From a virus, in IMG/VR virus record IMGVR_UViG_3300043411_000610, positions 1 through 64,000 of that record: a stretch of 64,000 nucleotides of DNA; one strand, given 5' to 3'. Position numbers and translations under genes: made by a program. Every line of letters starts with the position of its first letter. Positions within the stretch are counted from its first letter, which is position 1. Below are positions 1 through 64,000 of the stretch, piece after piece. The notes beneath the pieces were generated by a model, which had not been told where the DNA came from, made no database searches, and saw only the letters and a program-made list of their open reading frames with translations.

Positions 1-104
1 TTGTTGGTGCTATAGTGGTTGTTGGTGCTATAGTGGTTGTTGGTGCTATAGTGGTTGTTGGTGCTATAGTGGTTGTTGGTGCTATAGTGGTTGTTGGTGG
101 CAGT
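1..104. repeat. 18-bp tandem repeat GTGGTTGTTGGTGCTATA (4 full copies plus a partial and a degenerate copy), encodes TIAPTT on minus strand
   Basis: Units start at 15, 33, 51, 69; partial 1-14; degenerate from 87. Confidence 0.95.
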
Positions 105-586
105 GTAGTGGTGCTAGTAGATGTAGGCTCGACCACATACAGGTCTAAAACGGTTGAATTACTATTGATTATATTACATGCACACGATACCGAGACATAA
201 TATGTTCCAACATCGGAAACCGTAAAATCTGGAATATTATATGCAGAGGTAGATTCGGCCAGAACCACATTGTCATGATACCATGTATAATTCAATGCGG
301 CTGCTCCTTCAGTTAATACCGATAGTGTTATATCACTGTTTTCAAATATCGAAGATGAAGGTGTGAAATACGTGATGTCCACAATATCTTGACATAATTC
401 ACATCCTTGAATGGTTGCCAGTCCATTAATTGTATAATTATTTTTGAAAATATATGATGATGCAGGAACAACCCCGGTATACGATGCAAGTGATTCAACT
501 AGAAATTTCTTTTTTCGTCCATTGACAGTCATTATCACATACTTTCCTAAGTATGGTTCAAATTCATCATTTCCAGTTATATACAT
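1..586 (-). CDS. Partial (runs off window) putative virion/surface protein with Ig-like domain and Thr/Pro-rich TIAPTT repeats
   Basis: Not in ORF track. Hand translation from ATG at 586: MYITGNDEFEPYLGKY...LNYTWYHDNVVLAESTSAYNIPDFTVSDVGTYYVSVS (Ig-like Y-x-W-Y and D-x-G-x-Y motifs) then PTTTIAPTTTIAP; starts 1 nt after the stop of 588..2279. Confidence 0.8.
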   Translation of the reverse strand, partial: MYITGNDEFEPYLGKYVIMTVNGRKKKFLVESLASYTGVVPASSYIFKNNYTINGLATIQGCELCQDIVDITYFTPSSSIFENSDITLSVLTEGAAALNYTWYHDNVVLAESTSAYNIPDFTVSDVGTYYVSVSCACNIINSNSTVLDLYVVEPTSTSTTTLPPTTTIAPTTTIAPTTTIAPTTTIAPTTTIAPT

Positions 587-587
587 A

Positions 588-2279
588 TTATTCTAATATA
601 AAATTTGTCTCGTATTCGATCTCAATCACAACCCCACCAAATACTGGTGAAATCAATGAATAATCTGAATCACTTTGATTTGCCATACTTATTCCAGTTC
701 CAGCAGTAATAACCGGATTTTCTCCAACCGAATTAACAAAACCAGTGCCTCCTTTACCTCTATATCCATATCTAGTTCCACCTCTATAGCCACCACCACC
801 AGCCGCAGATTCATTATTTGCATTTCGTGATCCCGCCGCATTGATACCAGACATCGTGAGAGACCCACCTGAAGTATTTGCATTAGTCGAATTTCCAGGT
901 AATCCATTTGCAAACATTGCACTTGGAGTCGCATCTTCATCAGCAACTGCCCCACCGCCACCGCCAGCAATAACTAAGGCTCTATTGTAGGCCGTATTGG
1001 TCAATGCCGCAGAACCTTCAAAAACACCTGCAAGACCTCCACCTATTGCAATCTGTCCGGTAATACCTGCACCACCAAATTTATTAACTGCAATTGAATA
1101 TACAGTGTTCTCCAACACATCAAATTCTGCATAGGTATAACCACCGCCACCACCATATGATTTGGGATCTCCAGGTGCAACAGGTGAATGGTCTCCACTT
1201 CCATTACAACCCCAGGCTTTTACATACATACGTTTTCCGCCTGTAGGAATAACAAAGTTCTGACTGGACAAAAATACATGTTTAGTATTATCTTTGACGA
1301 CCGAATCACATTCAAGTAACACATATTTACTACCGATCTTACAATCATCAGTAGTATATAGATTGTTTACATCTATCGAATCGTAACAAGAAGAACATTC
1401 AGTGTTTAGACAGATGTTACGTGAACAATCAGGTATATATGACCATTTAGTGTCATATTTGTAGCAAAATGATCCTATTACTGCTTCGTATATATTTTTG
1501 GTATTGAACCGTGCTAATACGTTTCCAGGTATTGTATTGACTCCCAGTTCAGATAGAGCCGTATATTCATCTTTAACCAAACCATATTGTTGTAATAACG
1601 ACCAGATGGACAACAAATTTGTATAATCTATGGTTGTCAGAACAGATGACGAAATAACATTTTTATGGATAGAACAAGATGAGATTAGCACATCTAAATC
1701 TGATGCGGCTTCTACCTGAGTTTTTATGAACAATCTGGTTAAAATAGTTTTGACTGACGAAATTATGGTTTTTACTATATTATCTAATACGATAAATCGT
1801 TGAATATTTTTGGTTGATATACCATATGTAGAAGATAGTGCATCTAATGTTTCGGTCGATACTTTTTCTAACAAGGTATTAGCCAATAAACTATCTGAAT
1901 AAGATTTTACAACAAATTGAATTTTATAAATTTGATTTGTTGGAATGTCTGAAAAATTTAGGTTTAACCAATTTTCTATATCTTGATAGTTGGCAACTAC
2001 CGAAAAACTTAGGGGATACACCAATGTAACGGGTGTCAGCCAATAATCCTTTAGGTTGTAAACCAGATTTGAGGTATTAATATAATCCGAACTTACGGAT
2101 TGAACAGCCGATGTAAAATTAGATAGCCTTGCACTTAGGTCCGAAATGTTGGTAAACAACTGTTCATATGTAGGTCTGGCATTATCATATATACATGTTC
2201 TGACATCCAGATCAGAAAAGTTTTGATTTAATTCTGAACGGGAATTACCCAGTAAATTATATGAATCAATTTGTGTCAC
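588..2279 (-). CDS. Putative virion protein with C-terminal glycine-rich (polyglycine II type) domain
   Basis: VKAWG..GGGGGY, ALVIAGGGGG, AGGGGYRGG, GKGGTGF motifs typical of glycine-rich phage tail/receptor-binding domains. Confidence 0.65.
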   Translation of the reverse strand: MTQIDSYNLLGNSRSELNQNFSDLDVRTCIYDNARPTYEQLFTNISDLSARLSNFTSAVQSVSSDYINTSNLVYNLKDYWLTPVTLVYPLSFSVVANYQDIENWLNLNFSDIPTNQIYKIQFVVKSYSDSLLANTLLEKVSTETLDALSSTYGISTKNIQRFIVLDNIVKTIISSVKTILTRLFIKTQVEAASDLDVLISSCSIHKNVISSSVLTTIDYTNLLSIWSLLQQYGLVKDEYTALSELGVNTIPGNVLARFNTKNIYEAVIGSFCYKYDTKWSYIPDCSRNICLNTECSSCYDSIDVNNLYTTDDCKIGSKYVLLECDSVVKDNTKHVFLSSQNFVIPTGGKRMYVKAWGCNGSGDHSPVAPGDPKSYGGGGGYTYAEFDVLENTVYSIAVNKFGGAGITGQIAIGGGLAGVFEGSAALTNTAYNRALVIAGGGGGAVADEDATPSAMFANGLPGNSTNANTSGGSLTMSGINAAGSRNANNESAAGGGGYRGGTRYGYRGKGGTGFVNSVGENPVITAGTGISMANQSDSDYSLISPVFGGVVIEIEYETNFILE

Positions 2280-2956
2280 TAGTATATTTTGGTTCCATTA
2301 TCCCATTCAAGTGCAGGAGTCACTTCAAATTTAATTCCGGTGAAAGTATTGATAAATTGGTCTGGGACCGATAATTCTAAATTGAAGGTCCCACAATCCA
2401 CATCCTTCGTTATTGTTCGTCTGATGGTTGGTTTACTAATACAGGTGCAAGTGTATGTAAATGACACTGTTTGTTTACCAATACCCTTAGAATCCGAGAC
2501 CTTTCTATCAATCGAATAATATTCAGGTGAAAAGATGTATAGTTGTTGCCCCACAATATAATTAAAGCACCCGCCCCCTTGAACAGGGAAGTTCTCGTTT
2601 AACCATGCTTTTATGGTAGAAATATCAGTATTACCAGTAAATGGATACGGATAAACCATAGTAATAGGTTTCAACCAGAAAGAAGACAGTTCGTTCACTA
2701 CAGATGTGGTTTCTGCCCAACATGCAGAATTTGATTGGAACAAGGTTAGAGCATCAAGTAATGTGCTAGATGTGCCTGAAAAATATGTATATGCAGGAAG
2801 CCATTTATTGGTTACATCATATTCATAGTTACAAAGTTGGATGTCTAATTGACGAAAATTATAATTTATAGATGAAAGTGAGCCCCCAATATCTTCGCCC
2901 TCCAATATAGGGTATACAAATGAGCAACTAGAGTCCGGTTTACATATTTCTTTCAT
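2279..2956 (-). CDS. Cys-rich putative structural protein, paralogous to N-terminus of 588..2279
   Basis: Shared blocks NYNFRQLD/NQNFSDLD, FWLKPITMVYP/YWLTPVTLVYP, WLNENF/WLNLNF; TAAATA motif just upstream. Confidence 0.65.
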   Translation of the reverse strand: MKEICKPDSSCSFVYPILEGEDIGGSLSSINYNFRQLDIQLCNYEYDVTNKWLPAYTYFSGTSSTLLDALTLFQSNSACWAETTSVVNELSSFWLKPITMVYPYPFTGNTDISTIKAWLNENFPVQGGGCFNYIVGQQLYIFSPEYYSIDRKVSDSKGIGKQTVSFTYTCTCISKPTIRRTITKDVDCGTFNLELSVPDQFINTFTGIKFEVTPALEWDNGTKIY

Positions 2957-3013
2957 TCTGCTTTATTTAATTTTCAAAAAGTCGTTGACAAGCGAATTTT
3001 AGTGCGCTAATAT

Positions 3014-3244
3014 ATGGCCTATGAAAACACTAATCACACTACTCAATACATTATAATGAGCATCTATATGGTATCATGTTTTAATACTCAGGGCGAACTA
3101 GAAGGTTATGTTGTTCCCGAAGCAGTATATGTTTACATCAAACAACTTGAAGGTTATGTTGAAGAACCACATAACTCCTGTTTGTTGGATGCATATTATT
3201 TTAGATTTAGTGACGGTATCAACAACTTGAAAGACAGGAACTAA
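3014..3244 (+). CDS. Hypothetical protein (start uncertain)
   Basis: ORF behind TTGACA-17-TAATAT promoter at 2985-3013. Confidence 0.45.
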   Translation: MAYENTNHTTQYIIMSIYMVSCFNTQGELEGYVVPEAVYVYIKQLEGYVEEPHNSCLLDAYYFRFSDGINNLKDRN

Positions 3245-6200
3245 ATGTATGGGACGGAACAAATGAACAGTTATTTTGAAGGTATTCCCAAGTATAACCA
3301 AATTTATTTTCACATTCCATTTGTTCCCATGTGACTGGCCAGATACAATTGCATCCCATTTTATCCCATGTCCATGTGATTGGCATATGGTTTCGTTCAT
3401 AACCACCACCATATGCGGTTTCCCAGGTGATGGCAGACAGGGTGTTATCAAATCTTGCTGAACGGGATTCCAATTCTCTCCAGGAAAGCGGTCGTCTGTT
3501 ATTAGAAATATTCTGTGGTTTACCAATCGTATGATATTTCCATGTCCATTCAAAAGGATTATCATTGACTCTGCTTATACGGACTTCAACCATTTGACGT
3601 AAAAGATCTAGATCAGTCCACAAGTTTTTTATACTTCTGTTGATTGTTTCATACGAAATTAGTTCATTTATACCAAGTGCAGCATATGACGAACTGGTCA
3701 ATAATATTTCAGAACTTTCTATCGGTGAAATATAATGATTGATAAACTGATCAAATTCATCAACATTGATCACAAATTTATGTGTTAGGGAGGTCGCAAA
3801 TGATAGTAGATTGTTATGGAATTTTATAAACGAATCATTGTAGACAAAATCCGTAACAGGTTCATCCTCGTTGATCAACATTGATTCTAATGTAGAAACC
3901 TCATTAGATTGATCGCCAATGCTTAATTTTTGAGGATAATCAATCAATTTGATTATCGAAAAATCATTAACCGCATAAATTTCGGTCTGATCAAAATATA
4001 ATCTTGATATCGGAAATACGGTGTTCCAGACATTGATGAACGTCTGGTTGGCCGCATATACATATACCGAATTATTTGCCAGCACATGAATAAAATCATT
4101 ATGAACATATAATTTATGCCCTGCGGTTGCTACCATAGTTGAGACATAATTATAACTATCATCAAATATCATTATATTACCTAAGTTAGTTAATACATAA
4201 ATCAAATTCGATGATTTTGAAACTGACACCGGATAATCTGAGGTGGTCCATCCAGTATATGTGATTTCATTTGTCCAATTCAGATAATTATTGTAGATTT
4301 TGATATTTCTACTGTCAGAATCAACTACGTATATAAGTTGCCCATCAGTATATAAATCCGATGGATTATTTAAATGTGTTTTACTTCCGGTTTCTCCGGT
4401 TCCTCCCCAATAATGTGTGAGCGAAATATTATACTCCACATCTACATCAAAAACCAATATGTTCTTTTTGTCTTTATCTAGAACAACTAGTTTATCCGTT
4501 TCTTCTACATATACCACATGTGTTGGGTTGATAAATTTTTCACCCTCTGTTATATGAGAAGTCGAATTTAGTAGTTCGACAGTCTGATTGTTTTGTCTAA
4601 ATTCGATAGTGCCACCATTGATTAGCACCATTTGATTACCCATTAGAATAAAATCGGTTAATGATACGAATTCATTAGTATAGTATTTTTCTACAGGTGG
4701 AGTTTCATAGTGCCATGTAAGTTTACCCTCTTTTTCACCTAACCACCCAACAATATACTTCGGAACATTAATATCCCATGCATATGATAATGATGAAAGA
4801 GTTTCAAAATTAGTATATAATCTACTAAGTTTCTGATTAATACTAGTGTTATACTGCCATTCATTTGGCTTGATCAACACGTCTTCCAATGTATATGGTA
4901 ATGTAAGTTCGTCTGGGAATTGTCGATTAATTTGTGAATCATATTGATCAATATCGTTCTTGATCACAAAGAAGTCGGTCCATGTATGGCTAATTGTATC
5001 TATTCCTATTGCACTAACAGAAATATTATATGTTCCTTCAGATGCATATGATGCGGTCATAACATCAGTATAGGTTAAACCTGTTGTTATGTGACCTGCA
5101 CCATCATCAAAGCGAAAACTGGTGAACGGCACCGGGAATTCCGTAGTGTTGTTATAAACAGAAATTAATTGATTTGTAGTATATGTATGATGGGGTGTCC
5201 AGATTTCTATATCAGGTCCATCATATGCAGATATGGAAATCATATTGGACGTAAACGGTTGAACCACTGTGCAAGAAGGACCGTCAGTAATATATTTTGT
5301 GATATTACCGGTGACAAAGAAATTATATGTATTATAAGTATTATTTTTAACCGAAAAGAAATTGGACGGATCAGTAGAAAAAATAACTTGTTCAGAATGA
5401 GTATCAGTAAATTCAGTGGATGCCGAATAAAAAGTTTGTCCAGTTGTTTGTAGAACATATGTCAGAGTCCCATCAACTGTTATTCCATCATATGGAAAAT
5501 TCAGAGTGATAAGGGGCTTATTAGTCGAATCGTTTCGAACATTGATCAATGTCTCACTTATGTCCAAATATGCGGTCAAGGATGGGAATGGAACAACGGA
5601 CATATGTTGATGGAACACATCGGCATCAGTAGAACTCACATAATTATAAACCGTGAGACCGTTTTCTATAGGAAAGACCGAATTATGTGCAGTTATAGAC
5701 ACAACACCTGTTGCAGATACATCGTTATAAACTACCGGTATAGTTATTTCATTGGAAACCGAAGACACTTGTTTTGTCCCAATTTGGTAATAATAGCTGT
5801 CAAATCCACCGAACGTTGAGAGAACAACATTTGTTGGGCATCCTGATAAACCAGTTAGTCCATTACTGTTTAGATATGATAGATTATAATAATCATATTC
5901 CAGTTTTTCAGCAGGAAACATATTATATTCAGGAAACGATATATAATCTAGTGTAGAATATGAACTAGGAAGAATATTGATACACAGTTTGTCCGTAAAA
6001 TTGTAGTATTCAAAATTACCAGAATTAGGCTTGGCAGACAGTGCTGAAACTTCTATACAATAACTGGATGCCAGTGCAAAAACTACACTTGTAGAAACCA
6101 GATGTGTGTTGCCCGGAATATTCCATATTATTTTGGATGTGTCTATTTGGGCAAAATCACTGGAAATAAGGGCGGTTGTTGCCGATAGATTATTGATGGT

Positions 6201-8507
6201 AAAAAATTTAGTATTTTTATCTTTAGACGAGACGGTGCTTCCATCAGTAGCAGACAACACAAAATAGATATTATGGTTTTTAGGATATTGTCGAACAGGA
6301 ATGGTTATACTATCAGAAATATTATAACTACTGGATGTCACATCATCTGATTTAGGACCAGTTGCATTGGCAAATACGTTAAAGATTATTTTCTGTGGAT
6401 TTGATGCTGCCCGATCTACTTCAAAATTTCCATTGATAGTATTAGTATTAGATGTAGATGGATAATATACGTTTTCATATAAATTTGATGACAGATCGGT
6501 TGATTGTAAACTGAATTCACCTCTAGGATCATTATTCGTTTCTTTCCAAAGGATAGACCCTCTTGCAGGTGCAGGATATTCCAAATTATTTTTTATAAAG
6601 AACGAACTAATGGTGGCCGTCGTAGAAGGGTTAAAATCATCCCAATCGGTTTTCAAACCTAATGATAAGTTATTGAATACTGATGATGGGGGATGCCATA
6701 TGGTGGAGGCAGATAGTTCAAATTCTGATGAATAGAATGTAATTTTAGTATTATCTACACCCAAATTGTTTACGATAATTGATAAATTGTTAGCAGGTGT
6801 TGGAACCCCAATAGATAATTCTACAGGTGGTAGTTGAGTCAGATGATTTGGATCATCCACATCATATATCAAATCATCTACCGTGCTATAGTCATATATC
6901 TGAATATTATCACTCGGAACTACATCCCATGTAACATTTTCATCCGAATCAAAGTTTGGATATATAGTGCCTTGGACCAAACACCAGTTATCGGTCAATT
7001 GTGTTATCTGTAAATTGGAAGACGCTTTTTCTCTATTCAATATGAATGAATATGGTTGCATATACCACAAATCATCTTTAACTGAGCTTATTTGATGAGT
7101 TACGGTAAATGAGTTTGCAATTCCATTGTTAATAAATTTGATGTGTGCAGATGCAGGAAACCATTGGCTATGAATATATTTTTGATCAGATCCTAGATCA
7201 ATAGCAGACAACGAAGTATCATTGTTTTCTTCAAAAAATCTTTGTCTAACTACTTTACCAGTCTCTAAAATAGGAAATTCTAATTGGCCAAAGTTATCAA
7301 CCATGACCGCCGATACATTAAACGAAGATGATTGATATTGAACTGATTGAAATTCGGGGTTAAAGAAAATAGTGAATGTCTCCTGTTCAGGACTCCCATT
7401 ATTATAATCGGTAAAGAATCTATAATTATATAGATAAGGCGCTTCTTCGGTTGAAAGCTGATAATAATTGGTTTGTTCGCTTGCTGAAACACCATGTTTG
7501 AACAATGAACCTGTGCTTTTTATATACGGTAGTGCAGATGCTTGATATGACACCACATAATTTTCACCGTTCGGCACAAAATAACCGGTATTGAGTGTCA
7601 AACTGAGTTTGGCATTAACCGAATCCAATTTTGCAGATTGAACAATGGGCGTGGCCAATCCCTCTACATTGATTCCTGACAAAAAGTGCGTAGCACCCAC
7701 AGTGTTACCATAACACATATTATAATCTATTGCATCTTCTAACGATGCAGCAGAAACTGTGAAAGTTAGTTGAAAAGACTCAGGAACAATACCCTTGGAA
7801 TACGGTGTGGTTGCAGGAATCAGTTGGTTTACCAATGGTATAGAAGTCGAATTATTATTTTGTGTTTTTAATACAAAATTATTCCTACTAGCAGATACGT
7901 ATGCATCAGGATACATATCATACCCAACGGACCCTGGACCAGTATAGGTATGATTATGAAATTTGATTTCTGCACCTTGTGAAGAATATAAGTCAGTTAG
8001 ATATGAATTGTCTAACGAATTATATAAATCACTGGAATTTGATTCTGATTCAGCCGCAGATAGGGCAAAAAAACCACCTGAAACATTAAATTGTTTGTCC
8101 CCAACTTTAGTTAGTATCGGATACGGTCCTGATGGATATACGGTGATTGCAGATGTTCCACCCTTGAATGTAAGACCTAGATAATGATTAGGATATGCTG
8201 ATGTTTCAGAAAATAGTGGAAACGTGTCTGGAATATCAATAAAATTTCCAGGTTGAACATATTTTGTTGAATAATCCGTATCATATAAACTCGATAAACT
8301 GGTCGAGTTTAAAAGCAGAGGTTCAGCACCAACTTGATTAAGGTATAATGACGACCAGTTCAAAACTGGAATTTCATAGTCCCATATTTTATGTTTATAT
8401 CTTATACCAAATCTAGCGGATGATTCTGGTGCAACAGTATTGTCTAGGAATATCCCTATTTTTTCATAGGGAAAACTTGAGAGCGTTACAACAGAATTTA
8501 GAAGCAT
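3219..8507 (-). CDS. Large (1762 aa) putative virion protein with PKD-like segment, NHL/beta-propeller region and Trp-repeat C-terminus
   Basis: Ser/Thr/Asn-rich beta-type sequence; FDDG..Y..EGTYNISV (PKD-like); HLNNPSDL..IYVVDSDSRNIKIY (NHL); TAAATA upstream. Confidence 0.7.
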   Translation of the reverse strand: MLLNSVVTLSSFPYEKIGIFLDNTVAPESSARFGIRYKHKIWDYEIPVLNWSSLYLNQVGAEPLLLNSTSLSSLYDTDYSTKYVQPGNFIDIPDTFPLFSETSAYPNHYLGLTFKGGTSAITVYPSGPYPILTKVGDKQFNVSGGFFALSAAESESNSSDLYNSLDNSYLTDLYSSQGAEIKFHNHTYTGPGSVGYDMYPDAYVSASRNNFVLKTQNNNSTSIPLVNQLIPATTPYSKGIVPESFQLTFTVSAASLEDAIDYNMCYGNTVGATHFLSGINVEGLATPIVQSAKLDSVNAKLSLTLNTGYFVPNGENYVVSYQASALPYIKSTGSLFKHGVSASEQTNYYQLSTEEAPYLYNYRFFTDYNNGSPEQETFTIFFNPEFQSVQYQSSSFNVSAVMVDNFGQLEFPILETGKVVRQRFFEENNDTSLSAIDLGSDQKYIHSQWFPASAHIKFINNGIANSFTVTHQISSVKDDLWYMQPYSFILNREKASSNLQITQLTDNWCLVQGTIYPNFDSDENVTWDVVPSDNIQIYDYSTVDDLIYDVDDPNHLTQLPPVELSIGVPTPANNLSIIVNNLGVDNTKITFYSSEFELSASTIWHPPSSVFNNLSLGLKTDWDDFNPSTTATISSFFIKNNLEYPAPARGSILWKETNNDPRGEFSLQSTDLSSNLYENVYYPSTSNTNTINGNFEVDRAASNPQKIIFNVFANATGPKSDDVTSSSYNISDSITIPVRQYPKNHNIYFVLSATDGSTVSSKDKNTKFFTINNLSATTALISSDFAQIDTSKIIWNIPGNTHLVSTSVVFALASSYCIEVSALSAKPNSGNFEYYNFTDKLCINILPSSYSTLDYISFPEYNMFPAEKLEYDYYNLSYLNSNGLTGLSGCPTNVVLSTFGGFDSYYYQIGTKQVSSVSNEITIPVVYNDVSATGVVSITAHNSVFPIENGLTVYNYVSSTDADVFHQHMSVVPFPSLTAYLDISETLINVRNDSTNKPLITLNFPYDGITVDGTLTYVLQTTGQTFYSASTEFTDTHSEQVIFSTDPSNFFSVKNNTYNTYNFFVTGNITKYITDGPSCTVVQPFTSNMISISAYDGPDIEIWTPHHTYTTNQLISVYNNTTEFPVPFTSFRFDDGAGHITTGLTYTDVMTASYASEGTYNISVSAIGIDTISHTWTDFFVIKNDIDQYDSQINRQFPDELTLPYTLEDVLIKPNEWQYNTSINQKLSRLYTNFETLSSLSYAWDINVPKYIVGWLGEKEGKLTWHYETPPVEKYYTNEFVSLTDFILMGNQMVLINGGTIEFRQNNQTVELLNSTSHITEGEKFINPTHVVYVEETDKLVVLDKDKKNILVFDVDVEYNISLTHYWGGTGETGSKTHLNNPSDLYTDGQLIYVVDSDSRNIKIYNNYLNWTNEITYTGWTTSDYPVSVSKSSNLIYVLTNLGNIMIFDDSYNYVSTMVATAGHKLYVHNDFIHVLANNSVYVYAANQTFINVWNTVFPISRLYFDQTEIYAVNDFSIIKLIDYPQKLSIGDQSNEVSTLESMLINEDEPVTDFVYNDSFIKFHNNLLSFATSLTHKFVINVDEFDQFINHYISPIESSEILLTSSSYAALGINELISYETINRSIKNLWTDLDLLRQMVEVRISRVNDNPFEWTWKYHTIGKPQNISNNRRPLSWRELESRSARFDNTLSAITWETAYGGGYERNHMPITWTWDKMGCNCIWPVTWEQMECENKFGYTWEYLQNNCSFVPSHTFSSCLSSC

Positions 8508-8562
8508 CCATAATATTTAACTAGATTATTCTATTGTTTCCAACAAGAAACAATGTAAATCC

Positions 8563-8718
8563 TTAACACTTCCATCGTCTGCGGGCAGCACAGCCTCTAG
8601 TATCTTTACCATCACATCCACCACTCGGTATCCATGCAGATGATCTAGCACAAAAAGATTTTTTACGTGCCCCACCTTCTGGTTGAGGGGCTTTTAGGTT
8701 CGAACCTGTTTCTCTATA
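8563..8718 (-). pseudogene. Start-less 51-codon frame resembling the C-terminal part of a conserved small basic phage protein (DUF6321-like)
   Basis: YRETGSNLKAPQPEGGARKKSFCARSSAWIPSGGCDGKDTRGCAARRRWKC*, in frame directly after the TGA of 8719..9237. Confidence 0.65.
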
Positions 8719-9237
8719 TCAGAATATATCTTGATTATCAATCACTGATTTTAACTTTGAAATATCGTTTTCCAGTGCTAGATTGAAGATTGGAATTCTA
8801 AAATCTTTTGCCATTCTGATTCCCTGTCCAGTGCCACCTTTTTCTTTACCACCGGGTGTCCAACAAATAACAAATTCAGGAACAACTATACACTTAGGAC
8901 CAAGTATGATGTGGCTATTACGGGCCATCAGTTTTTTACCAGATTCGGTCAATCTATCCCATTTTGGATGATATTTTTCTGCCAATTTTAGTGCAGTATT
9001 TGAAAATCCATACAAAGGCGATTTATTATCATTATAATTAGGCCACGGCAAATATATTTCCTTGTCTCCACCATATAGATCAAAATATTTTTCAAACATT
9101 TGATCCGCACCCGATGCTCCACCAGAACGTAGAGTATAACCCGAATTAACTAGTTTATAACACAACGATTTGATCAGTGGTTCAACAGCAGAAGGTGTTA
9201 CTCTTGATCCTATTCCTGTAAAATATTTTTTAATCAT
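8719..9237 (-). CDS. DprA/SMF-like (SLOG superfamily) protein
   Basis: FTGIGSR-x-TP, LRSGGA-x-GAD, EIYLPW, ARN, GGTGQ, IPIFNL motifs. Confidence 0.8.
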   Translation of the reverse strand: MIKKYFTGIGSRVTPSAVEPLIKSLCYKLVNSGYTLRSGGASGADQMFEKYFDLYGGDKEIYLPWPNYNDNKSPLYGFSNTALKLAEKYHPKWDRLTESGKKLMARNSHIILGPKCIVVPEFVICWTPGGKEKGGTGQGIRMAKDFRIPIFNLALENDISKLKSVIDNQDIF

Positions 9238-10247
9238 CTTAATGTTACCCCTAATGTTTGTTCTAGTGCATCTCTAATACCAGATTGAATTTTATCTATG
9301 TCTGCATTAGTCAATGTTTTGTCAATACTTCTATATGAAATACGATAACATTTGCTTGTTTTACCATTCTTAGTGAATTCATCCTTTAATGTAATATCTT
9401 CGATTAAGTCCTTTGACATGGACCTACAAATTTCAAAGAAATGATTTTCTTCATATGTCGGACTAATCCAGAAAGAAATATCTTTATAACATACTGGTTG
9501 ATTTGAATAGGTTTTGAATATTGTATCACCGTTATTAAACTGTGATAGAAATCGAGTGTCAGTCGTCCAAAACAGTCGAATATCAGGAATCTTATATAAG
9601 ATCATTGCTAGGCGTTCTAGTCCTAATCCAAAAGCAAATCCATGTTTATTAATACCACAGTTTTTGAGAATATCTTGATGAATAAGCCCACAACCAAGGA
9701 CTTCTACTAATTTATTATCCCATTCAATTTCTACTTCATATGATGGTTGTGTAAAAGGAAAATAGGAATCAATCCATTTATATGTTGCACCAGGGAATAA
9801 TGAGGCGATCAATTTATCAATAATATTGTTTAATACACTTAGTGCATCATCTCTAGAATCGAAAAGTGCAACTGCTTCCATCTGGTGAAATACCGGATAG
9901 TGAAATTTGTCCACACTATCTCGGCGGTAAACATCCCCAACAACAATAAATTTTTCAACCCCTTGTTTTAAAAACGTTGTCTGATGAGCACTGGTATGGG
10001 TTCGCAATACAGTGGAATTATCTAAATAGAATGTGTCGCTCACACGTCTAGAGACATGATCAGAAGGGATTAGAAGATCGTCGAAGTTTTGTTGTGTGCT
10101 AACAATTGGATTGCTATCCTCAAATATCTCAAAATGTAAATTATTAAGTAATACATTAATGATCTTTTGTTTGATCAGACATATAGGATGATTGTTTAGC
10201 AGATGTAGATTTCTACCTATACAGTTGGATATATTTTCTGGTATCAT
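9234..10247 (-). CDS. pheS: Monomeric mitochondrial/plastid-type phenylalanyl-tRNA synthetase (catalytic domain plus C-terminal FDX-ACB anticodon-binding domain)
   Basis: NFDDLLIP-x-DH-x-SR, LRTHTSAHQ, GDVYRRD..HYPVFHQME, FPFT-x-PS-x-E, GLGLERLAM..IPDIRLFW, then KDISFW..CYRISYRS. Confidence 0.93.
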   Translation of the reverse strand: MIPENISNCIGRNLHLLNNHPICLIKQKIINVLLNNLHFEIFEDSNPIVSTQQNFDDLLIPSDHVSRRVSDTFYLDNSTVLRTHTSAHQTTFLKQGVEKFIVVGDVYRRDSVDKFHYPVFHQMEAVALFDSRDDALSVLNNIIDKLIASLFPGATYKWIDSYFPFTQPSYEVEIEWDNKLVEVLGCGLIHQDILKNCGINKHGFAFGLGLERLAMILYKIPDIRLFWTTDTRFLSQFNNGDTIFKTYSNQPVCYKDISFWISPTYEENHFFEICRSMSKDLIEDITLKDEFTKNGKTSKCYRISYRSIDKTLTNADIDKIQSGIRDALEQTLGVTLR

Positions 10248-10250
10248 AAA

Positions 10251-10862
10251 TCAAACCAATTCCTCCCGAACCCGCATCAGTGCTCGGCCAAGCAAATTTT
10301 GTCCCCTCCATTTATCTATATCACCTGCATCTGGATGATTATCACCTAGACCAATCCCCCATATAGAATCGACCGGAGATGCTTCTGCTAAAATATATTG
10401 TCCGGTTTTAACCAATAGTTCTTTAAGTTTAGGATTTTGTGCAAATTTTTGTTTATTGATCATCGTCACCAACCCAAGTTTTACTTTATCCCAGTGGGCC
10501 TGATCATAGTTTTTAACCTGTCTTCCAAGGTCTTTCGCATCTTTTGGATGGACAGTGTTTAAAATCTGATTAGCAGTATTCCAATCACGGAATATAATAG
10601 CCTTACCAAACATCATTGCATGTTCAGCAGTTGTAAACGTATGTTGATAACCGTCCCAAAAATCATCGGTAAATTCAACATCAAATTCGGTAAGAAATTC
10701 GTCATAATCTGTCCAATGTCGGAAGAACGGATTCCACTCACTGATATCAATTTTAAACGGGGCGGTTAATCCATCAGATAATGCACCGTGCCATTGACTG
10801 AATTCTTTTTTATAAAAAAGAACGATGTTGTTTACTACAGGATAGGTATTATATGTTTTCAT
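10251..10862 (-). CDS. NADAR (YbiA-like) family protein
   Basis: FSQW, TAEHAMM..KA..F-x-D, K-x-LGRQV, KF-x-QN, EASP-x-D-x-IWGIG, GQNLLG..LM-x-VR. Confidence 0.92.
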   Translation of the reverse strand: MKTYNTYPVVNNIVLFYKKEFSQWHGALSDGLTAPFKIDISEWNPFFRHWTDYDEFLTEFDVEFTDDFWDGYQHTFTTAEHAMMFGKAIIFRDWNTANQILNTVHPKDAKDLGRQVKNYDQAHWDKVKLGLVTMINKQKFAQNPKLKELLVKTGQYILAEASPVDSIWGIGLGDNHPDAGDIDKWRGQNLLGRALMRVREELV

Positions 10863-11296
10863 CAGATTGTTATTGTTTTTGGGAAATATATTTGTTTGTT
10901 CAAAGTTTTGGCATAGTTACAAACAGTAAAATGCCAGTGCCAGGGTTTTGAAACACCTAGATCATCTGCAATGTAGTCTAGCACGGAACACTGGCAACGC
11001 AACATAAAAATTCGATAATTTTTAGTCTGACCGCCCACATGAATAAAAGGTGAATAGTTTATTGAGATTTTTGTGCCGTGCCACTGATCAAGCAAATTAT
11101 GATCAACCTGTCCATGTATTTTTTCATTAACTATCGTCAGATGCGCTGAATGCATTGGTGTATTACACTCAATCCAAAGTTCTCTTTGAATTAACCATTT
11201 ATAATATTCAATAAAATCGTGTGAAGTATGGACACGTAGGTTATATCCATCACGTTTGATAATGCCATGTATTTCTAAGTTAAAGTTTTCGCCCAT
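10862..11296 (-). CDS. 2H phosphoesterase-like protein
   Basis: Two H-x-T motifs (AHLTIV, WHFTV) about 70 aa apart. Confidence 0.65.
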   Translation of the reverse strand: MGENFNLEIHGIIKRDGYNLRVHTSHDFIEYYKWLIQRELWIECNTPMHSAHLTIVNEKIHGQVDHNLLDQWHGTKISINYSPFIHVGGQTKNYRIFMLRCQCSVLDYIADDLGVSKPWHWHFTVCNYAKTLNKQIYFPKTITI

Positions 11297-12024
11297 GTCA
11301 AATATATTTTGTCCAAATCAGTTCCATAAAATGAACTGCTTTCAAACGAATTGATTTCTAATAAAAATAGTTTACCACCAGACTCACATATGTCAATAAC
11401 GAAATTTGGTTCGTTAATAAAATACTCGGAATCCGCAATTTTAGATGCTAATTTTTGAACACCTGATGGACAACCGGGTTCGACCTCAACAAAGTCATTA
11501 CCTTTCATATACAGACAACCATCAACAAAGGTTTGATTAATGAAAACAGTTCGCCATTCCCTATCAATTTTTTTGATTGGAGCACTGACGCACATTAGAT
11601 CGTTTGAAAAATTGAGATTTTTTGTCAAATAATTATATTCTTGTATAAATTTTTCTTTTGTCAAAAATACTTGGCCTGCAAAAGATTTATATGGATCTGC
11701 CGGACGTAGATAAAGCGGATAATCATATTCCGAATAATAGTGTGCATAATAACCTAGATCGTTGAAAACCGTATGTCCGGGGGACAAAATATATTTTCTA
11801 AAAATAGGTATCCAAGACTTACAATCTGCAAAATTGTAGTTAAATTTAAATCTTTTTGCAAAGTTTAATGATCCTCTGAAATTTATTGGAGGTCTAGGAA
11901 TATCAATATAATTATTTTTGTCCAATATAATAGTATCAAAGTGATTTTGAATTGTGGACAAATATGTGGGATTATTTTCTTCTTCCCAAAATAAATCTAG
12001 TTGTATATGTAATTTAGGTTTCAT
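11275..12024 (-). CDS. ATP-grasp domain protein (DUF4343/R2K-like)
   Basis: YLRP..K-x-F-x-GQV, REWR..F, FVIDI, LEINSF..S-x-FY. Confidence 0.75.
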   Translation of the reverse strand: MKPKLHIQLDLFWEEENNPTYLSTIQNHFDTIILDKNNYIDIPRPPINFRGSLNFAKRFKFNYNFADCKSWIPIFRKYILSPGHTVFNDLGYYAHYYSEYDYPLYLRPADPYKSFAGQVFLTKEKFIQEYNYLTKNLNFSNDLMCVSAPIKKIDREWRTVFINQTFVDGCLYMKGNDFVEVEPGCPSGVQKLASKIADSEYFINEPNFVIDICESGGKLFLLEINSFESSSFYGTDLDKIYLTWAKTLT

Positions 12025-12080
12025 CCAATAAATTTACACTATTTTACTTGCACTGTCAACTAAAGATGCGATATTCTTGA

Positions 12081-12320
12081 ATGTTAGAATTTATTACATC
12101 AACCCCATTTATTGTCATCTATATATGTTATTCTGTTGTTGGATGGCTGTATCTGTCGAAATACTTTGCTGAATGTCTGGCGGTCAAAGCCCCAACATTT
12201 GGTAATTCATTGACTGCCATGATAGGAATGGCACTATTATGCGGCGGCATTACGACCATGATATTGATCTATACTTTTATCAAAGCACTGGTCATCACCA
12301 TCAAATCGGCTAAAAATTAG
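12081..12320 (+). CDS. Small membrane protein
   Basis: Two hydrophobic segments. Confidence 0.6.
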   Translation: MLEFITSTPFIVIYICYSVVGWLYLSKYFAECLAVKAPTFGNSLTAMIGMALLCGGITTMILIYTFIKALVITIKSAKN

Positions 12321-12694
12321 AAATCGAAGGTGTCGTTACTGAAGAAATTATTCTGAATTTCATATTCATATGCAATAGCTTTACCACTACCAATAGTGAT
12401 ACTGGTTAGCGGTGCATACCATGTATATAGTGCAGGGAATGTCGTGCTGGCGAATGATGCATTATCTGCAACATAAGTAGGATTACCTTCTGAATTAGTA
12501 GTTCTGAATGCAACGGTAGAAACTATAGTGCTGGCAATGAAATCTACTTTATAAAATGCATAGGCCGATGAGGTTGGCACAAATGTTCCAGCACCTGAAA
12601 GCATTATTTGGCCATGTCCACCAGTTTGAAGTTCAAATCCAAAAGTTTGGCGACGTTCATTATAATATGTGGCTTTGCTCGGTTGTAATTGCAT
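12317..12694 (-). CDS. Hypothetical protein (late-type TAAATA upstream)
   Basis: Clean ORF, beta-rich composition. Confidence 0.65.
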   Translation of the reverse strand: MQLQPSKATYYNERRQTFGFELQTGGHGQIMLSGAGTFVPTSSAYAFYKVDFIASTIVSTVAFRTTNSEGNPTYVADNASFASTTFPALYTWYAPLTSITIGSGKAIAYEYEIQNNFFSNDTFDF

Positions 12695-12754
12695 ATGTTT
12701 TATTTATCAAAAAGAACTTGACACGGATAAGGGCAATGTGCTATTGTTCGTCCT

Positions 12755-13123
12755 ATGAAAAAGAAGTCAAAAACAAATAGTATGTATAAACTGCCTGCAA
12801 ATATTAAAACCAAGTGGCTGGCTGCACTACGATCAGGCAAATATGCACAGGCTGATGGGCGTCTGGTGAGAAGGAACCTTTGTGATGAACCGTCATATTG
12901 TTGCCTTGGAGTCTTAGGTAAAGTGTGTGGCATTTCAGACGATTCAATGCTAGGTCTAGGTTTTTTGGATGAGATTACGGTAGAAAATAAGTTGCCTAAA
13001 TTTGCGGTCCAACCTATTCGTGATGAAGACGATAATCAGACTATCATCGAGAAATTGGCTGATATGAATGATAATGGAAGATCGTTCAAGCAGATTGCCG
13101 CATATATTGATCGTTATCTTTAA
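12755..13123 (+). CDS. Conserved phage hypothetical protein
   Basis: KWLAALRSGKY-x-Q..CCLGVL..LADMND-x-G-x-SF..IA pattern; promoter at 12718-12747. Confidence 0.75.
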   Translation: MKKKSKTNSMYKLPANIKTKWLAALRSGKYAQADGRLVRRNLCDEPSYCCLGVLGKVCGISDDSMLGLGFLDEITVENKLPKFAVQPIRDEDDNQTIIEKLADMNDNGRSFKQIAAYIDRYL

Positions 13124-13126
13124 CAC

Positions 13127-13345
13127 ATGTTAAACGATATATTACAAGAATTACAATCTACTTGGGACTTGACTGATTACGAAATTAGTCATATCAAAGA
13201 TAAAATAATTGAATATGCATTTGCATGTAAGACTGATCCGGTGCTTGCTGAAGAATTAGATATTCTTTCAAAAGAAATTCCGACAAACATAATTTACCAT
13301 TACTTTGGTGGGCAGCCGTTTAATCATCCCGATGATGTTGCATAA
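13127..13345 (+). CDS. Hypothetical protein
   Basis: ORF tiled in plus-strand run. Confidence 0.6.
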   Translation: MLNDILQELQSTWDLTDYEISHIKDKIIEYAFACKTDPVLAEELDILSKEIPTNIIYHYFGGQPFNHPDDVA

Positions 13346-13522
13346 TTTTGTCATAAACTAATATGGAAATAACTAATATACTAGGTCCAAGGTATCAATT
13401 TTCTGCCGATTTTTATATTAAAAATTTACCTAAATTGATCGGTGGTGAATTTACGAAATTTTCGATCAAGTCAAAAGCATTGTATGCACAATATTCAAAT
13501 GGTCAGAAAGAATATATAGGGC

Positions 13523-14374
13523 ATGTTATATAAAATTGAATTACTATACAAGTGTAAAGAAGATTCTGACGGATGCGGTCATATGTGGAACACCACACAA
13601 TGGACTAACCATCGCGAAAAGGAATGTGTGGGTGGTAGGCCATGGTTATATACTGCTAACTGTAGTAGATGTCAGACGGAATGCTCATATCTTGAATATG
13701 ATATTACTGAATTTAACCAGAAATCATTTGGGCTAATGTGTGCAGTTCCTAGGTGCATCAATAGATACAGTGATATTGCACATGTTTATACCGAACATTG
13801 GAATCAGATTTTTACACACGGGTCTATGTCAAAATCAACAAATCATGACGGTCTCAAAATTATTGGTAATAGACATGTTATTAATGGGGATGTATTAGGG
13901 TCATATCAAAAAAATAAGGAAACAGTTAGGCTGAACACTAGCATAATAGCAAAAAAACTGGTCAACGATTATATAGATGAATGTTGGCTATCAATCGAAC
14001 CACAATTTAGTATCAGAGAAGTATTGTTACATGAACTCAAACATTGGTTTGATCACCAAACCGGGTATTTGGATAGTAATAATGTTAATAGTATGTCTGA
14101 TTATAAAGGATATGTAAATTCTAAGAATGAATTATCAGCCAATATTTTTACTACGGTCGATATTTTATATAGCTGTTTAGGCAAATCTGTCCGGGAATTG
14201 TCTGCATATAGAGAAATGGTAAATCGACTTTCTGTTTCATTTAAACGGATAACTGCTATTGAGAATTATAGCAATTATATATCTAGTCTTCGAAATTGTT
14301 GGCGAAAGACTGTCGGAACAAATATAAAATTTCCAATTAAAATATTTCAATTTTTATCAGGTCAAATTACATAA
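13523..14374 (+). CDS. Putative zinc metallopeptidase-like protein with Cys-rich N-terminus
   Basis: HExxH (LLHELKHW) followed by Y..S-x-NE-x-x-A. Confidence 0.55.
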   Translation: MLYKIELLYKCKEDSDGCGHMWNTTQWTNHREKECVGGRPWLYTANCSRCQTECSYLEYDITEFNQKSFGLMCAVPRCINRYSDIAHVYTEHWNQIFTHGSMSKSTNHDGLKIIGNRHVINGDVLGSYQKNKETVRLNTSIIAKKLVNDYIDECWLSIEPQFSIREVLLHELKHWFDHQTGYLDSNNVNSMSDYKGYVNSKNELSANIFTTVDILYSCLGKSVRELSAYREMVNRLSVSFKRITAIENYSNYISSLRNCWRKTVGTNIKFPIKIFQFLSGQIT

Positions 14375-14392
14375 ACATTTTTCAAAAAGTTC

Positions 14393-14421
14393 TTGACATG
14401 CACAATCTGATGAAGTAAACT
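14393..14421 (+). promoter_or_regulatory. Sigma70-like promoter heading the tRNA operon
   Basis: TTGACA-17 nt-TAAACT; a TAAATA motif follows at 14443. Confidence 0.75.
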
Positions 14422-14457
14422 AGAAAAGTAAAACAAATTTAATAAATAGAAAAACAG

Positions 14458-14568
14458 ATGAGACGGAAACATACATATATTAATTGCCTCTGGCAACAAT
14501 CACCGAGTAATTTGGTGATGCCAAAAGGCACGAAGTATAGTTCCGAGAGATTTGGAAAAGATACTTAA
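14458..14568 (+). CDS. Putative 36-aa leader peptide of the tRNA operon
   Basis: MRRKHTYINCLWQQSPSNLVMPKGTKYSSERFGKDT*; overlaps long hairpin TGCCT..ATCACCGAG-TAA-TTTGGTGAT..AGGCA. Confidence 0.5.
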   Translation: MRRKHTYINCLWQQSPSNLVMPKGTKYSSERFGKDT

Positions 14569-14610
14569 AATCCGGTGAAATGATAAATCCGGAGTAAATT
14601 TAAAAAGTTT

Positions 14611-14773
14611 AACTACCGGGTGTTTCAAGGTTTCCCAAAATACGAAAAACTGAAAGAATGGTTATCACTGTCAAAAGGTGAAATGTCAGCAAACACGGAA
14701 ACTCACGGGAAATGGGTGTTTGTATGAAAAGGCCGCTATCGGAAACGATAAGAAGTGAGATAGTATAGTAGTT
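14611..14773 (+). ncRNA. Unassigned structured RNA (~165 nt)
   Basis: Closing stem AACTAC/GTAGTT, GCAAACAC/GTGTTTGT stem, TATCG-GAAA-CGATA tetraloop hairpin, GTTTCC/GGAAAC cross-pairing. Confidence 0.55.
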
Positions 14774-14780
14774 CTTTAAT

Positions 14781-14856
14781 CCGCATGTGTCTGAATAGGT
14801 ATAGAGACGACCCGATAAGTCGTAATAAAAAGGTGCAAGTCCTTTCGTGCGGACCA
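14781..14856 (+). tRNA. tRNA-Ile(GAT)
   Basis: CCGCATG/CGTGCGG acceptor, ACGAC-CCGATAA-GTCGT anticodon arm (C at 33), CCA end. Confidence 0.85.
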
Positions 14857-14865
14857 ATTTTTAAT

Positions 14866-14957
14866 GGGTATGAGGCGTAGCGGGAGTATGTGACGCAGGT
14901 GACTGTAAATCATCAACATAAGAACCATAGCAGATTCGAATTCTGCCATACCCACCA
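14866..14957 (+). tRNA. tRNA-Tyr(GTA)
   Basis: GGGTATG/CATACCC, GGTGA-CTGTAAA-TCATC, TTCGAAT T loop, CCA. Confidence 0.92.
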
Positions 14958-14963
14958 ATTTTT

Positions 14964-15089
14964 GAAAACGTAGTATAAATGTAAAATACGTAGCATAGTA
15001 AGCACACGGGTCCACCGAACGGACTATGTATCCAGTCTCCAGTAGAAATGCTGTAAGCCCGTATGGAGGTTAAAATCCTCTCGTTAGTA
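14964..15089 (+). ncRNA. tRNA-like RNA with ~50-nt structured insert replacing the anticodon loop
   Basis: AACG/CGTT short acceptor, D arm GTAT/ATAC, stem TAGCAT/ATGCTG enclosing insert, T arm GGAGG-TTAAAAT-CCTCT. Confidence 0.6.
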
Positions 15090-15105
15090 AAAAAGAAGAA
15101 AGTAG

Positions 15106-15134
15106 TTGACAAGTAGAAGAAGATAAAGTAATAT
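15106..15134 (+). promoter_or_regulatory. Internal sigma70-like promoter
   Basis: TTGACA-17 nt-TAATAT. Confidence 0.7.
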
Positions 15135-15140
15135 AGAAGT

Positions 15141-15233
15141 GCATTAGAACGAGATGTTATCATATGGTCGATATATGATGTTCTGAAACTTGCCACATAT
15201 GGTGGCTTGAGCAGGTTTAAATCCTGCCAATGT
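15141..15233 (+). ncRNA. tRNA-like RNA retaining T arm but with non-canonical 5' domain
   Basis: GCATT/AATGT closure, AGAAC/GTTCT plus ATCATAT/ATATGAT arm, GCCAC/GTGGC hairpin, GCAGG-TTTAAAT-CCTGC. Confidence 0.5.
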
Positions 15234-15249
15234 AGATAGACCTAGAAAA

Positions 15250-15320
15250 TCCCAGGTAGCACAATTAGGAGAGCATGTTACTCGACAGGTTGAGGGGGGC
15301 AGGACCATCCTTGGGAGCCA
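15250..15320 (+). pseudogene. tRNA-Asn-like gene with 5' half of anticodon stem missing
   Basis: TCCCAGG/CTTGGGA-G-CCA acceptor, D arm, residual TGTTA..CGACAGGTT. Confidence 0.6.
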
Positions 15321-15330
15321 AATTTTAAAT

Positions 15331-15416
15331 GCAAGTGTGGGTCAACTGGTTTGGACCAACGGACTTTTAATCCGTGGAGAAATCTTATGTGGGTTCGAGT
15401 CCCACCACTTGCACCA
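15331..15416 (+). tRNA. tRNA-Lys(TTT) with long variable region
   Basis: GCAAGTG/CACTTGC, ACGGA-CTTTTAA-TCCGT, 13-nt variable region, TTCGAGT, CCA. Confidence 0.88.
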
Positions 15417-15458
15417 AAATTTCTTGTAATAAGATTCGTGCAACACTAAATAAGTTGT

Positions 15459-16484
15459 ATGGCCAAGTGTGAAAATTGTAATGTTGACTTGATAAAAAAT
15501 GAAAAGGGTAAACCTAAGAGGTTTTGTTGTAAAACCTGTAAAGGCAAATATTACCGAGAGTATGGAAGAAAACTTCTAAATTCTGAAGAAATTGATGAAA
15601 TACAGAGATTATATGATACGGGGCTAAGTTTATCACAGATATCCAAAATATCCAAGTATTCAAAAATGTTGTTGTGGAGCCTATCATCTGCAAAGGTTAT
15701 AAAAATAAGAAACCGTGCAGAAGCATCCCGAATATCTAGCACAGGTAAAAAGTTATCACAAGAATCTAAGGATAAAATATCAAAAGCTCGTAAAAAATTC
15801 TTAGAAGAAAATCCAGATAAAGTTCCATATAAATTGAACCATAAATATTTAAAACAATCATTTCCAGAAAAGTATTTTGTTGATTGTTTTGGTGGAAAAT
15901 TTAAACCACAATACCAATTTGGTTCGTATACATTAGATTTTGCGGATATAGAAAATAGACTAGACATTGAAATAGATGGGTGTCAGCATCACTTAGATCC
16001 AAAAATCGTAGAGCACGATATAAAAAGAAATCAATTTTTGAATGAAAATGGGTGGAAGGTATTAAGAATACGGTGGAGCGAATTTAAAAAATCTCAAAAA
16101 GATGAGCAGAAAGAAATAGTAAATACTATTCTTCAAGATAGAATCCCAATTCACCCAGCAATCACCTTTTATCCACATGATTCTTCCATTTCAGATGAAG
16201 CATTCCAACATATTGTGTATAAAAAAGAAAATAAAGTGTGTGATAAATGTGGATTGGTGAACAATAGCAAATATTCAAGTTTTTGTGAAAACTGTATATA
16301 CCAAAACAGGATAAAAATCAAGTGGCCTACAGTCGAGGAAATGACTGAACTTGTTTGGAAAACACCAACAACACAAATAGCAAAAGATATGGGCATATCA
16401 GATAATGCGATAACTAAATTTTGTAGAAAAAATAAAATTGCAAAGCCAGGATGTGGATATTGGCAAAAAATGATTACGAAATAA
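15459..16484 (+). CDS. Putative homing endonuclease (DUF559/Vsr-like nuclease with zinc-finger, NUMOD3-like and HTH segments)
   Basis: YTLDFAD..LDIEIDG..H..DIKRNQFL...GW-x-VLRI-x-W; CxxC pairs; KLSQESKDKISK. Confidence 0.85.
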   Translation: MAKCENCNVDLIKNEKGKPKRFCCKTCKGKYYREYGRKLLNSEEIDEIQRLYDTGLSLSQISKISKYSKMLLWSLSSAKVIKIRNRAEASRISSTGKKLSQESKDKISKARKKFLEENPDKVPYKLNHKYLKQSFPEKYFVDCFGGKFKPQYQFGSYTLDFADIENRLDIEIDGCQHHLDPKIVEHDIKRNQFLNENGWKVLRIRWSEFKKSQKDEQKEIVNTILQDRIPIHPAITFYPHDSSISDEAFQHIVYKKENKVCDKCGLVNNSKYSSFCENCIYQNRIKIKWPTVEEMTELVWKTPTTQIAKDMGISDNAITKFCRKNKIAKPGCGYWQKMITK

Positions 16485-16640
16485 TTTCATAAGTTTTATT
16501 ACAGATTGTAGCTCCATAATAAAACTTCAAGTAATAATGTTACTATTTGACAATCACTACAAATGATGTTAAGGTTAGGATATTAAAGTCGTGAGAGTCG
16601 ATGGCTTCGATGCAAGCTCGGAGAAATAGAATTTTTAAAT

Positions 16641-16728
16641 TGCAGGATAGTGTAATAGTTAACATATCTGGCTCATAACCAGAAGACGGAAATCGTTTAT
16701 GGTGGTGCAAATCCATCTCCTGCTTCCA
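16641..16728 (+). tRNA. tRNA-Met(CAT), initiator-like 1:72 mismatch, with long variable arm
   Basis: TGCAGGA/TCCTGCT, TCTGG-CTCATAA-CCAGA, AGACG-GAAAT-CGTTT extra arm, CCA. Confidence 0.85.
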
Positions 16729-16737
16729 TTTTCAAAA

Positions 16738-16809
16738 GCCTCTAGGTAGGAGAAGTCTCCTAATTAGTTTCATATGCTAATAATAAACGAGCATTACGTT
16801 TTAGAGGCA
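16738..16809 (+). tRNA. Atypical tRNA (CAT; Met or Ile2) with 6-bp D stem and 4-nt D loop
   Basis: GCCTCTA/TAGAGGC, TAGGAG-AAGT-CTCCTA, TTAGT-TTCATAT-GCTAA, AAACG-AGCATTA-CGTTT. Confidence 0.65.
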
Positions 16810-16818
16810 CAATTTTAA

Positions 16819-16890
16819 CGGGATGTGGCAGACAAGGAATGCACTTCGTTTGGGGCGAAGCACATGCTGGAGCATTACCAGTCATCCCGA
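16819..16890 (+). tRNA. tRNA-Pro(TGG)
   Basis: CGGGATG/CATCCCG, CTTCG-TTTGGGG-CGAAG. Confidence 0.9.
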
Positions 16891-16904
16891 AATTTTGTAA
16901 AATG

Positions 16905-16943
16905 TTAGTGGTCCGCAGGATAACCACTAGAGAAAACACCTGC
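16905..16943 (+). ncRNA. Small H-type pseudoknot between tRNAs
   Basis: Stem TAGTGGT/ACCACTA; loop GCAGG pairs with downstream CCTGC across A-rich linker. Confidence 0.55.
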
Positions 16944-16956
16944 CCAAATTTTTAAT

Positions 16957-17030
16957 GCCCCTATAGTTAATGAATATAACTACGTCCTTTCACGACGTAA
17001 TACCGAGTGTGAGCCTCGGTAGGGGTGCCA
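16957..17030 (+). tRNA. tRNA-Glu(TTC)
   Basis: GCCCCTA/TAGGGGT, ACGTC-CTTTCAC-GACGT, CCA. Confidence 0.9.
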
Positions 17031-17040
17031 ATTTCAAAAT

Positions 17041-17156
17041 AACGTGATAGTTTAATTAGACCGTAAAATCGGTAATAACATAGAGTGCGCAATCGAAAGT
17101 TATTAGAACGCCGTCGTCCAGATGGAAATATGGTGCAAATCCAATAAACGTTGCCA
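17041..17156 (+). ncRNA. tRNA-like RNA with two extra hairpins inserted in the D loop and a 5-nt anticodon loop
   Basis: AACGT/ACGTT-G-CCA, D stem GTTT/GAAC enclosing ACCG/CGGT and AATAAC/GTTATT, CCGTC-GTCCA-GATGG, TGG-TGCAAAT-CCA. Confidence 0.6.
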
Positions 17157-17165
17157 TTTTTAAAA

Positions 17166-17274
17166 CCTCAAATAGCCTATATTGTTTAAGGCATAATACC
17201 AGACGTGGTAGAGTATTTGATGTGACTTTAAAGCACTAATAATATGCAGGTTAAATTCCTGACTTTGGGGACCG
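17166..17274 (+). ncRNA. tRNA-like RNA with anticodon arm replaced by two non-canonical hairpins
   Basis: CCTCAAA/TTTGGGG acceptor, GCCT/AGGC D arm, TACCA-GACG-TGGTA, long extra arm, CAGG-TTAAATT-CCTG. Confidence 0.6.
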
Positions 17275-17283
17275 ATTTTTAAT

Positions 17284-17361
17284 GGATCATAAGCTCAAGT
17301 AGATAGGCGTCTGTCTTCCAAACAGAAAATATAGTCACTGCAAATGTGACATGATCCTCCA
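17284..17361 (+). tRNA. tRNA-Gly(TCC)
   Basis: GGATCAT/ATGATCC-T-CCA, TCTGT-CTTCCAA-ACAGA. Confidence 0.88.
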
Positions 17362-17371
17362 ATTTTTAATT

Positions 17372-17536
17372 TGATGTTATAACGGTTTAATCCGTGAGAA
17401 AATGATGGACTAAAGAGGCTCTAATCCCGACAGTAGTGAGAGTTGTTAACGACATCAACTCGTCCACCTGAACAAAAGTTCGTAACATCACTGGCTACAT
17501 GAATTGACATGTGAAAGGGGAATAAAGTAGTCCCCT
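17372..17536 (+). ncRNA. Unassigned structured RNA (~165 nt)
   Basis: TGATGTTAT-AAC/GTT-C-GTAACATCA, TGGAC/GTCCA, GAGTTG/CAACTC, ACATG/CATGT and AGGGGA/TCCCCT stems. Confidence 0.6.
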
Positions 17537-17581
17537 CAATTTTTAATTTGACAAACAACAATACATAGTATAACATACCAC

Positions 17582-17824
17582 ATGAACGCAATAAAAATAA
17601 CAGACTTCGTAAATAAAGACAATCTATGCCATTTTCAATTTTATAGAAAAGGATTGATGTATTATTCTGTAAAGAAGATTCAATCCATTGATCACTATAT
17701 TTTTCCGGTAGAAATTTCGGATTTGGCAGATGCAACGATCAACAATAGTGAGAAAAGTTTGATGATGATGCTATATATTCGCAAGGCAATTGAAGATAAT
17801 ACACTGACTAAATTTGATGAATAA
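17582..17824 (+). CDS. Conserved phage hypothetical protein
   Basis: ORF behind TTGACA promoter at 17548. Confidence 0.7.
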   Translation: MNAIKITDFVNKDNLCHFQFYRKGLMYYSVKKIQSIDHYIFPVEISDLADATINNSEKSLMMMLYIRKAIEDNTLTKFDE

Positions 17825-18437
17825 ACAACAAGTATTGGCCTTGAATCGGTCATTTTATCCAATTGGCATAAAAAATTGGACTAAGGCAATGGTAGATATT
17901 TTCAGTGGTGCGGCCTATCCGGTTGATGTTTATTATGGAACTAAAGAAGATGGTTCGCCAGATTTGGAAAATATTGAGACCTTTAATGTGGTTAAAGATT
18001 GGAAAGAATGGATTGAATTACCAATCAGACCATATGATGAATATGTTAATACTCCATCCAGAACATTTAGAGTTCCACCTGTGGTAGTATGTTCGGCCTT
18101 TGATCGAATTGTTTTTAAAAATGTTCAGTTTCCCACAAAAGCAAATATCTGGAAAAGAGATAAATATATTTGTCAATTTAGTGGTAAAAAGTTGACCAGA
18201 GAGGAGTTATCGGTGGATCATTTGCTTCCTTCATCTAGGGGTGGTAAAAACACATGGGAAAATTTAGTAACATGTGATCGTGCGCTTAACGTATGGAAAG
18301 CAGACAGAACACCTAAAGAATGTGGTTTGAATCTTATAAATAGACCAACAAAACCCACAAACGGAATGGTATTTGATTTTCTGAGAAAGGAATGGGAAAT
18401 TTTCCTTTATGGTGGAAAATCAGAATTTGGTGAATAG
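17814..18437 (+). CDS. HNH endonuclease (McrA-like)
   Basis: VLALN..P, NIWKRDKY-x-CQ, SVDHLLP-x-SRGG..TWENLVT..N..K. Confidence 0.9.
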   Translation: MMNKQQVLALNRSFYPIGIKNWTKAMVDIFSGAAYPVDVYYGTKEDGSPDLENIETFNVVKDWKEWIELPIRPYDEYVNTPSRTFRVPPVVVCSAFDRIVFKNVQFPTKANIWKRDKYICQFSGKKLTREELSVDHLLPSSRGGKNTWENLVTCDRALNVWKADRTPKECGLNLINRPTKPTNGMVFDFLRKEWEIFLYGGKSEFGE

Positions 18438-18445
18438 TTTATTTT

Positions 18446-18514
18446 GCAACAATAGTTTAATGGAAAACACTACAAGTCGTAGGATTCGGGTAATCAAGCC
18501 CTGATTGTTGCACC
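18446..18514 (+). ncRNA. tRNA-like RNA with shortened anticodon arm (4 bp plus 5-nt loop)
   Basis: GCAACAA/TTGTTGC, GTTT-AATGGA-AAAC, CTAC-AAGTC-GTAG, bulged T arm. Confidence 0.6.
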
Positions 18515-18522
18515 TTTTTAAT

Positions 18523-18595
18523 GGCTTCTTAGCACAATTGGTAATGCACGGAATTTGTAATTCTGAGATTATCGGTTCGAATCCGATAGAAGCCT
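18523..18595 (+). tRNA. tRNA-Thr(TGT)
   Basis: GGCTTCT/AGAAGCC, CGGAA-TTTGTAA-TTCTG, TTCGAAT. Confidence 0.93.
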
Positions 18596-18599
18596 GATT

Positions 18600-18679
18600 T
18601 TTGATAGTATAGAAATATAAGTGTGTTCCGAAAGACTGATGATCTGGCGTTTCGGTAAATTCGCAATCATCCTATCAAA
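18600..18679 (+). ncRNA. Unassigned ~80-nt pseudoknotted RNA directly 3' of tRNA-Thr
   Basis: TTTGATAG/CTATCAAA, CCGAAA/TTTCGG, loop GATGAT pairs with ATCATC. Confidence 0.5.
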
Positions 18680-18690
18680 TTAGTTTTCCA

Positions 18691-18718
18691 TTGACAAAGT
18701 TTGGTGTTGATGTATAAT
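18691..18718 (+). promoter_or_regulatory. Sigma70-like promoter
   Basis: TTGACA-16 nt-TATAAT, 7 nt before ATG 18726. Confidence 0.8.
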
Positions 18719-18725
18719 GGGACAT

Positions 18726-19142
18726 ATGAATGAACAGTTAAAACAGCAATTTTTAGAAGGCCAGATTTCCATTAAATTGGTTTGTGTGGAGGACAAGGAA
18801 TGGATGATTTCTGAGTTTCCAGAGTTGGTTTTGGCAAATAAATCATTTGATAGTTTTTATCCATATGCAACGGTTCAATGTTATGAGACGGGTGAAAAAC
18901 GACTTACCTGTTTTACTGGGCCGAAAAACAAAATATTTTTTGAGTCGGTTGAGGAATTTCAAACAGCAGATTATAATGAGCATAAAACCTTTGATATTGA
19001 AGTTAAAAAGTGTAAATCTGATGGACAGAGTGTGAAGGTCCACAAAAATGATGAATTTGTATATTTTGGAATCTACAGAATAGAGGTCAGGAACTTTAAT
19101 GAGTTTATAAAAGAATTTAATATGTCGGTGGCAGAAAAGTGA
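18726..19142 (+). CDS. Hypothetical protein; 3' end overlaps tRNA-Trp
   Basis: ORF track 18717..19142; start moved because ATG 18717 lies in the -10 box. Confidence 0.65.
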   Translation: MNEQLKQQFLEGQISIKLVCVEDKEWMISEFPELVLANKSFDSFYPYATVQCYETGEKRLTCFTGPKNKIFFESVEEFQTADYNEHKTFDIEVKKCKSDGQSVKVHKNDEFVYFGIYRIEVRNFNEFIKEFNMSVAEK

Positions 19143-19204
19143 TGCAGCAGTCTCCAAAACTGCGACGAAAGTCTAAGTGGGCGCGATACCTACCCGACAT
19201 GCCA
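19122..19204 (+). tRNA. tRNA-Trp(CCA) with extra variable arm
   Basis: ATGTCGG/CCGACAT-G-CCA, GCAGT-CTCCAAA-ACTGC, GAC-GAAA-GTC. Confidence 0.88.
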
Positions 19205-19218
19205 GTTTAGTTAGTTTT

Positions 19219-19290
19219 GCGGTTATCGTATAAAAGTTATTACATCAGATTGTCGATCTGAATATTGGGTTGCAATTACCCATAACCGCG
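19219..19290 (+). tRNA. tRNA-Asp(GTC)
   Basis: GCGGTTA/TAACCGC-G, TCAGA-TTGTCGA-TCTGA. Confidence 0.88.
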
Positions 19291-19300
19291 CATTTTATAT

Positions 19301-19373
19301 TGCCCTTTGGTGTAATTGGTTAGCACCGGAGATTTTGATTCTTCTAGTCCAGATTCGAGTTCTGGGAGGGCAG
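19301..19373 (+). tRNA. tRNA-Gln(TTG)
   Basis: TGCCCTT/GAGGGCA-G, GGAGA-TTTTGAT-TCTTC. Confidence 0.92.
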
Positions 19374-19384
19374 CTTTGATTTAA

Positions 19385-19456
19385 GGCTGTGTGGCAGAGA
19401 GGTTAGTGCATTGGATTGAAATCCCAACAACCCACGTTCGATTCGTGGCACAGCCA
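19385..19456 (+). tRNA. tRNA-Phe(GAA)
   Basis: GGCTGTG/CACAGCC-A, TTGGA-TTGAAAT-CCCAA (one mismatch), TTCGATT. Confidence 0.8.
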
Positions 19457-19467
19457 GTTTTTCTAAT

Positions 19468-19543
19468 GTTCCTGTGGTGTAATGGATTAGCATAAATCGC
19501 TTCTAACGATTCGGAAAAAGTTCAAATCTTTTCAGGAATACCA
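19468..19543 (+). tRNA. tRNA-Arg(TCT)
   Basis: GTTCCTG/CAGGAAT, AATCG-CTTCTAA-CGATT, CCA. Confidence 0.92.
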
Positions 19544-19550
19544 ATTTAAT

Positions 19551-19629
19551 GGATGTGTATAACCTCACGCTACGAACGTGTAGAAAGTTTAATAGATACA
19601 TGCGGGTGCAAGTCCTGTCACATTCACCA
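19551..19629 (+). tRNA. Rearranged tRNA-Arg(ACG): no D arm at the normal position
   Basis: GGATGTG/CACATTC-A-CCA, CACG-CTACGAA-CGTG only 8 nt after acceptor strand, 21-nt segment with D-loop-like GTTTAATAGATA 3' of it, intact T arm. Confidence 0.75.
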
Positions 19630-19639
19630 AATTTTCAAT

Positions 19640-19716
19640 GCCCCTATAGCCGAATTGGTATAGGCATATGATTTAGGATCATAAATTTGCAGATTCGAGT
19701 TCTGCTAGGGGCACCA
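19640..19716 (+). tRNA. tRNA-Leu(TAG) with short variable loop
   Basis: GCCCCTA/TAGGGGC, TATGA-TTTAGGA-TCATA, 5-nt variable loop. Confidence 0.92.
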
Positions 19717-19726
19717 ATTTCAATAT

Positions 19727-19804
19727 GAGTTAGTGGCGGAACGGTATACGCGGTAGTCTCAAGAACTATTTTCAATGAGAGTTCGAATCTCTCCTAACTT
19801 ACCA
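19727..19804 (+). tRNA. tRNA-Leu(CAA) with short variable loop
   Basis: GAGTTAG/CTAACTT, GTAGT-CTCAAGA-ACTAT, 7-nt variable loop. Confidence 0.9.
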
Positions 19805-19812
19805 ATTTAGAT

Positions 19813-19884
19813 GGGTTTTGAAGCATTTTGGTGATGCACTCGCTTGTGGAGCGATATAACTGAGTTCGATTCTCAGTAGAACCC
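19813..19884 (+). tRNA. tRNA-His(GTG) with encoded G-1
   Basis: G-GGTTTTG/TAGAACC-C, TCGC-TTGTGGA-GCGA. Confidence 0.88.
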
Positions 19885-19895
19885 CAGTTTTTAAT

Positions 19896-19971
19896 GTATC
19901 CTTGGGTGAGTGGTTTATTACCTATCGCTGTGACCGACAAAACTTCGGATCGTAACCAAATAAGGGAACCA
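19896..19971 (+). pseudogene. Degenerate second tRNA-His(GTG)
   Basis: TCG-CTGTGAC-CGA anticodon arm, GGT/ACC D stem, mismatched acceptor and T stems. Confidence 0.55.
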
Positions 19972-19981
19972 ATTCAATAAT

Positions 19982-20058
19982 ACACATAGACCGAGCTAGT
20001 GACCGGAACGCACTGCAAATGCGTAAAATGAAGAGTGCGATCCTTATTATGTGTTCCA
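19982..20058 (+). tRNA. tRNA-Cys(GCA)
   Basis: ACACATA/TATGTGT-T-CCA, ACGCA-CTGCAAA-TGCGT; weak T stem. Confidence 0.78.
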
Positions 20059-20065
20059 ATTTAAA

Positions 20066-20150
20066 AGATCATTGAATATCTGGTGATATAACATACTTGG
20101 AAAGTATGTCGCACCCTCAAAGGTGTAGAGTTCGATTCTCTAATGATCTG
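20066..20150 (+). tRNA. tRNA-Ser(GGA)
   Basis: AGATCAT/ATGATCT-G, CATAC-TTGGAAA-GTATG, long variable arm. Confidence 0.87.
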
Positions 20151-20174
20151 CATCAGTTATATAAATATTATTAT

Positions 20175-20268
20175 GGAAGCGATCCGGCCAGATGAGGAGA
20201 TAGTCTTGAAAACTATTAAAACCGTAATCAATCGTGTTTTGTGAGTGCGAGTCTCACCGCTTCCTCCA
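20175..20268 (+). tRNA. tRNA-Ser(TGA)
   Basis: GGAAGCG/CGCTTCC, ATAGT-CTTGAAA-ACTAT, long variable arm, CCA. Confidence 0.9.
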
Positions 20269-20274
20269 TTTTTT

Positions 20275-20361
20275 GGAAGATGAAATTGAAAGGTTTCAAT
20301 GTTGATTTGCTAAATCAAACGAGCGGCCAAACCGTTTGCGTTTCGAATACGCCATCTTCCT
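20275..20361 (+). tRNA. tRNA-Ser(GCT) with 8/4 fold (allo-tRNA/tRNA-Sec-like scaffold)
   Basis: 8-bp GGAAGATG/CATCTTCC, 6-bp D stem with 4-nt loop, TTGAT-TTGCTAA-ATCAA, long arm, 4-bp T stem GCGT/ACGC. Confidence 0.85.
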
Positions 20362-20404
20362 CATTTTTATTGATTATCATACTATCCCTCACTAAATATC
20401 GTGA

Positions 20405-20626
20405 ATGAAAACCCAATCGTTACTTTTATACGGTGAAATTAAAAAAATTTTACCAGATAACCGATTTACTGTCTATTCAAAGCAAATAGAAAGAGAATCA
20501 TTATGTTATCTATCGGGCAAACTTAAACGCGGACCAAAACCCGCAGAAGGGGATGAAGTTAAATTTGAAGTAGATTCTACCAATTATCAATTGGGTAGGA
20601 TCGTTGCGGTTAGAAATTTAAGATGA
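20405..20626 (+). CDS. infA: Translation initiation factor IF-1 homolog
   Basis: 73 aa; G-x-I..LP..RF-x-V, YLSGKLK, GDEV-x-FE..GRIV. Confidence 0.85.
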   Translation: MKTQSLLLYGEIKKILPDNRFTVYSKQIERESLCYLSGKLKRGPKPAEGDEVKFEVDSTNYQLGRIVAVRNLR

Positions 20627-20805
20627 AAACTGACGATAAAACACTGGTTTGTGCATTACGAATACTTGCGACCGATATTCAGTCTGATGACGGAGTTGCA
20701 AATGCATGTATTGAAGAAGCAGCGAACAGGATTGAGGAATTGCTTGTGATAAAAGGATACTACGACGAAGTATCATCATATATTTTAAAGAGCGGTATAT
20801 CTTAA
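20623..20805 (+). CDS. Hypothetical protein
   Basis: ATGA overlap with IF-1; EEAANRIEEL motif common in small phage proteins. Confidence 0.7.
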   Translation: MKTDDKTLVCALRILATDIQSDDGVANACIEEAANRIEELLVIKGYYDEVSSYILKSGIS

Positions 20806-20843
20806 AGAACTTTTTTGTCTGGTGATAAATAATCTTTATCATT

Positions 20844-21509
20844 ATGGCCGGACTACAAGCATCTCTAAAGACAGCAGCACAAATTTTCAAACAACACGAT
20901 TTTTCTAGACAGCACCAGTTGCGCATTCTAGATCTTTTGAATGTTCCTGATTATGTTAGAAACGAAATAATTGACCTAGAAGGACGTGTTTTTTTAACAA
21001 TTTCTTCAGTTCCTCAAAAATCTATTTCTACAATGGAGGTGCCATTCTTAGGCTTTAAGTTTAGGTATCCTAACATGGTAGAATATCCTGGAACATGGCA
21101 AATTACTTTCTCAACTCCAGCAGATTATCTTGTTAGGAATGCTATTGAGCGTTGGATGAATGATACTGTGAATGAGCAGACTCTATGTGGTGTTGGTGTT
21201 CCTTGTGAATCAACTGCAATCGACTTGGCATTGCTCGGTCCTAGTTGTAATGTTGTTCGTGGATATAGATTAATCGGTGTATGGCCATCAGAAATTGGTG
21301 AAGTTGCATATGATCAATCTTCAACCGAACTAACAACCTTTACAGTGACCTTCACATATCAACGATGGGAACCAATCAATATCAATGATACTGCAATAGA
21401 AGAAGGTAATCAAAATCAAATTGATTCTGTATATGAATCATTTGCATCTACTATTGCCGCAGGAGTTGGCACAAGTTGTAATGGTAAGACTGTGGTTCCA
21501 CGAGTTTAA
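20844..21509 (+). CDS. T4 gp19-like tail tube family protein
   Basis: VPFLG..YP..W-x-ITF, ERWM, Y-x-L-x-GVWP..IGEV-x-Y..FTVTFTYQ-x-W. Confidence 0.8.
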   Translation: MAGLQASLKTAAQIFKQHDFSRQHQLRILDLLNVPDYVRNEIIDLEGRVFLTISSVPQKSISTMEVPFLGFKFRYPNMVEYPGTWQITFSTPADYLVRNAIERWMNDTVNEQTLCGVGVPCESTAIDLALLGPSCNVVRGYRLIGVWPSEIGEVAYDQSSTELTTFTVTFTYQRWEPININDTAIEEGNQNQIDSVYESFASTIAAGVGTSCNGKTVVPRV

Positions 21510-21525
21510 TTAAAGTATATAAATG

Positions 21526-21560
21526 AAAATCCCGGTAAGAAAACTTACCGGGATTTTTTT
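21526..21560. terminator. Bidirectional intrinsic terminator
   Basis: AAAATCCCGGTAAG-AAAA-CTTACCGGGATTTTTTT between convergent genes. Confidence 0.9.
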
Positions 21561-21951
21561 ATTCATTGTATTCTTCTAGTTCTTCCCATGTAATGGTATT
21601 AAACATTAGTTGATCTCCGTCATAGTATGAATAATGTAGTCCTTTTTCGTCTATATCTCCCCAATCAGGTTCTTCGTATCTGGAATTAACAACCTCTGTT
21701 ATCCTAGCTTTTTCTTGCGGTGTGCAGAACTCAAACGTTTTTACCATGTGAGCAGTTCGATCATCAATTTCGGCTAAAATAATTTTTTCCTTTCGTTTTT
21801 GTTTAAACTCACGTAGAATTTTGTCAATTTTAGATCCTATAGGGACGAGTTTATCTGCAAAATATTTTTCTAAGATAATTAACTGACGTTTCTTCTCACG
21901 AAGGATCTCATGTGATTCAACCACTAGTTCCTTTAATTCCTTGATGTTCAT
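21559..21951 (-). CDS. Hypothetical protein
   Basis: ORF in tiled minus-strand run. Confidence 0.7.
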   Translation of the reverse strand: MNIKELKELVVESHEILREKKRQLIILEKYFADKLVPIGSKIDKILREFKQKRKEKIILAEIDDRTAHMVKTFEFCTPQEKARITEVVNSRYEEPDWGDIDEKGLHYSYYDGDQLMFNTITWEELEEYNE

Positions 21952-21954
21952 TAG

Positions 21955-22242
21955 TTAATTATCTGATAAATTCATAGTGGACCGCTTACTATTGATTTTA
22001 TCCACAGCATTTTTAAGAGTATGCTTAATCATATATTGTTTTTTGTCCCTTTTTTGTATTGAATCTTTGATAATAGATTTGAACAATTTTGTATCATTAT
22101 ACTGATCAATCGTTATACTAAATGTTAGAGAATTTTCATAACTGTCAACCAAAAAAATTTCTATTTCAGGTATAGATAAATCTGTGCAATACGCAATTCT
22201 GGCCGTCAGATTGTATTTCTTTTTATTATATAGTAATATCAT
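21955..22242 (-). CDS. Hypothetical protein
   Basis: ORF in tiled minus-strand run. Confidence 0.65.
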   Translation of the reverse strand: MILLYNKKKYNLTARIAYCTDLSIPEIEIFLVDSYENSLTFSITIDQYNDTKLFKSIIKDSIQKRDKKQYMIKHTLKNAVDKINSKRSTMNLSDN

Positions 22243-22607
22243 TTAAATGCTAATTCGATTTCTTCTACAATTTTACTTTCACTGTGCGATGTATCTAAAC
22301 TATATTTGAAGGGTATACCGTGATAATGATTTAAATATGATTCTAAATCACCGGAAACCGTATTAACATATTTTAACATACATGAATGTGGAATATCTTC
22401 TTCATCTACTTCCATATTACACAAATTTTCTCCATGGTTGATAAATTTGACCATGTTTAACAAGCTAAACCATCTACATAGTTCGGTTCGGGACATGTCT
22501 TTAGCTTTTTTTGCTTTATAAGGGATGTCAATTACTATTTTTTTATTTTTTTCCTTTTTCATAGGACATGTAATGATACCATCATTATGGTGATTGTCAA
22601 TTAACAA
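22239..22607 (-). CDS. Hypothetical protein (start possibly 22562)
   Basis: ORF in tiled minus-strand run. Confidence 0.65.
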   Translation of the reverse strand: MLIDNHHNDGIITCPMKKEKNKKIVIDIPYKAKKAKDMSRTELCRWFSLLNMVKFINHGENLCNMEVDEEDIPHSCMLKYVNTVSGDLESYLNHYHGIPFKYSLDTSHSESKIVEEIELAFK

Positions 22608-23124
22608 TCGTAATTTTCTTTTCTAATAGATATTCCAAAGGTTTAATCACCACATTTCCAACAAATGGAAAATTAATGTGCAGTCCTTCAGGTAAACCAT
22701 CTTTGGTTAGAAGCTGATAATTAGGTTCTTTGATGTGATTAGCATCCAGAAGAGGAATAATCGAATTCTGAAATTTTGACCCATCTTTATCTACAATATA
22801 GGTTTCAAATATTTTCTTCAGTGCTTGTGCAAATATATTAAGTTTATCACTTTGATCAAACCAGAATTTAAACGGATTGTCTTGTTCTGTAACCACACAT
22901 TCTTGACATTTCCAATGGTTAAGAATACTGTCTTCTGAACCATGGTAGTCAAATTGACGTTGATATTGATCAGGATTTAAAACCCTATCTGTCTTACAGA
23001 ATGCACATTTGATCCATCTGTTTGTTCGGGGTAAAACTTTCTTAGTTCCGTATTTAGGTGGTCTTCCTGCCTTTTTTTCTTTTTCTTTAGAAAAGTCTGG
23101 TAATGTTATTTTGTCTGTTGTCAT
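22597..23124 (-). CDS. Putative zinc-binding, DNA-binding protein
   Basis: KAGRPPK AT-hook-like motif; CAFC and CQEC pairs. Confidence 0.6.
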   Translation of the reverse strand: MTTDKITLPDFSKEKEKKAGRPPKYGTKKVLPRTNRWIKCAFCKTDRVLNPDQYQRQFDYHGSEDSILNHWKCQECVVTEQDNPFKFWFDQSDKLNIFAQALKKIFETYIVDKDGSKFQNSIIPLLDANHIKEPNYQLLTKDGLPEGLHINFPFVGNVVIKPLEYLLEKKITIVN

Positions 23125-23129
23125 GATTG

Positions 23130-23576
23130 TTAGCGGAAAATTTGGTCTTCAGGTCTGGATAGAGGATAATACTGAGGATAATAAGGATATCCATATGGTG
23201 GATTCCATGGAATATGAGGTCTAGGACGATATGGCTCAGCCTTTTCGGCCCTTTCCTTCAAAAATTTTAACCACAACTCATTTTCATTTGATTGACCATT
23301 TTCAGTGGGTTGTGTATTTTCTTGTAAAATATATTTTATATCGGCGTCTCCAATACGATGCCACTTTTTATATTCTGCAAACATTATGTTATAGATATTA
23401 TTACCTGGTTCAATAATAATATCTACAATCTGACCTTGTGCAAATGCACGAGAACCATCAGGATAAACATTGTTTGCATCATAATACAAAATGGTTTGAC
23501 TGATGATTGCATCATGCCAATTAGGTTTATCTTTTTTCCAATCGTTGAACGGTATTTTAGTATATTTTGGTTTCAT
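23130..23576 (-). CDS. Hypothetical protein with Pro/Tyr-rich tail
   Basis: ORF translation. Confidence 0.65.
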   Translation of the reverse strand: MKPKYTKIPFNDWKKDKPNWHDAIISQTILYYDANNVYPDGSRAFAQGQIVDIIIEPGNNIYNIMFAEYKKWHRIGDADIKYILQENTQPTENGQSNENELWLKFLKERAEKAEPYRPRPHIPWNPPYGYPYYPQYYPLSRPEDQIFR

Positions 23577-24001
23577 ATTAATTTTGTTAAAAACCCTATT
23601 AAAATAGGGGTTATTAATTCGTTGTCAACTAATTCTTTTGATCGAACTAATTCTTTAAGTTTTTTCTGTGTCGTATCCAGCACATCTTTAATTTGTTTTG
23701 CATCTAATTCGGGATTAGTCTGGATTGTAGTTTGATACCAAAAATCCAAGAATGTTGATAACAAGTGTATTGGTTCATAGATGTTCTTGGTTGTAGCGAT
23801 TGCTAGCTTAGAATAAGTGAATAATGTTTTGTCCAATCCTTTTAGACATTCACCGTATTCTTCTAATGCAGACACTAATTTCTTAACATCCGCCAGTTTT
23901 TCTTCCGCTAATACTTGGACTGCAATAGATTCAACAGTGTTTTCTGATGCAAATCCTTTGTCTTGAAGATTTTTAAAAATATCAGGTTTAAATTTAGACA
24001 T
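23573..24001 (-). CDS. Hypothetical protein
   Basis: ORF in tiled minus-strand run. Confidence 0.7.
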   Translation of the reverse strand: MSKFKPDIFKNLQDKGFASENTVESIAVQVLAEEKLADVKKLVSALEEYGECLKGLDKTLFTYSKLAIATTKNIYEPIHLLSTFLDFWYQTTIQTNPELDAKQIKDVLDTTQKKLKELVRSKELVDNELITPILIGFLTKLI

Positions 24002-24432
24002 TACAGCACAGCATCATGGATTTTTTTCATTCGTCCCAACACATCCATTTCATCAACTTCAGGTATTCTGGCGACGGTTTTAAATTCTGCAATAATCCGG
24101 TTTTCTTTTCCACAATTAGTGCAAATAAATTCATCATCAACCAAATCTATTTCGACAGGTTGCATAGTCGCACAATGTTGACATGGCAATCTTACCATAT
24201 ACTGTTTATATGGTTTTTGATTATAAATCTCAATTTCATCCTTGAGCATATAATATGCATCAATTTTATCCTTTAATACCCAAAATAGTGCATGAAGGAC
24301 ACATGTGACGATATACCATGCCCACAGTGGCCCACCAATTAGATATGAGAGGGCAAGCGCAAGAACACCAGCAAGTCCAAAGAATCCAATCAGGAATATG
24401 GTAAATAATAATACTTTCTTGGGAAATTTCAT
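24001..24432 (-). CDS. Membrane protein with zinc ribbon
   Basis: Two TM segments then CQHC..CTNC. Confidence 0.7.
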   Translation of the reverse strand: MKFPKKVLLFTIFLIGFFGLAGVLALALSYLIGGPLWAWYIVTCVLHALFWVLKDKIDAYYMLKDEIEIYNQKPYKQYMVRLPCQHCATMQPVEIDLVDDEFICTNCGKENRIIAEFKTVARIPEVDEMDVLGRMKKIHDAVL

Positions 24433-25139
24433 TTCGTTCTATTTAGAACAAAATCTGGGACTTTCAAATTTTTCATCTGATTATAATAATCATCTGTTTT
24501 AATCGAATGAAATTTGATATCACCGTTTTGAATAGACATACCGGTCAATTTATTACCATGACAACCCGCAGTATCAAGTCCGATAGAGTTGAGGTTATTC
24601 TTACTGTTATATTTGATTAGAACATCATTGTGTGTAATATGACCGTATACAACTATTGGATCACCATCATAGAGATTCCACCAATCAGTTTTAGAATCTG
24701 AATTTGCAGGCATTGGCTTGGTCGGATCAAAACGACCATAGATATTACATGACACATTTTCTGCATAGGGATCATTCAAATCAATTCCACCGTGCGTTAA
24801 AATATAATTATCTAGTGGGATTAATAATTTCATTTGTTGGATGAAATTAAGTAGATCCTCAATTTTATATTTCTTACTAAACTCGTGTAGAAAATAGTAG
24901 TAGTGTTTCGGCAACCAATTTCGTCGGCCCTCCAAATAGTCCAACATTTTTTGTTCATGATTACCACGAATACATTTCACATTATACTTTTTGAGTATTT
25001 CATATACTTTTACACCATCAAATGCTCGATCAAAATTATCACCCAATGAATATAGATCAAATGTGCGAAACGGAATTATTAATTTTTCCAATTCCTTCCC
25101 ACAACCATGAACATCAGTGAATATAAATGTATCGGTCAT
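24429..25139 (-). CDS. Metallophosphoesterase (Ser/Thr phosphatase/ApaH-like)
   Basis: DVHG, LGDNFDR, RGNHE, THGG, YGH, LDT motifs. Confidence 0.92.
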   Translation of the reverse strand: MTDTFIFTDVHGCGKELEKLIIPFRTFDLYSLGDNFDRAFDGVKVYEILKKYNVKCIRGNHEQKMLDYLEGRRNWLPKHYYYFLHEFSKKYKIEDLLNFIQQMKLLIPLDNYILTHGGIDLNDPYAENVSCNIYGRFDPTKPMPANSDSKTDWWNLYDGDPIVVYGHITHNDVLIKYNSKNNLNSIGLDTAGCHGNKLTGMSIQNGDIKFHSIKTDDYYNQMKNLKVPDFVLNRTK

Positions 25140-25339
25140 TTAATTAGTTGTTTGATTTCGGCTTGTAATGTTTTAAGTGATTCAGAAAGTCTGGTCGTCA
25201 ATTTTTCTTCTAGATATAACATCCAATTTGCTATAAAGGATGTCATAAAACCTGCACATGCAGGTTTATTCCCTATACTAAATTGATAGACAGACATTAC
25301 GGCCAGTCCAAGGATTACAATTATTTTTACTACATTCAT
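25136..25339 (-). CDS. Small membrane protein
   Basis: Two hydrophobic segments. Confidence 0.6.
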   Translation of the reverse strand: MNVVKIIVILGLAVMSVYQFSIGNKPACAGFMTSFIANWMLYLEEKLTTRLSESLKTLQAEIKQLIK

Positions 25340-25340
25340 A

Positions 25341-26291
25341 TTAAATTCGTTCCATTATTGATTCTAACGTAAATTCGTTGTCGGTCAATACAGTTTTGTG
25401 AAAAAGTCGTTTGAAATCGTTGAAGGTTCGGACGAACAACATAATACCATGTTGTTCAAACAGTTCTTTAGCTTTTTCTCCATCAAATACAGGAGGAACC
25501 GCAAGTTGTGCATCATATTGCGCTATTTCGTCAGGATAAACGGTTTTAACTTTAGACAAATCTATGATTTCAATATTACGCATGATGATTTTCCATTGGT
25601 CATCGGTCAACAATTTTTCCCGATCATCTGATGCGAGTTTGATGTCTCGATCCCGTAGTTCTTCAACTAATTTCTTTGATTTAACTGGTCCAAATCCTTT
25701 AAGGCCCGGAATATTATCAGATGGATCACCCAAAATTGATTTATATAGAACAAAATCTTGTTGGCCAATATTTGCGTGCATTTCAAAATTTTGGTTATTA
25801 ACCAACAAATTTTTAGTTGCAAGCAATAGGTCTGTATTATCAGACACTAATTGGAGCAAGTCTTTATCAGATGACACGATGAGATTTCTACCGCCTTCTA
25901 GGTTGGATAGAAAACAAATAACATCATCTGCTTCCAAATTCCAAGGATATATCGTATGAATCCCCAAATTATTTAAAATATCCTGAATAGGATCGTGCAG
26001 TGCCAAGATAGACAGGGCTTCATCCGTCATCACCCTCTGACTTTTATATTCAACTAAGTCATTGCGGAAATTGTGGCCATCAGGATTCTGTTTATTATCC
26101 CATGCAAAAAAAGTGGTTTCTGGCCGATAACGTTCAGCCAAATTCTTCAGCATTTTAAAGAATTGTGTCATTACAGACTTATCCTTTTCTTTTCCCGTCT
26201 GTTTATTGTGCATATCTGCATAGTATGCACGGAACAGAAAATTGTTACCATCAATGATAAGTCGTTTGTATGTATTGCTCATGTTGCACAA
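25341..26291 (-). CDS. rnh: 5'-3' exonuclease / T4-type RNase H
   Basis: IIDGNN, FR..YK..R, EADD, SSDKDLLQL, GD-x-SDNIPG..G-x-G. Confidence 0.92.
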   Translation of the reverse strand: MCNMSNTYKRLIIDGNNFLFRAYYADMHNKQTGKEKDKSVMTQFFKMLKNLAERYRPETTFFAWDNKQNPDGHNFRNDLVEYKSQRVMTDEALSILALHDPIQDILNNLGIHTIYPWNLEADDVICFLSNLEGGRNLIVSSDKDLLQLVSDNTDLLLATKNLLVNNQNFEMHANIGQQDFVLYKSILGDPSDNIPGLKGFGPVKSKKLVEELRDRDIKLASDDREKLLTDDQWKIIMRNIEIIDLSKVKTVYPDEIAQYDAQLAVPPVFDGEKAKELFEQHGIMLFVRTFNDFKRLFHKTVLTDNEFTLESIMERI

Positions 26292-26300
26292 TACACGGTA

Positions 26301-26573
26301 TTACTTTTTCTTCAAGTTAAAAATAGGCATTAATGCATCTATTATGTCTGTCGGCGTATTTTCGACGAATGCTATTTTTTTATCCTCTATTAATTTTTCA
26401 AAATCTTTGACCGGAAGTTCAAAATAATCGTGGTCGTTCACAACAAATTTTAAGCCCACCACATTTTTTGCTGTTTCCTTTAGGACTATAAGTGCAATAC
26501 CTTGTCCTGATCGGTCTATAGTAGGCATCATTGCAAACAACTGATTTTCGTATTTTTTATTTGACTTGAACAT
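26301..26573 (-). CDS. Hypothetical protein
   Basis: Clean ORF. Confidence 0.65.
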   Translation of the reverse strand: MFKSNKKYENQLFAMMPTIDRSGQGIALIVLKETAKNVVGLKFVVNDHDYFELPVKDFEKLIEDKKIAFVENTPTDIIDALMPIFNLKKK

Positions 26574-26842
26574 CCATCTGATTTATCTTATCAAGACCAT
26601 ATAACAACTATTATTTGGGCAAACTAAATATAAATTTTATGACACAGCTAATTAATGACACAAAAGTTCCGGTCGTTATTGACGGACAAACAATATATGT
26701 TAGTGCAAGCGAAGCACAGAAGCTCAAACAAAAGCTATCAAAGAATTCTATTGCAGTAGAAAATCCAAGTCCTCCTATTCAATGGCAAGGCAAGTCTCTT
26801 ATTTGTGGATAAAATTTTCTATATTTCAGTTGCACTAGGATT

Positions 26843-27127
26843 ATGTCTAGTGTATTATGGAGTTCGGACAACAGATTGGCATTAAACAAAATGAAAAAAT
26901 TTAAAGTAAACAACGGACGCGAGTTTTCAATTCGCGTATTAGACAATTCAACTGGTGAAACACTTCAAAATGTTGCATTTCCTGGGGATATTATTCTACT
27001 AACCGACAGTAATGCGGTTGATGTAGTGATTACGGACGGCAAGCGTCAACAACGTATTCCGACCTTTAATTATCCTAATACGATTAGTCATGCAGTTAAA
27101 CAAGGTGTATTGACCGAAATTGAATGA
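26843..27127 (+). CDS. Hypothetical protein
   Basis: ORF with ATGA overlap to next gene. Confidence 0.6.
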   Translation: MSSVLWSSDNRLALNKMKKFKVNNGREFSIRVLDNSTGETLQNVAFPGDIILLTDSNAVDVVITDGKRQQRIPTFNYPNTISHAVKQGVLTEIE

Positions 27128-27351
27128 AGGCCATATTTACCGGTAAAGGTGGATGGGAAGGGGAATTAGACCGTGCAAAGAATACATTTGAAGTAGGGAA
27201 ATCATATACAATTAAAAAAGGATATCGTGGTCGATATGATTCAACTCTGATGTTTGAAGAACTTCCAGGATATTGGAATTCTGTTTTATTTGAGTTTGAT
27301 GAAGATAAACTTGAATGGGAATACACATATTATATTGATTATGAAAATTGA
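27124..27351 (+). CDS. Conserved phage hypothetical protein
   Basis: F-x-VG..YT..PGYWNSVLF pattern. Confidence 0.7.
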   Translation: MKAIFTGKGGWEGELDRAKNTFEVGKSYTIKKGYRGRYDSTLMFEELPGYWNSVLFEFDEDKLEWEYTYYIDYEN

Positions 27352-28246
27352 AGAAGTTTGGGTAGAAAAATATCGTCCAAAAACCCTGGACGAAATGGTC
27401 TTATCAGAAAAGAATAGGCAGTATTTTGCTTCGATCAAGTCGATCACCAATAATTACCTGTTTTTGGGAACACCCGGAACAGGTAAGAATACGATGGCAT
27501 ATTATTTGCGTGATAAATTTGCGCCTGATTCATACCTATATTTGAATGCTAGTTCAGAATCCGGTATTGAGACAGTTCGTAATAAAATCACGGACTTTGT
27601 ATCAACTACTGCATTTGACGGAAATAATAAATTGGTGATTCTATCAGAGTTTGATGGATTTTCTAATGCGGCACAAGGAGCATTAAGAGAAATCATGGAA
27701 CAATACTTAGAAACCGTTCGATTTATTTTGACGGCCAATCATCAACATAAAATTATTACTGCCATTCAGTCTAGATGTGGCGAACCGTTTTTCTTCAATT
27801 CAGATATTGAGGATATTACCAAACGGATTAAACATATTCTGAATGCAGAAAAAATTTGTAATTGGAAAGATCATAGTGCGGACATTGTTAAAATTATTAA
27901 GCAATATGCACCTGATTTACGAAAGATCACTAACGTATTACAACGGTGTTTTGAGACTGGTAAATTTATACCGTTGAAGATTGATAGCAGTGAATTGGTA
28001 GAAAAGATTTGGCAAATGGTTAGAGATAAAACCGATCCGTTTGTAATTCGTAAATTCGTGATTGACAATGAACAGGAATTTGGTAATGATTACCACACGT
28101 TGATGCGTCAAATGTTTGATTGTTCAGTCGTAGATAATAATGTAGGTGCCTGTCTACAAATTACAGAATATATGTATAGGAATTCTATGGTGATGGATAA
28201 CGAAGTTAATTTTACAGGTTTGATCATAAATTTGGTAAAAAAATGA
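27341..28246 (+). CDS. Sliding clamp loader large subunit (T4 gp44/RFC-like)
   Basis: WVEKYRPKTLDE, GTPGTGK, LNAS, RFILTAN, SRC; start reassigned from 27254 to ATG 27341. Confidence 0.93.
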   Translation: MKIEEVWVEKYRPKTLDEMVLSEKNRQYFASIKSITNNYLFLGTPGTGKNTMAYYLRDKFAPDSYLYLNASSESGIETVRNKITDFVSTTAFDGNNKLVILSEFDGFSNAAQGALREIMEQYLETVRFILTANHQHKIITAIQSRCGEPFFFNSDIEDITKRIKHILNAEKICNWKDHSADIVKIIKQYAPDLRKITNVLQRCFETGKFIPLKIDSSELVEKIWQMVRDKTDPFVIRKFVIDNEQEFGNDYHTLMRQMFDCSVVDNNVGACLQITEYMYRNSMVMDNEVNFTGLIINLVKK

Positions 28247-28636
28247 AAATCAGACAAATTATCGAAATAGAATTTGACACTACCGATGATGTGGTCAGGG
28301 CATGTCAACCATTCATACTACCTTCCGAATGTAAACATAGAAATGTTTCATACTACGAAAATTCTTCATTTTGTTATGACTGTAAGTGTTATTTGACACT
28401 ACCTGGAGATATTGGTCATCCGTTTAAAAATAAAAAATGAGTAGGTTGTTTAAAAAAATATTTGCATGGTTTCTTGTATTATCACCTGTGGTCATGCTTT
28501 CACTTGCAGTCTTACTGGCTAATAACGGGTCTTCTGATCTGTGCCATTTATTGGGATCATGTGTATTATTGTGTGTCATCCCATGCGTGATTGGGCAAGT
28601 TATGCTATGGCCTAAACAATTTAAAGAATAGAAATT

Positions 28637-28957
28637 ATGAAAAGTATTACATATTTGGTCGGTCCAAAAGTTGTAGGTCATCCAAACGATAAGAAATATA
28701 AAGATTCGATAGTAAACGGAAAAACGGAAGCACTTAGAATGGCCGCAGAAACCGCGAGTAATTCGATTTTACAGTGGGGCGTATGGGAAAATGAGACGGA
28801 AGAGATAGTTGCACTAGCAGGACCAAATAGTGGTTGTATATACCGAACTTCTGCATGGGAGAACCCACCATGTAATAGTGAATACATGTTAGCAGGCCCA
28901 AACAATAGAAAACATTGGGACGATATTAAACATCAATTTAAAAATGAAAATCAATGA
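28637..28957 (+). CDS. Hypothetical protein with internal LAGPN repeat
   Basis: ALAGPNS / MLAGPNN. Confidence 0.6.
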   Translation: MKSITYLVGPKVVGHPNDKKYKDSIVNGKTEALRMAAETASNSILQWGVWENETEEIVALAGPNSGCIYRTSAWENPPCNSEYMLAGPNNRKHWDDIKHQFKNENQ

Positions 28958-29321
28958 ACTAATTCAAAAATATAATTTGGCACCAGATTCATATTATACG
29001 GTATCACCGTATACAAATCGGAGCTATGATGACGACAGTGCAGTATTCTTAGAAGAAAAACTGTTGAAGTCCAAATGGAAAGCCTATATTGAACCACAAT
29101 ATTATGGATTTTCGTTTGGATCACCCACACCATTAGTTTGGTTGTCAGTAATAGATGAATTTCTTGACCATGTGGTAGAACAGTGTCCTAATATGAAAAT
29201 TCTCCAAATTAAGATAAAATTTGGAGGACTGAGATGCTACATTATTAATGTAACACCTGATATTGAGGAAGAAATACGACAATTAGAAAAGGTTTTGTTT
29301 GATAAAAAATTGATTTATTAA
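28944..29321 (+). CDS. Conserved phage hypothetical protein
   Basis: QIK-x-KFGGLR-x-Y motif. Confidence 0.75.
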   Translation: MKINELIQKYNLAPDSYYTVSPYTNRSYDDDSAVFLEEKLLKSKWKAYIEPQYYGFSFGSPTPLVWLSVIDEFLDHVVEQCPNMKILQIKIKFGGLRCYIINVTPDIEEEIRQLEKVLFDKKLIY

Positions 29322-29409
29322 TGATAATACTCAATGCTTGGCCCGTCATTGAGTTATAAGTCATTATACAAACAGGATTCCAAATCTTGTTTGAGTTAAC
29401 GGGCCGCCA
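29321..29409 (+). ncRNA. Isolated tRNA-like element: acceptor-type stem with CCA and a Trp-type anticodon hairpin, no T arm
   Basis: GGCCCGT/ACGGGCC-G-CCA; CAAACAGGA-TTCCAAA-TCTTGTTTG; ACTCAATG/CATTGAGT encloses the 5' strand. Confidence 0.55.
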
Positions 29410-29714
29410 ATTTTATGTGAAATATAACAAGTTTATATCCTATTGACATAGTAGTGCGCCCAAGCCATGAATTATTATCCCCATTTTGTCCTGGATACTC
29501 ACTGGTAGGTGTTACTTCCAAGACTGTAAAAGCCCATATGAAAGGCATTGGGGCCGAATATTATACCGTTCATACGCCAGCAGATAATCATACATATATA
29601 CCAGAAAATTATATTTATGTGGTATATAATGAGATGATACATCGAAACAGAGAACTAATACCATATACCAATTTTTAATTGACATCCATCAAATTTAGAA
29701 TACAGTATACAAAC

Positions 29715-30923
29715 ATGAAAACCGAACATACACCAGAAAAAGCAAAGTCACCTGTAGTCCTCAAAGATATTTTGTGCAATAATCCTAACACTAAAGGCGT
29801 TGCATCGGATTTCAAGTTCAATCAACATATTACTGGTATCGAATTGTTCAATTCGATTTATAACCTATGGTTAAATTATTTTGATACAACACCGTCTTTC
29901 ACTGCATTGACGGAAAAGAAAGTGGAAGAATTTACAAAGTTTCAGGCAAAATTGTTTACCGATGGTTTTGAGAAAATTTTTACTTCTTTATCAGTGGATT
30001 CACGATCAATCTATTATATTCAACGTGAAAAACAACAGTTGATATATGTCAATATTGGTATCGGTATTGATCTGATTGAAAATCAAGCTGTTGTTTCTCC
30101 AACATATGGAACGAAAGGTGTTTTCAGTTGTTCTATATGCACTGCCATTTGTGAGGCTAATACAGAATATGTGGCGGAGTTTATTTCATACTATGGTTCA
30201 CTTGAAAGTCCGGCAAAAACTATGGCAGACGATAGTATCTTTTACATGATTGCACAAACCGCACAAGGACTGAAAAAGATCAAAGCAGAATGTAAACCAA
30301 AGTCTATCAAAGATGATCGGTATGATCTGTATTATGGTGCAAAATTCCCCATTGAAAAATTTAAGAGTTTTGTGGAAAATGATGAGAACCAAAATCTGTT
30401 GTTGTTGCACGGTGATCCCGGAACAGGCAAATCTAATTTGATTCGCCATCTTATTAAGATGTCTAAACGACCCACTATTTATATTCCACCCTCCATGGTG
30501 GCCAGTATTGCAAGTCCAGGATTTATCGAATTCATCATGGACAACAAGGGAAGTATTCTTTTGATTGAAGATGCAGAAGAAATTTTGACCAAAGATCGAA
30601 ATGCGGCAACCAACAATTTGCTTGGTCTGACTGATGGATTTTTGAAAGACTGTATTGATTTGAAGATTATTTGTAGCTTTAATCAGGACATTAAGAATGT
30701 TGATGCTGCACTTCGCCGTCCAGGAAGGTTGTTTTTTGAATATAAATTTGGTAAACTATCAGAAAATGAAGTTGAGAACCTAGTGGACTATCTTGATCTA
30801 AAAATTCCAGATGCCGAAATTCGGGATATGTCACTTGCAGAAATTTTTGCATTTGGTCAAGAACTCTATTTGGAAAATACATTGGATAAACCAGTAATGG
30901 GATTTGCAGGTTTATCCAAATGA
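29715..30923 (+). CDS. AAA+ ATPase
   Basis: LLLHGDPGTGKS, LLIEDAE, LL-x-LTDG, D-x-ALRRPGR; track start TTG 29679 is a -35 box. Confidence 0.92.
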   Translation: MKTEHTPEKAKSPVVLKDILCNNPNTKGVASDFKFNQHITGIELFNSIYNLWLNYFDTTPSFTALTEKKVEEFTKFQAKLFTDGFEKIFTSLSVDSRSIYYIQREKQQLIYVNIGIGIDLIENQAVVSPTYGTKGVFSCSICTAICEANTEYVAEFISYYGSLESPAKTMADDSIFYMIAQTAQGLKKIKAECKPKSIKDDRYDLYYGAKFPIEKFKSFVENDENQNLLLLHGDPGTGKSNLIRHLIKMSKRPTIYIPPSMVASIASPGFIEFIMDNKGSILLIEDAEEILTKDRNAATNNLLGLTDGFLKDCIDLKIICSFNQDIKNVDAALRRPGRLFFEYKFGKLSENEVENLVDYLDLKIPDAEIRDMSLAEIFAFGQELYLENTLDKPVMGFAGLSK

Positions 30924-31667
30924 AAAACCACACTAGATTGACGTTCCCTGGGAACATTGACAGGGGAACGACGGAGAACAATGTCCGACCATATATGGTG
31001 ATATCTTCAACTGATTTTACCCCACAAAATTTCTACACCCTTTCTAAATTACAGAAATATATTTTGACTGGTATAAAGAAGTGCTGACGTATGAATTTGA
31101 CTACTATATATCATTATTATGCAATAAGCGGTCATAATCTCAATGGCGGTGATGGAAATTTATCGTCAATGCAACGGTTATATCCGATTATAGATCACAA
31201 ATCCATTAACATTATTGGTGTATCGTCAATTCCGAAGAGTTTTAAGAACTGTAGATTTGGTATGAAAGTTTTGTATAAGGTGCTAAAATGAAGAACACAA
31301 CGACAACTTATTGCAGCGATCATTCTAATCGTTCAGGTGTAGTAAGAAACATCGTCAGTCCAATTTGTATACTAAATTCTAAATTTAAAATTAAAGAAAT
31401 TTTTACTATAAGTAAATTTATAAAATATAACATGACGGGTTTAGCAAAATATGATATAGGAGGTTCATGCATTGGACGGTTGGAATTAAAATGAGAACGG
31501 AATTTCCGTATGACACTTTGATAAAAAGTGGTCACATGGTTTGTAACCAACCAACACCAACATACGTTATAGTTGATATTTTCAGTATGAAAGCCTTTAT
31601 ATCACCGTCAATACCAAAATTAATAAAAACTCAGTATAACTGGACAGTGAAATGTATAGTCGGATGA
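30920..31667 (+). other. Run of four short (55-68 aa) hypothetical ORFs, possibly paralogous
   Basis: Overlapping starts/stops; shared V-x-P..F/YT-x-SK..KY..TG and SIPK motifs. Confidence 0.45.
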
Positions 31668-31736
31668 AAGAACAGGGTGTTTCATTAAGTATAATAGCAG
31701 CATCACTAATAGCTTGTGCTAAACAATGATTTTTCA

Positions 31737-32675
31737 TCATATTGCTAATAATTGTTTAAATATTTCCTCTAATACCGCGACAGTAATAGTGTTACCAAAT
31801 TGTTTAAATGCTATATTATCTTTGTCATGTATAACAAAATCGTCTGGAAATCCTTGTAGTCTTGCACATTCTCTTGGTGTAAACATTCTGATTGTTTTTT
31901 TGTCAGGGGAAATAAATCCATGCCTATCAATTAGATTTTGGCAGAAAATATTACCTGAGTATCGTATTTTCTTATCTCCAAATAATCCATTTTTATTTAC
32001 CTGTTTCACTTCGCCGAAATCTTCTAACAAAGAAAAATTAATCTGCTTATTTAGTGCGATATTTATAATATTAGCTCTACGCAAATCCGAAACAAAATAT
32101 TTTGCGGCAACATCATTCTCTAAAATATCCTTAAAATGAGCGGACTTATTTTCAAAATAAAACTGTATATTAATATTCAAATCTTTTCTAATTCCTACTC
32201 CGAAAATCCTCTCTCTGTGATGAGGAATTCCAAAGTTTTTAGAATTTAATTTAAGTAAATGAAAATCATAATTTTTCTCTATACGCTGCTCTATCATAGA
32301 ATAAAAATCAGAAAACTTTTTATTCAGAAGTCCTTTAACATTCTCAAATATAATATATTTCGGCAACAATTTATCTATAATATCTAATGAATAGTTCACT
32401 AAAATACTTCTCCCATTATTCAAATCCTGCTTTCCCGCCACTGATAAGTCTTGACAAGGGAATCCGAAAACATATAAATCAACATAATCTAATTCATTTA
32501 TGTTTATTTTAGTTATATCATCATACCATTTTTCGCAAGTATGATTAGCTAGATATGTTTGTTTCGCATGTTTATCTATATCGCATGCCCATTTAACTAT
32601 ATGGGGTATTTTAAGATTTTTCAATGCTTGTTCGGGCGCACCGATACCACTGAATGTTGTTCCTATTTTTATCAT
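31737..32675 (-). CDS. DNA (cytosine-5) methyltransferase
   Basis: FSGIG, GFPCQ, FENV, RERIF, RECARLQGFP, QFGN. Confidence 0.95.
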   Translation of the reverse strand: MIKIGTTFSGIGAPEQALKNLKIPHIVKWACDIDKHAKQTYLANHTCEKWYDDITKININELDYVDLYVFGFPCQDLSVAGKQDLNNGRSILVNYSLDIIDKLLPKYIIFENVKGLLNKKFSDFYSMIEQRIEKNYDFHLLKLNSKNFGIPHHRERIFGVGIRKDLNINIQFYFENKSAHFKDILENDVAAKYFVSDLRRANIINIALNKQINFSLLEDFGEVKQVNKNGLFGDKKIRYSGNIFCQNLIDRHGFISPDKKTIRMFTPRECARLQGFPDDFVIHDKDNIAFKQFGNTITVAVLEEIFKQLLAI

Positions 32676-32685
32676 AATTTTTATT

Positions 32686-33009
32686 TTACCTTTTACACAT
32701 TACCATTGATTCCGAATTTTCGTTCGGAAGAACTTCGATGACGGTCAAAAAATTGAATCTTTTGTTGGTTATGTCTTCTCTAGTATTCTTCCACGAATTA
32801 AGCCCCTGCTTACAACCACAAGAAATATATTTGTTTTTATTATTAGAGTGGACTAAGTTAGAGTTTGATATGAAAAATCTTTTACCGCAACTGCATTCAG
32901 CTTCCCAATATACTCTTTTGACAGACTTTTCCTCGGCATGTTTTATTATCGTGGCATTCCCATAGGTTTGTCCAATTTTGTCTGTTTTCGGTTTTCTTAC
33001 TTTGTGCAT
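32686..33009 (-). pseudogene. Truncated HNH/AP2-type homing endonuclease N-terminus
   Basis: D-x-IG..YG..VYW-x-x-ECSCG..SCGC repeat; second repeat ends abruptly at MVMCKR*. Confidence 0.6.
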
Positions 33010-33087
33010 ATTATTATTTACACTAAATGAATCTTATATGCACAAAATATTTTCATTTTTCTAGTTGAACTTTATAGGCACGGAGAA

Positions 33088-33891
33088 TCATACTAATTTA
33101 TAATAAAAATATTCACCAACATCAACGCTTTTACCTTTCATCCTACTAAAGCTAGAGTTACCAGAAGATAGGACTTCTCTACCTGTATATTCAATATTTA
33201 TTGCTTCTTCGTTGTCTGTAGAATTGACACCATTGATATTCATAAACCACGAACAAGGAAGTTTATCTATCCAAGACAAAAGGCCGTCAAAGGATATATT
33301 ACCAAAATATAATGCTTTGGTATTAGTATATGGTGGGTCCAAATAAACAACATCTTTATTACCAATTGGAGAAATATTATCAAAAGAACTACAAGTAAAA
33401 TCAATATCCTTTCCCTTCATTAATTCTGAGTAATACGATATAACTTCTTCAACCTTTTTGGGTAGCATTCCTGTTCGTCCAAAATGATGCGACGTATTAA
33501 ATTCGCCCTTTCTATTATATCTAATAGTTCCATTGTAACAGGTTCTAGTTAAAAAATAGAAAATAAGCGGGTCTTTAGTTTTGTTGTAAATCTCCCTTTC
33601 CGTATAAAAGAAATTCGGGTCTTTTTGTAACTTTTCCCATTTATCATTATATGAAAGTATTAGTTCTTGAGGTTTATCTTTAACAGTTGTTAAAATATTG
33701 ATTAAGCTATCGTTTTTATCTGAGAGCTTAAACTTTTTAACATTTGCATTATCTTTTAATAGTTGGAAAAACACCGAGCCTCCTCCCACAAATGGTTCAT
33801 AATAAGTTTCAATTTCCTTTGGAAAATATGATGTGATTTTTGCGGCGATTGGGCGTTTTGAGCCAGTCCACTTAATTAATGGTGTATTCAT
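33088..33891 (-). CDS. Dam-family (D12 class) DNA adenine methyltransferase
   Basis: KWTGSK, YYEPFVGGGSV, VYLDPPY. Confidence 0.93.
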   Translation of the reverse strand: MNTPLIKWTGSKRPIAAKITSYFPKEIETYYEPFVGGGSVFFQLLKDNANVKKFKLSDKNDSLINILTTVKDKPQELILSYNDKWEKLQKDPNFFYTEREIYNKTKDPLIFYFLTRTCYNGTIRYNRKGEFNTSHHFGRTGMLPKKVEEVISYYSELMKGKDIDFTCSSFDNISPIGNKDVVYLDPPYTNTKALYFGNISFDGLLSWIDKLPCSWFMNINGVNSTDNEEAINIEYTGREVLSSGNSSFSRMKGKSVDVGEYFYYKLV

Positions 33892-33936
33892 TTTGATAAT
33901 TCCTTCTCTTTTTTCTTTCTTTTTGGCTTGAACTAA

Positions 33937-34473
33937 TCATATATCAAATACCTTTCCGAAAACGGAAAACGCTTTATTGAAGTCGTCTTTTCTATTGCCT
34001 AAATAACATAAACAACACGCCATAGGAGCACCTTTTTTATCTTCTGAGCCTTCGTTATAAAACTTTAATCTCGTATCTGATAAAAAACATATTGAAGAAA
34101 AATGTTTGAAAACTATCTCTTTGAAATGCTTGGTATTTGTAGCGACGGGAACTAAGAATATCATTTCCTTTCCATCTTCATATTCCGACAATCCTTTTTC
34201 AAACCAGTTATATAAAGACTTTCCTTCACTTCTTCCGTAAGGGGGATTTATGAAAATATTTTTTCCGTTCCATTTTGAAGTTAAGCCGTCCTTTTCTGGA
34301 TAGACGAAATTTTCTTTCGCCCCAACAAGAGAAAATTCATTAGAACATGGGTCTAAATCAATCTCGCCACCAAAGAATTGCTTAATTGGCGTGATATATT
34401 TTGGTGGCGTATTCCAATCTTTTTTATCAGAATTGTTTTTACGTCCTGCGCTCATTTTAATCTTTCTAAACAA
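33937..34473 (-). CDS. Phage-type DNA N6-adenine methyltransferase
   Basis: W-x-TP, IDLDPCS, DGL..W, FINPPY, RLKF. Confidence 0.9.
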   Translation of the reverse strand: MFRKIKMSAGRKNNSDKKDWNTPPKYITPIKQFFGGEIDLDPCSNEFSLVGAKENFVYPEKDGLTSKWNGKNIFINPPYGRSEGKSLYNWFEKGLSEYEDGKEMIFLVPVATNTKHFKEIVFKHFSSICFLSDTRLKFYNEGSEDKKGAPMACCLCYLGNRKDDFNKAFSVFGKVFDI

Positions 34474-35207
34474 ATATCGTAGTATTCTTTTTCTTTCTCG
34501 ATTCCGATAAATTGGCGGTTTAAGTTTTTAGCTGCAACTAAAGTTGAGCCTGAGCCAGCGCAGTTATCAAGAATTAAATTTTCCTCATTGGAATACGTTT
34601 TAATTAGATATTCTAAAAGTGCGATTGGTTTTTGTGTTGGATGAAACTTATCTTTATCCGTTTTAAATTCTAACGTATTAAATGGAAACCTTTTTGTTGT
34701 ATCCTTTTGTTTGTGCTTATACTTCCCATTTTTATGATTAGCTCCAAAAATTTGTGTGGTTTTTGACTCTTTCGGGATTGTGTATTCTTTCCCGTCCTCC
34801 ATTTGAGGATTATATTTCATAGAAACGTGTTTCGTATCGTTTTTGGGAAATGCTCTAGCATAGGCTTTTGAGAAGACTGATATAATTTCAATATTATTTA
34901 AAGGTTGAAATCCTGCTTGTGGGAAATTTGACTTGGTATCTTTCTTCCAAATCCAATCATACTTAAACATAGAAAGGTTGCTCATTCTCAGTGATGAACT
35001 AAACGGCTCCTTTCCAAATAAAACTATCGCACCATTGTCTTTAATAATTCTATTATATTGCGCCCATAACTCATCAAAAGATATGATTGCATCCCACTTA
35101 CAAACAGTAGTTCCGTAGGGCAAATCACAAATAATTGCGTCAATACTCTTATCGGGAATATCTATCATCAACTCTAAGCAATCACCATGCCAAATTTCTT
35201 GTCTCAC
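34452..35207 (-). CDS. N4-cytosine/N6-adenine DNA methyltransferase (beta group)
   Basis: GDCLE, DLPYG, HPTQKP, LDNCAGSGST. Confidence 0.93.
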   Translation of the reverse strand: MRQEIWHGDCLELMIDIPDKSIDAIICDLPYGTTVCKWDAIISFDELWAQYNRIIKDNGAIVLFGKEPFSSSLRMSNLSMFKYDWIWKKDTKSNFPQAGFQPLNNIEIISVFSKAYARAFPKNDTKHVSMKYNPQMEDGKEYTIPKESKTTQIFGANHKNGKYKHKQKDTTKRFPFNTLEFKTDKDKFHPTQKPIALLEYLIKTYSNEENLILDNCAGSGSTLVAAKNLNRQFIGIEKEKEYYDICLERLK

Positions 35208-36259
35208 TCCGATTCCTCCTTTTCTTTCTTTTTGCGGTTCTGACTAGAGCGATGACCATCTTGAAATACTCGCTCTTTCTTAAATCCTTTAACTAATTTT
35301 CCATTTCTCATAAAATCCTTTATTTCTATTTCTTCGTCTTTTCCTGCATTTAACAGTTCTCCAAACTTCGCTTTCTTTCGTAACAAACAAGGAACGTTAT
35401 CAGAATAATAAAACATGTCAAATACTTTTTGAAGGTCAGCCAACTTATAATAAACCAACCTACATATCTTTTTATATTCCACAATTTTATCATCCAAATT
35501 AAAAAGCGACGGAATTTTAGAAAGAATATCTTTCGTCCCGAGAAAAACGCATTGTTTATTGTAAGACGATTTTCGTCTTTTATCTTTTGATAAGTGAACA
35601 CAACCATCGCCATCGAATATTCCTCTGATAAAATCTCGCCAATATTCTTGTGGTAATTCTAACGGAAACTTAGCCGTTAAAGTCTTTCTTTCTACTACGC
35701 CCCACTTTTGAACATCTTCAATAATTTTTGGGTCGGAAATTTCTATTTTATATGATTGATTTCCAGATTGCGTTAAACCAGCACCGCATACAGAACCTTC
35801 AAAGTTCATCAAGATTTTAATTGTTTCAAGCAAATCTTGGTCGTTTAACTTTAAGCATAAAAACAAATTACCAGAAGTTTTCTTGGTTAAATATCCGTCA
35901 GACATAAAAACGCCAAGAACATAAGCCATTTCTGGAGTTGGATTGGCAAAGAAATCGGAATTTATTTTACTACGCTGAGATTCCTTAAAACAGTCGGTTG
36001 AACAATATTTTCCGCCGCCACTTTTGTATTCTGATAATCTAACCGTAAATTTTTCACCACAAGTTAAACATTCACAAATCGGGTCTATATTCTTCTTGGG
36101 TCTTCCGCCTTTATTACCACTTGGGGGTTCGCCGTTTTTGATTCTATTATATCTGTCTCTAGCTTTCTTGCGAAGACGTTCCTTATTTTTGTCGTAATAT
36201 TCTTTGGCTCTAATTCTGCCAGCAATCAACATTTCTTCGTATTCTGTATTATTGGTCAT
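35204..36259 (-). CDS. LAGLIDADG homing endonuclease with N-terminal zinc finger
   Basis: AYVLGVFMSDG and FIRGIFDGDG; CxxC..YCS-x-x-C; LLRK. Confidence 0.9.
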   Translation of the reverse strand: MTNNTEYEEMLIAGRIRAKEYYDKNKERLRKKARDRYNRIKNGEPPSGNKGGRPKKNIDPICECLTCGEKFTVRLSEYKSGGGKYCSTDCFKESQRSKINSDFFANPTPEMAYVLGVFMSDGYLTKKTSGNLFLCLKLNDQDLLETIKILMNFEGSVCGAGLTQSGNQSYKIEISDPKIIEDVQKWGVVERKTLTAKFPLELPQEYWRDFIRGIFDGDGCVHLSKDKRRKSSYNKQCVFLGTKDILSKIPSLFNLDDKIVEYKKICRLVYYKLADLQKVFDMFYYSDNVPCLLRKKAKFGELLNAGKDEEIEIKDFMRNGKLVKGFKKERVFQDGHRSSQNRKKKEKEESE

Positions 36260-36316
36260 ACTTATATTTACACTTAGAAAGTTGAAAGTTGAAAATTATT
36301 TTCGATTTTTCTAATT

Positions 36317-36838
36317 TTATTTTAGCGGTAAAGATTCTTCCTCAACCTTCTCAATTCTAACTCCATAAGAATTAAAATACGACAATAGATAATTAAAACA
36401 AAATCTTGACAATCTATCTTTATGCTCGATTAAAACAACATCAATTTCTTTCTTTTCAATCAATTCAAATAGTTTTTGTAATTTCTTTCGATTGTCGTTC
36501 ATTCCCGAACCTACTTCGTCAAAAACAGCAACAATAGAATAACCGCGTTTTAGTGCCTCTGTAGTCATTCTACCAACTTGTCTTTCTAAATCACCTTTGG
36601 TCTTCTGTTCGTGCGAGCTAACGCGACAATAGATGCCTACACGCTTACCACTAGACTCTTTAACGGGTTCTACATAAATTCCCGCCAACTTCTCAATATC
36701 TGCTCTATAATAGCGTCTATGACCGCCCTCTGTATGAAATGGTGTTAATTTACCTTCTCGTTCCCAATTTCTAAGAGTTTCATCGGAAACGCCAAGAATG
36801 GATGCAGCATCGCTAATTGATAGAATCTTTTTATTCAT
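36317..36838 (-). CDS. tnpA: IS607-family transposase TnpA (MerR-like HTH plus serine recombinase), C-terminally truncated
   Basis: AA..LGVS..TLR-x-W..G..T-x-GGHRRY; YCRVSS..Q..DLERQ; EVGSGMN..R; HKDRLSRF; lacks terminal helix; start at ATG 36838. Confidence 0.9.
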   Translation of the reverse strand: MNKKILSISDAASILGVSDETLRNWEREGKLTPFHTEGGHRRYYRADIEKLAGIYVEPVKESSGKRVGIYCRVSSHEQKTKGDLERQVGRMTTEALKRGYSIVAVFDEVGSGMNDNRKKLQKLFELIEKKEIDVVLIEHKDRLSRFCFNYLLSYFNSYGVRIEKVEEESLPLK

Positions 36839-37808
36839 TTTTAAATTTTTGGGGTAAAGAAGAAAAAATATGAGCAATAACATCTACTGTCCAGCCATTA
36901 CCGATACATTTATACCTTTGTGTTTTATTAATATTGTTCGTATAACCATGCGGCAATGTTTGTAATTCTTCGCACTCCTCTGGCGTTAAAGTTCTATATT
37001 GTTCATTTTCAATTACAATGATTCCACCTGTAGCTGACCAACAATTTGAATTACTGGTTAAAGTTGGAGTTTTCTCAATATGGACTTTATCGTTATACCA
37101 ACTATAGACTAAACCCGTTTTGTTGTTTTTTCGTTCGTTGACTCTACTTTTGGCATATTCGGATAGCTCATAATTTTCAATAACTTTGTGCTTTGTGCCC
37201 GGCGATTGCGCCGCCAAAGTGGGATACTTTCTTTCTAAAGGAATAGATTCTGTCATGTATCCGTGTGGTAAACGATATAACACCTTGTCTAAAAATATAT
37301 TTTTATCTGCTGGCGCAGAAACATTCGAGATATTTGTCCAATAAAGCCGTTTTCTATTTTGAGCAGAAACAAGAGAAGAATTTATTTCAATCGGTTGAAC
37401 CCCGAGATCATTGGAAACGATATCCTGATATTCTTTTTTCATCTTTACGTTTTCTAAAAAGAAATATTCAGGTTCAAAATGTTTGACTGCTTTAATAAAT
37501 TCAAAATATAATTTACTTTGAGGGTCTTCAAAATTTAAACCCTTGCCCGCTCTAGAAAAACCCGTGCAAGGTGAGCCACCTACGATAAGGTGAATTTTGG
37601 GTAAGTCCCAAGACTCCCAACCCAATACACTTCCTAGTTGGATAGTGTTTGGATAATTTTTCTCTGCCACCGATATCGCGTGTTTGTCAATCTCACTAGC
37701 AAAATAATTATCTACTTTAATTCCTGCGCGTTGTAACGCGATTTGGCCACACGAAATTCCATCAAACAAACTTAATACGTTAATTCCTTTATTAATCTTT
37801 TTATCCAT
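36831..37808 (-). CDS. DNA (cytosine-5) methyltransferase
   Basis: LSLFDGISCG, GGSPC, FLENV, QNRKRLYW, ECE-x-LQT, GNGW. Confidence 0.95.
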   Translation of the reverse strand: MDKKINKGINVLSLFDGISCGQIALQRAGIKVDNYFASEIDKHAISVAEKNYPNTIQLGSVLGWESWDLPKIHLIVGGSPCTGFSRAGKGLNFEDPQSKLYFEFIKAVKHFEPEYFFLENVKMKKEYQDIVSNDLGVQPIEINSSLVSAQNRKRLYWTNISNVSAPADKNIFLDKVLYRLPHGYMTESIPLERKYPTLAAQSPGTKHKVIENYELSEYAKSRVNERKNNKTGLVYSWYNDKVHIEKTPTLTSNSNCWSATGGIIVIENEQYRTLTPEECEELQTLPHGYTNNINKTQRYKCIGNGWTVDVIAHIFSSLPQKFKNE

Positions 37809-37983
37809 TTTTATCTATCAATCCTTTCTGTTGAAAAAGTCTGAACCATTCGTCATAGATTCGTTGAAATTCTTCGACTGTTGGAACTTCGTCTAATTCA
37901 AACGGAATATCATGGATAACTCCATCATCGGTTTCAAATTCTGTTGTTGTAACTCTTGTAATCATTTTTGGTTGTGCCTTCAT
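37801..37983 (-). CDS. Small hypothetical protein at island end
   Basis: ORF with TATAAATA upstream. Confidence 0.7.
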   Translation of the reverse strand: MKAQPKMITRVTTTEFETDDGVIHDIPFELDEVPTVEEFQRIYDEWFRLFQQKGLIDKNG

Positions 37984-38075
37984 ATTCTATTTATACTTAA
38001 AGGTAAACTTTTTCTAAAATAAGTCAAACTATTTTTAGACTTATTTAGATTCTTGAGAATTACAGACTACTGCTG

Positions 38076-38318
38076 TCAACCCCATTCCATCAAAAATTCA
38101 TACATTTCTGCCTGAGATTCCATACCAAGGTCTTCACCGTTCCAGAATACTATGATCGGGCCTCTAAATTTATTGAGAAGGTCCACATAATCGTGCATAA
38201 TATGCTTGCACGCATTTATGTATGACGGTTGTATGTCAATCGAAATCAGGGCCGTATTTGAATTTGATTCGGTTAGATAAAAATGCTGTTTAAAAGATAA
38301 CACTCTGATATTTAACAA
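38076..38318 (-). pseudogene. Probably truncated gene (isochorismatase-like IDIQP start) at island junction
   Basis: ALISIDIQP..FWNG, stops at EWG* immediately before island end. Confidence 0.45.
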
Positions 38319-39442
38319 AAATCCTCTCTATGGAAATAAAAATATAATGCGCCTTGAGATAAAAATAATATGACAATGAAAGTTATCCAGTGGTGAACCT
38401 GGGGTTCAACTGTTAGATATGCGAAATCTTCCGTAAATTCTCTCTTTTTGTAATTGTCCATGATTTCTTTTTCAATCAGAGGAAGGATAGCATCGTCCAA
38501 TTTATTTTGAAGGATTAGTGTCTCAATGTTACGTTTACATATATCGCTTTCACTCCACCCAAAGACTTTACACCAATTTGGTCCTTTACATATAACCAGA
38601 TCATTTTTCTTTCCGCCCATCCATTTAGATTTTTGCCATTCTGCGAGCATGGTATCAGACGAGTCAAATCCAACAAAGATCACATTCAATCTTTTAATTG
38701 GCCCAAGTCTGGCACACATTTCATCCCATTTACGAATAGATAAATGTTTTGGTGCATTGCCAAGTAATCTATTTGATATCCATGCATTCTGATTTCCTGG
38801 ATACTCAAAAACAGCCATTTCTTTTGGAACTTCCAAGAAATTGAAAATGCTGGGAGCAGCTTTGATGCGATTCTCAAAATATTTAACGGATGTAATAGGC
38901 TCTACAAAATCAGATGTTAGGATCGTTAAGTAGTCTTTAGGATCACCTGCAATCATACGCGATGCATGTTCTGATGTAGTGCGGTCCCCTTTAATTGATC
39001 TCTCATTACCAAAAATCTTCACAAAATAATTATACCGGGCTTTGGTGATACTATATGTAGTATCAATGTTAGAATATGCTTCCCAATGTTCAGAATGCCA
39101 TCGAGTGGTGGGTTCCCAATGATCAAATACTTGATAGGAACCACTAACTTTACCATCCGAATCATAGGTGTATTCAGTTCTATAGACCGCATATTCATAA
39201 TATTCCTTCCATGCAGGAAAGAAACGTGCCTGAACGATTTTACCACTCCACGTCTCATAGTCTCCAACTTGTCCGTAGTGAGCCCACATATGGATTGGAA
39301 AGGCGATCAAGAATGCACACCCACTGGCAATTCCCCATTCTTTGAGCGAGACAGAATTGTGACACCCTTTATTGTTGGTGAATAGGAATATAATAAATCC
39401 AATGGTGATCGGTAGAAGACAGAAGATATAGAGTAGATACAT
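38312..39442 (-). CDS. Membrane-anchored conserved phage protein (TPM-like partner of LemA-like gene)
   Basis: N- and C-terminal TM segments; W-x-GGKKNDLV motif. Confidence 0.7.
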   Translation of the reverse strand: MYLLYIFCLLPITIGFIIFLFTNNKGCHNSVSLKEWGIASGCAFLIAFPIHMWAHYGQVGDYETWSGKIVQARFFPAWKEYYEYAVYRTEYTYDSDGKVSGSYQVFDHWEPTTRWHSEHWEAYSNIDTTYSITKARYNYFVKIFGNERSIKGDRTTSEHASRMIAGDPKDYLTILTSDFVEPITSVKYFENRIKAAPSIFNFLEVPKEMAVFEYPGNQNAWISNRLLGNAPKHLSIRKWDEMCARLGPIKRLNVIFVGFDSSDTMLAEWQKSKWMGGKKNDLVICKGPNWCKVFGWSESDICKRNIETLILQNKLDDAILPLIEKEIMDNYKKREFTEDFAYLTVEPQVHHWITFIVILFLSQGALYFYFHREDFC

Positions 39443-39452
39443 ATTTTAAAGA

Positions 39453-39485
39453 AAAGCAGTGTAGAATTCAATTCTACACTGCTTT
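39453..39485 (-). terminator. Intrinsic terminator
   Basis: AAAGCAGTGTAGAATT/AATTCTACACTGCTTT inverted repeat followed by U-rich tract on minus strand. Confidence 0.8.
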
Positions 39486-39505
39486 GGTTAAATTGGCAAA
39501 TTATT

Positions 39506-40054
39506 TTACTTCTTAAACAACTCAAGGTCATCATCCTTATCACTTGAAAAAACTTCGGTGGTTCTGGTTGATGTGATGACCTTTGGATCAATTTTTTGGA
39601 ACCCCATTAGTGGTAGAATAAAATTACCTGGAATAACGGATAGTCGTTGATTATATTGTTCGGCAATAGATACCAATTCAGATTGCTTCATAGTCCATGA
39701 ATCGCGGGACCCTGTAATGATATTCATTAGCTGATCATAGATCTTTAGATCGGCATTAGGAACCGCTTCTTTAATCCAAGTCATCATCTGATTTGATGAT
39801 CCAGACGAACGAGAACTTGCATAACCTTGGTAGATTTCTTTAAATGCATTTTTCTTTTCGTTCGGAATCTGGCTAGCTTGTTGAATCTTTTTGAACATAT
39901 TATCAAATTCTGATTCATTTGCTTTAATCTTCATCTCATATGTATTCCTTAGAGTTGCCGCTCCATTGTATGAGCCAATAAGGGCCAGACCGAAGCCAAG
40001 AGTTCCAAAGGCGAAAATTGCCAGTGCTGATAGTGTTAGTAGTGTTTTGTTCAT
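39506..40054 (-). CDS. LemA-like protein
   Basis: N-terminal TM, YN, helical body, YN....PG-x-F...GF; start moved to ATG 40054 behind promoter. Confidence 0.65.
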   Translation of the reverse strand: MNKTLLTLSALAIFAFGTLGFGLALIGSYNGAATLRNTYEMKIKANESEFDNMFKKIQQASQIPNEKKNAFKEIYQGYASSRSSGSSNQMMTWIKEAVPNADLKIYDQLMNIITGSRDSWTMKQSELVSIAEQYNQRLSVIPGNFILPLMGFQKIDPKVITSTRTTEVFSSDKDDDLELFKK

Positions 40055-40226
40055 AGGATTGTAATATAGTGTATTTTTAGCTGTTGTCAATAAAATTTAA
40101 TGAAAATATTCAGTTTGTAGTTTACCGCAATGTTGACACTGAGAAATAAATTGTGCTTTACCACAAATTTTCTTAGTCTCAAATATTTTCCATTTATGCA
40201 GATGTGAATCACCAGTGAATAGAAAT

Positions 40227-40463
40227 CTAAGTAGTCGAAGCAATAGATCTCTCAACATCTGACATTTCTTCTCGTCGATTAATCATATCCATCAACATCT
40301 CACATACTTGCCAGACATCGTGTTCTGAATTTCTTAATGATTCAATTAGTTTTGTGTTCTGTGGTTCAACGATTTCAAGTGTTGAAATTGCTTGATGAAT
40401 ATCTACACGATCCAATAATAGATTTTGTAAACCAGTTTTAAGAGCATTTAAGGAAGGTATCAT
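40227..40463 (-). CDS. Hypothetical protein
   Basis: ATGA overlap with coaC. Confidence 0.65.
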   Translation of the reverse strand: MIPSLNALKTGLQNLLLDRVDIHQAISTLEIVEPQNTKLIESLRNSEHDVWQVCEMLMDMINRREEMSDVERSIASTT

Positions 40464-40984
40464 ATTATTTTAATTATATCATCAATGTGTGCCATTGCGC
40501 CAATGCCAACATCACCGCAATACAGTTTCTTTTCTATTGGAGGCACAATAATATAACCCCATTTGCTTAATGTGTCAAGGTGATTTTTAGTTGCCGGATG
40601 AGTATACATCAGGGTATTCATACTTGGTGCAATTATTATTTTTTTATTGAAATCCCATGCTCGTGCCACACAAGTAAGAAGATTATCACATATACCATTG
40701 GCTAATTTAGCTAATGTATTTGCACTACACGGAGCAATAATAAACACATCCGCCCATTTCACTAATTCAATATGAAGAACCTGCTGAATATGTTTATATA
40801 GTGCCCATTCATCTTCATCAAATCTAGCATTTGCGCGACTTAAATCGGTGATTTTGCGCGAGGACTCAGTGCAAACATATATATGATTATAATTAGATTC
40901 TCTTTTGAGTCTATTATAATTATCGTTTATTTTAGGATAAAGGGTGGCAGCAACACTACCGGTTAGACCATGTAGAATATTCAT
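40460..40984 (-). CDS. coaC: Phosphopantothenoylcysteine decarboxylase (HFCD flavoprotein)
   Basis: TGSVAA, LHIEL..WAD, AP-x-SANTLAK, DNLLT, PSMN, CGD-x-G-x-GAM. Confidence 0.92.
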   Translation of the reverse strand: MNILHGLTGSVAATLYPKINDNYNRLKRESNYNHIYVCTESSRKITDLSRANARFDEDEWALYKHIQQVLHIELVKWADVFIIAPCSANTLAKLANGICDNLLTCVARAWDFNKKIIIAPSMNTLMYTHPATKNHLDTLSKWGYIIVPPIEKKLYCGDVGIGAMAHIDDIIKII

Positions 40985-41597
40985 CTTTGATTAATTTGAC
41001 TAGTTCTTCTGCACTATTTGCTTGTCTGAAATTCATTTTTTTATCAAAAAGAAGTCGGATGATGTTACCTTTACGGATTTCTGAAAGATCATTATAAACC
41101 ACATAATCTGCTCCATTGTTAAGAACTTTTTGAACGGCTTTATTAACGTCTTGATATGCAGGACTGACTAGGAGTTTAAAACCGACTACCATAGATGAAG
41201 GACTAGCTTTTTTAAATTCTGGCAACACCTTCTTCGCTTTTTTTAGACTAATAATCAATTCATCTTTATCAGAGGAAATTTTACCTTCAGTTTTATCCAT
41301 GATATAATCCGAAACGGCAGCAGCACTGATGATAATATCAGGTTTTGAACCTTTGATAAGATTTATTGACTTATCAAAGTATTCATCATAATTATCATAG
41401 ATATAATCATTGAATCTAGATGCTGTCATATTATTAGGGTATCTGGAACCTTTGGCTGACAGAAATTGAACTTGGTCGTGATCTTTGTCAAATGCTTCTG
41501 CCAATTCAGCACCATATCTGCCACTAGACATATTTCCTATAAATCGAACGGAATCAATTGGAACTTTTGTTCCTCCACTTGTTATAAAAATTTTCAT
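40956..41597 (-). CDS. coaB: Phosphopantothenate-cysteine ligase
   Basis: ITSGGT..ID-x-VR-x-I-x-N-x-SSG, AAVSDY, KISS, VGFKL. Confidence 0.92.
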   Translation of the reverse strand: MKIFITSGGTKVPIDSVRFIGNMSSGRYGAELAEAFDKDHDQVQFLSAKGSRYPNNMTASRFNDYIYDNYDEYFDKSINLIKGSKPDIIISAAAVSDYIMDKTEGKISSDKDELIISLKKAKKVLPEFKKASPSSMVVGFKLLVSPAYQDVNKAVQKVLNNGADYVVYNDLSEIRKGNIIRLLFDKKMNFRQANSAEELVKLIKDEYSTWSNR

Positions 41598-42139
41598 ACG
41601 GTTAATAATTTTACTGGTTGTCTTTTTTTCGTTAAAATTGAAACTAATTCGTTGGTTGGATCTTGAAGATATTTCGGTCTAGATTCTCTGGTTCCCCATG
41701 AACTCCATCCGGTAGAAGGATCATAAGTATTATTCCATCGCTCTAAATGTAACATAGTAACACTATGTTCAGGAATATCTGGTCTGAATTTATATTCAGG
41801 TAAAACCGGCACCAATTCTCCAATTTTATCACCACTTGTAATAATATCACCCGCTTTTAATGGACTAGTCAATTCTCCGTATACATAGTAACCATCGTCG
41901 TCTTTTACCAGAACTGCATTTGTTGGCAACCACCAAGGATGACCTTCTGATGGACCAGTGAAGGGTAGATTGCTTATTACCACTCCAGAACGAATAGCAT
42001 ATACCCAATCTCCCGGTTTTCCATAAAGATCAATACCTTCATGAAAATTATGTTTTCTGGCACAACCAAATGCCCCCGGATGAGAATTAATTGGAATACC
42101 TCGGAGTTTTTCGAAATTTATAGGAAACCATGTTATCAT
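41594..42139 (-). CDS. M23 family peptidase
   Basis: HEGID, V-x-A..G-x-V, YG-x-L, LHLE. Confidence 0.8.
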   Translation of the reverse strand: MITWFPINFEKLRGIPINSHPGAFGCARKHNFHEGIDLYGKPGDWVYAIRSGVVISNLPFTGPSEGHPWWLPTNAVLVKDDDGYYVYGELTSPLKAGDIITSGDKIGELVPVLPEYKFRPDIPEHSVTMLHLERWNNTYDPSTGWSSWGTRESRPKYLQDPTNELVSILTKKRQPVKLLTV

Positions 42140-42406
42140 TTTTGTTTTTTAGTATATTTTCTCTTTTTTCTAATCGGAATATAAAGTCTTTCATTAAAAG
42201 ACACTTTGAGATAATGGAACGGAAAACTGATGTGACCATCAATATCAGTCCATTCATATAATTTTTGCATTTCTTCAATTTGATCAGGTGGATATTGAAG
42301 GAAACCATCAGGTTCTTTATTCATCGTTTTCACATGCTGCCATATTCATAATGACCTGATGCTTTTGATCAAGTAAATTGAAAAATTCTTTATTATCGTT
42401 CATAAT

Positions 42407-42826
42407 TTATTTCTTCCATTGTGCCAATAGTTTTCCGTCCTGATCAAACATTTTAAAATATTCAAAACTGAAACCGCTAAAATTTATAGATGGTTCCATT
42501 GTTTGATGGTATATAACGGTTTTACCATTACTAAACTTGTTCACCGTCTCATATAGTTGTAATTCTCTTGGTTTTCCGTCCAGAATAAATATTATTCCGG
42601 TTGATGTATTCAGTGTTTGGGTGTGATCAATATCCACTATTTCAGATTTTACAGTTTTCCATTCAGTAGCATTTCCCACCATTGATAGAAATATATATGA
42701 AAACCATAAAAGGATTGCTGAACCTAAATATGCAAGCGGCTCTTTTGGCACATTCAATATCAGGGCTATTGCACCTGCAAAAATTAGTAGGGCAATACCA
42801 AATAGAATAGTTGAAAAGATCGTCAT
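42407..42826 (-). CDS. Membrane protein
   Basis: Two N-terminal TM segments. Confidence 0.65.
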   Translation of the reverse strand: MTIFSTILFGIALLIFAGAIALILNVPKEPLAYLGSAILLWFSYIFLSMVGNATEWKTVKSEIVDIDHTQTLNTSTGIIFILDGKPRELQLYETVNKFSNGKTVIYHQTMEPSINFSGFSFEYFKMFDQDGKLLAQWKK

Positions 42827-43299
42827 AGTTTTTGTTTAATATTTTGATACATTGTTCGACAGTGCGAATACTTTAACCGATCTTCTAGAATTGACAATGA
42901 CTTTTCGTAACTTCCTAATTCTAGGATTTCCACATCTTCAAAATACTTGACTCCCCATTTATTCATCTGAGTTCTAGTAGGTTTATATATGTCAATCACT
43001 GGTAATCCGTTACGGTTGATCATCAGGGCCGATCCATAATCTTCGATTATTAATATATTTCCCGCAATTTTTATCTTGGTTCCAACCGGTAGCCAATCCC
43101 AACGTGCAGCAGCAACCCCAGGTTTTAGCCGTGTATTACTCGCAGTTTTATTTCCATACTTTATATGGTCTTTTTCTTTTGCAGTGTATGCAGTTGTTGC
43201 GACCGCAATCTTTTTACCTGTTTTTGGAATAACAGGTCGATGTAGTGTAGTGCAGTTACAGACGAACAGACATAGGATTAATAGATATATTTTTTGCAT
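42823..43299 (-). CDS. 3D-domain (MltA-like) cell-wall lytic protein, possible lipoprotein
   Basis: TTAYT, TAS, LP-x-GT-x-I, EDYG, IDIY..WG; first of the three Asp appears as Arg (AAARW). Confidence 0.8.
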   Translation of the reverse strand: MQKIYLLILCLFVCNCTTLHRPVIPKTGKKIAVATTAYTAKEKDHIKYGNKTASNTRLKPGVAAARWDWLPVGTKIKIAGNILIIEDYGSALMINRNGLPVIDIYKPTRTQMNKWGVKYFEDVEILELGSYEKSLSILEDRLKYSHCRTMYQNIKQKL

Positions 43300-43342
43300 C
43301 TATTAACTTAGCCTGAAACGCACCGAATGTCAAGTTCTAATT

Positions 43343-44335
43343 TTATTTCCAAAATATAAATCGTTTCCACCAAGGCTCTTTTTTGATCACCGGTTTTTCT
43401 ACCGATTGTAGAGTTTGAAATAATTTTTTAGGACTGATAATCCCCCAACCAAATTCCTCATCGAATCCATCTTTACCCACATCTTTACAATTTTTTAGAA
43501 TTGCCTCTTTAACTGACTGTGCAGTATATGGAATACCATTCTTTTTAAGATATGAGATGTATAGTGCCAATATGGCTGAAACAGCGGGTGCCGCTTGGGA
43601 ACTGCCGGACATTAATCCATATTGATTATTAAGATATGTTGATAATATTTGATCTCCTGGTGCCGCAATATCAATTTCTGGACCAACACTAGAGAATAGG
43701 GATTTACTAGTTATGGTTGTCGGAGAATATGATCCAACTGCAATGACCTGATCATAAACCGCAGGATATAATATGGATTTATCTGCCTTTTCTCCATTGT
43801 TGCCCGCACTACAAACCATGATAACACCTTGTTCATCAAGTTTTTTAATAACTTCATGTGCTTCAGGCATTGGATTTCTACCACCCAATGACATATTGAT
43901 AATATCAGGTTTGAGCGCAAGACAATATTCTAGTCCTTTTGTCACACTAGTGGTCGTGCTGAAACCACTATTAGACAAGACTTTTACACCAATCAATTTT
44001 GCTAATGGTGCATAGCCCACCACCCCATAGGTGTTGTTTTGACTTGCCAAGATTCCGCTAACATGTGTCTGATGCCCATTTTTATCTTCAAACTCGTTAT
44101 CAATAAATGACCGACATTTATCATACAGAATATTATCTTTCAAATCTTCGTGATATGGGATTCCACTGTCCATCACTATAACAGTAACACCTTCACCCTG
44201 AGTTTTTTTCCATACTTCTGGAATATCTAAATCAGTAATTCCCCAATTTGCAACCTGTGAAAGAGTTTCAATATCACCTATTTGATGAAGAGTATATGGA
44301 GGAAGTTGGCAATTATCATCTAATACGGATACCAT
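43343..44335 (-). CDS. Subtilisin-like S8 serine protease
   Basis: DSG, H-x-THV-x-G, SAGN, SG-x-S-x-AAP catalytic motifs. Confidence 0.93.
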   Translation of the reverse strand: MVSVLDDNCQLPPYTLHQIGDIETLSQVANWGITDLDIPEVWKKTQGEGVTVIVMDSGIPYHEDLKDNILYDKCRSFIDNEFEDKNGHQTHVSGILASQNNTYGVVGYAPLAKLIGVKVLSNSGFSTTTSVTKGLEYCLALKPDIINMSLGGRNPMPEAHEVIKKLDEQGVIMVCSAGNNGEKADKSILYPAVYDQVIAVGSYSPTTITSKSLFSSVGPEIDIAAPGDQILSTYLNNQYGLMSGSSQAAPAVSAILALYISYLKKNGIPYTAQSVKEAILKNCKDVGKDGFDEEFGWGIISPKKLFQTLQSVEKPVIKKEPWWKRFIFWK

Positions 44336-44344
44336 TCATAATAT

Positions 44345-45191
44345 TTATGAATTATTCAAAAATGACAGAATGTGTGCAATAATATCAACTGTCCATCCGT
44401 TACCTAAACACTTTTTACGTTGCGATTCAGAAATACTAGAAGTGTAATTTTCTGGAACTGTTTGTGATTTTTCCCACTCTAATGCGGTCAACCATCTGAA
44501 TCTATTCCCATACCATATTTTAGGTGCATTCATTCCCATTTGTGCCATTAAGCACTGAACCTTTCCGTCTAGTGGTTCTATCCGATAATAATCATTTCGC
44601 ACATATTCATGGTTGTGCCATTTAGTCATTTGTGCATCAGACCAATATGAATATGAAGATTCATTACTATCCAAAATATCAGCCAATATGATTTTTTTAT
44701 CTTCTGGTTGAACTACATTAGGAATATTTGTCCAGTATAGACGTTTGCGATTTTGTGCAGAAACTAGATTACTGTTGATTTTTATAGGCTTAACACCAAG
44801 TATATCACTGATAACATTTTCATATTCCTTTTTCATATTCCTTTTTCATTCCAACATTTTCAAGCAGGAAATATTTTGGTTTATAATGTTTCAGAATATC
44901 AACAAATTCAAAAAATAATTTACTTCTAATATCTTCAAAGTTCAATTGTTTGCCAGAAAGGCTGAAGCCTTGGCATGGACTTCCAGCAATCAAAAGATCA
45001 ATTTCTGGAAGATCCCATTCTCTCCACTTAGTAACATCACCTAGTCGAATAATAGCTGGATAATTTGCTTCTGATACTTTTATTGCATGACGATCAATTT
45101 CAGATGCATAATACGCATCAACCTTTATACCTGCACGCTCTAGTGCAATGCGCCCGCAAGAAATTCCATCAAATAGTGATAATATGTTCAT
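44345..45191 (-). pseudogene. DNA (cytosine-5) methyltransferase split into ORFs 44820..45191 and 44345..44836 by a 13-bp duplication
   Basis: Motifs I-VI in first ORF, VIII-X in second; ATGAAAAAGGAAT twice at the junction. Confidence 0.9.
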
Positions 45192-45192
45192 T

Positions 45193-45795
45193 TTATTGTT
45201 TTTCTTTAATTAATTGAATAGTTTTAAAAAACCCAGCACCATCGGTCAAATTGTCTAATTTATGTTGATATTTTTCCCTACATGCTTTTAGACACACCAT
45301 CATCAATCCAACCTTTTCTGGTGGAATATCTGGTAAATCTAATAGCGTTCCCCACATACGACCGATATCTGTAAAATTATCTTTTGGATGCCCATAACTC
45401 TGTTGTCTAGGACCATTTACTAGCCTATCAGCTTCTTCCAAGATGTTTACTTTATAAGGTTGAAGATTTTCGTCATAAATCTGCATTTTTAATTCTTTTG
45501 CAATCTCAAATTCAAGACGAGCACCTGCCGAATTCTGCCATCCATCCAACATCACAATCGAATTACAACACAGTAACATGTCTAGAGCTTTTGTCAAATA
45601 CCATTCTCTTGTGTTTGTGCGTTCTTTCAGATCAAACAGTTCATCAATTCGTGCAGGATTGAGAATATTGATTGATGTAGTTTCAACATATGGCCAATTC
45701 GTGCGAATATGTTCCTCCACTGCAAAGAATGCAGGATAATTAAATTCTGGTAAGCCTTGCATTTTTCCACTTATGTAGATGTAGCTATTATTCAT
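45193..45795 (-). CDS. DUF4406 (nucleoside deoxyribosyltransferase-like) fused to DUF6378-like (MazG/dNTP pyrophosphatase-like) domain
   Basis: YISG-x-M-x-G..N-x-PAF, LNPA, W..S-x-GA-x-LE; ILEEA..V-x-G-x-R..YG-x-P..NF, DN..D-x-AG. Confidence 0.8.
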   Translation of the reverse strand: MNNSYIYISGKMQGLPEFNYPAFFAVEEHIRTNWPYVETTSINILNPARIDELFDLKERTNTREWYLTKALDMLLCCNSIVMLDGWQNSAGARLEFEIAKELKMQIYDENLQPYKVNILEEADRLVNGPRQQSYGHPKDNFTDIGRMWGTLLDLPDIPPEKVGLMMVCLKACREKYQHKLDNLTDGAGFFKTIQLIKEKQ

Positions 45796-46468
45796 TTTCT
45801 TTTTTATGTTCGTTTAGTATTTTATTTCCCTTTTTAATATTTTCTATAGTCCAACACGGTCTAATATTTGTGTAGTGTGATAATTTTATCAAATCATCGG
45901 AAGTTTGTGCTACACTTAATGGTATTATATGATCCAAGGTCCAATTAGAGGCAACTCCCAAACCGCCATAATTATCCCACGACATACCATCTTCAAATAG
46001 AGATTCTAGATGTTTTTTGAAAAATTCCACACTACAACCAAGCATTTCCATGGTTTTTTGTGCTTTCTTTAAATTTTTTCTAGGTTTCAAAAAACATCTC
46101 AATCTATTTCTCATATTTTCTTTCAATCGGAAAAGAATATCAATTTTTCTTCGCTCAGAACAATATCTAGTTTGATTTTCTCTAGCTTTTTGTCTTTTTA
46201 TTGGGTCAGATAGATAAAGTTTCTTTGATAACGCTTCTTTAATTTTCGTTTCAGGTTTAGATCTATAAATTTTCTTTCGATGATTTCGACGAATTTTATT
46301 TTCTTCCTTGCTTTGATGATTTTTGCCGTTTTTGAAAGTTTGCTTTTTATTATATTCAAGCTGTTTTTCATTTACCCATCTTTCATATCTTAACCCATTT
46401 TCTTTTTGGTATCGCCAGAAAAATAAATCTGGGTTTGTTGGATGTTTATCGCCACGTTTGTAGTCCAT
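45788..46468 (-). CDS. HNH-type homing endonuclease
   Basis: LGCS..HLE..F..GMSWDNYG..W-x-LDHI-x-P..HYTN..EN..K. Confidence 0.85.
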   Translation of the reverse strand: MDYKRGDKHPTNPDLFFWRYQKENGLRYERWVNEKQLEYNKKQTFKNGKNHQSKEENKIRRNHRKKIYRSKPETKIKEALSKKLYLSDPIKRQKARENQTRYCSERRKIDILFRLKENMRNRLRCFLKPRKNLKKAQKTMEMLGCSVEFFKKHLESLFEDGMSWDNYGGLGVASNWTLDHIIPLSVAQTSDDLIKLSHYTNIRPCWTIENIKKGNKILNEHKKENE

Positions 46469-46506
46469 TCTTCATATTTAATATTAAATATGAAGAATTT
46501 CATAAA

Positions 46507-46983
46507 TTATTGTGGAAGTCCCTCATGTTTAGAATTGATCTGCAATTGATCAGGAATGTGTTGATAACTAGCAGGGATCGCCGGATTATTCAAAATATTG
46601 GAAAATCCACCCGTTTTTTTATATTTATTCATAATTCGATCCTTCGTGCATACATGGATATTCCGAATGCGATCACCAAATGAATTGAGTTGCCAAATTG
46701 ATGGGATATTTTCATTGTTGAAATTTGAAAAATATGATTTGAGCGATCTAATTTGTTTCCTCTTTTTGAACACCTCATCTTGCATCAATTCTTTTTTAAT
46801 CAGATACAACATAAACTTATCTAGCCAATAATCAACAGACCACGGATTCCCACTGGTCGAAACATCGGTTGTTGCTTCATTAAATGGATTAACAAATTTA
46901 TCTAATGTTGGCATAGGATATGGCACGTCTTCTGGTTTGAGTTCATATGGTTCTGGGGTATCAATGTCGTGTTGTTCAGTCAT
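46507..46983 (-). CDS. Hypothetical protein
   Basis: Clean ORF. Confidence 0.6.
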   Translation of the reverse strand: MTEQHDIDTPEPYELKPEDVPYPMPTLDKFVNPFNEATTDVSTSGNPWSVDYWLDKFMLYLIKKELMQDEVFKKRKQIRSLKSYFSNFNNENIPSIWQLNSFGDRIRNIHVCTKDRIMNKYKKTGGFSNILNNPAIPASYQHIPDQLQINSKHEGLPQ

Positions 46984-46990
46984 AAGAGTA

Positions 46991-47818
46991 TTATACGGGT
47001 TTTTGGTTAGTTGTCAAGGAATTGTATGCATTAATTATAGTCGAATCCAATTCGGACATAATATAGAATTTAGAAATTTTATCAGTATTCGCCAAATTAT
47101 TGACATAAAAATCATCAAATTCAGTTATAATATTTTCATCCGGCACATGACTATCCATATTTTTGGTCACTGGGAGTGCCAATAAATTTTTAGCAATGTA
47201 GAATATTGAGGTGTCAGTTGTGGAAACCACATTGAATATACCTGACTGATCATAAATGACTTCAGTGGCACATACCAAATCTGGTAGATATGTCACGTCC
47301 GTTGCCAGATGAAAGAATTTAGTAAATTTCTGAATTTTGACCAACAAATTTTTTGGATGATCAGTATCATCAAATGGTAGTCGAATGCGTAAAATCAGAG
47401 CATTAGGTCCACATACTCGCTCACCCGCATATTTGGTAAGCCTATAATCAGTGTGCAGATCTAACTTTCTACAATCTTCTGTATTTTCTGCCCATTCATG
47501 ACTGTTCCCATACAAATCTGTGGTTGAAATATGAATCAGTTTAATACCATTTGTGTCGCAATATTGTGCAAGGTAGTCAACGAACAACACATTAGTTTGC
47601 CACAATTGTTTAAAATTTGACGAGTTTTCACACCATTTGGTATCAGTTTTTGCAATACAGTTAATTACATATGAATAACCCTTTATTAAAGGTATTAGGG
47701 TATCAAAATTATGTGGTTCAAAATAGAATTGTGTGCGGTCAATACATTTATAACCCTTCCTCTGATATGCACGACTCACATATCCATCACCTAGAATGAT
47801 TGTGTTTTGTGGATTCAT
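46991..47818 (-). CDS. NAD-dependent epimerase/RmlD-like sugar-nucleotide reductase
   Basis: ILG-x-GYV, VINC, HIST..Y, YxxxK (YRLTK), LRIRLP. Confidence 0.82.
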   Translation of the reverse strand: MNPQNTIILGDGYVSRAYQRKGYKCIDRTQFYFEPHNFDTLIPLIKGYSYVINCIAKTDTKWCENSSNFKQLWQTNVLFVDYLAQYCDTNGIKLIHISTTDLYGNSHEWAENTEDCRKLDLHTDYRLTKYAGERVCGPNALILRIRLPFDDTDHPKNLLVKIQKFTKFFHLATDVTYLPDLVCATEVIYDQSGIFNVVSTTDTSIFYIAKNLLALPVTKNMDSHVPDENIITEFDDFYVNNLANTDKISKFYIMSELDSTIINAYNSLTTNQKPV

Positions 47819-48207
47819 TGTGCAGGGACTAATTCTGGTTTCTTTATCTTAGTTTTTTTAGGTTTAGCCGTTTTAATCGGATTTCCTATTTTCTCTTTCA
47901 CCTCTTCTTTGGGTTGGTCTAAAAGCGGTGCAAATCTGAGGATACTGAATGCCGCTTCTAGTGTTTTACCCATAGGAATCGGGTTTTTAAGTTCTTCCAA
48001 CAGAATTGCAGGGATCAGTGTGCCTTTAAAATTGAATGGATTTTTACCCGTCGGATCTTTAATAATTTCATCTGTTGTTTGTCCATTATATATTTCTCGA
48101 ATCGTGTATATACGACCTTTGACTGGAAACTGTTCCATGACAGCCCGTGCCCATGATGGCCAGTCATCATCTTTGATGCAAATTACCTTGGTTCCTCGTT
48201 CGATCAC
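47815..48207 (-). CDS. Hypothetical protein
   Basis: G-x-KV-x-CI, G-x-IYT-x-R pattern. Confidence 0.7.
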   Translation of the reverse strand: MIERGTKVICIKDDDWPSWARAVMEQFPVKGRIYTIREIYNGQTTDEIIKDPTGKNPFNFKGTLIPAILLEELKNPIPMGKTLEAAFSILRFAPLLDQPKEEVKEKIGNPIKTAKPKKTKIKKPELVPAQ

Positions 48208-48524
48208 TATACTTCTCCTCTGATGTTAAAATTGGTGTTCATAATGTGTGAGTTAACAAGCAACTCTTCAGTATTGGCATGACAATATTCTTCTTCTAAT
48301 TCAAATCGGTCAGTTGCTTCCGTATAATTTGTATGTTTATCAGGTTTCATCCATTTAATAAACACATACACAATTTCAGTATTAAGCGTGTTAGGGTTTT
48401 GCCAATGATTAGGGCTGGTCAGATATGCGCGAATTTTAATTTCACTGATGGGTGCATAATGAATTTGTCCATCTTTAATGAAATAAACTCTATCACCTAC
48501 ATTATATCTTGTTTGGATTTTCAT
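48207..48524 (-). CDS. Hypothetical protein
   Basis: I-x-T-x-YNVGD-x-VYF pattern. Confidence 0.7.
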   Translation of the reverse strand: MKIQTRYNVGDRVYFIKDGQIHYAPISEIKIRAYLTSPNHWQNPNTLNTEIVYVFIKWMKPDKHTNYTEATDRFELEEEYCHANTEELLVNSHIMNTNFNIRGEV

Positions 48525-48525
48525 A

Positions 48526-48867
48526 TTAGCCTAGTTGTTGTTTTGTTTCCCGAATTTTGGCACGGATAGTCGAACGAATATCTTCTCGCAATTCTTGGTT
48601 GGACATGATAGATTTAATATCAGTCCCGATTTCAGTTGCCATTGAATTCATGATGTGATCTGCCATTTTTTGTTCAACCTGTGATTTTACGATTTGTATA
48701 ACTTGATTCATATCAACCTGACTGTGCATGGTTTTTAGCCATGTAGAATCTAAGTTGATACGTGCATTGTAATCTAGCTTTAGCCATTCACCCTTACGAA
48801 TAAAATCAATTACCGTATGTTGAATTGACTGTGCTAGTTGTTGTTCAAAATTTAAGTCTGCTTTCAT
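48526..48867 (-). CDS. Hypothetical protein
   Basis: Clean ORF behind TTGACA. Confidence 0.65.
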   Translation of the reverse strand: MKADLNFEQQLAQSIQHTVIDFIRKGEWLKLDYNARINLDSTWLKTMHSQVDMNQVIQIVKSQVEQKMADHIMNSMATEIGTDIKSIMSNQELREDIRSTIRAKIRETKQQLG

Positions 48868-48896
48868 GTTTCAATATAGGTTGAATTTCAACTATG

Positions 48897-49166
48897 TCAA
48901 GGATGATTTAACGGATTCATATAATCATCAATTTCTTTTTGTGACATTTTAAACTCGTATGAAATTCCTCCTTCGCCCTTATTAGTATATTTTACATATT
49001 TCGGTTCACAAGAAATGCGCCTGTTTTTTCCGTGTTGATCTATTAAGTATCCTGCTACAAATGGATTTCTAGACCACATACCATCATCTTCTGAAGTTAC
49101 GATAAAAACACTACCTTTTTTGAATGGATAACAGTCTTCGATTAATTCAACTTTTTGATTAATCAT
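48897..49166 (-). CDS. Hypothetical protein
   Basis: ATGA overlap with nrdB. Confidence 0.65.
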   Translation of the reverse strand: MINQKVELIEDCYPFKKGSVFIVTSEDDGMWSRNPFVAGYLIDQHGKNRRISCEPKYVKYTNKGEGGISYEFKMSQKEIDDYMNPLNHP

Positions 49167-50227
49167 AGCGTAAATCCTGAAAATTTGTTTAGATCAATGG
49201 ATGTATCACGGCTACCTTTGATGTAATCTGTTAGAGGCTTTTCTTGGGGAAGATCATGTGTTTTGCCCGCATCCAGATATGAATCTAACCATCCACCAAT
49301 AGGATTATGTTTAATATCATAGATTTTTTTATATCCCAAAGATTGTAGCCTATTGTTTGCAATCCATTCAATATAACCACCTAATGTATTAGGATTCAAA
49401 CCCAAAAGTCCACCTTCTGAAAAAATATAGTCCGCCCATTTTTTTTCATTGTCTACGGCTAGACCGTATGCATCATAAATGCGCTGTTCGTTTTCGCGAA
49501 TGATGTGTGTAAAGCCCTCATCTTCTCGCTCTTTCCAGTTTTTGATAACATTCTGTGTGATCCCTATATGATCAGCTTCATCTCGTTTGATTAGTTTGAT
49601 GATATCAGCATTGCCAGTCATTTTTCCTTTATAGCCGAAAAAGAAAGAACATGCAAATGACACGTAGAAAATAACACCTTCCATGATCTGCATATGTAAC
49701 ATAGAGTTGAATAAATCCTGTTTCCTGTCGCCTGTATCATTATTGAGAAGTTTGTCGAATGACGATTTAATTTCTGTCATACGTTCTTGTAAATGAATAT
49801 CTTGAGACATATCTTCGAAGAATTTGTGTGGATCACGGCGAAGATTTTCCAAAATCCAATTATATGAATCACTATGAATGCTTTCTTCAAAAAAGCTCCA
49901 GGTGTTCAAACAATAGGATAATTCATTCAATGAACAGTGCTTTTTCATTTCGTCAATAGACCGGGAAAGGAAAGAATCTCCTGCTGTTTGAAATGATAGA
50001 TTTTTTTCAAAAATGAATCGCTCTTCTTTTGTCAATTGTTCATAATCTTTTCGATCATTCACCAATGGAATTTCATCTGGTTGCCAATACTGACCTCTCT
50101 GTTTTTTGAAAAGGTCCACAAATTTGGGATATTTTACATCTGTAAGATTCAGAATACCTAGAGGTTCACCAAAGAACATGGGTTGTTCACTATTGATGCG
50201 CTTATTAAAGTTTAATACTGTTTTCAT
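49163..50227 (-). CDS. nrdB: Ribonucleotide reductase class Ia beta subunit
   Basis: W-x-PDEI, FQT..DS, E-x-IHS-x-SY, EG..FY-x-SF, RDE-x-x-H. Confidence 0.96.
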   Translation of the reverse strand: MKTVLNFNKRINSEQPMFFGEPLGILNLTDVKYPKFVDLFKKQRGQYWQPDEIPLVNDRKDYEQLTKEERFIFEKNLSFQTAGDSFLSRSIDEMKKHCSLNELSYCLNTWSFFEESIHSDSYNWILENLRRDPHKFFEDMSQDIHLQERMTEIKSSFDKLLNNDTGDRKQDLFNSMLHMQIMEGVIFYVSFACSFFFGYKGKMTGNADIIKLIKRDEADHIGITQNVIKNWKEREDEGFTHIIRENEQRIYDAYGLAVDNEKKWADYIFSEGGLLGLNPNTLGGYIEWIANNRLQSLGYKKIYDIKHNPIGGWLDSYLDAGKTHDLPQEKPLTDYIKGSRDTSIDLNKFSGFTL

Positions 50228-50235
50228 ATTTTATT

Positions 50236-52527
50236 TTAGAGTGTGCAGCCACCTCCGATAGAGCAGGTTGCATATCGGTCTTCTGATTCTTTTTCTGTTT
50301 CTACAGTGTCGTCTTTGGCTCCCTTGGTTTTTGCATAATATATAGAAGGAACACCCAACTTATATGATAGTAAAATATCTCCAATAACTACAGAATCTGG
50401 TAGTTTTTTATCAGGATATTTGTTGAAATCATAATAATGATTCATAGAAACACTCATATCAGTGAATTTTATCATCAATGAATATAGTTCAATGATGTGT
50501 CTATTATCAAAGGTGAAAGCATATGTATATCGAGGTTTCCATTTGGCAATGTTTGGGACCAATACAGGTAGACGGTTAGACTTGGATGATTTATAGACCA
50601 GTGGCTCCATAGGAGGTTCCACCCCATTAGTAGAACATTGAATAATTGAGCTACTGTCGCACGGCATCAGGCATGATAGCGTGTTGTTTCGCATACCATG
50701 AGTCACAATTTCGGTTCGTAACCATTCCCAATCAAGATTCAGTTTATTTGGATAAACTGAATCCACATCTTTTTTATAAGTGTCAATTGGGAGAATACCC
50801 TTACTATATTTTGTTTTATCAAAATATTCACATTTACCCTTTTCTTTGGCCAGATTAACACTTGCTTTAATTAGGTTAAATTGAATTTTCTCAAATAAAT
50901 CATGGGTTAGTTGTCTAGCAGAATCTTCAATAAACGAAGAATTGTTTTTTGCCAACCATGCGGCATAATTAGTCACTCCCACACCAATGCTGCGATTTTT
51001 CTGTGCAAAGTTTTTAGCAGATTCATTAAAATAATCCTGAACATCAATAAGTTCATCGAGACCTCGAACGACCAAATCACATGCTTCTTCAATTTCTTCA
51101 TCAGAATTAAGATTTAGAACATTTAGTGCCGATAACACACATACACCAATCAATCCATCTGAACCATCAATCCTCTGCATTGGTTCCAATAAGTGTAGAA
51201 CCTCTACGCAGAGGTTAGTAAAATTTACTATACCATCCCATGAACTATGATTAGTAGCATGGTCCACAAATAACATATAAAGCCTTCCAGTCTCAATTCG
51301 TTCTTTTACAAAAAGGCTCATCAGACTAGATGCTGTAATAACTTTCTTTTTGATTCCTTTTTTCTTTTCGTATTTTACATATAAATCATCGAATTCTGAT
51401 GATCCAAATGCATCATATAGTTCAGTCGTTTCGTTTGGATCAAATAGCGTAATATTTTCGTTTTTCAGGAATCGTTCAAAAAACAGTTTAGAAGATGCAA
51501 CCACATAATCTAGTTGACGAACACGATTACTATCGGTCCCCCCATTATTTTTCAATTGAATGAAATCTTCGATTTCATAATGGAAGAAATGACAGGTGAT
51601 GGTTCCGCCACCACCTCTGGTTCCTTGACTAGCTGCCTTCACATTACTTTCAATACATTTTATCCATGGTATAATTCCCAGATGTGGAATAGTTCCGTTG
51701 CGAACAGACGACCCGATAGAACGAACACGACTCATATTGACACCAATACCGTAAGAATTACACGTCGCCATTCCTACACTTGTAAGCATGGCATAAAGAC
51801 TCTCCTTAGTGTCTGCGGTATCAATTAAGCAGCAAGAGCTATAACTGTTTGTGAGTCCTCTACAATTAGCTTGCAGAGGTGTAGGCGAACTAACCTTATG
51901 TTTGGTGTTGAAGTCAAAGAATTTTTTGATATATTTCAGACGCTTAGAACCTTCATAGTTCTGGAAGAGACGCATACCCATTAATGCATATGCAAAGGAC
52001 GGAGTTTCAAACAATTCACCTGTGATTTTATTTTTGGCCAGATATTTATCCACTAATTGTTGGAGGCCCGCATAGACGAAATTATAATCCCTATCATGGT
52101 TAATAAATTCATCAATTTTATTGATTTCTTTTTCAGTATAATTTTCTAAAAAGGCTGGGGTATAGACCTTATTATCAATATTTTTACGAATAATATCAAT
52201 TAGTTTTGGTGGGTTTTTTCCGCCCCAAACATCTTTTCTAATTTTGGTATTCAACAATCGAGCAGCCACAATTTGATAGTCTGGCTTAGCCTCACTTATG
52301 AGATTGACCGCACTATCAATTAGGCAGTCGTGTATTTCTTTGGTTGTTATGTTATTCTTAAAGAATAATTTAGCATTGATTTCAATGGTGCTCGGTTCTA
52401 CGTCCTTCAATCCTTCACATGCCCATTCAACCATTTTGTTGATTTTTGATAAATCTAATTTCTCTATTGTTCCATCCCGTTTTTTTACTGTTATTTCCAT
52501 AAAGTTTTTGCTCACCATGTCCGCCAT
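50236..52527 (-). CDS. nrdA: Ribonucleotide reductase class Ia alpha subunit
   Basis: ATP cone VKKRDG, SSC, NLC-x-E, GMRN, YY, C-terminal Cys pair. Confidence 0.97.
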   Translation of the reverse strand: MADMVSKNFMEITVKKRDGTIEKLDLSKINKMVEWACEGLKDVEPSTIEINAKLFFKNNITTKEIHDCLIDSAVNLISEAKPDYQIVAARLLNTKIRKDVWGGKNPPKLIDIIRKNIDNKVYTPAFLENYTEKEINKIDEFINHDRDYNFVYAGLQQLVDKYLAKNKITGELFETPSFAYALMGMRLFQNYEGSKRLKYIKKFFDFNTKHKVSSPTPLQANCRGLTNSYSSCCLIDTADTKESLYAMLTSVGMATCNSYGIGVNMSRVRSIGSSVRNGTIPHLGIIPWIKCIESNVKAASQGTRGGGGTITCHFFHYEIEDFIQLKNNGGTDSNRVRQLDYVVASSKLFFERFLKNENITLFDPNETTELYDAFGSSEFDDLYVKYEKKKGIKKKVITASSLMSLFVKERIETGRLYMLFVDHATNHSSWDGIVNFTNLCVEVLHLLEPMQRIDGSDGLIGVCVLSALNVLNLNSDEEIEEACDLVVRGLDELIDVQDYFNESAKNFAQKNRSIGVGVTNYAAWLAKNNSSFIEDSARQLTHDLFEKIQFNLIKASVNLAKEKGKCEYFDKTKYSKGILPIDTYKKDVDSVYPNKLNLDWEWLRTEIVTHGMRNNTLSCLMPCDSSSIIQCSTNGVEPPMEPLVYKSSKSNRLPVLVPNIAKWKPRYTYAFTFDNRHIIELYSLMIKFTDMSVSMNHYYDFNKYPDKKLPDSVVIGDILLSYKLGVPSIYYAKTKGAKDDTVETEKESEDRYATCSIGGGCTL

Positions 52528-52576
52528 ATTTGGTTTGTTTATTTAGTCTGAACCATACCAGTTGACAACCTGCATT

Positions 52577-53194
52577 TCAAGAATTTTCCCATTCTTTTAA
52601 TCCCCATTTTTCAATCATTTTTAGCCCCTGTTCAACACTCAGATTTATCCACAGAAAATAATCTGGAGTGTTTCCAATTGTGGATAATCCGGTTTCAAAA
52701 TAATCGGGTTCACCATAACCTGCACGATAGATAAAAGTGTAATGAGATTTAATTTTAAGACCGAGTTCTAATACTTCTTTAGGAGTCTTATCAGTCGGTT
52801 GTCTAGCAAATGATTTTTTACAATCTAATTCATCAGTCCATACATGATCTGCGACCGTCATGCACTCTTCTAAAAATTCCTTTTTATTTTCAGGGAATAT
52901 GAAAAATGTATTAGGTTTAAAAAATTTCATACCAGCTTTCATCAGATCTAAAATTAATTGTGCTTGTGATACATTGGCAAAACAATCATCCAATTCTTTG
53001 ATATAGTCTTCTAATGTCATGGCATTGTTTTTTTGTAAAATTTTAAAACCCATTTGATGGTATACTTTGTAACCTTCTTTAATGAAATATTCAAGTAGAT
53101 GGTTGTTCATTTTTCGAAAACATATTTTCACATGTTTTCCATCTGTCCAAATCTGTGATTCGTCTAATCCAAATACTTTTTCAAATTTATTCAT
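52577..53194 (-). CDS. Hypothetical protein
   Basis: Clean ORF. Confidence 0.65.
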   Translation of the reverse strand: MNKFEKVFGLDESQIWTDGKHVKICFRKMNNHLLEYFIKEGYKVYHQMGFKILQKNNAMTLEDYIKELDDCFANVSQAQLILDLMKAGMKFFKPNTFFIFPENKKEFLEECMTVADHVWTDELDCKKSFARQPTDKTPKEVLELGLKIKSHYTFIYRAGYGEPDYFETGLSTIGNTPDYFLWINLSVEQGLKMIEKWGLKEWENS

Positions 53195-53793
53195 GGTTTA
53201 TATAGATGTTTACTGTAGAGAGTCCAATCACTAACCAATCGTGTTTTGGTGTCTTTGAGCTTAGTGTTTTTGAATGCTTCTTCTAGTGTAGCACATTCAT
53301 AATTGGCATATTCCATCAATCGAGTTTTGAGATTGAACATTTCGAATGTGATGTTATATACATCACCATCAATATGTGTCCAATCTTTCCATTTAGGTTT
53401 TTTACCAAACATTTCTTCTCGTTGTTTCATATGACGTAAATCTGCTCGGAGATTCATATGCCATATCTTAGGACTTTGAATGTGATATAGTTGGTCATCA
53501 TCTGGAACATCACGATTACTAAGAGACTTTGATTTTTTATCATAGATATTATCACATCTATAACATTTATATTTGTTTACAAATATAATAGCATCATCCA
53601 ATTCGTATTCTGAAAATTTACGTGTGCAGGTATAGCCTCCAATTTCACCTCGATTAATACCTTTTGCACTAACTAAACGATATTCAACTTGATAATAAAT
53701 TCTATTTTTCATATGGATTGGGCTACGTATTTTTATATTTTTCATTAAACCGGTTTTTAGGAAGCGCCTCCATTTGGGCATCCCATTTATCAT
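53191..53793 (-). CDS. Hypothetical protein (likely start 53712)
   Basis: Track start overlaps previous gene. Confidence 0.6.
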   Translation of the reverse strand: MINGMPKWRRFLKTGLMKNIKIRSPIHMKNRIYYQVEYRLVSAKGINRGEIGGYTCTRKFSEYELDDAIIFVNKYKCYRCDNIYDKKSKSLSNRDVPDDDQLYHIQSPKIWHMNLRADLRHMKQREEMFGKKPKWKDWTHIDGDVYNITFEMFNLKTRLMEYANYECATLEEAFKNTKLKDTKTRLVSDWTLYSKHLYKP

Positions 53794-54397
53794 ATTCCTT
53801 CATCTTTTCAATCAAAGGAAATTGTGGTTGCATATTACGTTTTTTACATACCCATTTGGTCGATCCATATATAGGATCGTCATCGTGCATTTCAAACAGT
53901 TCGGGTAATTCGCTGGACTTCACCGGTTCTGCATCCGCGCCTCCCCATGCAAACACGTCACTACAATTTACATATAAAGTAATGGTTTCTAAAAAATTTT
54001 GATCCCAACCGACGAACAATACTTGTTCATCTAACAGCTTGGCAACCATGTTTCCGCAATCACTGTTACTCATGTAATTATATGCAGATACCAGATTTTC
54101 AGGTTCAAAGTGACAAAAATCAATTTGAATAGAATTCTGATAAAATATTGAAATGACTGAACTATTATGGTGTATCTGATCATCAGATACACCAAAGTGT
54201 GATGACAGTTCTTCATCAGTTAATAAAGGAAAATCTAACAGACAATCTATATCACCGTGACTAGTTTTTTTAATAAAACATTCGGGAATAATAGAATATC
54301 TGTTCAATTTTTTCGCCAATGTATTACAAACATGTGAACATGTTCTATAGTAGGTTTCATTGTCCATTTTAGGTGCAGAAAATAACTGGCCTCCCAT
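53723..54397 (-). CDS. Apparent chimera: Pol-beta-like nucleotidyltransferase N-terminus joined to an unrelated conserved phage domain
   Basis: MGG..K-x-SHGDID..IQID..D-x-GN then VNCSDVFAWG-x-ADAE..YG..KW..KR..PQ. Confidence 0.55.
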   Translation of the reverse strand: MGGQLFSAPKMDNETYYRTCSHVCNTLAKKLNRYSIIPECFIKKTSHGDIDCLLDFPLLTDEELSSHFGVSDDQIHHNSSVISIFYQNSIQIDFCHFEPENLVSAYNYMSNSDCGNMVAKLLDEQVLFVGWDQNFLETITLYVNCSDVFAWGGADAEPVKSSELPELFEMHDDDPIYGSTKWVCKKRNMQPQFPLIEKMKEYDKWDAQMEALPKNRFNEKYKNT

Positions 54398-54401
54398 ATA
54401 A

Positions 54402-54683
54402 TTATGCCGATCTCCAAATTTTAATTTTAGTATCCTTTGCTTTAAGTAACTCACTTCTATCACCTTCGATTTTGAATGGTAAACTTAATCTAACATTTTT
54501 TGGATTCCGATGTTGAATTCTACGATGTTCCATTGCTTCTTTCTTAGTTTTGAATACCCACATATAACCTATACCGGGATCACCCGATGACCATGCATGA
54601 CCATTATCTAAATCCCACATGATCCATGCTCTACGCCATCCACAAGAGACATATTGGGTTGCAGGTGTTTTAGGATTTTTCAT
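54402..54683 (-). CDS. Hypothetical protein
   Basis: ORF behind TTGACA promoter. Confidence 0.6.
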   Translation of the reverse strand: MKNPKTPATQYVSCGWRRAWIMWDLDNGHAWSSGDPGIGYMWVFKTKKEAMEHRRIQHRNPKNVRLSLPFKIEGDRSELLKAKDTKIKIWRSA

Positions 54684-54884
54684 CGAGTTTATCTAAAATG
54701 TTTTTCGTTATGCATACATTACAATATCAATGATCTTCAATTTGTCAACCGCCAATTTTTATAAAGTCTTAAAATTTGATCTTGTTCTGAATGAGTAAGC
54801 CATTTCTTGAGCCATTTTCTTTGCTTGGAATACTTCTCAAGAAGTTTTAATTTTTCAAAAACGGATGGATGTGGATTAATCAGA

Positions 54885-55604
54885 TTATGTTTCAATCAAT
54901 TGAAACTTGAATTTATTATATGCTTCCATTGTCCAAGGAAAGAGTTCATTTAGAATATCTTTAATGGCTTTGCCATACTCTTGAATTTCCGCTTGTGCAT
55001 GGGAATCATCACGAAGAGATATGAAATGCAGTAGATTTTTTAAATCCCAACATGCATATATTTCAGTATAGATGTTGATAGGTAGCACCATGCGGGCCAT
55101 TTCTCTAGCAATACCAGATTCCAACATAGACGAATATACTGAATAACAATTAGCACAATAATCTTTGAAGAGTTCGGAAACATCTTCATGACCACTGTTT
55201 AAGCATCCATTAAATTCCATTGATGGCCACCAATTTTCATCTGCTATACTATTTTGTTTATTCTTCGTATCTTGTTTTCTCCAAATTGTAGGAATATAAA
55301 ATTCATTTGGAAGTTCTGTATATCTGGCAGAAACTTCATTCAAATTTTGCATTCTATGTCTCACATATTGCCTCATGATAAAAATAGGCATTTTAATATT
55401 GAGTGTCAATTTACACATTTCAAACGGTGATGTGTGTTTATTTTTCCACAGATATGCTAATAGCTTTTTATCTGCATCATCACCTTTTGATGGTGATTTA
55501 TAACTAATCCTTGCAGCTTCAAGAATGCGCTTATCATTACCCATCCAGTCAATTAAACGGACAAAGCCGTGATCCAATACCTGTTTTGTATATCCTTTTT
55601 CCAT
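54885..55604 (-). CDS. thyX: Flavin-dependent thymidylate synthase
   Basis: AARISY, HTSPFE, RQ-x-x-RHR..NE-x-SARY, E-x-AR-x-VLP, AQ-x-EI; track start 55634 also possible. Confidence 0.96.
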   Translation of the reverse strand: MEKGYTKQVLDHGFVRLIDWMGNDKRILEAARISYKSPSKGDDADKKLLAYLWKNKHTSPFEMCKLTLNIKMPIFIMRQYVRHRMQNLNEVSARYTELPNEFYIPTIWRKQDTKNKQNSIADENWWPSMEFNGCLNSGHEDVSELFKDYCANCYSVYSSMLESGIAREMARMVLPINIYTEIYACWDLKNLLHFISLRDDSHAQAEIQEYGKAIKDILNELFPWTMEAYNKFKFQLIET

Positions 55605-55667
55605 ATTATTCTTTATTTTTATCGTTAATTGCATGAATACAATTGTGGAAGTTCATGTGATCTACCA

Positions 55668-56141
55668 TTATTTTAATTTATATGACAAAATTCTTTGTGA
55701 TGCACGAAGAACTGGGTTCTTACATGTCACAATATTCGGAAAATCCACCATAATAGGACATTTTTTAGACCGCAATCTAACCCAAAACACTTGTTCACCA
55801 GTTTCGATCTTAATTTTTGTCCAATATCTAAGAATATCTTTAATTAGATTTGATCCTTCCGCAAGTCTTCCAGGCTTAATTTTGTCCCATTTGGGTGTCG
55901 AATAGTCCCGGAGACTCAACTCATCGTCACCAAAAACTAAAACATTCTTATCAGACCATTCGGGGTCTTTATAATGACCACCATATGCCAATATATTACC
56001 ATCCTTATCCCTTTTCAGGATCGCATATAGTGGTTGATTATAATATCTATTTCCGTTTTTCAAAGGTTTATATTGTTTAAAGGTTGGCACCCGTCGGAGG
56101 ATTTGCACCTCCGAAAACAAAGAGAACGAACTATCTTCCAT
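55668..56141 (-). CDS. Hypothetical protein
   Basis: Clean ORF. Confidence 0.6.
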   Translation of the reverse strand: MEDSSFSLFSEVQILRRVPTFKQYKPLKNGNRYYNQPLYAILKRDKDGNILAYGGHYKDPEWSDKNVLVFGDDELSLRDYSTPKWDKIKPGRLAEGSNLIKDILRYWTKIKIETGEQVFWVRLRSKKCPIMVDFPNIVTCKNPVLRASQRILSYKLK

Positions 56142-56339
56142 GTTGTAAAATCCTTTCAGTCTGACCTGAGTTAGATTCCCCTATTCACACTTATTTTTAT
56201 TCTTCAAAAACTTATTATGCATGATTTTCAGAAATCACCCACTTTTACATTTTTTGGCATCTCTAACCGGACTTTCGACATCCAATTCCTTACCCAAGGT
56301 TGTTGAGCCACTAGCCGGGTATATTTTACGTTACGTCAT

Positions 56340-56909
56340 TTAAATCTGTTTGTCAAGTAATTTGTTTAATTGTTCGTTCGCCATCTGTAAGCCTACAAAA
56401 TGAGAGAGTGCCCTGATATTGATTGCCTTACCGGCTTCATAGCAACCATGAGCAAATTCTGGATCGCCTGTTTCATCACAGATGTGTTCAACTAAACGAT
56501 ATTCAGGACATTCATCTAGATAATCAGTCCAATCTTCAGGTAAATCATCACCACCATAATCAGCAATCCATTCAGCCGCATGTTCGCCAATCCATTCATA
56601 TAATTTGGTATAACCATCAATATTATGTGCTTTTCCACAATAATATTCCCAATTATTGTCCGTAAATCCTAAAACTGAAATTGGTCGATAAAAATTATAA
56701 ATCTGTTCGCCTAGATCGCCATAAACCATGAGGCATCCACCAGAAGTTACATAGTGTATATAGAAATTAGAATCTCCTGGTGCTGCCCATTTGAGTCTTT
56801 CAATCTTAGATTTACCTTCACCAAAGACTTCATAGGTCGCAACATGGTCTTTAAACCAACGTTCTCGAATTTCGGTGATTCGTTTTTCTATAAATTCTTG
56901 TTTAGTCAT
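56340..56909 (-). CDS. Conserved phage hypothetical protein
   Basis: F..H-x-A, L-x-V-x-GDLGE, Y...K pattern. Confidence 0.7.
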   Translation of the reverse strand: MTKQEFIEKRITEIRERWFKDHVATYEVFGEGKSKIERLKWAAPGDSNFYIHYVTSGGCLMVYGDLGEQIYNFYRPISVLGFTDNNWEYYCGKAHNIDGYTKLYEWIGEHAAEWIADYGGDDLPEDWTDYLDECPEYRLVEHICDETGDPEFAHGCYEAGKAINIRALSHFVGLQMANEQLNKLLDKQI

Positions 56910-57688
56910 AAAAATAATGTTTCAATTTTATTTTCAACTTTAGTTAGGGGTGGAATATCAAGAATTTCTGTAACGGAACGACGGATAATCAAATTTGGAT
57001 TTTTACGTGCCGCATGTTTTGTGGGTAAGGACTCAATTTCGCTAATATTGAATGCCTTGTCAACCACTTTTCTGCGAATATAAGTTCCGCGTTTGAAGAA
57101 CGAGGGATAATCATTCCAATTAATACCCTTATTCATCAACATGTCTTGCTTTTGTGAACCATTTTTACCATGCAATTCTTTTGCAGAATAAAAATGATGT
57201 GCAGCCATAGAAATCGAATTTTTGGTTGCATCCCATTCTCTCCATAGAAAACAATTGGTGGCTTCTTCAAGTGTCGGAACCTGCCAAACTCGGGCATCAA
57301 ATGTAGGGTTCTTTTTAGAATATTGTGGATAAACTTCGGCAATAAGTTGATTAAATTTAAGAGTCGCTAATGCCGCTAGTTGACTAGTCATTTTCATGAT
57401 TCGTCCACCAAAGAAAATTTGACTTTTTGGATCAGTCACATACCATCCCAAAGAAATTTCGTCAGATTGGGTATAGCCAATATTTGCATTGGTTTCTTCC
57501 ACCAAAAATCGAGTTGTCTCAACCATACAATGACTCATTTTTGAGTCAAATGGGCGATCCATTCCTTTTGTAAAGGATGAAAATGATCGTCCATCAATGC
57601 GTGCAATAACTGGAAGTCTGGGAAGGAATACCCTAGATGATTCGATCCCTTCATAAAATTTCATTCTATCACCCAGTGTGTCATTCAT
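56906..57688 (-). CDS. Thg1-like tRNA(His) guanylyltransferase / 3'-5' polymerase
   Basis: RMK-x-YE, RIDGR-x-F..FT, RPFD, YTQSDEIS, FDAR, WR..DA-x-KNS, KRG. Confidence 0.94.
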   Translation of the reverse strand: MNDTLGDRMKFYEGIESSRVFLPRLPVIARIDGRSFSSFTKGMDRPFDSKMSHCMVETTRFLVEETNANIGYTQSDEISLGWYVTDPKSQIFFGGRIMKMTSQLAALATLKFNQLIAEVYPQYSKKNPTFDARVWQVPTLEEATNCFLWREWDATKNSISMAAHHFYSAKELHGKNGSQKQDMLMNKGINWNDYPSFFKRGTYIRRKVVDKAFNISEIESLPTKHAARKNPNLIIRRSVTEILDIPPLTKVENKIETLFL

Positions 57689-57924
57689 TTAGTTTTCTTT
57701 GGTGGAAGTTTAGGACAAAGAACCCAATAGTCGAGGTGCGTCCTACATGCAAAATATTCATTTCCGTCAATGACAACAATTTTATAATCAATTGTATCAG
57801 ATGCTCTTTGACCAACTTGCAAATGTTGTGTCGGATCATCCATTGCATCTGTCGGTTGTGCATTTTCAGGCACACAACTTGTCATTGTTATTACTAAAAT
57901 GCTAGACAGTAATTTGTTTTTCAT
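57685..57924 (-). CDS. Small putative lipoprotein
   Basis: Signal-like N-terminus with TSC; IDG-x-EY. Confidence 0.65.
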   Translation of the reverse strand: MKNKLLSSILVITMTSCVPENAQPTDAMDDPTQHLQVGQRASDTIDYKIVVIDGNEYFACRTHLDYWVLCPKLPPKKTK

Positions 57925-58445
57925 TCAGGATTATAATATAGTTTTAGTAGTTTGTCAAGCACATTTTTTCTCGGACTTTGGCCAGTTCCCCAATTTAGTC
58001 TTTTAATAATCCGACTCTTACCTAAGCCCAACCATTGTTCGTATTCTGCCAATTCTTTAAACATCACCTTTTTGTCCGAACCAAATTGTGTGGCTGTCAA
58101 ATCTATTACTTGACCACCAATTTCAGTAAAACAATGTCCCATATCAATTGCAGAGGCAAGCCTACAATTTATTGAAATATTTTCTTTTTCGACCACATTT
58201 TTCAAAAAGAAAGATGCAACTCCACACATACAGTGCAGATCATCTGATCGAAAATAATCGTATTCAACAGCATCCTGTGAAAATGCAAATTGTTCACAAA
58301 CAGCCCTACATTTATTTGCTATTCTACGAATTTTCGTATTCATCTTTGAAACATTGTTCACAACATCCAAAAAGTGGGTCAATTTTATTTTGGTGACAAA
58401 TATTACACATAGGTAATGACCAGAAATTAGACCACCATTGTTCAA
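57921..58445 (-). CDS. Hypothetical protein, transglutaminase/papain-like motifs (likely start 58340)
   Basis: C-x-x-AS, HCF, IDLTATQF. Confidence 0.55.
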   Translation of the reverse strand: MNNGGLISGHYLCVIFVTKIKLTHFLDVVNNVSKMNTKIRRIANKCRAVCEQFAFSQDAVEYDYFRSDDLHCMCGVASFFLKNVVEKENISINCRLASAIDMGHCFTEIGGQVIDLTATQFGSDKKVMFKELAEYEQWLGLGKSRIIKRLNWGTGQSPRKNVLDKLLKLYYNPE

Positions 58446-58447
58446 AT

Positions 58448-58735
58448 TTATTCCACATCTTTAGCTTCTCCAGCCCATACAGGACACGTTGTTAATGGAA
58501 TTAGGCTTCCAATACCGTCATTGCGTCGGGTCATTCCGCTCTGTCTGTCCGATGTATCGAATACACACGTTTCGTTTTGACCAAAGTGAGATGTTCGATA
58601 AAACATGCAAACTTTTCCACACGGAAAATCAGTTGCACAAGTAGGTTTACCGTCTTTATCACGGTAACGAGTGAGAGTTAATTGGTGTGGTTCTTCAGTG
58701 TGTTTCATAAAAATTAATACACAAAATGAGCACAT
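58448..58735 (-). CDS. Cys-rich hypothetical protein
   Basis: ORF in tiled run. Confidence 0.6.
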   Translation of the reverse strand: MCSFCVLIFMKHTEEPHQLTLTRYRDKDGKPTCATDFPCGKVCMFYRTSHFGQNETCVFDTSDRQSGMTRRNDGIGSLIPLTTCPVWAGEAKDVE

Positions 58736-58950
58736 TGTTCATCAATGCTAATAGTAGTTCTCTTGATTACTCGGTATTCATCTCCATTAAATTTAGGAAT
58801 GCCTAGACAAATAGACATAGCAATTTCTTCAGAATCAAATCCTTGAAAATCGGAGGAAACAATTTTATCTCCAACGGTTCCATACCAATCAAACCATCCC
58901 CTTTTAAGTATAGTTTCCAATTTTTGAATAAAATATTTTTCTGTTTTCAT
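58714..58950 (-). CDS. Hypothetical protein
   Basis: ATGA overlap. Confidence 0.6.
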   Translation of the reverse strand: MKTEKYFIQKLETILKRGWFDWYGTVGDKIVSSDFQGFDSEEIAMSICLGIPKFNGDEYRVIKRTTISIDEQCAHFVY

Positions 58951-59477
58951 TGTAGGACAATACCATATTTTTGCTTCATGTCAAGGAACCATTGTGGAGT
59001 ATTTTGTAGTCTATCCCATTTTGCAAATGGTTTATCAAACACATAATATAGCCGATATTGTTGCCAGACGGGCAGATCATTGAAATTACGGATACGTTTG
59101 CGGCATTCTTTATCGTCTTTAATTGCGGTCACAAATTGAGTCTGTTTGTCATCAGGAAGATTGAGTAGATTGACATTAGCATTACACCATTCTATTACTT
59201 CGGTAGATTTATGGATTTTACCATATCGCTTAGTATTTTCCGCTGATAATGCTCGGCCATAGTATATCATCCAATCAAAATTTTGTCGAGTTTGCCTAGC
59301 CCATTTAGTTGCTGGATGATTGGGGTTGCATTTTTTATATGGTGCAGTGATATCTTTGACCACAAAAGCATCACATAGCATTTGGGCGCATTCCAAAATA
59401 ATTTTCATGTGACGATCACAGTGCATTTGTGTGGCTTCTACCGGACAGCCAGTTTCAGATAGTTGAAATATGTTCAT
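58947..59477 (-). CDS. Pyrimidine dimer DNA glycosylase (DenV-related) family protein
   Basis: MNIF-x-L..HCD-x-H..ILE-x-AQML, NHP...W, RYGK-x-H, YR-x-YY..K. Confidence 0.8.
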   Translation of the reverse strand: MNIFQLSETGCPVEATQMHCDRHMKIILECAQMLCDAFVVKDITAPYKKCNPNHPATKWARQTRQNFDWMIYYGRALSAENTKRYGKIHKSTEVIEWCNANVNLLNLPDDKQTQFVTAIKDDKECRKRIRNFNDLPVWQQYRLYYVFDKPFAKWDRLQNTPQWFLDMKQKYGIVLQ

Positions 59478-59518
59478 ACCAAATTATACAATAATGTCTC
59501 CATCTGTCAATTTTTAAT

Positions 59519-61042
59519 TTAAATGTTAGCTTTTGTTAAAAACAAGTGTTGAAACTGCAATGCATCATTACCGTAACGATAGGTGAAGTATGATTTTAGT
59601 GCTGGAACTTCTTTATATAAAGTTATCACAAGATTGTCCCTCACACAGAAAACATAATTACCTCGATGTATAAAATCCGTAGGCGCACAATCATACCTCA
59701 GTAACATATTTTTCAACTTGAAAAGTGGAGTAATATTTACTTTTTTAGCTTTTTTGATTGTATTTGTGAACAAAACAGATGCCCGCGTTAAATCCATACC
59801 TGGATGAAGGGAAACCCATTTATGTGCAGCATGTTTAGTTGGTAGCATCATCCGGTGTAATTTGTTTTTTAATTGTCATACACATTGACTTATAATTTGA
59901 ACGGTCTTCCATCCAGATTTGGATCAAATGATACAGAATATTATCAGAATCATCACCTAAATCAATCGGATCAATATCAGATGGGTGTGTAAATTTCATT
60001 TCTTTTAGATCAAGCGCAACAATTGTTATGAAATGATACCAAAATCGCATTCCCTTAGATTCATTAACAAATTTCCAGATTAATGTGGTCGTATGTGAAT
60101 CACAGTATTTGCGGAAATAGGTGTGAACTAACTGAGATGTTTCTGTAAGTTCTGATGAAAACTGTTGAACTGGACACATATTTTCTCTAAATTCTCTCAA
60201 ATATTGCTCTGCCTGATTCACATGGCGCATAATAGAATATGGTTCAGTGTCCGCTCTTTCGGTCAAAAGCTCAGACAGTGCCTTGATTGCCCATGTAACT
60301 TCTTTACGATCCACATAGGCACGATATAATTTTTCAAAATCCGGTTTATTCATAGTCTAATCGTAGCGGTCTCCATCAAGTTTGTCAATTCAATTTTTAA
60401 CTTACACAATAACTCATCAGTTGATAAAAGTGGCTTAGGCATGGCCGGACCTGATTGTCTGATTAGAAATGGGGTGCCATCAATTGTTTTGTTATACACC
60501 GGATTATATTTCTCTTCAACCATTGTAAATTCATGATCAATATCATCATAAGTATGATGCCACCCATCATCTGTATATTCATAACCATTTTTAGCTAAAA
60601 ATTTGGCACGTAGAACAGACAATTCGTGTTCTTTTTCTTTTTTATAAAATTCTGTCCATTCGTCACCCCAAGGACGATGATCTCTGTGTGATCTAGTGTG
60701 GGAGAAATATGAAAAATATGGGACTCGTCCAAAATCATTGAGAAGGAATTCATAGATTTCTTTCGATGTTTCGGAAATTTGGTGATGTATTTTAAGTATC
60801 ATGGTTTTTTAAATCATATACCATTTTTCCCATGCCGCTAATGCATCTTCTGGTGTATTAAACACCACATCAGGATAATAAGCATCTATTTTACCTCTAC
60901 CCGCAAGATACCCTTTTGTTGCACCATTCATTAATGCGACTGCCCGTTTTTGGGTGTTATGGTCAAATTCAACATAGTATATGTATTCATTGATATTTTG
61001 ATCTATTTTATACGAACGAGGAATTAACGTTGGACGATTCAT
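59519..61042 (-). other. Four hypothetical genes (59519..59851, 59835..60353, 60350..60802, 60809..61042)
   Basis: Tiled minus-strand ORFs. Confidence 0.65.
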
Positions 61043-61169
61043 GTTGGACTATAAGCCAGGGAAATACAAAAGTCAACAAAAACAGTTTTTTGCAAATAAT
61101 ACTTGACCGGGCAGAATAATGTGTTAGAATGTGGGCGTTCCAGAAAGGAATATAACAAAACAAACAAAA

Positions 61170-61532
61170 ATGAATACAACAGTAAAAACAGTAAACAGTG
61201 TAGTTACCGGAACTCCGGTAAAGGTCAATCCAGTGCAACTCGTCAAGTCTGCCGCCCGATATGGCACCAGTGTTGACGAACTACTGGCATCATATGTGAG
61301 CACGCCAGACAAGCAGCATTTGGCAAGTCTAAACCTCACTCGTGAGGAAGTCGAAACACAATTCCCAAATATTCATCCGAATATTCTTAACAAGTTGCGG
61401 GTTTTCAAGAAGATTCGCAAGCCTCGCACACCAAAGGTTGTTGTAGAACCAACTCCAGTTGTTGTGACCGAAGTTGTGGACACAGCAGAAGAAGTTTTTG
61501 TCGTGACCGAAGAAGAACCTGTAACTGCCTAA
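61170..61532 (+). CDS. Hypothetical protein with basic patch and acidic tail
   Basis: Behind TTGACC-16-TAGAAT promoter; ATG 61170 preferred to GTG 61131. Confidence 0.7.
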   Translation: MNTTVKTVNSVVTGTPVKVNPVQLVKSAARYGTSVDELLASYVSTPDKQHLASLNLTREEVETQFPNIHPNILNKLRVFKKIRKPRTPKVVVEPTPVVVTEVVDTAEEVFVVTEEEPVTA

Positions 61533-61535
61533 TAT

Positions 61536-61709
61536 ATGTCTGATAACCGCGCAATCGTAACCGTTATTCTTGGTGTTGCTTTTTTGGTTTTTCTATGTCT
61601 CACCATTTATAATGTGGAAACAGAAAATACAGCACGAGAAGCAATCAAGGCTGGATTGGTTCAAAAACGTGATCCAGGAAATATGCCTCCTATTTGGACT
61701 CGGCCTTAA
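61536..61709 (+). CDS. Small membrane protein (57 aa, below track cutoff)
   Basis: MSDNRAIVTVILGVAFLVFLCLTIYN..EAIKAGLVQ..W. Confidence 0.65.
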   Translation: MSDNRAIVTVILGVAFLVFLCLTIYNVETENTAREAIKAGLVQKRDPGNMPPIWTRP

Positions 61710-62017
61710 CACATAACCAGACGTTTAAAAAGCATGTTATATGTGAGTGGGTGACTTACGGAAATCCCACATTTTTTAAAATGAGCGCAATAAATTACTT
61801 GATTCTATTGGCATTAACTGATACATTAATAACTATTATGGAACACATTTTCGAACCAAAACTAGCAAAAATTAAGAACGATTATAATATTGACGGAAAT
61901 GCTGTCCCTGCACTAGGTTGTCTAGTTCTGGCCGGTGCGCCCATCGGTGTAATTATCATCACACTATTTTATCTAATTTCAGACAAATATTTTTAAGTTA
62001 TTGTAAATAAAACCGAA

Positions 62018-62287
62018 ATGGACTTAGAAACATATGTTGCACAGTTGGAAGGAATGGTAGAAGATGATGGAATTGAAATCAGTCCCAAGACCTTGGAAAG
62101 GCTTGCAAAACGAGCAATTCAACTAGTTCAAGACGAAGTATCAGAAGATGAAATTTTTGATGAACTAGCAGAAGTCTTGCCTAAGAAACATGCGAATGAT
62201 GAAGCCGTGTGGGAAATGCTTTCTCAATTTTCAGAATTCGTGATAGCCGAATTGGGTAACACCGATATTCAAGATGAAGAAGAATAA
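62018..62287 (+). CDS. Acidic hypothetical protein
   Basis: Asp/Glu-rich ORF, TAAATA upstream. Confidence 0.7.
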   Translation: MDLETYVAQLEGMVEDDGIEISPKTLERLAKRAIQLVQDEVSEDEIFDELAEVLPKKHANDEAVWEMLSQFSEFVIAELGNTDIQDEEE

Positions 62288-62480
62288 TTATTATTATGCA
62301 ATATTCTGGTTAAATTTTGATAATTTTCGAGGAATTTTTGTGTCTGATAAAGAATATAAAAATTCGTCCGATATATGTAAACAATGGACAGAACAATCTA
62401 ATTCAGATGATCATTATTCATCGTTTATTGCATTTGATGCTACTGGTGATACGGTAGTGAGTTATTCGGTTGACACATAG
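62274..62480 (+). CDS. Hypothetical protein
   Basis: ORF in tiled run. Confidence 0.6.
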   Translation: MKKNNYYYAIFWLNFDNFRGIFVSDKEYKNSSDICKQWTEQSNSDDHYSSFIAFDATGDTVVSYSVDT

Positions 62481-62829
62481 TTAAAATCTCTAAAAGAAAT
62501 GGGCTTTGATCAATATGCACAATCGTTTTTTAATTATGTAATGTCCTGGACATTGGTGAACGGCCAACATTTTGAATATTGGGTAAAGGCAATGGAAACG
62601 AAGAAATTGAACAATAATTCTTGACAAACCTTTAAGTCGTATTATGTTGTGGTATGAATATAATTAATGCTATTAAAAACTGGTGGGCAAATATTACTGC
62701 TGTTGAAATGTGCCCGGATTGTGGAAAATATGAGACTGATGTAGTATTTGGTTGCTGCGCCGAATGTTTTCTTAATGTTACAAACGAATAAATTATTTGA
62801 CAGCAAATAAAGCTGGAGTATTATATCCC

Positions 62830-64000
62830 ATGATCCTAAACACAAAAACCGTTCCTACAATTATATCTGAGGGGATGGAATCGACTAAGGTAAACATTTC
62901 CGTTAAGAAGATTTCACAACTTCAGAGTGCTCTTCGAGATAAAGTTTATACTGATAAAATTCTGGCACCCGTGAGGGAAATATGTTGCAATGCGATTGAT
63001 GAACATCGTAAGTTTAATATTGAACGCCCAGTTGAAATTGGAATGCGTTATAATGTTGATGGGACTTGCGAATTTTATGTTCGTGACTTTGCCAAGGGCT
63101 TGTCTGATCACGACATTAAAAATATGTTGTATTGTTATATCGAATCTACAAAGGACACTTCTAATGAAGCAAACGGGGGATTTGGTATTGGAGCACTATC
63201 ACCAAATGCATATACCGATACTTTTTATACCAATTCATATTTTAATGGAATAAAAACGGCTTATGTTATTACATTGGATAGCGATGAACATGGATTACCA
63301 GTAGGAACGATCATCAATCTAGATTCTCAACCGACTGAAGAATCCGGGCTTGAAGTTATTGTTCCCATTACCAAAGGTGATTATCATAGATTTGCTCAAA
63401 AAATATATGATTTTGTTAGATTTTGCCCGTCCAGTATTGTTGCTAAAATCGAGGGTGAAGATGATCTGTTTCCGAAACAATTTTCACTAGAAAGTATTAA
63501 GAAAGATTATAAATTTCGAATTTATGATTATTCATCTGATAATAGGAAGAATGTTCATTATCAGCAAGGTGATGTGATCTACCGATCTGAATATTCGGAA
63601 AGTCTTAGAGACGGAAAGGTTTTGGTTATAAATATACCAATTGGTAGGCTAAGTCTTCCAATGTCTCGTGAAGCATTTGAAGACACTCGGGCAAACCAAA
63701 GAATTTTAGAAGATATTAAAAAATATATTGTAGAACTAGAAGATGAAGATATGGCGGGTTTCCGTAATTATTCGGTTGATGATCTACTAAAAGATCGTGA
63801 AGAAGATTATTTTAAAGGTCAGATTTTTACTTGTAAAAAGTCTAAAATCTTTCCCAATACTGCACAAATTTTGGGTGATCTTCAAAAAACGATGTTTGGA
63901 GAAAATACGCCAGATTTTGAACTCCATGAAGGTAAGGTTGTGATCGGTATTATTCCTAATAATAAGGCAAAGGATATGTGGCGAGATCGTCTAATGGATT
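62830..64000 (+). CDS. rIIA: rIIA-like protein (GHKL/Hsp90-type ATPase N-terminus), partial
   Basis: Hand translation MILNTKTV..L-x-DKVY-x-DKILA-x-VREI-x-CNA-x-D..VRDF-x-x-GL..STK..GGFGIG..P-x-AY; runs off window. Confidence 0.85.
   Translation, partial: MILNTKTVPTIISEGMESTKVNISVKKISQLQSALRDKVYTDKILAPVREICCNAIDEHRKFNIERPVEIGMRYNVDGTCEFYVRDFAKGLSDHDIKNMLYCYIESTKDTSNEANGGFGIGALSPNAYTDTFYTNSYFNGIKTAYVITLDSDEHGLPVGTIINLDSQPTEESGLEVIVPITKGDYHRFAQKIYDFVRFCPSSIVAKIEGEDDLFPKQFSLESIKKDYKFRIYDYSSDNRKNVHYQQGDVIYRSEYSESLRDGKVLVINIPIGRLSLPMSREAFEDTRANQRILEDIKKYIVELEDEDMAGFRNYSVDDLLKDREEDYFKGQIFTCKKSKIFPNTAQILGDLQKTMFGENTPDFELHEGKVVIGIIPNNKAKDMWRDRLMD

Follow-up and report, generated by a model that had tools for sequence, protein, structure and literature searches.

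An organellar-type, single-chain phenylalanyl-tRNA synthetase predicted in a strain-variable gene cassette of an uncultured large phage

Introduction

Does an uncultured phage carry a working phenylalanyl-tRNA synthetase (PheRS) of the type classed with mitochondria and plastids, and what might it gain from such an enzyme? Aminoacyl-tRNA synthetase (aaRS) genes are known in phages in general, with up to 15 reported in huge phages (PMC7162821), and the monomeric form of PheRS (PheRS-M) has been treated as an organellar class (PMC11580382). In the paper library searched, no paper on a phage PheRS-M was found. The gene considered here lies in a window of 64,000 nucleotides (the whole stretch of DNA that was analysed), which stands at the start (positions 1 to 64,000) of an IMG/VR virus record of 90,677 bases.

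Results

Source of the window

The record has a CheckV completeness of 65%, from which a genome of about 140 kb is estimated. Alongside hallmark phage genes (rIIA, clamp loader, exonuclease and class I RNR), several DNA methyltransferases and HNH endonucleases are encoded. When 25 kb of the window was compared by megablast with 50,697 cultured or deposited phage records, no nucleotide match appeared, and the best known-phage protein matches of the clamp loader are only ~35% identical. The source is thus an uncultured large tailed phage. The partial record yielded neither an NCLDV capsid gene nor T4 Gp23. The phage DNA occurs in 20 runs from 11 studies, which cover metagenomes of freshwater, groundwater, runoff, wastewater and activated sludge; no RNA dataset was listed for the stretch.

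The PheRS is the sole aaRS on the 90.7-kb record. ARAGORN predicts 14 tRNAs in the record, 12 of them within the window; an Rfam tRNA (52.1 bits) at 14781-14853 on the plus strand is missing from its list. A high demand for phenylalanine was rejected as a reason for the gene, Phe accounting for an unremarkable 4.9% of the phage codons. A scan for promoters and terminators returned 28 sites, which is not above the 22.6 +/- 4 found in shuffled sequences.

Several other genes of the phage were recorded. A Thg1-like protein of the tRNA-His guanylyltransferase/3'-5' polymerase family, a tRNA 5'-end repair enzyme, is encoded at 56906-57688 on the minus strand (PF04446, E 1.6e-27, and Thg1C). Outside the window, at 84076-84768 of the record on the plus strand, lies a PP-loop ATPase gene (PF01171, E 3.2e-26), possibly for a short TilS-like tRNA-modifying enzyme. 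A reverse transcriptase (PF00078) is encoded at L141:10887-12182. A C5 cytosine methyltransferase is distributed over two overlapping ORFs at 44345-45191 on the minus strand, the N-terminal part at 44820-45191 and the C-terminal part at 44345-44836, and may represent a frameshift or a split gene.

Domain architecture and family assignment

The gene and its two domains are as follows.

9234..10247, minus strand: gene for a single-chain phenylalanyl-tRNA synthetase of the PheRS-M type, 337 aa, ATG start (ORF, TIGR00469, PDB matches and model)
9537..10214, minus strand: class II PheS-type catalytic core, residues 12-237 (PF01409 tRNA-synt_2d, E 5.4e-57)
9237..9506, minus strand: FDX-ACB anticodon-binding domain, C-terminal fusion, residues 248-337 (PF03147, E 7.1e-18)

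The initial annotation had described a 337-aa protein with class II motifs and a fused FDX-ACB domain, and the ORF, Pfam, NCBIfam and the fold all agree with this description. The protein scores 346.7 bits with the NCBIfam profile TIGR00469 (pheS_mito), above the cut-off of 258.35, a cut-off that is not fully discriminating in that members of another family, SrmL, pass it too. Membership in the bacterial PheS alpha-subunit family was rejected: the score with TIGR00468 is 193.5 bits, below the cut-off of 237.45, with only profile positions 70-323 matched; no pheT was found in the 90.7-kb record, and the phylogeny separates the two groups at 100/100 (see below). SrmL membership was likewise rejected on a score of 268.2 bits with NF051887, below the cut-off of 300, on PheRS-type motifs and on a position outside the SrmL clade.

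The same annotation had proposed a monomeric organellar-type architecture devoid of a beta subunit and of an editing domain. Consistent with this, a PheT-profile search of the 90.7-kb record (65% complete) matched only the fused FDX-ACB domain, which aligns with bacterial PheT profile positions 689-798. The N-terminal extension of 60-130 aa that is present in eukaryotic members is missing from the phage protein, and there is no organellar transit peptide; the phage N-terminus aligns from residue 2 with other short forms. The GC content of the gene (0.329) and its GC3 (0.243) are equal to those of neighbouring genes, indicating that it is not a fresh foreign insert.

The closest solved structures are those of human mitochondrial PheRS (5MGU and 3CMQ, E ~1e-90), for which the printed HMMER alignments show an identity of ~45% and the Foldseek alignment one of 40%. 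An AlphaFold2 model was obtained from a 44-sequence alignment with a pLDDT of 95.0 and a pTM of 0.90. Its top Foldseek match is 3CMQ in the closed state (TMq 0.94, rmsd 2.3 Å); 3TUP, in the open state, matches at a TMq of 0.71. Bacterial alpha subunits overlay the core of the model alone, with a TMq of ~0.6.

Catalytic motifs and predicted activity

The catalytic motifs of the core, all conserved as in organellar and canonical PheS, were located at the following residues.

Residues 82-89: RTHTSAHQ
Residues 103-110: VGDVYRRD
Residues 116-126: HYPVFHQMEAV
Residues 162-173: YFPFTQPSYEVE (with YFPFTQPS)
Residues 203-215: GFAFGLGLERLAM

Motif 2, motif 3 and the residues of the Phe pocket are intact. 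In an alignment of 44 members, the phage PheRS keeps all 37 of the 37 family-invariant columns, including Ser-298 and Arg-337 of the FDX-ACB domain (S298, R337). In P0001, a variant with 95% identity, 16 residues are different, and all of them lie outside the five motifs. The intact motifs and invariant columns, together with the absence of PheT from the record and a GC content like that of the neighbours, suggest that the protein is probably active, independent of a beta subunit and free of editing.

As predicted from the sequence and the model, the class II core would bind Phe and ATP, combine them into Phe-AMP and load the amino acid onto A76 of tRNA-Phe. Recognition of the GAA anticodon would fall to the fused FDX-ACB domain, in place of the B8 domain of the bacterial beta subunit, and the enzyme appears to lack an editing site. 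Charging of tRNA-Phe would probably be maintained in this way during infection, the substrate being the host tRNA-Phe, the atypical tRNA-Phe(GAA) of the phage, or both. Bacterial tRNA-Phe is a substrate of human mitochondrial PheRS, and the structure 3TUP shows that enzyme in complex with T. thermophilus tRNA-Phe.

Presence or absence of the gene between close strains

The PheRS gene is bordered by two genes on the same strand.

10251..10862, minus strand: NADAR-domain gene, upstream border (PF08719, E 2.4e-46)
9229..10250: presence/absence segment of 1022 nt, corresponding to the PheRS gene (contigs of runs X19 and X20 versus X2)
8719..9237, minus strand: SLOG/DprA-like gene, downstream border (phrog_768, E 1.5e-49)

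Read on the minus strand, the NADAR stop codon TGA (10253-10251) is followed by three nucleotides (ttt) and then by the PheRS ATG at 10247, and the PheRS stop codon overlaps the ATG of the SLOG gene (ATGA, 9237-9234). Public contigs were compared over 8700-12100. Contigs of a sister strain from the wastewater runs X19 and X20, which belong to one study, are 90-95% (~93%) alike to the window; they join 9228 to 10251 with 'CT' between the two sides, so that 1022 nt are skipped and the NADAR gene abuts the SLOG gene. The groundwater run X2, >99% alike, has the PheRS gene, with coverage of 9190-10092. X19 and X20 are labelled RNA-Seq and flagged as probably DNA. RNA splicing was rejected as the origin of the joint, because the two sides are separated by two letters without a match and the flanks diverge by ~7%, which indicates a strain difference.

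The PheRS gene is a single-gene accessory cassette between NADAR and SLOG. It is dispensable to the phage, since a close sister strain does without it. This clean presence/absence of a phage PheRS at the level of strains is what is new here.

The cassette stands in a string of five genes, encoding an R2K ATP-grasp protein, a 2H-like protein, NADAR, PheRS and SLOG. The place of the PheRS gene in this string seems to mark a site of insertion rather than a functional operon, NADAR and SLOG being directly adjacent in the sister strain. A synteny search found no neighbours in common around the homologues in other phage carriers. The phrog_12204 protein encoded at 10862-11296 on the minus strand contains two H-x-T motifs (HLT and HFT) and resembles a 2H phosphoesterase; its gene shares 1 nt with the NADAR gene and 22 nt with the R2K ATP-grasp gene.

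The phage tRNA-Phe

A possible substrate is encoded elsewhere in the window.

19385-19456, plus strand: phage tRNA-Phe(GAA), 72 nt, A73, no encoded CCA (ARAGORN; Rfam RF00005, 57 bits)

The existence of this tRNA, already noted in the initial annotation, is confirmed by the ARAGORN call and the Rfam score. Hand reading gives a perfect 7-bp acceptor stem, A73, G34-A35-A36, U20, a T loop of UUCGAUU (U59, U60), a G15/C48 pair and a 4-nt variable loop, with mismatches at G13/G22 and A31/C39. The D arm differs from the canonical tRNA-Phe D arm of a complete 518-kb phage (G008). The description of the tRNA as atypical is fair in view of its D arm and variable loop. Its body had also been called Cys-like. 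The identity nucleotides (A73, G34-A35-A36, U20 and U59-U60) are, by hand reading, of the Phe type, and a tRNA-Cys identity would require U73. A nearest-neighbour comparison with 101 tRNAs of the examined loci returned no tRNA-Cys among the nearest matches and is uninformative on Cys-likeness; blastn of the tRNA against E. coli genomes gave no match.

The synthetase and the tRNA had been proposed to form a self-contained charging pair. The two do co-occur, but a dedicated pairing is no more than a possibility. The tRNA gene lies 9.1 kb from the PheRS gene, on the opposite strand and within a tRNA array, and the sister strain does without the PheRS. A 222-kb phage (G003, 87% complete) has the PheRS and three tRNAs, for Arg, Met and Asn, with no tRNA-Phe. 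The complete 518-kb phage encodes the PheRS and three tRNA-Phe among 51 tRNAs.

Distribution of the family

Thousands of matches were returned by a protein search with the phage PheRS, many of them 330-345 aa long, devoid of a transit peptide, 50-56% identical and mixed with plant and algal organellar enzymes. Relatives are encoded at 23 loci in IMG/VR. Six of the 23 are on records that also encode the T4 Gp23 capsid protein, among them those of 222 kb and 322 kb and the complete one of 518 kb, and three are on giant-virus records with an NCLDV capsid. Relatives in GTDB are mainly from Bacteroidota (Sphingobacterium, Chryseobacterium, Elizabethkingia, Pedobacter and Myroides); these score as SrmL, and canonical PheS is kept in the genomes checked. 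A metagenome scan found at least 480 relatives, and by a crude motif count 66 of the best 80 among these carry PheRS-type motifs. Against the 50,697 phage records, tblastn with the PheRS detected only host-like PheS cores and one distant SrmL (LR745206.1). A literature search for 'SrmL' found nothing.

The architecture is therefore of the mitochondrial and plastid type, as the initial annotation had it, but extends beyond organelles: it is shared by T4-like jumbo phages, giant viruses, Bacteroidota with a normal PheS and the metagenome loci. The phage PheRS joins a family already known in large viruses and is not a new kind of system.

Some individual members of the wider family are worth recording. 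In a Berkiella-like group with the motif RTHMTCYL, a PheRS-like gene and a Thg1-like gene form a conserved pair; at loci L012-L015, L019, L023, L024, L045 and L047 the Thg1-like homologue (39-41% identical to the Thg1-like protein of the phage) lies ~1 kb upstream of the PheRS-like gene, and several of the 'viral' records there may be bacterial. The only PheS-family match in a Nitrospiraceae MAG is a PheRS-M-type gene on a 59.5-kb contig (JBGPNZ010000002.1, L025), with no canonical PheS in the 2.5 Mb examined, which may reflect a binned virus, an incomplete MAG or reliance on the monomeric form. Sphingobacterium tabacisoli (L026, L030) has two SrmL copies and a canonical PheS in one genome. 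At L029 and L033 the SrmL gene stands alone, preceded by an intergenic region of 230-640 bp.

Phylogeny

A FastTree phylogeny of 277 rows was rooted on canonical PheS. The short viral and bacterial forms make up one clade (SH-like 98) that adjoins the plant and algal enzymes, and the fungal (Msf1), choanoflagellate and euglenid enzymes branch lower. A second tree of 90 rows was calculated with IQ-TREE under the site-heterogeneous LG+C20 model. The monomeric family is split from canonical PheS at 100/100; the phage protein is found in the monomeric clade and not inside ordinary PheS, the placement that the initial annotation had set against its own reading. Shallow clades are recovered for SrmL (100/98), the NCLDV (100/98) and the Berkiella-like group (100/100). 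The phage PheRS and P0001 pair on a long branch (0.64) with no robust sister. The backbone of the tree collapses, and a very long branch (1.35 + 1.35) leads to the outgroup. In an AU test, monophyly of 14 named eukaryote sequences was not rejected (lnL difference 24.5, p 0.232).

Between motif 2 and FPFT, canonical PheS has a spacer of 33-34 residues, most phage, NCLDV and SrmL forms have one of 35-38 and eukaryotic enzymes one of 38-88. These lengths suggest that the viral forms were not merely copied from crown plants or opisthokonts.

Discussion

We consider it likely that the phage gene encodes an active single-chain PheRS-M and serves as a dispensable accessory translation gene, a prediction drawn from its intact motifs and its modelled fold. 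Counted against this reading are the sister strain that does without the gene, the lack of an unusual Phe demand and the singling out of Phe, no second aaRS being encoded on the record. The closest bacterial relatives, moreover, are annotated as a 'mystery ligase' (SrmL) in genomes that also have canonical PheS, so that not every member of the wider clade need be a housekeeping PheRS.

The phage protein could be imagined as an SrmL-like, non-translational paralogue whose PheRS fold serves a different ligation or a side reaction that depends on tRNA, or acts as a decoy that binds tRNA. It scores 268 bits with the profile of the 'PheS-related mystery ligase SrmL', SrmL-type genes occur alongside canonical pheS in Bacteroidota, and an SrmL is also encoded by a 634,780-bp uncultured huge phage (LR745206.1; L143:2962-4041, 359 aa, 423 bits with NF051887). 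That score is nevertheless under the SrmL cut-off and is exceeded by the pheS_mito score, the protein has retained RTHTS and GLGLER, which in SrmL read RTQTS and GLGLDR, and it falls outside the well-supported SrmL clade; we judge a function of this sort very unlikely. A different role within translation would be counter-defence, in which the phage PheRS and tRNA-Phe replace a host Phe charging that is shut down or attacked in infection, for example by a toxin or nuclease, in place of adding capacity. The R2K ATP-grasp, 2H-like, NADAR and SLOG neighbours are typical of conflict and RNA-repair islands, the phage also has the Thg1-like repair enzyme and the TilS-like PP-loop gene, the body of its tRNA-Phe is unlike that of canonical tRNA-Phe, and presence or absence between close strains is the pattern expected of host-specific counter-defence genes. 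However, the neighbours are not conserved around the homologues in other phages, and the adjacency of NADAR and SLOG in the sister strain suggests an insertion site and not a functional unit. Nor is any defence system known to us to act on tRNA-Phe or PheRS, and we hold counter-defence to be rather unlikely.

The initial annotation had further seen in the gene a clue to the origin of the organellar enzyme, with phage-borne PheRS-M as its source or as the vehicle of its spread. It is accepted that Twinkle and the T-odd-phage-like RNA polymerase of mitochondria came from phages. The phage, giant-virus and bacterial forms of PheRS-M are abundant and diverse, and their spacer of 35-38 residues, close to that of canonical PheS, would be ancestral, with insertions in the eukaryotic enzymes. 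These loop lengths, together with the unrejected monophyly of the eukaryote sequences, allow the view that large phages are the ancestral home of the single-chain PheRS and that the mitochondrial and plastid enzyme was captured from this source early in eukaryote evolution. The FastTree topology, in contrast, has fungal, choanoflagellate and euglenid enzymes at the base and the viral and bacterial clade nested by plant and algal ones, which suggests the opposite direction. Under the site-heterogeneous model the backbone collapses, the outgroup branch is very long and the tree does not place the root; the proposed clue, though compatible with the AU result, finds no support as yet. Phages as source or vehicle are in our judgement decidedly improbable, and an ancestral home in large phages is as much of a long shot.

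The favoured reading, that of an accessory PheRS-M, has several implications. The gene acts as a mobile single-gene cassette, in place in one strain and cleanly missing from one that is ~93% identical, and this plus/minus pair is a natural experiment on what a phage gains from its own aaRS. With this gene, a mid-sized phage from freshwater, groundwater and wastewater is added to a little-noticed non-organellar pool of organelle-type PheRS, and the wider family is relevant to the origin of mitochondrial PheRS. A compact enzyme predicted to be beta-independent and editing-free, with a matching atypical tRNA-Phe, might also provide a practical small aaRS/tRNA pair.

Comparison with known systems

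The phage PheRS shares with human FARS2 and yeast Msf1 (TIGR00469; 3CMQ, 3TUP) a two-domain chain composed of a PheS core and an FDX-ACB domain. Its catalytic motifs are identical to those of the mitochondrial and plastid enzymes, and like them it has no N-terminal coiled coil or editing domain, with no beta subunit found on the record. It differs in being encoded by a phage, in having no transit peptide and in its length of 337 aa, compared with 400-470 aa. The stretch from motif 2 to FPFT, 35 residues long in the phage protein, is also free of the insertions of the eukaryotic enzymes, in which it measures 38-88 residues.

The bacterial (alpha-beta)2 PheS (TIGR00468; 3PCO, 1PYS) has a homologous core with the same active-site motifs and is 31-38% identical. 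In contrast to it, the phage PheRS has no N-terminal coiled coil, carries the FDX-ACB domain as a fusion and has no partner PheT found in the record.

SrmL (NF051887), of Bacteroidota and some huge phages, resembles the phage PheRS in domain architecture and length, is 46-50% identical and belongs to the same wider short-form clade in the FastTree phylogeny. SrmL has changed His to Gln in RTQTS and Glu to Asp in GLGLDR of motif 3, whereas the phage PheRS retains both original residues. The Berkiella-like group is altered in its catalytic motifs as well (RTHMTCYL), and those of the phage PheRS are unchanged.

The PheRS-M proteins of T4-like jumbo phages and giant viruses in IMG/VR are of the same family, with 45-56% identity, equal length and equal motifs, and those viruses also carry tRNAs. 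The phage described here is smaller than these carriers (a 90.7-kb record, ~140 kb) and has no flanking genes in common with them. Its PheRS stands on a long branch with P0001 as the single close relative, and it is carried here as a strain-variable cassette.

Follow-up and report, generated by a model that had tools for sequence, protein, structure and literature searches.

A tRNA array with six aberrant units

The window, a stretch of 64,000 nucleotides, comes from the 90.7-kb genome of an uncultured phage and carries on its + strand, at 14781-20360, about 30 tRNA-sized or tRNA-type units, which are separated by AT-rich spacers and interrupted by endonuclease genes (Table 1). Intact Ile, Asp, Leu, Lys and His tRNA genes are present in the array, which otherwise has none for Asn, Val or Ala and whose content varies from strain to strain and from relative to relative. 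Its other odd units include a D-arm-less Arg family, with differing Arg anticodons in relatives, and a CAU tRNA with a 6-bp D hairpin, both of which recur in relatives and have intact anticodon loops of 7 nt there. The phage also encodes NADAR and a mitochondrial-type single-chain PheRS, candidate counter-defence and translation genes.

Six units of the array had been described in an earlier note as a family of tRNA-shaped RNAs that keep the acceptor, D and T arms and have rebuilt or removed the anticodon domain. All six are present on the + strand among recognisable tRNAs, mostly with shared CCA ends and AT-rich spacers around them, and all lack a normal anticodon arm. Their individual architectures are also as described: the wide separation of the anticodon-stem halves in 14964-15089, the T arm with novel arms at 15141-15233 (confirmed by folds), the lost half of the anticodon stem and retained CCA in 15250-15320, the two hairpins within the 'D stem', 5-nt anticodon loop and CCA of 17041-17156, the two non-canonical hairpins of 17166-17274, and the 4-bp arm with a 5-nt loop in 18446-18514. 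They do not constitute a family, as no sequence is common to the six and a model built from one unit misses the others. Retention of the acceptor, D and T arms holds loosely, whereas a strict 7-bp acceptor contiguous with a 5-bp T stem occurs in none of the six, and a tRNA model search at E<=10 gave no match for four of them. That the replacements are themselves base-paired was not borne out thermodynamically for 14964-15089, 15250-15320 and 17041-17156, with fold z-scores of -0.57, +0.89 and -0.10; the scores of 15139-15236, 17166-17274 and 18446-18514 are -2.38, -1.43 and -2.74, in a setting where such scores discriminate poorly because a real tRNA-Asn of a relative reaches only -0.19.

Table 1 Features of the tRNA array and homologues of the conserved RNA in other phage contigs
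Feature	Position	Strand	Basis
tRNA-like frame, last unit of first transcription unit	14964-15089	+	Rfam tRNA, sub-threshold
Predicted sigma-70-type promoter, TTGACA-17-TAATAT	15106-15134	+	Consensus scan, 10/12 matches
Conserved tRNA-shaped small RNA, four-way junction	15139-15236	+	Homologues, covariation
P1, closing stem	15140-15144 with 15230-15234		
P2, invariant helix, internal loop GAGAUG..	15145-15150 with 15180-15185		
P2b, hairpin	15159-15165 with 15173-15179		
Linker, AAA	15186-15188		
P3, hypervariable hairpin	15189-15209		
P4, T-arm-like hairpin, loop UUUAAAU	15211-15215 with 15223-15227		
Conserved RNA homologue	L081:1754-1860		
Conserved RNA homologue	L081:1902-2013		
Conserved RNA homologue	L108:907-1013	-	
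Conserved RNA homologue	L095:4084-4191	-	
Apparently damaged tRNA-Asn(GUU) gene	15250-15320	+	Synteny with L108 Asn(GUU)
DUF559/MTES_1575-type endonuclease gene	15459-16484		Pfam
Composite Asp-like unit	17041-17156	+	Local alignment to window tRNA-Asp
Leu-Leu fusion (probable)	17166-17274	+	Local alignments to Leu(UAG), Leu(CAA)
Additional odd unit	17373-17489	+	Folds, similarity scores
HNH endonuclease gene	17814-18437		PHROG HNH
tRNA-Ile(GAU)-like gene without CUGAU	18446-18514	+	Rfam tRNA, alignment to Ile
Mismatched second tRNA-His(GUG) copy	19898-19971	+	nhmmer, ARAGORN

A conserved RNA with a four-way junction

The RNA at 15139-15236 was found in five copies over four phage contigs, the copy in the window included, with homologues scoring 88-110 bits against model R1 (Infernal); an Rfam search with 15139-15236 matched no family. 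One of the four contigs has, in its 9.6-kb locus, no protein in common with this phage. The RNA has neither an anticodon loop nor a CCA end, and contains two invariant blocks of 12-13 nt each. In an alignment of five sequences, two of them from one contig, that was fitted to the model, pairing is maintained in 90.4% of cells, compared with at most 50% in slid controls, and 8 of 23 pairs are changed on both sides, a result that none of 500 shuffles matched. The covarying helices are the acceptor-like stem, P2b and the T arm; covariation thereby shows the four-way junction fold, and the same junction was obtained in single-sequence folds of four of the five copies. In a strain about 96% identical, the RNA is altered in P3 only. 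Judged by these comparisons, 15139-15236 is a conserved, selected, non-decoding, tRNA-shaped RNA. It is alike in architecture to RNA C of T4, which to our knowledge is still unexplained, but not in sequence.

The predicted transcription start downstream of the promoter-like sequence coincides with the first base of the RNA, or lies within 1-2 nt of it. Both L081 copies have TTGACA-N17-TATAAT at an equal distance, so that three of the five copies are placed behind a promoter of this type. Consensus promoter matches are not enriched as a class across the region (23 found, 26 expected), and the argument for a promoter consequently rests on its conservation, which suggests that the RNA is driven by its own sigma-70-type promoter and starts with the first base of the closing stem. 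The L108 copy, which has no promoter, lies within an array and follows immediately on the CCA end of a different tRNA, and no tRNA was found inside 9.6 kb around the L095 copy. In three phages the gene 3' of the RNA is tRNA-Asn or its remnant.

Five units resembling broken or fused tRNA genes

The remaining five units look, from their alignments, like broken or fused remnants of ordinary tRNA genes. Searched alone, 18446-18514 scores 31.9 bits against the Rfam tRNA model (gathering score 29), with its acceptor, D and T arms aligned, and ends in ACC. Its anticodon arm is reduced from 17 nt to 11-13 nt, and after re-pairing (CUAC-AAGUC-GUAG) all four helices are intact. The five missing bases, CUGAU at nt 32-36, include the anticodon and form the sole long gap in the alignment with the L087 tRNA-Ile (score 37, null 95th percentile 33). 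The unit starts 8 nt past the stop codon of the HNH gene. It is absent from L081, where Thr follows directly after the HNH stop, is replaced in one related strain by 73 unalignable bases, and is kept in another with 2 differences.

In 15250-15320 the acceptor is paired throughout (7/7) and the discriminator G precedes a retained CCA, whereas 2-3 of the 5 T-stem pairs are left, as read from the sequence. The anticodon-loop remnant UGUUAC persists, and the 5' anticodon-stem strand (nt 27-31, about 5 nt) is missing relative to Asn tRNAs, according to a non-significant alignment and reading by eye. No match to the tRNA model was found at E<=10. The counterpart that follows the conserved RNA in L108 is a canonical Asn(GUU) (823-897, - strand) and that in L081 an aberrant Asn-like unit (2025-2105), which resembles the L108 Asn (p<0.002). 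The T loop GGCAGGA of the window unit is similar to GGCGGUA of the L081 unit, and their acceptors differ in three pairs, all still paired. Between the window and one related strain, 15001-15332 has accumulated 34 substitutions and 18 gap positions, compared with 1-2.6% differences in canonical-tRNA stretches of the same strain.

The interval 17041-17274 of the window corresponds in position to the Leu(UAG)-Leu(CAA) pair that L081 carries from Glu to Gly. The first unit there, 17041-17156, has about 50 extra nt at its 5' end, a foreign piece made up of a weak acceptor strand and the two hairpins enclosed by the GUUU/GAAC 'D stem'. An Asp-like tRNA body follows, in which the anticodon arm (CCGUC-GUCCA-GAUGG) pairs over 5 bp around a 5-nt loop that still contains GUC; 5/7 acceptor and 3/5 T-stem pairs are formed. 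Its nt 51-110 score 36 against the window tRNA-Asp (19219-19291; pairwise p<0.002), for a null 95th percentile of 34, the null being the top score that a shuffled query reached among 58 tRNAs. The unit gave no tRNA-model match at E<=10, and no homologue was found in relatives. The second unit, 17166-17274, combines a 7/7 acceptor, a 4/4 D stem and a T stem of 4 bp with one extra base with its two further hairpins, and ends in ACCG rather than ACCA. Its 5' 30 nt (acceptor strand and D arm) resemble Leu(UAG), with a borderline score of 26 against the window gene, and the similarity of the other 65 nt, from the D loop on, is to Leu(CAA), with the anticodon stem broken and the loop 2 nt longer; nt 44-108 score 37 against the L081 Leu(CAA) (3073-3149; pairwise p<0.002), the null 95th percentile here being 34. 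The best other matches to a model of this unit only are real tRNAs (25.6 bits at 19640-19716). Two Leu tRNA genes have probably fused to give this unit.

The frame at 14964-15089 scores 20.1 bits against Rfam tRNA, under the gathering score of 29. It has a D stem (GUAU/AUAC), a T arm (GGAGG-UUAAAAU-CCUCU), a weak 5/7 acceptor and no CCA, and its anticodon-stem halves UAGCA/UGCUG are 53 nt apart. The 5' part resembles the L081 His tRNA and the middle the D-3'/anticodon/variable region of the window Lys tRNA, both borderline, and no homologue was found in relatives. Pieces of tRNA genes probably make up this unit as a mosaic, on borderline statistics. Parent assignments are to be read with local scores just 2-4 points over the shuffle 95th percentile, and below it for 14964-15089.

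As non-decoding units that are tRNA-shaped or tRNA-derived, all six agree with the earlier note, and its proposal of selected RNAs holds for 15139-15236, with homologues in other phages and covarying helices, but is not supported for four others. The nearest relatives or syntenic counterparts of four units are ordinary Ile, Asn, Asp and Leu tRNAs, and nhmmer recovered no homologue of any of these altered forms from related phage loci totalling about 200 kb. The long 'structured inserts', which had been likened to aptamers, can be aligned with segments of other tRNA genes, so that they point to a fusion or mosaic origin rather than to aptamer-like additions.

Possible origins and roles

It seems rather probable that the units form two groups, the conserved RNA at 15139-15236 and five relic by-products of the tRNA array. 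In the conserved RNA, P1 stacked on the T-arm-like hairpin imitates the acceptor/T half of a tRNA, with a long arm of invariant sequence in the D position and the hypervariable hairpin in the anticodon position; its 3' end would be generated by RNase P cleavage at the start of the following unit. Most likely, it would act as a stable mimic occupying a protein that recognises the acceptor/T half, candidates being a host nuclease directed at tRNAs or an enzyme of tRNA processing or modification. Alternatively, it might protect and organise the tRNA transcript at its 5' end, as a cis-acting cap that guards the triphosphate against 5'-end-dependent decay and positions RNase P for the first tRNA (Asn), rather than acting in trans. 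Although the copies that start at a predicted transcription start and the tRNA-Asn that comes next would suit such a cap, which we regard as somewhat unlikely, the promoterless L108 copy and the L095 copy far from any tRNA would not, and the invariant blocks exceed the needs of a protective hairpin.

The relics would have arisen in a fast-turnover tandem array with homing-type endonuclease genes, out of ordinary tRNA genes for Ile, Asn, Asp and Leu, and perhaps also for His/Lys. Short anticodon-arm deletions would have inactivated 18446-18514 and 15250-15320, and the joining of pieces of two genes 17041-17156, 17166-17274 and 14964-15089; all are probably still transcribed and cut out alongside their neighbours. 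Little junk is tolerated in phage genomes, and about 900 nt of it would sit in the array if these units were relics. Also against a relic origin are the complete helices and 7/7 acceptors of 18446-18514 and 17166-17274, the acceptor of 15250-15320 that is still perfect through three changed pairs, and the fact that at least five units (those starting at 15250, 17041, 17166, 17373 and 18446) are damaged in the anticodon arm specifically, a bias tentatively attributed in part to ascertainment, since units damaged elsewhere no longer look tRNA-like. The kept helices, CCA and spacers would also be expected if a processed, non-decoding RNA were still under selection. These same structural features would favour all six being selected, processed, non-decoding tRNA mimics, which by losing the anticodon and keeping the acceptor/T half would soak up nucleases, toxins or sensors (putatively anticodon nucleases, tRNA-modifying toxins and uncharged-tRNA sensors) without disturbing translation. 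NADAR and PheRS would fit this setting, and phage tRNAs are known to counteract tRNA-cleaving defences (PMC10264068, PMC11555353). We nevertheless consider it unlikely: the altered forms are conserved in none of the relatives examined, 18446-18514 is absent from L081 and replaced in one strain, three units fold no better than shuffles and have mismatched acceptor or T stems, the inserts align to other tRNA genes as fusion predicts, and the stretch with two of the units diverges fastest between strains.

There are two further readings. The anticodon-arm deletions might be alleles resistant to cleavage by the homing-type endonucleases of the array, or scars of the repair that follows such cleavage, the adjoining tRNA gene being the target and a copy surviving with its recognition sequence deleted, so that relics would persist only while the endonuclease is active. 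The position of 18446-18514 immediately after the HNH gene, the DUF559/MTES_1575-type gene one tRNA downstream of 15250-15320, the variable HNH-to-Thr slot and the homing endonuclease gene segB within the T4 tRNA array are consistent with this. It is nonetheless improbable, as the fused units do not adjoin any endonuclease gene, no pattern can be established from just two deletions of about 5 nt, and targets are assumed for enzymes whose specificity is putative. Working, still-decoding tRNAs of unusual architecture, perhaps served by phage translation factors, would accord with the conserved Arg and CAU units, the phage PheRS and the array's want of Asn, Val and Ala tRNAs; the sequence largely refutes this very improbable reading, since, as read from folds, a stem-closed 7-nt loop with U33 is found in none of the six and the loops have 4-5 nt or the stem is broken.

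Odd units beyond those listed earlier lie at 16902-16947, 17373-17489, 19551-19629 and 19898-19971. In 17373-17489 an 8-bp stem closes around both a Lys-like anticodon arm minus 3 nt (score 33, null 95th percentile 32) and an Asn-like piece carrying UGUUAAC (28, null 95th percentile 30); a terminator-like hairpin comes next. The His(GUG) copy at 19898-19971 adjoins the canonical gene (19814-19885), matches the L081 His tRNA with E = 7e-5 (nhmmer), and is called by ARAGORN at a relaxed threshold only.

The tRNA array and its odd units

The tRNA array lies on the plus strand (14781–20360) of a single-contig genome of 90,677 bp and 34.8% G+C, of which the window covers the initial 64 kb and whose phage genes include a tail tube protein, a ribonucleotide reductase and HNH endonucleases. 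By our own segmentation the array comprises about 30 tRNA-sized units, most of them separated by CCA and 8–10 AT-rich bases, and four open reading frames interrupt it, among them two different endonuclease genes. Twelve tRNAs were found by ARAGORN at default settings and 11 by Rfam at the gathering score; permissive searches together with reading of the sequence add Ile(GAU), Tyr, Gly(UCC), Pro, Trp, Cys and two more Ser tRNAs, as well as a second CAU tRNA and an Arg(ACG) tRNA lacking the D arm. About nine units do not decode. Intact Ile, Asp, Leu, Lys and His genes lie in the same array as these odd units, and no intact Asn tRNA was found anywhere in the genome.

Positions of features in the array, in its flanks and in related loci
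Feature	Window position	Strand	Position in other loci	Remark
PheRS-like protein, single chain	9234–10247	−		337 aa
NADAR-domain protein	10251–10862	−		158 bits
ATP-grasp R2K protein	11275–12024	−		
Non-coding leader	14440–14780		L081:1041–1255	about 340 nt
tRNA-Ile(GAU)	14781–14856	+		
Unit 14964	14964–15089	+		
Conserved RNA	15139–15236	+	L081:1754–1860; L081:1902–2013; L108:907–1013(−); L095:4084–4191(−)	
Unit 15250	15250–15320	+		
DUF559/MTES_1575-type endonuclease	15459–16484			ORF in array; with HTH domain
Second CAU tRNA	16738–16811	+	L081:~2290–2365	
Unit 17041	17041–17156	+		
Unit 17166	17166–17274	+		
Unit 17373	17373–17489	+		
HNH endonuclease	17814–18437			ORF in array
Unit 18446	18446–18514	+		
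Post-Thr non-coding element	18598–18680		L081:5555–5630	
80-aa protein				ORF in array
141-aa protein				ORF in array
tRNA-Trp(CCA)	19122–19204	+		
tRNA-Arg without normal D arm	19551–19629	+	L087:8466–8557(−); L084:13090–13175(−)	
Second His copy	19898–19971	+		
73-aa protein	20405–20626	+		
Five-arm tRNA-shaped RNA			L088:10549–10655(−)	107 nt
Odd unit common to three loci			L087:4888–4988(−); L088:9907–10007(−); L089:3080–3180(−)	101 nt

Six of the non-decoding units had been read in the earlier note as one family of tRNA-shaped RNAs, acting as decoys or as carriers of aptamer-like inserts. All six were located at the reported positions, and each indeed lacks a normal anticodon arm. A 5-bp stem with a 7-nt loop carrying U33 is absent in all of them, the arms instead having loops of 5, 5 or 4 nt, a stem that is half missing or broken, or 53 inserted nucleotides. 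Damage does cluster in the anticodon arm, partly at least as ascertainment would predict, and in two cases one short deletion suffices to produce it. Searched alone, only unit 18446, the clearest of the six, reaches the Rfam RF00005 gathering score (31.9 bits; threshold 29 bits). Unit 14964 scores 20.1 bits on the Rfam tRNA model, with its 53 nt lying between the anticodon-stem halves, and the other four gave no tRNA model match at E ≤ 10 in searches of 250–370 nt. A strict scan for a 7-bp acceptor stem contiguous with a 5-bp T stem and a 7-nt T loop, which recovers 20 other array units at a background of about one match per kb, was passed by none of the six, and three (15250, 17166 and 18446) have a fully paired 7/7 acceptor.

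Fold z-scores relative to shuffled sequences were clear for the conserved RNA (−2.38) and unit 18446 (−2.74), modest for unit 17166 (−1.43), and absent for units 14964 (−0.57), 15250 (+0.89) and 17041 (−0.10). The test is weak because a relative's canonical tRNA-Asn also gives z = −0.19, and fold z-scores were for this reason rejected as a separator of real tRNAs from relics. Beyond one T-loop word, no sequence was found to be shared among the six units or with the rest of the genome, and no paralogy among them was found. The ARAGORN tmRNA search of window and genome returned no tmRNA, and there was no Rfam tmRNA match. A coding reading was also rejected, four of the six containing no plus-strand frame of at least 20 aa; unit 17041 contains one 20-codon GTG frame and unit 14964 overlaps the final 10 nt of a 27-codon frame, both on the plus strand.

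Related loci

Among GenBank phages, megablast and blastn against INPHARED found no DNA-level relative of 14700–20300, only two short tRNA-level matches, and distant-mode blastn against 50,697 phage records gave no match to the conserved RNA. A tail-tube profile identified 14 metagenome loci, at 38–49% protein identity, of which several have tRNA arrays; the same profile found nothing among genome contigs, and the tail-tube protein as an IMG/VR query returned relatives at no more than 35% identity. Two much closer tail-tube proteins, P0001 and P0002, are 98% and 85% identical. The 80-aa array protein had no relative in an IMG/VR protein search. The PheRS-like protein, which combines a class II core F (193 bits) with an FDX-ACB anticodon-binding domain, has homologues of 39–56% identity in 23 IMG/VR contigs, including giant-virus bins, and the conserved RNA was found in none of these 23 loci.

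The array of L081, a 159-kb contig, is syntenic with that of the window. The two share the leader region, Ile, Tyr, a homologue of the conserved RNA (twice in L081), an Asn-like unit and Lys, followed by two CAU tRNAs, Pro, Glu, Gly, the 80-aa open reading frame, the HNH gene, Thr and the post-Thr element. IMG/VR motif scans yielded two further loci: L108, whose tRNA array adjoins a homologue of the window's 1762-aa protein, and L095, which has no tRNAs and no protein in common with the window.

Near-identical array DNA is present in one freshwater and one groundwater sequencing run, and a smaller part of the array is shared with wastewater runs; this comparison is one of assembled contigs, and one wastewater 'RNA-Seq' run is probably DNA. 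Units between fixed points appear to vary among related strains, most such joints being short-sided and weak; joints with sides shorter than 30 nt at 80% likeness were excluded from the strain comparison.

A conserved four-way-junction RNA

The RNA at 15139–15236 is represented by five copies: one in the window, two in L081, and one each in L108 and L095. The blocks UUAGAACGA(G/A)AUG and GAUGUUCUGAAA are invariant in all five, which also have in common a T-arm-like hairpin with the loop UUWAAAU. In four of the five single-sequence minimum-energy folds an identical four-way junction is formed, composed of a closing stem (P1), a long arm with an internal loop and a hairpin of its own (P2 and P2b), an AAA linker, a variable hairpin (P3) and the T arm (P4). 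The invariant blocks look like a protein-binding surface.

A covariance model built on this junction, R1, scores the five copies at 88–110 bits and has no other significant match in approximately 1.5 Mb of fetched loci. In its alignment 90.4% of the cells pair, compared with 30–50% when partners are slid. Both sides have changed in 8 of the 23 pairs (P1, two; P2b and P4, three each), and none of 500 shuffles reached the observed covariation score. The six P2 pairs are invariant, so that covariation neither supports nor contradicts P2. The covariation support is good, not overwhelming, coming from five sequences, two of them on one contig, in a model-fitted alignment. In a strain with flanks approximately 96% identical, all listed differences within the RNA fall in P3 (15189–15209), which is about 21 nt longer in that strain.

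The window copy and the two of L081 are each preceded by a TTGACA-N17-TA(T/A)(A/T)AT promoter, whose 3′ end lies 4–5 nt short of the initial G of the RNA. In L108, a single base separates the RNA from the CCA of the preceding CAU tRNA, and a canonical tRNA-Asn(GUU) comes next. No Rfam family matched the conserved RNA, including a search of 14000–21000 at E ≤ 10. Rfam gave no other tRNA-like family match in the window at its gathering threshold, in 14000–21000 at E ≤ 10, or in L095, L097, L100 and L103. Eleven bacterial contigs that matched the motif pattern were rejected, all being without T arm and closing stem; nine of them represent one conserved Alistipes/Rikenellaceae stretch, and the matches are regarded as due to chance. 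Looser IMG/VR motif scans likewise returned, beyond L095 and L108, only chance matches without these two elements.

We conclude with high confidence that 15139–15236 is a structured RNA under selection. The function that we infer is either that of a tRNA mimic occupying a protein that recognises the acceptor/T half, or that of a protective or processing element at the 5′ end of the transcript, the two being about equally likely.

Origins of the other units

Local alignment compared each odd unit with 58 tRNAs, taken from the window, L081, L087 and L108; the null was the best score that shuffled queries reached over the whole set. The parents named below are candidates, their scores lying only marginally above the shuffle nulls.

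Unit 18446 aligns to the tRNA-Ile(GAU) of L087 with a score of 37 (95th percentile of the null, 33). On the Rfam tRNA model its acceptor, D and T arms align, and of the anticodon arm only four stem pairs and five loop bases remain, the small arm that the earlier note had described. The sole long gap is CUGAU, nucleotides 32–36 including the anticodon, and the remainder re-pairs as CUAC-AAGUC-GUAG, so that a single deletion would explain the shortened arm. L081 has no counterpart of this unit, Thr following directly on the HNH stop codon; one strain has 73 unalignable bases instead, and another retains the unit with two differences.

The position of unit 15250, behind the conserved RNA, is taken by a canonical Asn(GUU) in L108 and by an Asn-like unit in L081, whose T stem is fully paired and whose 11-nt loop ends in UUGUUAC; this L081 unit aligns to the L108 Asn tRNA at p < 0.002. 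Both ends of unit 15250 (UCC..., ...GGAGCCA) are still of the Asn type, and UGUUAC and some of the D arm survive as well. The 5′ strand of its anticodon stem is gone, the T stem has two to three of five pairs, and the T loop GGCAGGA matches GGCGGUA of L081. Three acceptor pairs differ from those of L081 and all are still paired, so that this stem was selected for during part of its history.

Between Glu and Gly, L081 carries Leu(UAG) and, 4 nt away, Leu(CAA); the corresponding slot in the window holds units 17041 and 17166. Unit 17041 matches the array's own tRNA-Asp (score 36 versus 34; pairwise p < 0.002) in a 60-nt stretch that begins in the D region and runs to the 3′ strand of the acceptor, including a 10-nt identity, and GUC is kept in its 5-nt loop; its first 50 nt are extra relative to Asp. 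Unit 17166 matches L081 Leu(CAA) over 65 nt (score 37 versus 34), with the 5′ strand of the anticodon stem mutated and the loop 2 nt longer, and the likeness of its initial 30 nt to Leu(UAG) of the window reaches a borderline score of 26. A fusion of two adjacent Leu genes would be the simplest account of this unit. A model of unit 17166 by itself found no homologue, its best other matches all being real tRNAs, which confirms a tRNA-derived origin.

The weakest assignment is that of unit 14964, a putative mosaic with borderline matches of its 5′ part to a His tRNA, of its middle to the D-3′/anticodon/variable region of Lys and of its 3′ part to the T arm of Met. An intron was rejected here, 46–53 nt being far too short for a group I intron; no choice of splice sites yields a credible anticodon loop, and ARAGORN reads Ser-AGA only at a relaxed threshold. 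Two further units, which the earlier note had passed over, are of similar character: unit 17373 combines a Lys-like anticodon arm, minus 3 nt, with an Asn-like piece, and the second His copy is mismatched and homologous to the His of L081.

Functional readings

The earlier note had itself named a pattern that would speak against its reading: ordinary tRNAs in close relatives, lineage-specific decay and no covariation. Four of the six units fit this pattern, and the conserved RNA clearly departs from it. Deletions and fusions in fast-evolving tandem tRNA arrays readily yield tRNA-shaped units with a 'rebuilt' anticodon domain, and shape alone is thus no evidence of new function. That the odd units act as decoys is rather unlikely, and it is quite improbable that units of the 18446 type are cleavage-resistant alleles of the target of a homing endonuclease. 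Both readings draw on the intact helices of units 18446 and 17166, on the retained CCA ends and on the HNH gene adjoining unit 18446. For the five units other than the conserved RNA we prefer decay and fusion of ordinary tRNA genes. Several of these probable relics keep acceptor stems, CCA and spacers, and excision as RNAs is therefore still predicted.

A wider reading would make the conserved RNAs a new, horizontally spreading class of tRNA mimics. Their constant part (closing stem, T arm and invariant long arm) would dock on a host tRNA-targeting immune nuclease or sensor, P3 at the anticodon position would be under arms-race selection, and the units that derive from Ile, Asn, Asp and Leu genes, now without an anticodon, would have joined this decoy role more recently. 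We regard this as unlikely; were it true, a function would be suggested for RNA C of phage T4 too. Homologues on four contigs, covariation, invariant blocks and a strain-variable arm are concrete handles for experiments on the conserved RNA.

Comparison with known RNAs

Small stable RNAs other than tRNAs have been known in the T4 tRNA array since the 1970s. RNA C (species 1 RNA, rnaC; 139 nt) and RNA D (119 nt) directly follow tRNA-Arg and adjoin the homing endonuclease gene segB; their role is unexplained (PMC3014915, PMC9697503). Both are non-tRNA units in head-to-tail order with tRNAs, and the conserved RNA likewise lies between array units as a non-tRNA unit of the approximately 100–140-nt class. 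The fold predicted for RNA C (z = −4.57) has a closing stem and a long arm, then a hairpin of 10 bp and a T arm of canonical type. The conserved RNA has this four-way layout too, which is backed by covariation here and is a prediction only in T4. No sequence homology of the conserved RNA to rnaC was found. R1 aligns only to the 3′ two-thirds of RNA C (20.7 bits), with the wrong 5′ partner and register; RNA C lacks the invariant blocks, and its T loop is the canonical UUCGAAU rather than UUWAAAU. Unlike RNA C, three of the five conserved RNA copies have a promoter of their own. Since the R1 match is partial and mis-registered, RNA C is called an analogue, not a member, and the conserved RNA represents a second family, after that of T4, of non-tRNA RNAs with this layout in phage tRNA arrays.

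Partial cloverleaves derived from tRNAs are, according to the accessible part of one report, missed or misclassified by gene finders in prokaryotes and phages (bioRxiv 10.1101/2022.07.05.498093). As far as described there, such pseudogenes and fragments resemble units 15250, 17041, 17166 and 18446; the window differs in having several relics in register within one array. The tRNAs of T5 and other phages counter tRNA-cleaving defences as decoding substitutes, and the likeness extends to arrays in large lytic phages and to anticodon-loop changes read as counter-defence (PMC10264068, PMC11555353). Those tRNAs keep a 7-nt loop and decode, acting as substitutes and not as decoys, whereas the window's units cannot decode. 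The tRNA-like tRNA-Other of Bacillus cereus, a pseudo-tRNA of the regulatory kind, acts outside translation and has a phenotype (PMC3399842); it is chromosomal and single-copy. tRNAs of bacteria and of their phages with 8/4 and 9/3 acceptor/T arms indicate that deviant structures can be functional and can reside in phages (PMC5389517, accessible part); as described there they have a normal anticodon arm, which none of the six window units has.

Further features of the arrays

The leader forms many hairpins and is kept in L081 (E = 2e-8); a −10-like TATAGT stands at its end, just 5′ of tRNA-Ile. This tRNA-Ile(GAU), missed by ARAGORN, scores 52 bits on Rfam, and its anticodon loop CCGAUAA has C at position 33, universally U; the L081 orthologue has U33. 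The second CAU tRNA has a 6-bp D hairpin with a tetraloop, kept in L081 except that a G-C pair is replaced by A-U, and the T loop AGCAUUA (z = −4.53). Between tRNA-Thr and the next promoter lies the post-Thr element (nhmmer E = 4e-6), not tRNA-like, whose terminal stem differs in sequence from that of L081 yet pairs, as judged by eye. The 5′ end of tRNA-Trp(CCA), which has seven acceptor pairs and ends in GCCA, lies within the frame at 18717–19142, 21 nt ahead of the stop codon, so that gene and tRNA overlap. The NADAR-domain and ATP-grasp R2K genes flank the array, as does the gene for the 73-aa protein, which has a weak IF-1/eIF-1A match (25 bits, below cut-off).

The relatives have odd units of their own. 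The 107-nt five-arm RNA of L088 is tRNA-shaped, with z = −3.39, and in the 101-nt unit of L087, L088 and L089 ARAGORN reads a four-base anticodon, AUAA. The tRNA-Arg family without a normal D arm has only 6–8 nt from the acceptor to a lengthened anticodon arm, and a 3-bp helix in it covaries (AAC/GUU, AGA/UCU, CGG/CCG); the anticodons ACG, GCG and UCU in three phages suggest that its members still decode.

What the first reader, a model, noticed from the sequence alone, without database searches (positions are those of the whole stretch)
19551..19629. tRNA-Arg(ACG) with rearranged topology: D-loop-like sequence lies 3' of the anticodon arm
Seen: good acceptor stem with ACCA, intact T arm and CT-ACG-AA loop, but only TATAACCT between acceptor and anticodon stem. 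After the anticodon arm comes TAGAAAGTTTAATAGATACAT, where GTT can pair with AAC and ATA with TAT of the 5' linker, leaving TAATAG as a D-loop-like bulge. Inference: the D domain has been rewired so the anticodon arm is nested within it, giving an L-shape by a different strand path; standard tRNA finders would call it D-armless or pseudo. It is the only CGN decoder in the array.
Basis: partly seen in the sequence, partly recalled or inferred. Interest (0 to 1): 0.72.

Follow-up and report, generated by a model that had tools for sequence, protein, structure and literature searches.

The report
Phage arginine tRNA with rewired D-arm
This 79-base phage gene is very probably a working arginine tRNA that has every standard tRNA part, but half of the D-stem and the whole D-loop lie after the anticodon arm instead of before it; many unrelated phages share this non-cloverleaf layout, and gene finders miss or mislabel it.

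Summary
Window 19551-19629 (+) is a discrete unit of the phage tRNA array. It has a 7-bp acceptor stem, an encoded ACCA end, a T arm and a CU-ACG-AA loop, but no D hairpin. ARAGORN misses it and Rfam tRNA scores it 20.1 bits (cut-off 29).

It is not decayed. I found 25 distinct sequences with the same layout, in uncultured phage contigs, in Streptomyces and Microbacterium phages and in one phage-like MAG contig. Of these, 24 carry an arginine anticodon (ACG, UCG, GCG, UCU or CCU) and one carries GAU.

Covariation supports the acceptor, anticodon and T stems. It also supports a 3-bp D' helix between the 5' linker and the segment after the anticodon arm: AAC/GUU here, and ACC/GGU, GCC/GGC, CGG/CCG, AGA/UCU and others elsewhere.

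The unit equals a 76-nt class I tRNA in which positions 10-21 have moved into the variable loop behind an AAA spacer. The moved D-loop keeps A20, the arginine identity base. It also follows the local D-loop/T-loop covariation rule (AG with UGC here; GG with UUC in a wastewater relative).

Function as a CGU/CGC/CGA decoder is inferred, not shown. This scan has noted the same class before on other DNA. I found no paper describing it.

The parts
19544..19550 (+). AT-rich spacer (ATTTAAT) after the CCA of tRNA-Arg(TCT); presumed 5' leader removed by RNase P
   Evidence: The same spacer type occurs between all units of the array. Processing is inferred.
19551..19557 (+). Acceptor stem, 5' strand (GGATGTG)
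   Evidence: It pairs with 19619-19625 in 7 bp. In the family all 7 pairs change on both sides.
19558..19559 (+). U8, A9
   Evidence: T8 and A9 are invariant in alignment A3.
19560..19563 (+). D' stem strand A (T-AAC). By connectivity to the anticodon stem it stands for canonical positions 22-25.
   Evidence: 19561-19563 pair with 19587-19589. Covariation in the family: pair types CG/AU/GC/UA, CG/GC/AU/UA and CG/GC/AU.
19564..19564 (+). Junction C (position 26 analogue)
   Evidence: C14 is invariant in alignments A3 and A7.
19565..19581 (+). Anticodon arm: U.U, then CACG/CGTG, with loop CTACGAA. The anticodon ACG is at 19572-19574.
   Evidence: The stem covaries. Of 25 distinct family members, 24 have Arg anticodons.
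19582..19586 (+). AGAAA: analogues of positions 44-45 plus a 3-nt spacer
   Evidence: Conserved as WGAAA or AGACA in the family. The part-by-part count of 76 + 3 nt is my own mapping.
19587..19590 (+). D' stem strand B (GTT-T). By connectivity to the D-loop it stands for canonical positions 10-13.
   Evidence: It pairs with 19561-19563. G37-C13 matches the canonical G10-C25 preference (established knowledge).
19591..19598 (+). Relocated D-loop AATAGATA (A14 A15 U16 A18 G19 A20 U20a A21)
   Evidence: It is identical to the D-loop of the canonical tRNA-Arg(ACG) of kin phage locus L082. It follows the AG-with-UGC rule. An A follows G19 in all 24 Arg members.
19599..19601 (+). CAT: analogues of variable-loop positions 46-48
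   Evidence: The segment ends in AT in nearly all members. The A15-U48 pairing is inferred.
19602..19618 (+). T arm GCGGG-TGCAAGT-CCTGT (G at position 55)
   Evidence: The stem covaries. The UGC T-loop is common in this phage.
19619..19625 (+). Acceptor stem, 3' strand (CACATTC)
19626..19629 (+). Discriminator A73 and encoded CCA
   Evidence: Most neighbouring units in the array also encode CCA.
19630..19639 (+). AT-rich spacer before tRNA-Leu(TAG)

Best explanation
Window 19551-19629 encodes a phage tRNA-Arg(ACG) of a conserved non-cloverleaf class.

Layout. Every part of a 76-nt class I tRNA is present. However, the 5' strand of the D-stem plus the D-loop (canonical positions 10-21) lies inside the variable loop, between positions 45 and 46 and behind an AAA spacer. 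The 3' strand of the D-stem stays 5' of the anticodon arm. The D-stem therefore forms around the anticodon arm (AAC 19561-19563 with GTT 19587-19589). The D-loop motif AAUAGAUA then emerges at the elbow end and can touch the T-loop, so the usual L-shape is kept by a different strand path.

What is shown: the layout, its conservation, the covariation of all four helices, and the D-loop/T-loop co-variation.

What is inferred:
- It is transcribed with the array and cut out at the AT-rich spacers.
- A34 is deaminated to inosine by the host TadA.
- It is charged by the host ArgRS through C35, G36, A20 and A73.
- It reads CGU, CGC and CGA, which make up 49% of the phage's arginine codons.
For: (1) Family. 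One IMG/VR pattern scan found 10 contigs with the same layout. Covariance-model searches added units in two tail-tube relatives of this phage (L085, L088), in Streptomyces phage Mildred21 (4 units), in Microbacterium phage A3Wally, in Streptomyces phage StarPlatinum and in a phage-like MAG contig. BLAST finds the layout in 45 cultured phage records.

(2) Covariation on 25 distinct sequences. 95.2% of cells are paired, all 20 pairs change on both sides, 0 of 500 shuffles reach the observed values, and slid controls reach only 35-47%. The D' helix is 98.6% paired. The unfitted MAFFT alignment gives the same picture.

(3) Leave-one-out model. The window unit scores 74.1 bits, E 3.4e-20.

(4) Anticodons: ACG 12, TCT 5, TCG 4, CCT 2, GCG 1 and GAT 2 rows. 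All but the GAT rows are arginine. Every Arg member has A after G19 (A20), and the GAT unit has U there.

(5) Elbow. Among 481 distinct tRNAs, a UGC T-loop goes with a D-loop that has AG and no GG in 20 of 21 cases (p = 5.6e-24; 10 of 10 in this phage group). The window unit has UGCAAGU with AAUAGAUA. A wastewater relative has UUCGACU with AAUUGGA.

(6) That relative also shows a compensatory T-stem change, C-G to A-U.

(7) Codon use: CGT 20%, CGC 9%, CGA 20% of Arg codons. No other ACG-anticodon tRNA is called in the record, nor in the fetched part of 8 of the carrier arrays.

(8) PMC11551756 shows that E. coli HisRS, EF-Tu and the ribosome accept a tRNA without a D-arm.
Against: - There are no expression, end-mapping, modification or charging data. 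No RNA holder was available.
- The single-sequence fold is not better than shuffles (z = -0.22).
- Nearest-neighbour energies slightly disfavour the D' helix in this AT-rich member (-13.4 against -15.0 kcal/mol).
- The 27-43 position is U.U, so the anticodon stem has only 4 standard pairs.
- G55 in the T-loop is unusual.
- The three-dimensional argument rests on textbook tRNA geometry and was not modelled.
- A3Wally carries a canonical Arg(ACG) beside the rewired one, so the rewired form is not always needed for decoding.
Confidence: 0.8

Rival explanations
1. It is a decaying pseudo-tRNA. On this view a tRNA-Arg(ACG) lost its D-arm by deletion, gained junk in the variable region and is no longer used.
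For: ARAGORN and Rfam (at its cut-off) reject it. The fold z-score is -0.22. The same array holds several other irregular tRNA-like units.
Against: The same layout is kept in 25 distinct sequences from unrelated phages, with compensatory changes in all four helices. The 'junk' carries a conserved D-loop motif with A20. Acceptor stem, CCA and spacing are intact. The unit is identical in two further metagenomes and conserved with compensated changes in a third.
Confidence: 0.04
2. It is a tRNA-shaped RNA that is made but does not decode. It could be a decoy or sponge for a host tRNA-targeting nuclease, for ArgRS or for a modification enzyme, or a regulatory RNA.
For: A3Wally has a canonical Arg(ACG) 400 nt from the rewired one. 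A phage-like contig carries only two tRNA genes in the 8 kb fetched, and both are rewired Arg. Phage tRNAs are known to counter tRNA-cleaving defences (PMC10264068 and PMC11555353, abstracts only).
Against: The family covers five different arginine anticodons with perfect 7-nt loops (U33, purine 37), keeps A20 and the discriminator, and fills the missing ACG slot in the large arrays. This is what a decoder needs. A decoy for one enzyme would not need all of it.
Confidence: 0.12
3. It is a truly D-armless tRNA of the mitochondrial tRNA-Ser(AGY) type, with an unstructured long variable region or a variable-arm hairpin (GTGTA 19578-19582 with TACAT 19597-19601) standing in for the D-arm.
For: The minimum-energy fold uses that hairpin. 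GTGT...AATAGATA resembles the D-arm of the L082 tRNA-Arg.
Against: The hairpin clashes with the anticodon stem. It is paired in only 48.9% of cells in the family, with no covariation, and has probability 0.01 once the acceptor and T arms are fixed. The linker and variable-region segments do pair with each other, with covariation. The D-stem is therefore present, not lost.
Confidence: 0.03

Closest known systems
Canonical class I bacterial and phage tRNA-Arg(ACG) (Rfam RF00005). Examples are the ordinary-order gene at L082:6082-6169 in a tail-tube relative of this phage, and E. coli tRNA-Arg(ICG).
   Same: 7-bp acceptor stem, 5-bp T arm, CUACGAA anticodon loop, U8 and A9, a D-loop with G19-A20-N-A21, A73 and CCA. 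The D-loop of the L082 gene is identical (AATAGATA). Part for part, the total is 76 nt plus a 3-nt spacer.
   Different: Positions 10-21 lie 3' of the anticodon arm, inside the variable loop, so there is no D hairpin and no cloverleaf. RF00005 scores it 20.1 bits, below the 29-bit cut-off.
D-arm-lacking mitochondrial tRNAs, such as metazoan mt-tRNA-Ser(AGY) (reviews PMC7609411 and PMC4013460)
   Same: A short connector lies between the acceptor and anticodon stems. There is no D hairpin, and tRNA finders tuned to cloverleaves struggle.
   Different: In the mitochondrial tRNAs the D-stem and D-loop are gone and the elbow contact is lost. Here both are kept, with covariation, and only their order along the chain differs. 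ARAGORN's mitochondrial modes do not call the unit either.
Circularly permuted tRNA genes of Cyanidioschyzon merolae and relatives (PMC3978253)
   Same: The order of tRNA segments in the gene departs from the textbook order.
   Different: In those genes the 3' half precedes the 5' half, and a circular intermediate restores a normal tRNA. Here the acceptor strands are in normal order and the change is a swap of two internal segments, not a cyclic permutation. No processing step could restore a cloverleaf.
Engineered 'mini HisT' D-arm-less tRNA used by E. coli (PMC11551756)
   Same: It is a non-cloverleaf tRNA accepted by a bacterial synthetase, EF-Tu and the ribosome. This shows that such molecules can work in bacteria.
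   Different: It is man-made and truly lacks the D-arm. That paper's abstract states that all known bacterial tRNAs are cloverleaves.

Membership tests
Canonical tRNA (Rfam RF00005 / cloverleaf) | Score at or above the family's gathering threshold (29 bits) | tested here: not met
   20.1 bits. There was no hit at E<=10 in the 5.5-kb search.
Canonical tRNA (Rfam RF00005 / cloverleaf) | D hairpin between positions 9 and 26 | tested here: not met
   Only 8 nt lie between the acceptor and the anticodon stem. Infernal deletes 15 model positions there.
Canonical tRNA (Rfam RF00005 / cloverleaf) | 7-bp acceptor stem, 5-bp T stem with a 7-nt loop, and an anticodon stem with a 7-nt loop carrying U33 and purine 37 | tested here: met
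   All three stems covary. The 27-43 pair is U.U.
tRNA-Arg identity (bacterial ArgRS set: C35, G36/U36, A20, A/G73) | C35, G36 and A73 present | tested here: met
   Loop CU-ACG-AA and discriminator A.
tRNA-Arg identity (bacterial ArgRS set: C35, G36/U36, A20, A/G73) | A20 in the D-loop | tested here: met
   An A follows G19 in the relocated motif, here and in all 24 Arg-anticodon members. The GAT-anticodon unit has U. Whether it sits where ArgRS expects it was not tested.
tRNA-Arg identity (bacterial ArgRS set: C35, G36/U36, A20, A/G73) | Aminoacylation with arginine | not testable with these tools
   Needs a charging assay. No ArgRS gene (PF00750) is in the 65%-complete record, so the host enzyme would be used.
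Rewired-D-arm phage tRNA class (defined here by models R1 and R2) | Match to a covariance model built without the window sequence | tested here: met
   74.1 bits, E 3.4e-20. Ordinary tRNAs of the window score at most 26.7.
Rewired-D-arm phage tRNA class (defined here by models R1 and R2) | 3-bp helix between linker positions 11-13 and positions 37-39, 3' of the anticodon arm, kept by compensatory changes | tested here: met
   The window has AAC/GTT. At least 11 different complementary pairs of triplets occur in the family.
Rewired-D-arm phage tRNA class (defined here by models R1 and R2) | A D-loop motif (U-AA-Y-(U)-R-G-A...) directly 3' of that helix, ending in AU before the T stem | tested here: met
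D-arm-lacking mitochondrial-type tRNA | D-stem and D-loop absent | tested here: not met
   Both are present in a different order.
Circularly permuted tRNA gene | The 3' half is encoded upstream of the 5' half, and the order is a cyclic permutation | tested here: not met
   The acceptor 5' and 3' strands are in normal order. The segment order (acceptor, anticodon arm, D, T) is not cyclic.
Class II (long variable arm) tRNA | A self-paired hairpin in the variable region | tested here: not met
   The only candidate hairpin (28-32 with 47-51) is paired in 48.9% of cells, with no covariation.

The most novel reading that the evidence does not exclude
The rewired layout is an adaptation rather than a tolerated accident. 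On this reading, arginine (and some isoleucine) tRNAs of phages are threaded differently so that a host factor which reads the canonical D-arm or variable-loop surface (a tRNA-cleaving defence nuclease, a modification enzyme or a decay pathway) no longer recognises them. ArgRS, EF-Tu and the ribosome would still accept them. This would explain three things: phages carry the rewired form next to canonical copies, it travels with homing endonucleases, and it appears confined to phages.
Probability: 0.2. Interest if true: 0.92.

Novelty: new variant of a known kind. Interest (0 to 1): 0.8.

Why it matters
The cloverleaf is treated as universal for tRNAs used by bacterial ribosomes; PMC11551756 says so explicitly. 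A conserved, covarying natural class that keeps all parts but strings two core segments in swapped order would be a counter-example. It would also show that the L-shape, not the cloverleaf, is what selection keeps.

There is a practical consequence. Standard finders miss or mislabel these genes. In Streptomyces phage Mildred21 one is filed as tRNA-Phe(gaa), one as tRNA-OTHER and two are not annotated. Phage tRNA inventories and codon-supply analyses are therefore biased for arginine.

The class offers a natural scaffold for asking which tRNA contacts ArgRS, TadA, RNase P, EF-Tu, the ribosome and tRNA-targeting defence nucleases really need.

The window's member adds one specific piece of evidence. 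Its moved D-loop and its T-loop carry the rarer AG/UGC partner set, while a close relative carries GG/UUC. This points to a preserved elbow contact.

Tried and rejected
Searches for close relatives:
- Megablast and blastn of the array against cultured phages gave nothing useful for this unit.
- Three exact or semi-exact IMG/VR patterns taken from the window or the X7 contig found nothing. The same degenerate pattern found nothing in JGI metagenomes.
- The flanking 283-aa protein has no IMG/VR relatives.
- The tail tube protein has only 24-35% relatives in IMG/VR and none in GTDB genomes.

Sequencing runs:
- No RNA holder was listed, so nothing can be said on expression.
- In read laying the seven differences of the X7 contig within 19547-19593 were not listed, so its D' pairs could not be read.

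Structures rejected:
- The variable-arm hairpin 28-32 with 47-51.
- A minus-strand tRNA reading. By eye, 8 nt would lie between its T arm and acceptor, and T would stand at loop position 58.

Other:
- ARAGORN mitochondrial modes found nothing.
- There is no ArgRS gene in the record.
- Ten literature searches and look-ups found no description of the layout. This is a limited library and not proof of absence.

Full report
**1. What is in the sequence**

Window 19551-19629 (+) lies in a phage tRNA array that runs from about 14.6 to 20.2 kb. The window belongs to an IMG/VR record of 90,677 bp with about 35% G+C. It is a distant T4-like myovirus, judged by its tail tube protein.

ARAGORN calls tRNA-Arg(TCT) at 19468-19543 and tRNA-Leu(TAG) at 19640-19716. 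Between them is a 96-nt gap, whereas neighbouring spacers are 7-11 nt. The 79 nt at 19551-19629 fill that gap and leave spacers of 7 and 10 nt.

The unit reads as follows:
- acceptor GGATGTG/CACATTC
- linker TATAACCT
- hairpin CACG-CTACGAA-CGTG
- 21 nt, TAGAAAGTTTAATAGATACAT
- T arm GCGGG-TGCAAGT-CCTGT
- discriminator A, then CCA

ARAGORN does not call it in any mode. Rfam's tRNA model aligns it end to end at 20.1 bits against a cut-off of 29, deleting the D arm and inserting 17 nt in the variable region. The single-sequence fold is no better than shuffled sequence (z = -0.22).

**2. Finding relatives**

Public runs helped. Two other metagenomes hold the unit unchanged. A wastewater run (X7) holds a 281-nt contig that matches 19547-19593 without gaps but with 7 differences, and then continues TGGACACAT-GAGGG-TTCGACT-CCTTC-CGGG. 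The odd layout therefore exists in a diverged relative. That relative has a canonical UUC T-loop, GG in the D-loop-like stretch, and a compensated T-stem pair (C-G here, A-U there).

A tail-tube relative at 49% identity (L082) has a syntenic array. Its tRNA-Arg(ACG) is in normal order, its D-loop AATAGATA is the very 8-mer found after the anticodon arm in the window, and its 17-nt variable region starts AGACAG.

I then used a pattern joining the anticodon loop, AGAMAG and a T-loop. It gave ten IMG/VR contigs of 26-149 kb with the same layout as the window.

**3. The family and its structure**

I aligned the window unit with 8 distinct IMG/VR units using MAFFT (A3). Counting pairs on that unfitted alignment gave:
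- All 7 acceptor pairs have changes on both sides.
- The linker/post-anticodon helix (element 11-13 with 37-39) has pair types AU 4, GC 2 and CG 1; then CG 7 and AU 1; then CG 9.
- 91% of all cells are paired, against 27-52% when the partners are slid.
- 0 of 500 shuffles reach the observed values.

A covariance model of this structure (R1) scores ordinary tRNAs at 33 bits or less. It scores further units at 40-102 bits. These lie in:
- the same contigs;
- two tail-tube relatives of this phage (L085 and L088);
- Streptomyces phage Mildred21 (four units), Microbacterium phage A3Wally and Streptomyces phage StarPlatinum;
- a phage-like contig binned in a MAG (L139, two units in tandem).

On 25 distinct sequences the D' helix is 98.6% paired, and all three of its pairs change on both sides. 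At least eleven complementary triplet pairs occur, among them AAC/GTT, ACC/GGT, GCC/GGC, CCC/GGG, CGG/CCG, CCG/CGG, AGG/CCT, AGA/TCT, CTC/GAG and CGA/TCG. That alignment was fitted to the model, which favours the structure, but the MAFFT alignment agrees with it.

A model built without the window's sequence (R2) scores the window unit at 74.1 bits, E 3.4e-20.

Two other proposed helices fail:
- The hairpin GTGTA/TACAT used by the minimum-energy fold: 48.9% of cells paired, no covariation, probability 0.01.

**4. What it is**

The loop triplets are ACG (12 rows), TCT (5), TCG (4), CCT (2), GCG (1) and GAT (2 identical rows). Five different arginine anticodons in one structural family show that the hairpin is an anticodon arm and that the family is tRNA-Arg, with one isoleucine-type offshoot.

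The motif after the D' helix reads U-AA-Y-(U)-G-G-A in most members. This is a normal D-loop from A14 to A20. All 24 Arg-anticodon members have A after G19, which is the A20 identity base of bacterial ArgRS (established knowledge). The GAT unit has U there.

Counting parts in the window unit gives 7 + 2 + 4 + 1 + 17 + 2 + 3 + 4 + 8 + 3 + 17 + 7 + 1 + 3 = 79. That is a complete 76-nt class I tRNA plus an AAA spacer, with positions 10-21 cut out and set between positions 45 and 46.

By connectivity, the linker strand (which runs into the anticodon stem) stands for positions 22-25. The strand before the D-loop stands for positions 10-13. In line with this, the pair next to the anticodon stem is mostly G(10')-C(25'), and the outermost position is usually a U.U mismatch. 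In ordinary tRNAs G10-C25 is conserved and 13-22 is often irregular (established knowledge).

In the textbook tRNA structure, 45 contacts the 10-25 pair, 9 contacts 12-23, 46 contacts 13-22, and 21 sits with 8-14. Each new covalent joint (9 to 22', 45 to 10', 21' to 46) therefore links bases that are already neighbours. This is my inference from textbook geometry. No three-dimensional model was made.

**5. The elbow**

In this phage and its kin many tRNAs have a UGC T-loop instead of UUC. Across 481 distinct ARAGORN-called tRNAs from all loci held, UGC goes with a D-loop that has AG and lacks GG in 20 of 21 cases. All other T-loops go with GG in 442 of 460 cases (p = 5.6e-24). In the window phage and its tail-tube kin the count is 10 of 10.

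The window unit has UGCAAGU together with AAUAGAUA. Its X7 relative has UUCGACU together with AAUUGGA. The moved D-loop therefore changes together with the T-loop, just as ordinary D-loops do. This is the best evidence available here that it still makes the elbow contact.

**6. Likely function**

Arginine codons in 62 long ORFs are CGT 20%, CGC 9%, CGA 20%, CGG 7.5%, AGA 33% and AGG 11%. An inosine-34 tRNA-Arg would read the first three, which is 49% of the total.

No other ACG-anticodon tRNA is called in the record. None is called in the fetched part of eight carrier arrays either, some of which hold 16-23 tRNAs. The record, which is 65% complete, has no ArgRS gene, so the host enzyme would charge the tRNA.

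PMC11551756 shows that E. coli HisRS, EF-Tu and the ribosome accept a D-arm-less tRNA.

I therefore take the unit to be a working CGU/CGC/CGA decoder, with confidence 0.8. Transcription, processing, I34 formation and charging are inferred.

A non-decoding decoy role cannot be excluded. A3Wally has a canonical Arg(ACG) 400 nt upstream of the rewired one, and the 8 kb fetched from L139 carry only two tRNA genes, both rewired Arg.

**7. Known or new**

Rewired units in public records are handled as follows:
- In the cultured phages BLAST reports 'no annotated feature' under the match in all listed rows.
- In Mildred21 one unit is filed as tRNA-Phe(gaa) although its loop reads CU-UCG-AA. One is filed as tRNA-OTHER, and two are unannotated.
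- ARAGORN calls none of them, and Rfam's cut-off passes none in the eight loci tested.

A pattern for the ACG form found one hit among one genome each of 185,579 prokaryote species. That hit lies on a contig with homing endonuclease and phage-type peptidase genes. The pattern is narrow, so 'phage-only' is a lead and not a result.

Reviews of non-canonical tRNAs list D-arm loss only in mitochondria (PMC7609411; PMC4013460). Searches of the held library found no description of this layout.

After reaching these conclusions I looked at the scan's earlier notes. The same class has been reported many times on other DNA since October 2026, for Arg and Ile, with the same reading. One note adds that a later check of the claim elsewhere found that 'part of it fell', without saying which part. 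I therefore keep 'phage-only', 'undescribed' and 'working tRNA' marked as limited or inferred.

**8. Verdict**

- The unit is a new member of a non-cloverleaf phage tRNA class that is a new variant of a known kind of molecule.
- This member adds the AU-rich D' stem of an AT-rich phage, and an AG/UGC elbow pair that supports the D-loop/T-loop contact.

Noticed in passing
window 16641-16728, 17284-17358, 19219-19291, 14781-14853; L082, L086, L088 tRNAs: Many tRNAs of this phage group have a T-loop starting UGC (G at position 55). Their D-loops then have AG instead of GG. Over 481 distinct tRNAs this holds in 20 of 21 cases (p = 5.6e-24). It looks like an A18/G55 replacement of the G18/pseudouridine-55 elbow contact.
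   Followed up: partly
window 14781-14853, 14866-14954, 17284-17358, 18446-18512, about 17041-17156, about 19896-19970, about 19981-20058: Further tRNA-sized units with acceptor stems and CCA ends that ARAGORN does not call. Rfam passes four of them. By eye they include an Ile(GAT)-like unit, a Tyr(GTA) with a long variable region, a Trp(CCA), a 67-nt unit with an odd anticodon arm, and a Cys(GCA)-loop unit with an irregular D region. None matches the rewired-Arg model above 27 bits.
   Followed up: partly
L138 (Streptomyces phage Mildred21 MF155946.1) record 91367-91442, 86379-86453, 94857-94936, 73703-73782: The gene annotated tRNA-Phe(gaa) is a rewired unit whose loop reads CU-UCG-AA (Arg). 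The gene annotated tRNA-OTHER is a rewired Arg(TCT). A rewired Arg(ACG) and a rewired GAT-anticodon unit are not annotated.
   Followed up: yes
L126/L129 (Streptomyces phage StarPlatinum MH576965.1 75276-75355) and L131 (Mildred21 73703-73782): A rewired unit with anticodon GAT (isoleucine type) and U instead of A at position 20. In StarPlatinum it lies outside the tRNA array, directly after a gene annotated as nucleotidyltransferase. These actinophage units do not encode CCA.
   Followed up: partly
L125 (A3Wally record 93240-93602), L138 (Mildred21 record 90931-91365), L139:2650-3372: Homing endonuclease genes sit next to rewired tRNA genes. An HNH gene ends 2-7 nt upstream of the unit in two cultured phages, and a GIY-YIG gene lies near the tandem pair in L139. 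This hints that the genes spread as mobile cassettes.
   Followed up: no
L127:1024-1098 and 1501-1580 (Microbacterium phage A3Wally): A canonical tRNA-Arg(ACG) and a rewired tRNA-Arg(ACG) lie about 400 nt apart in one phage, so the two forms can coexist.
   Followed up: no
L082:6082-6169, L096:5768-5855, L109:10918-11005 (-): Normal-order tRNA-Arg(ACG) genes with a 17-18-nt variable region that starts AGACAG, as the rewired units start AGAAAG or AGACAG. They may be duplication intermediates or revertants on the way between the two layouts.
   Followed up: no
L116:5521-5849 (-), L115:4669-5016 (+): One carrier contig encodes a bacterial-type RNase P RNA (146.8 bits). Another encodes a tmRNA (112.3 bits).
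   Followed up: no
L139 (RXKA01000111.1, 'MAG: Proteobacteria bacterium AWTP1-29'): This 16-kb contig of a bacterial MAG carries two rewired Arg tRNAs plus homing endonuclease and phage-type peptidase genes. It is probably a phage contig binned by mistake.
   Followed up: partly
window 15459-16484 and 17814-18437: Two HNH endonuclease genes interrupt the tRNA array (PHROG matches 2.8e-12 and 5.5e-23).
   Followed up: no
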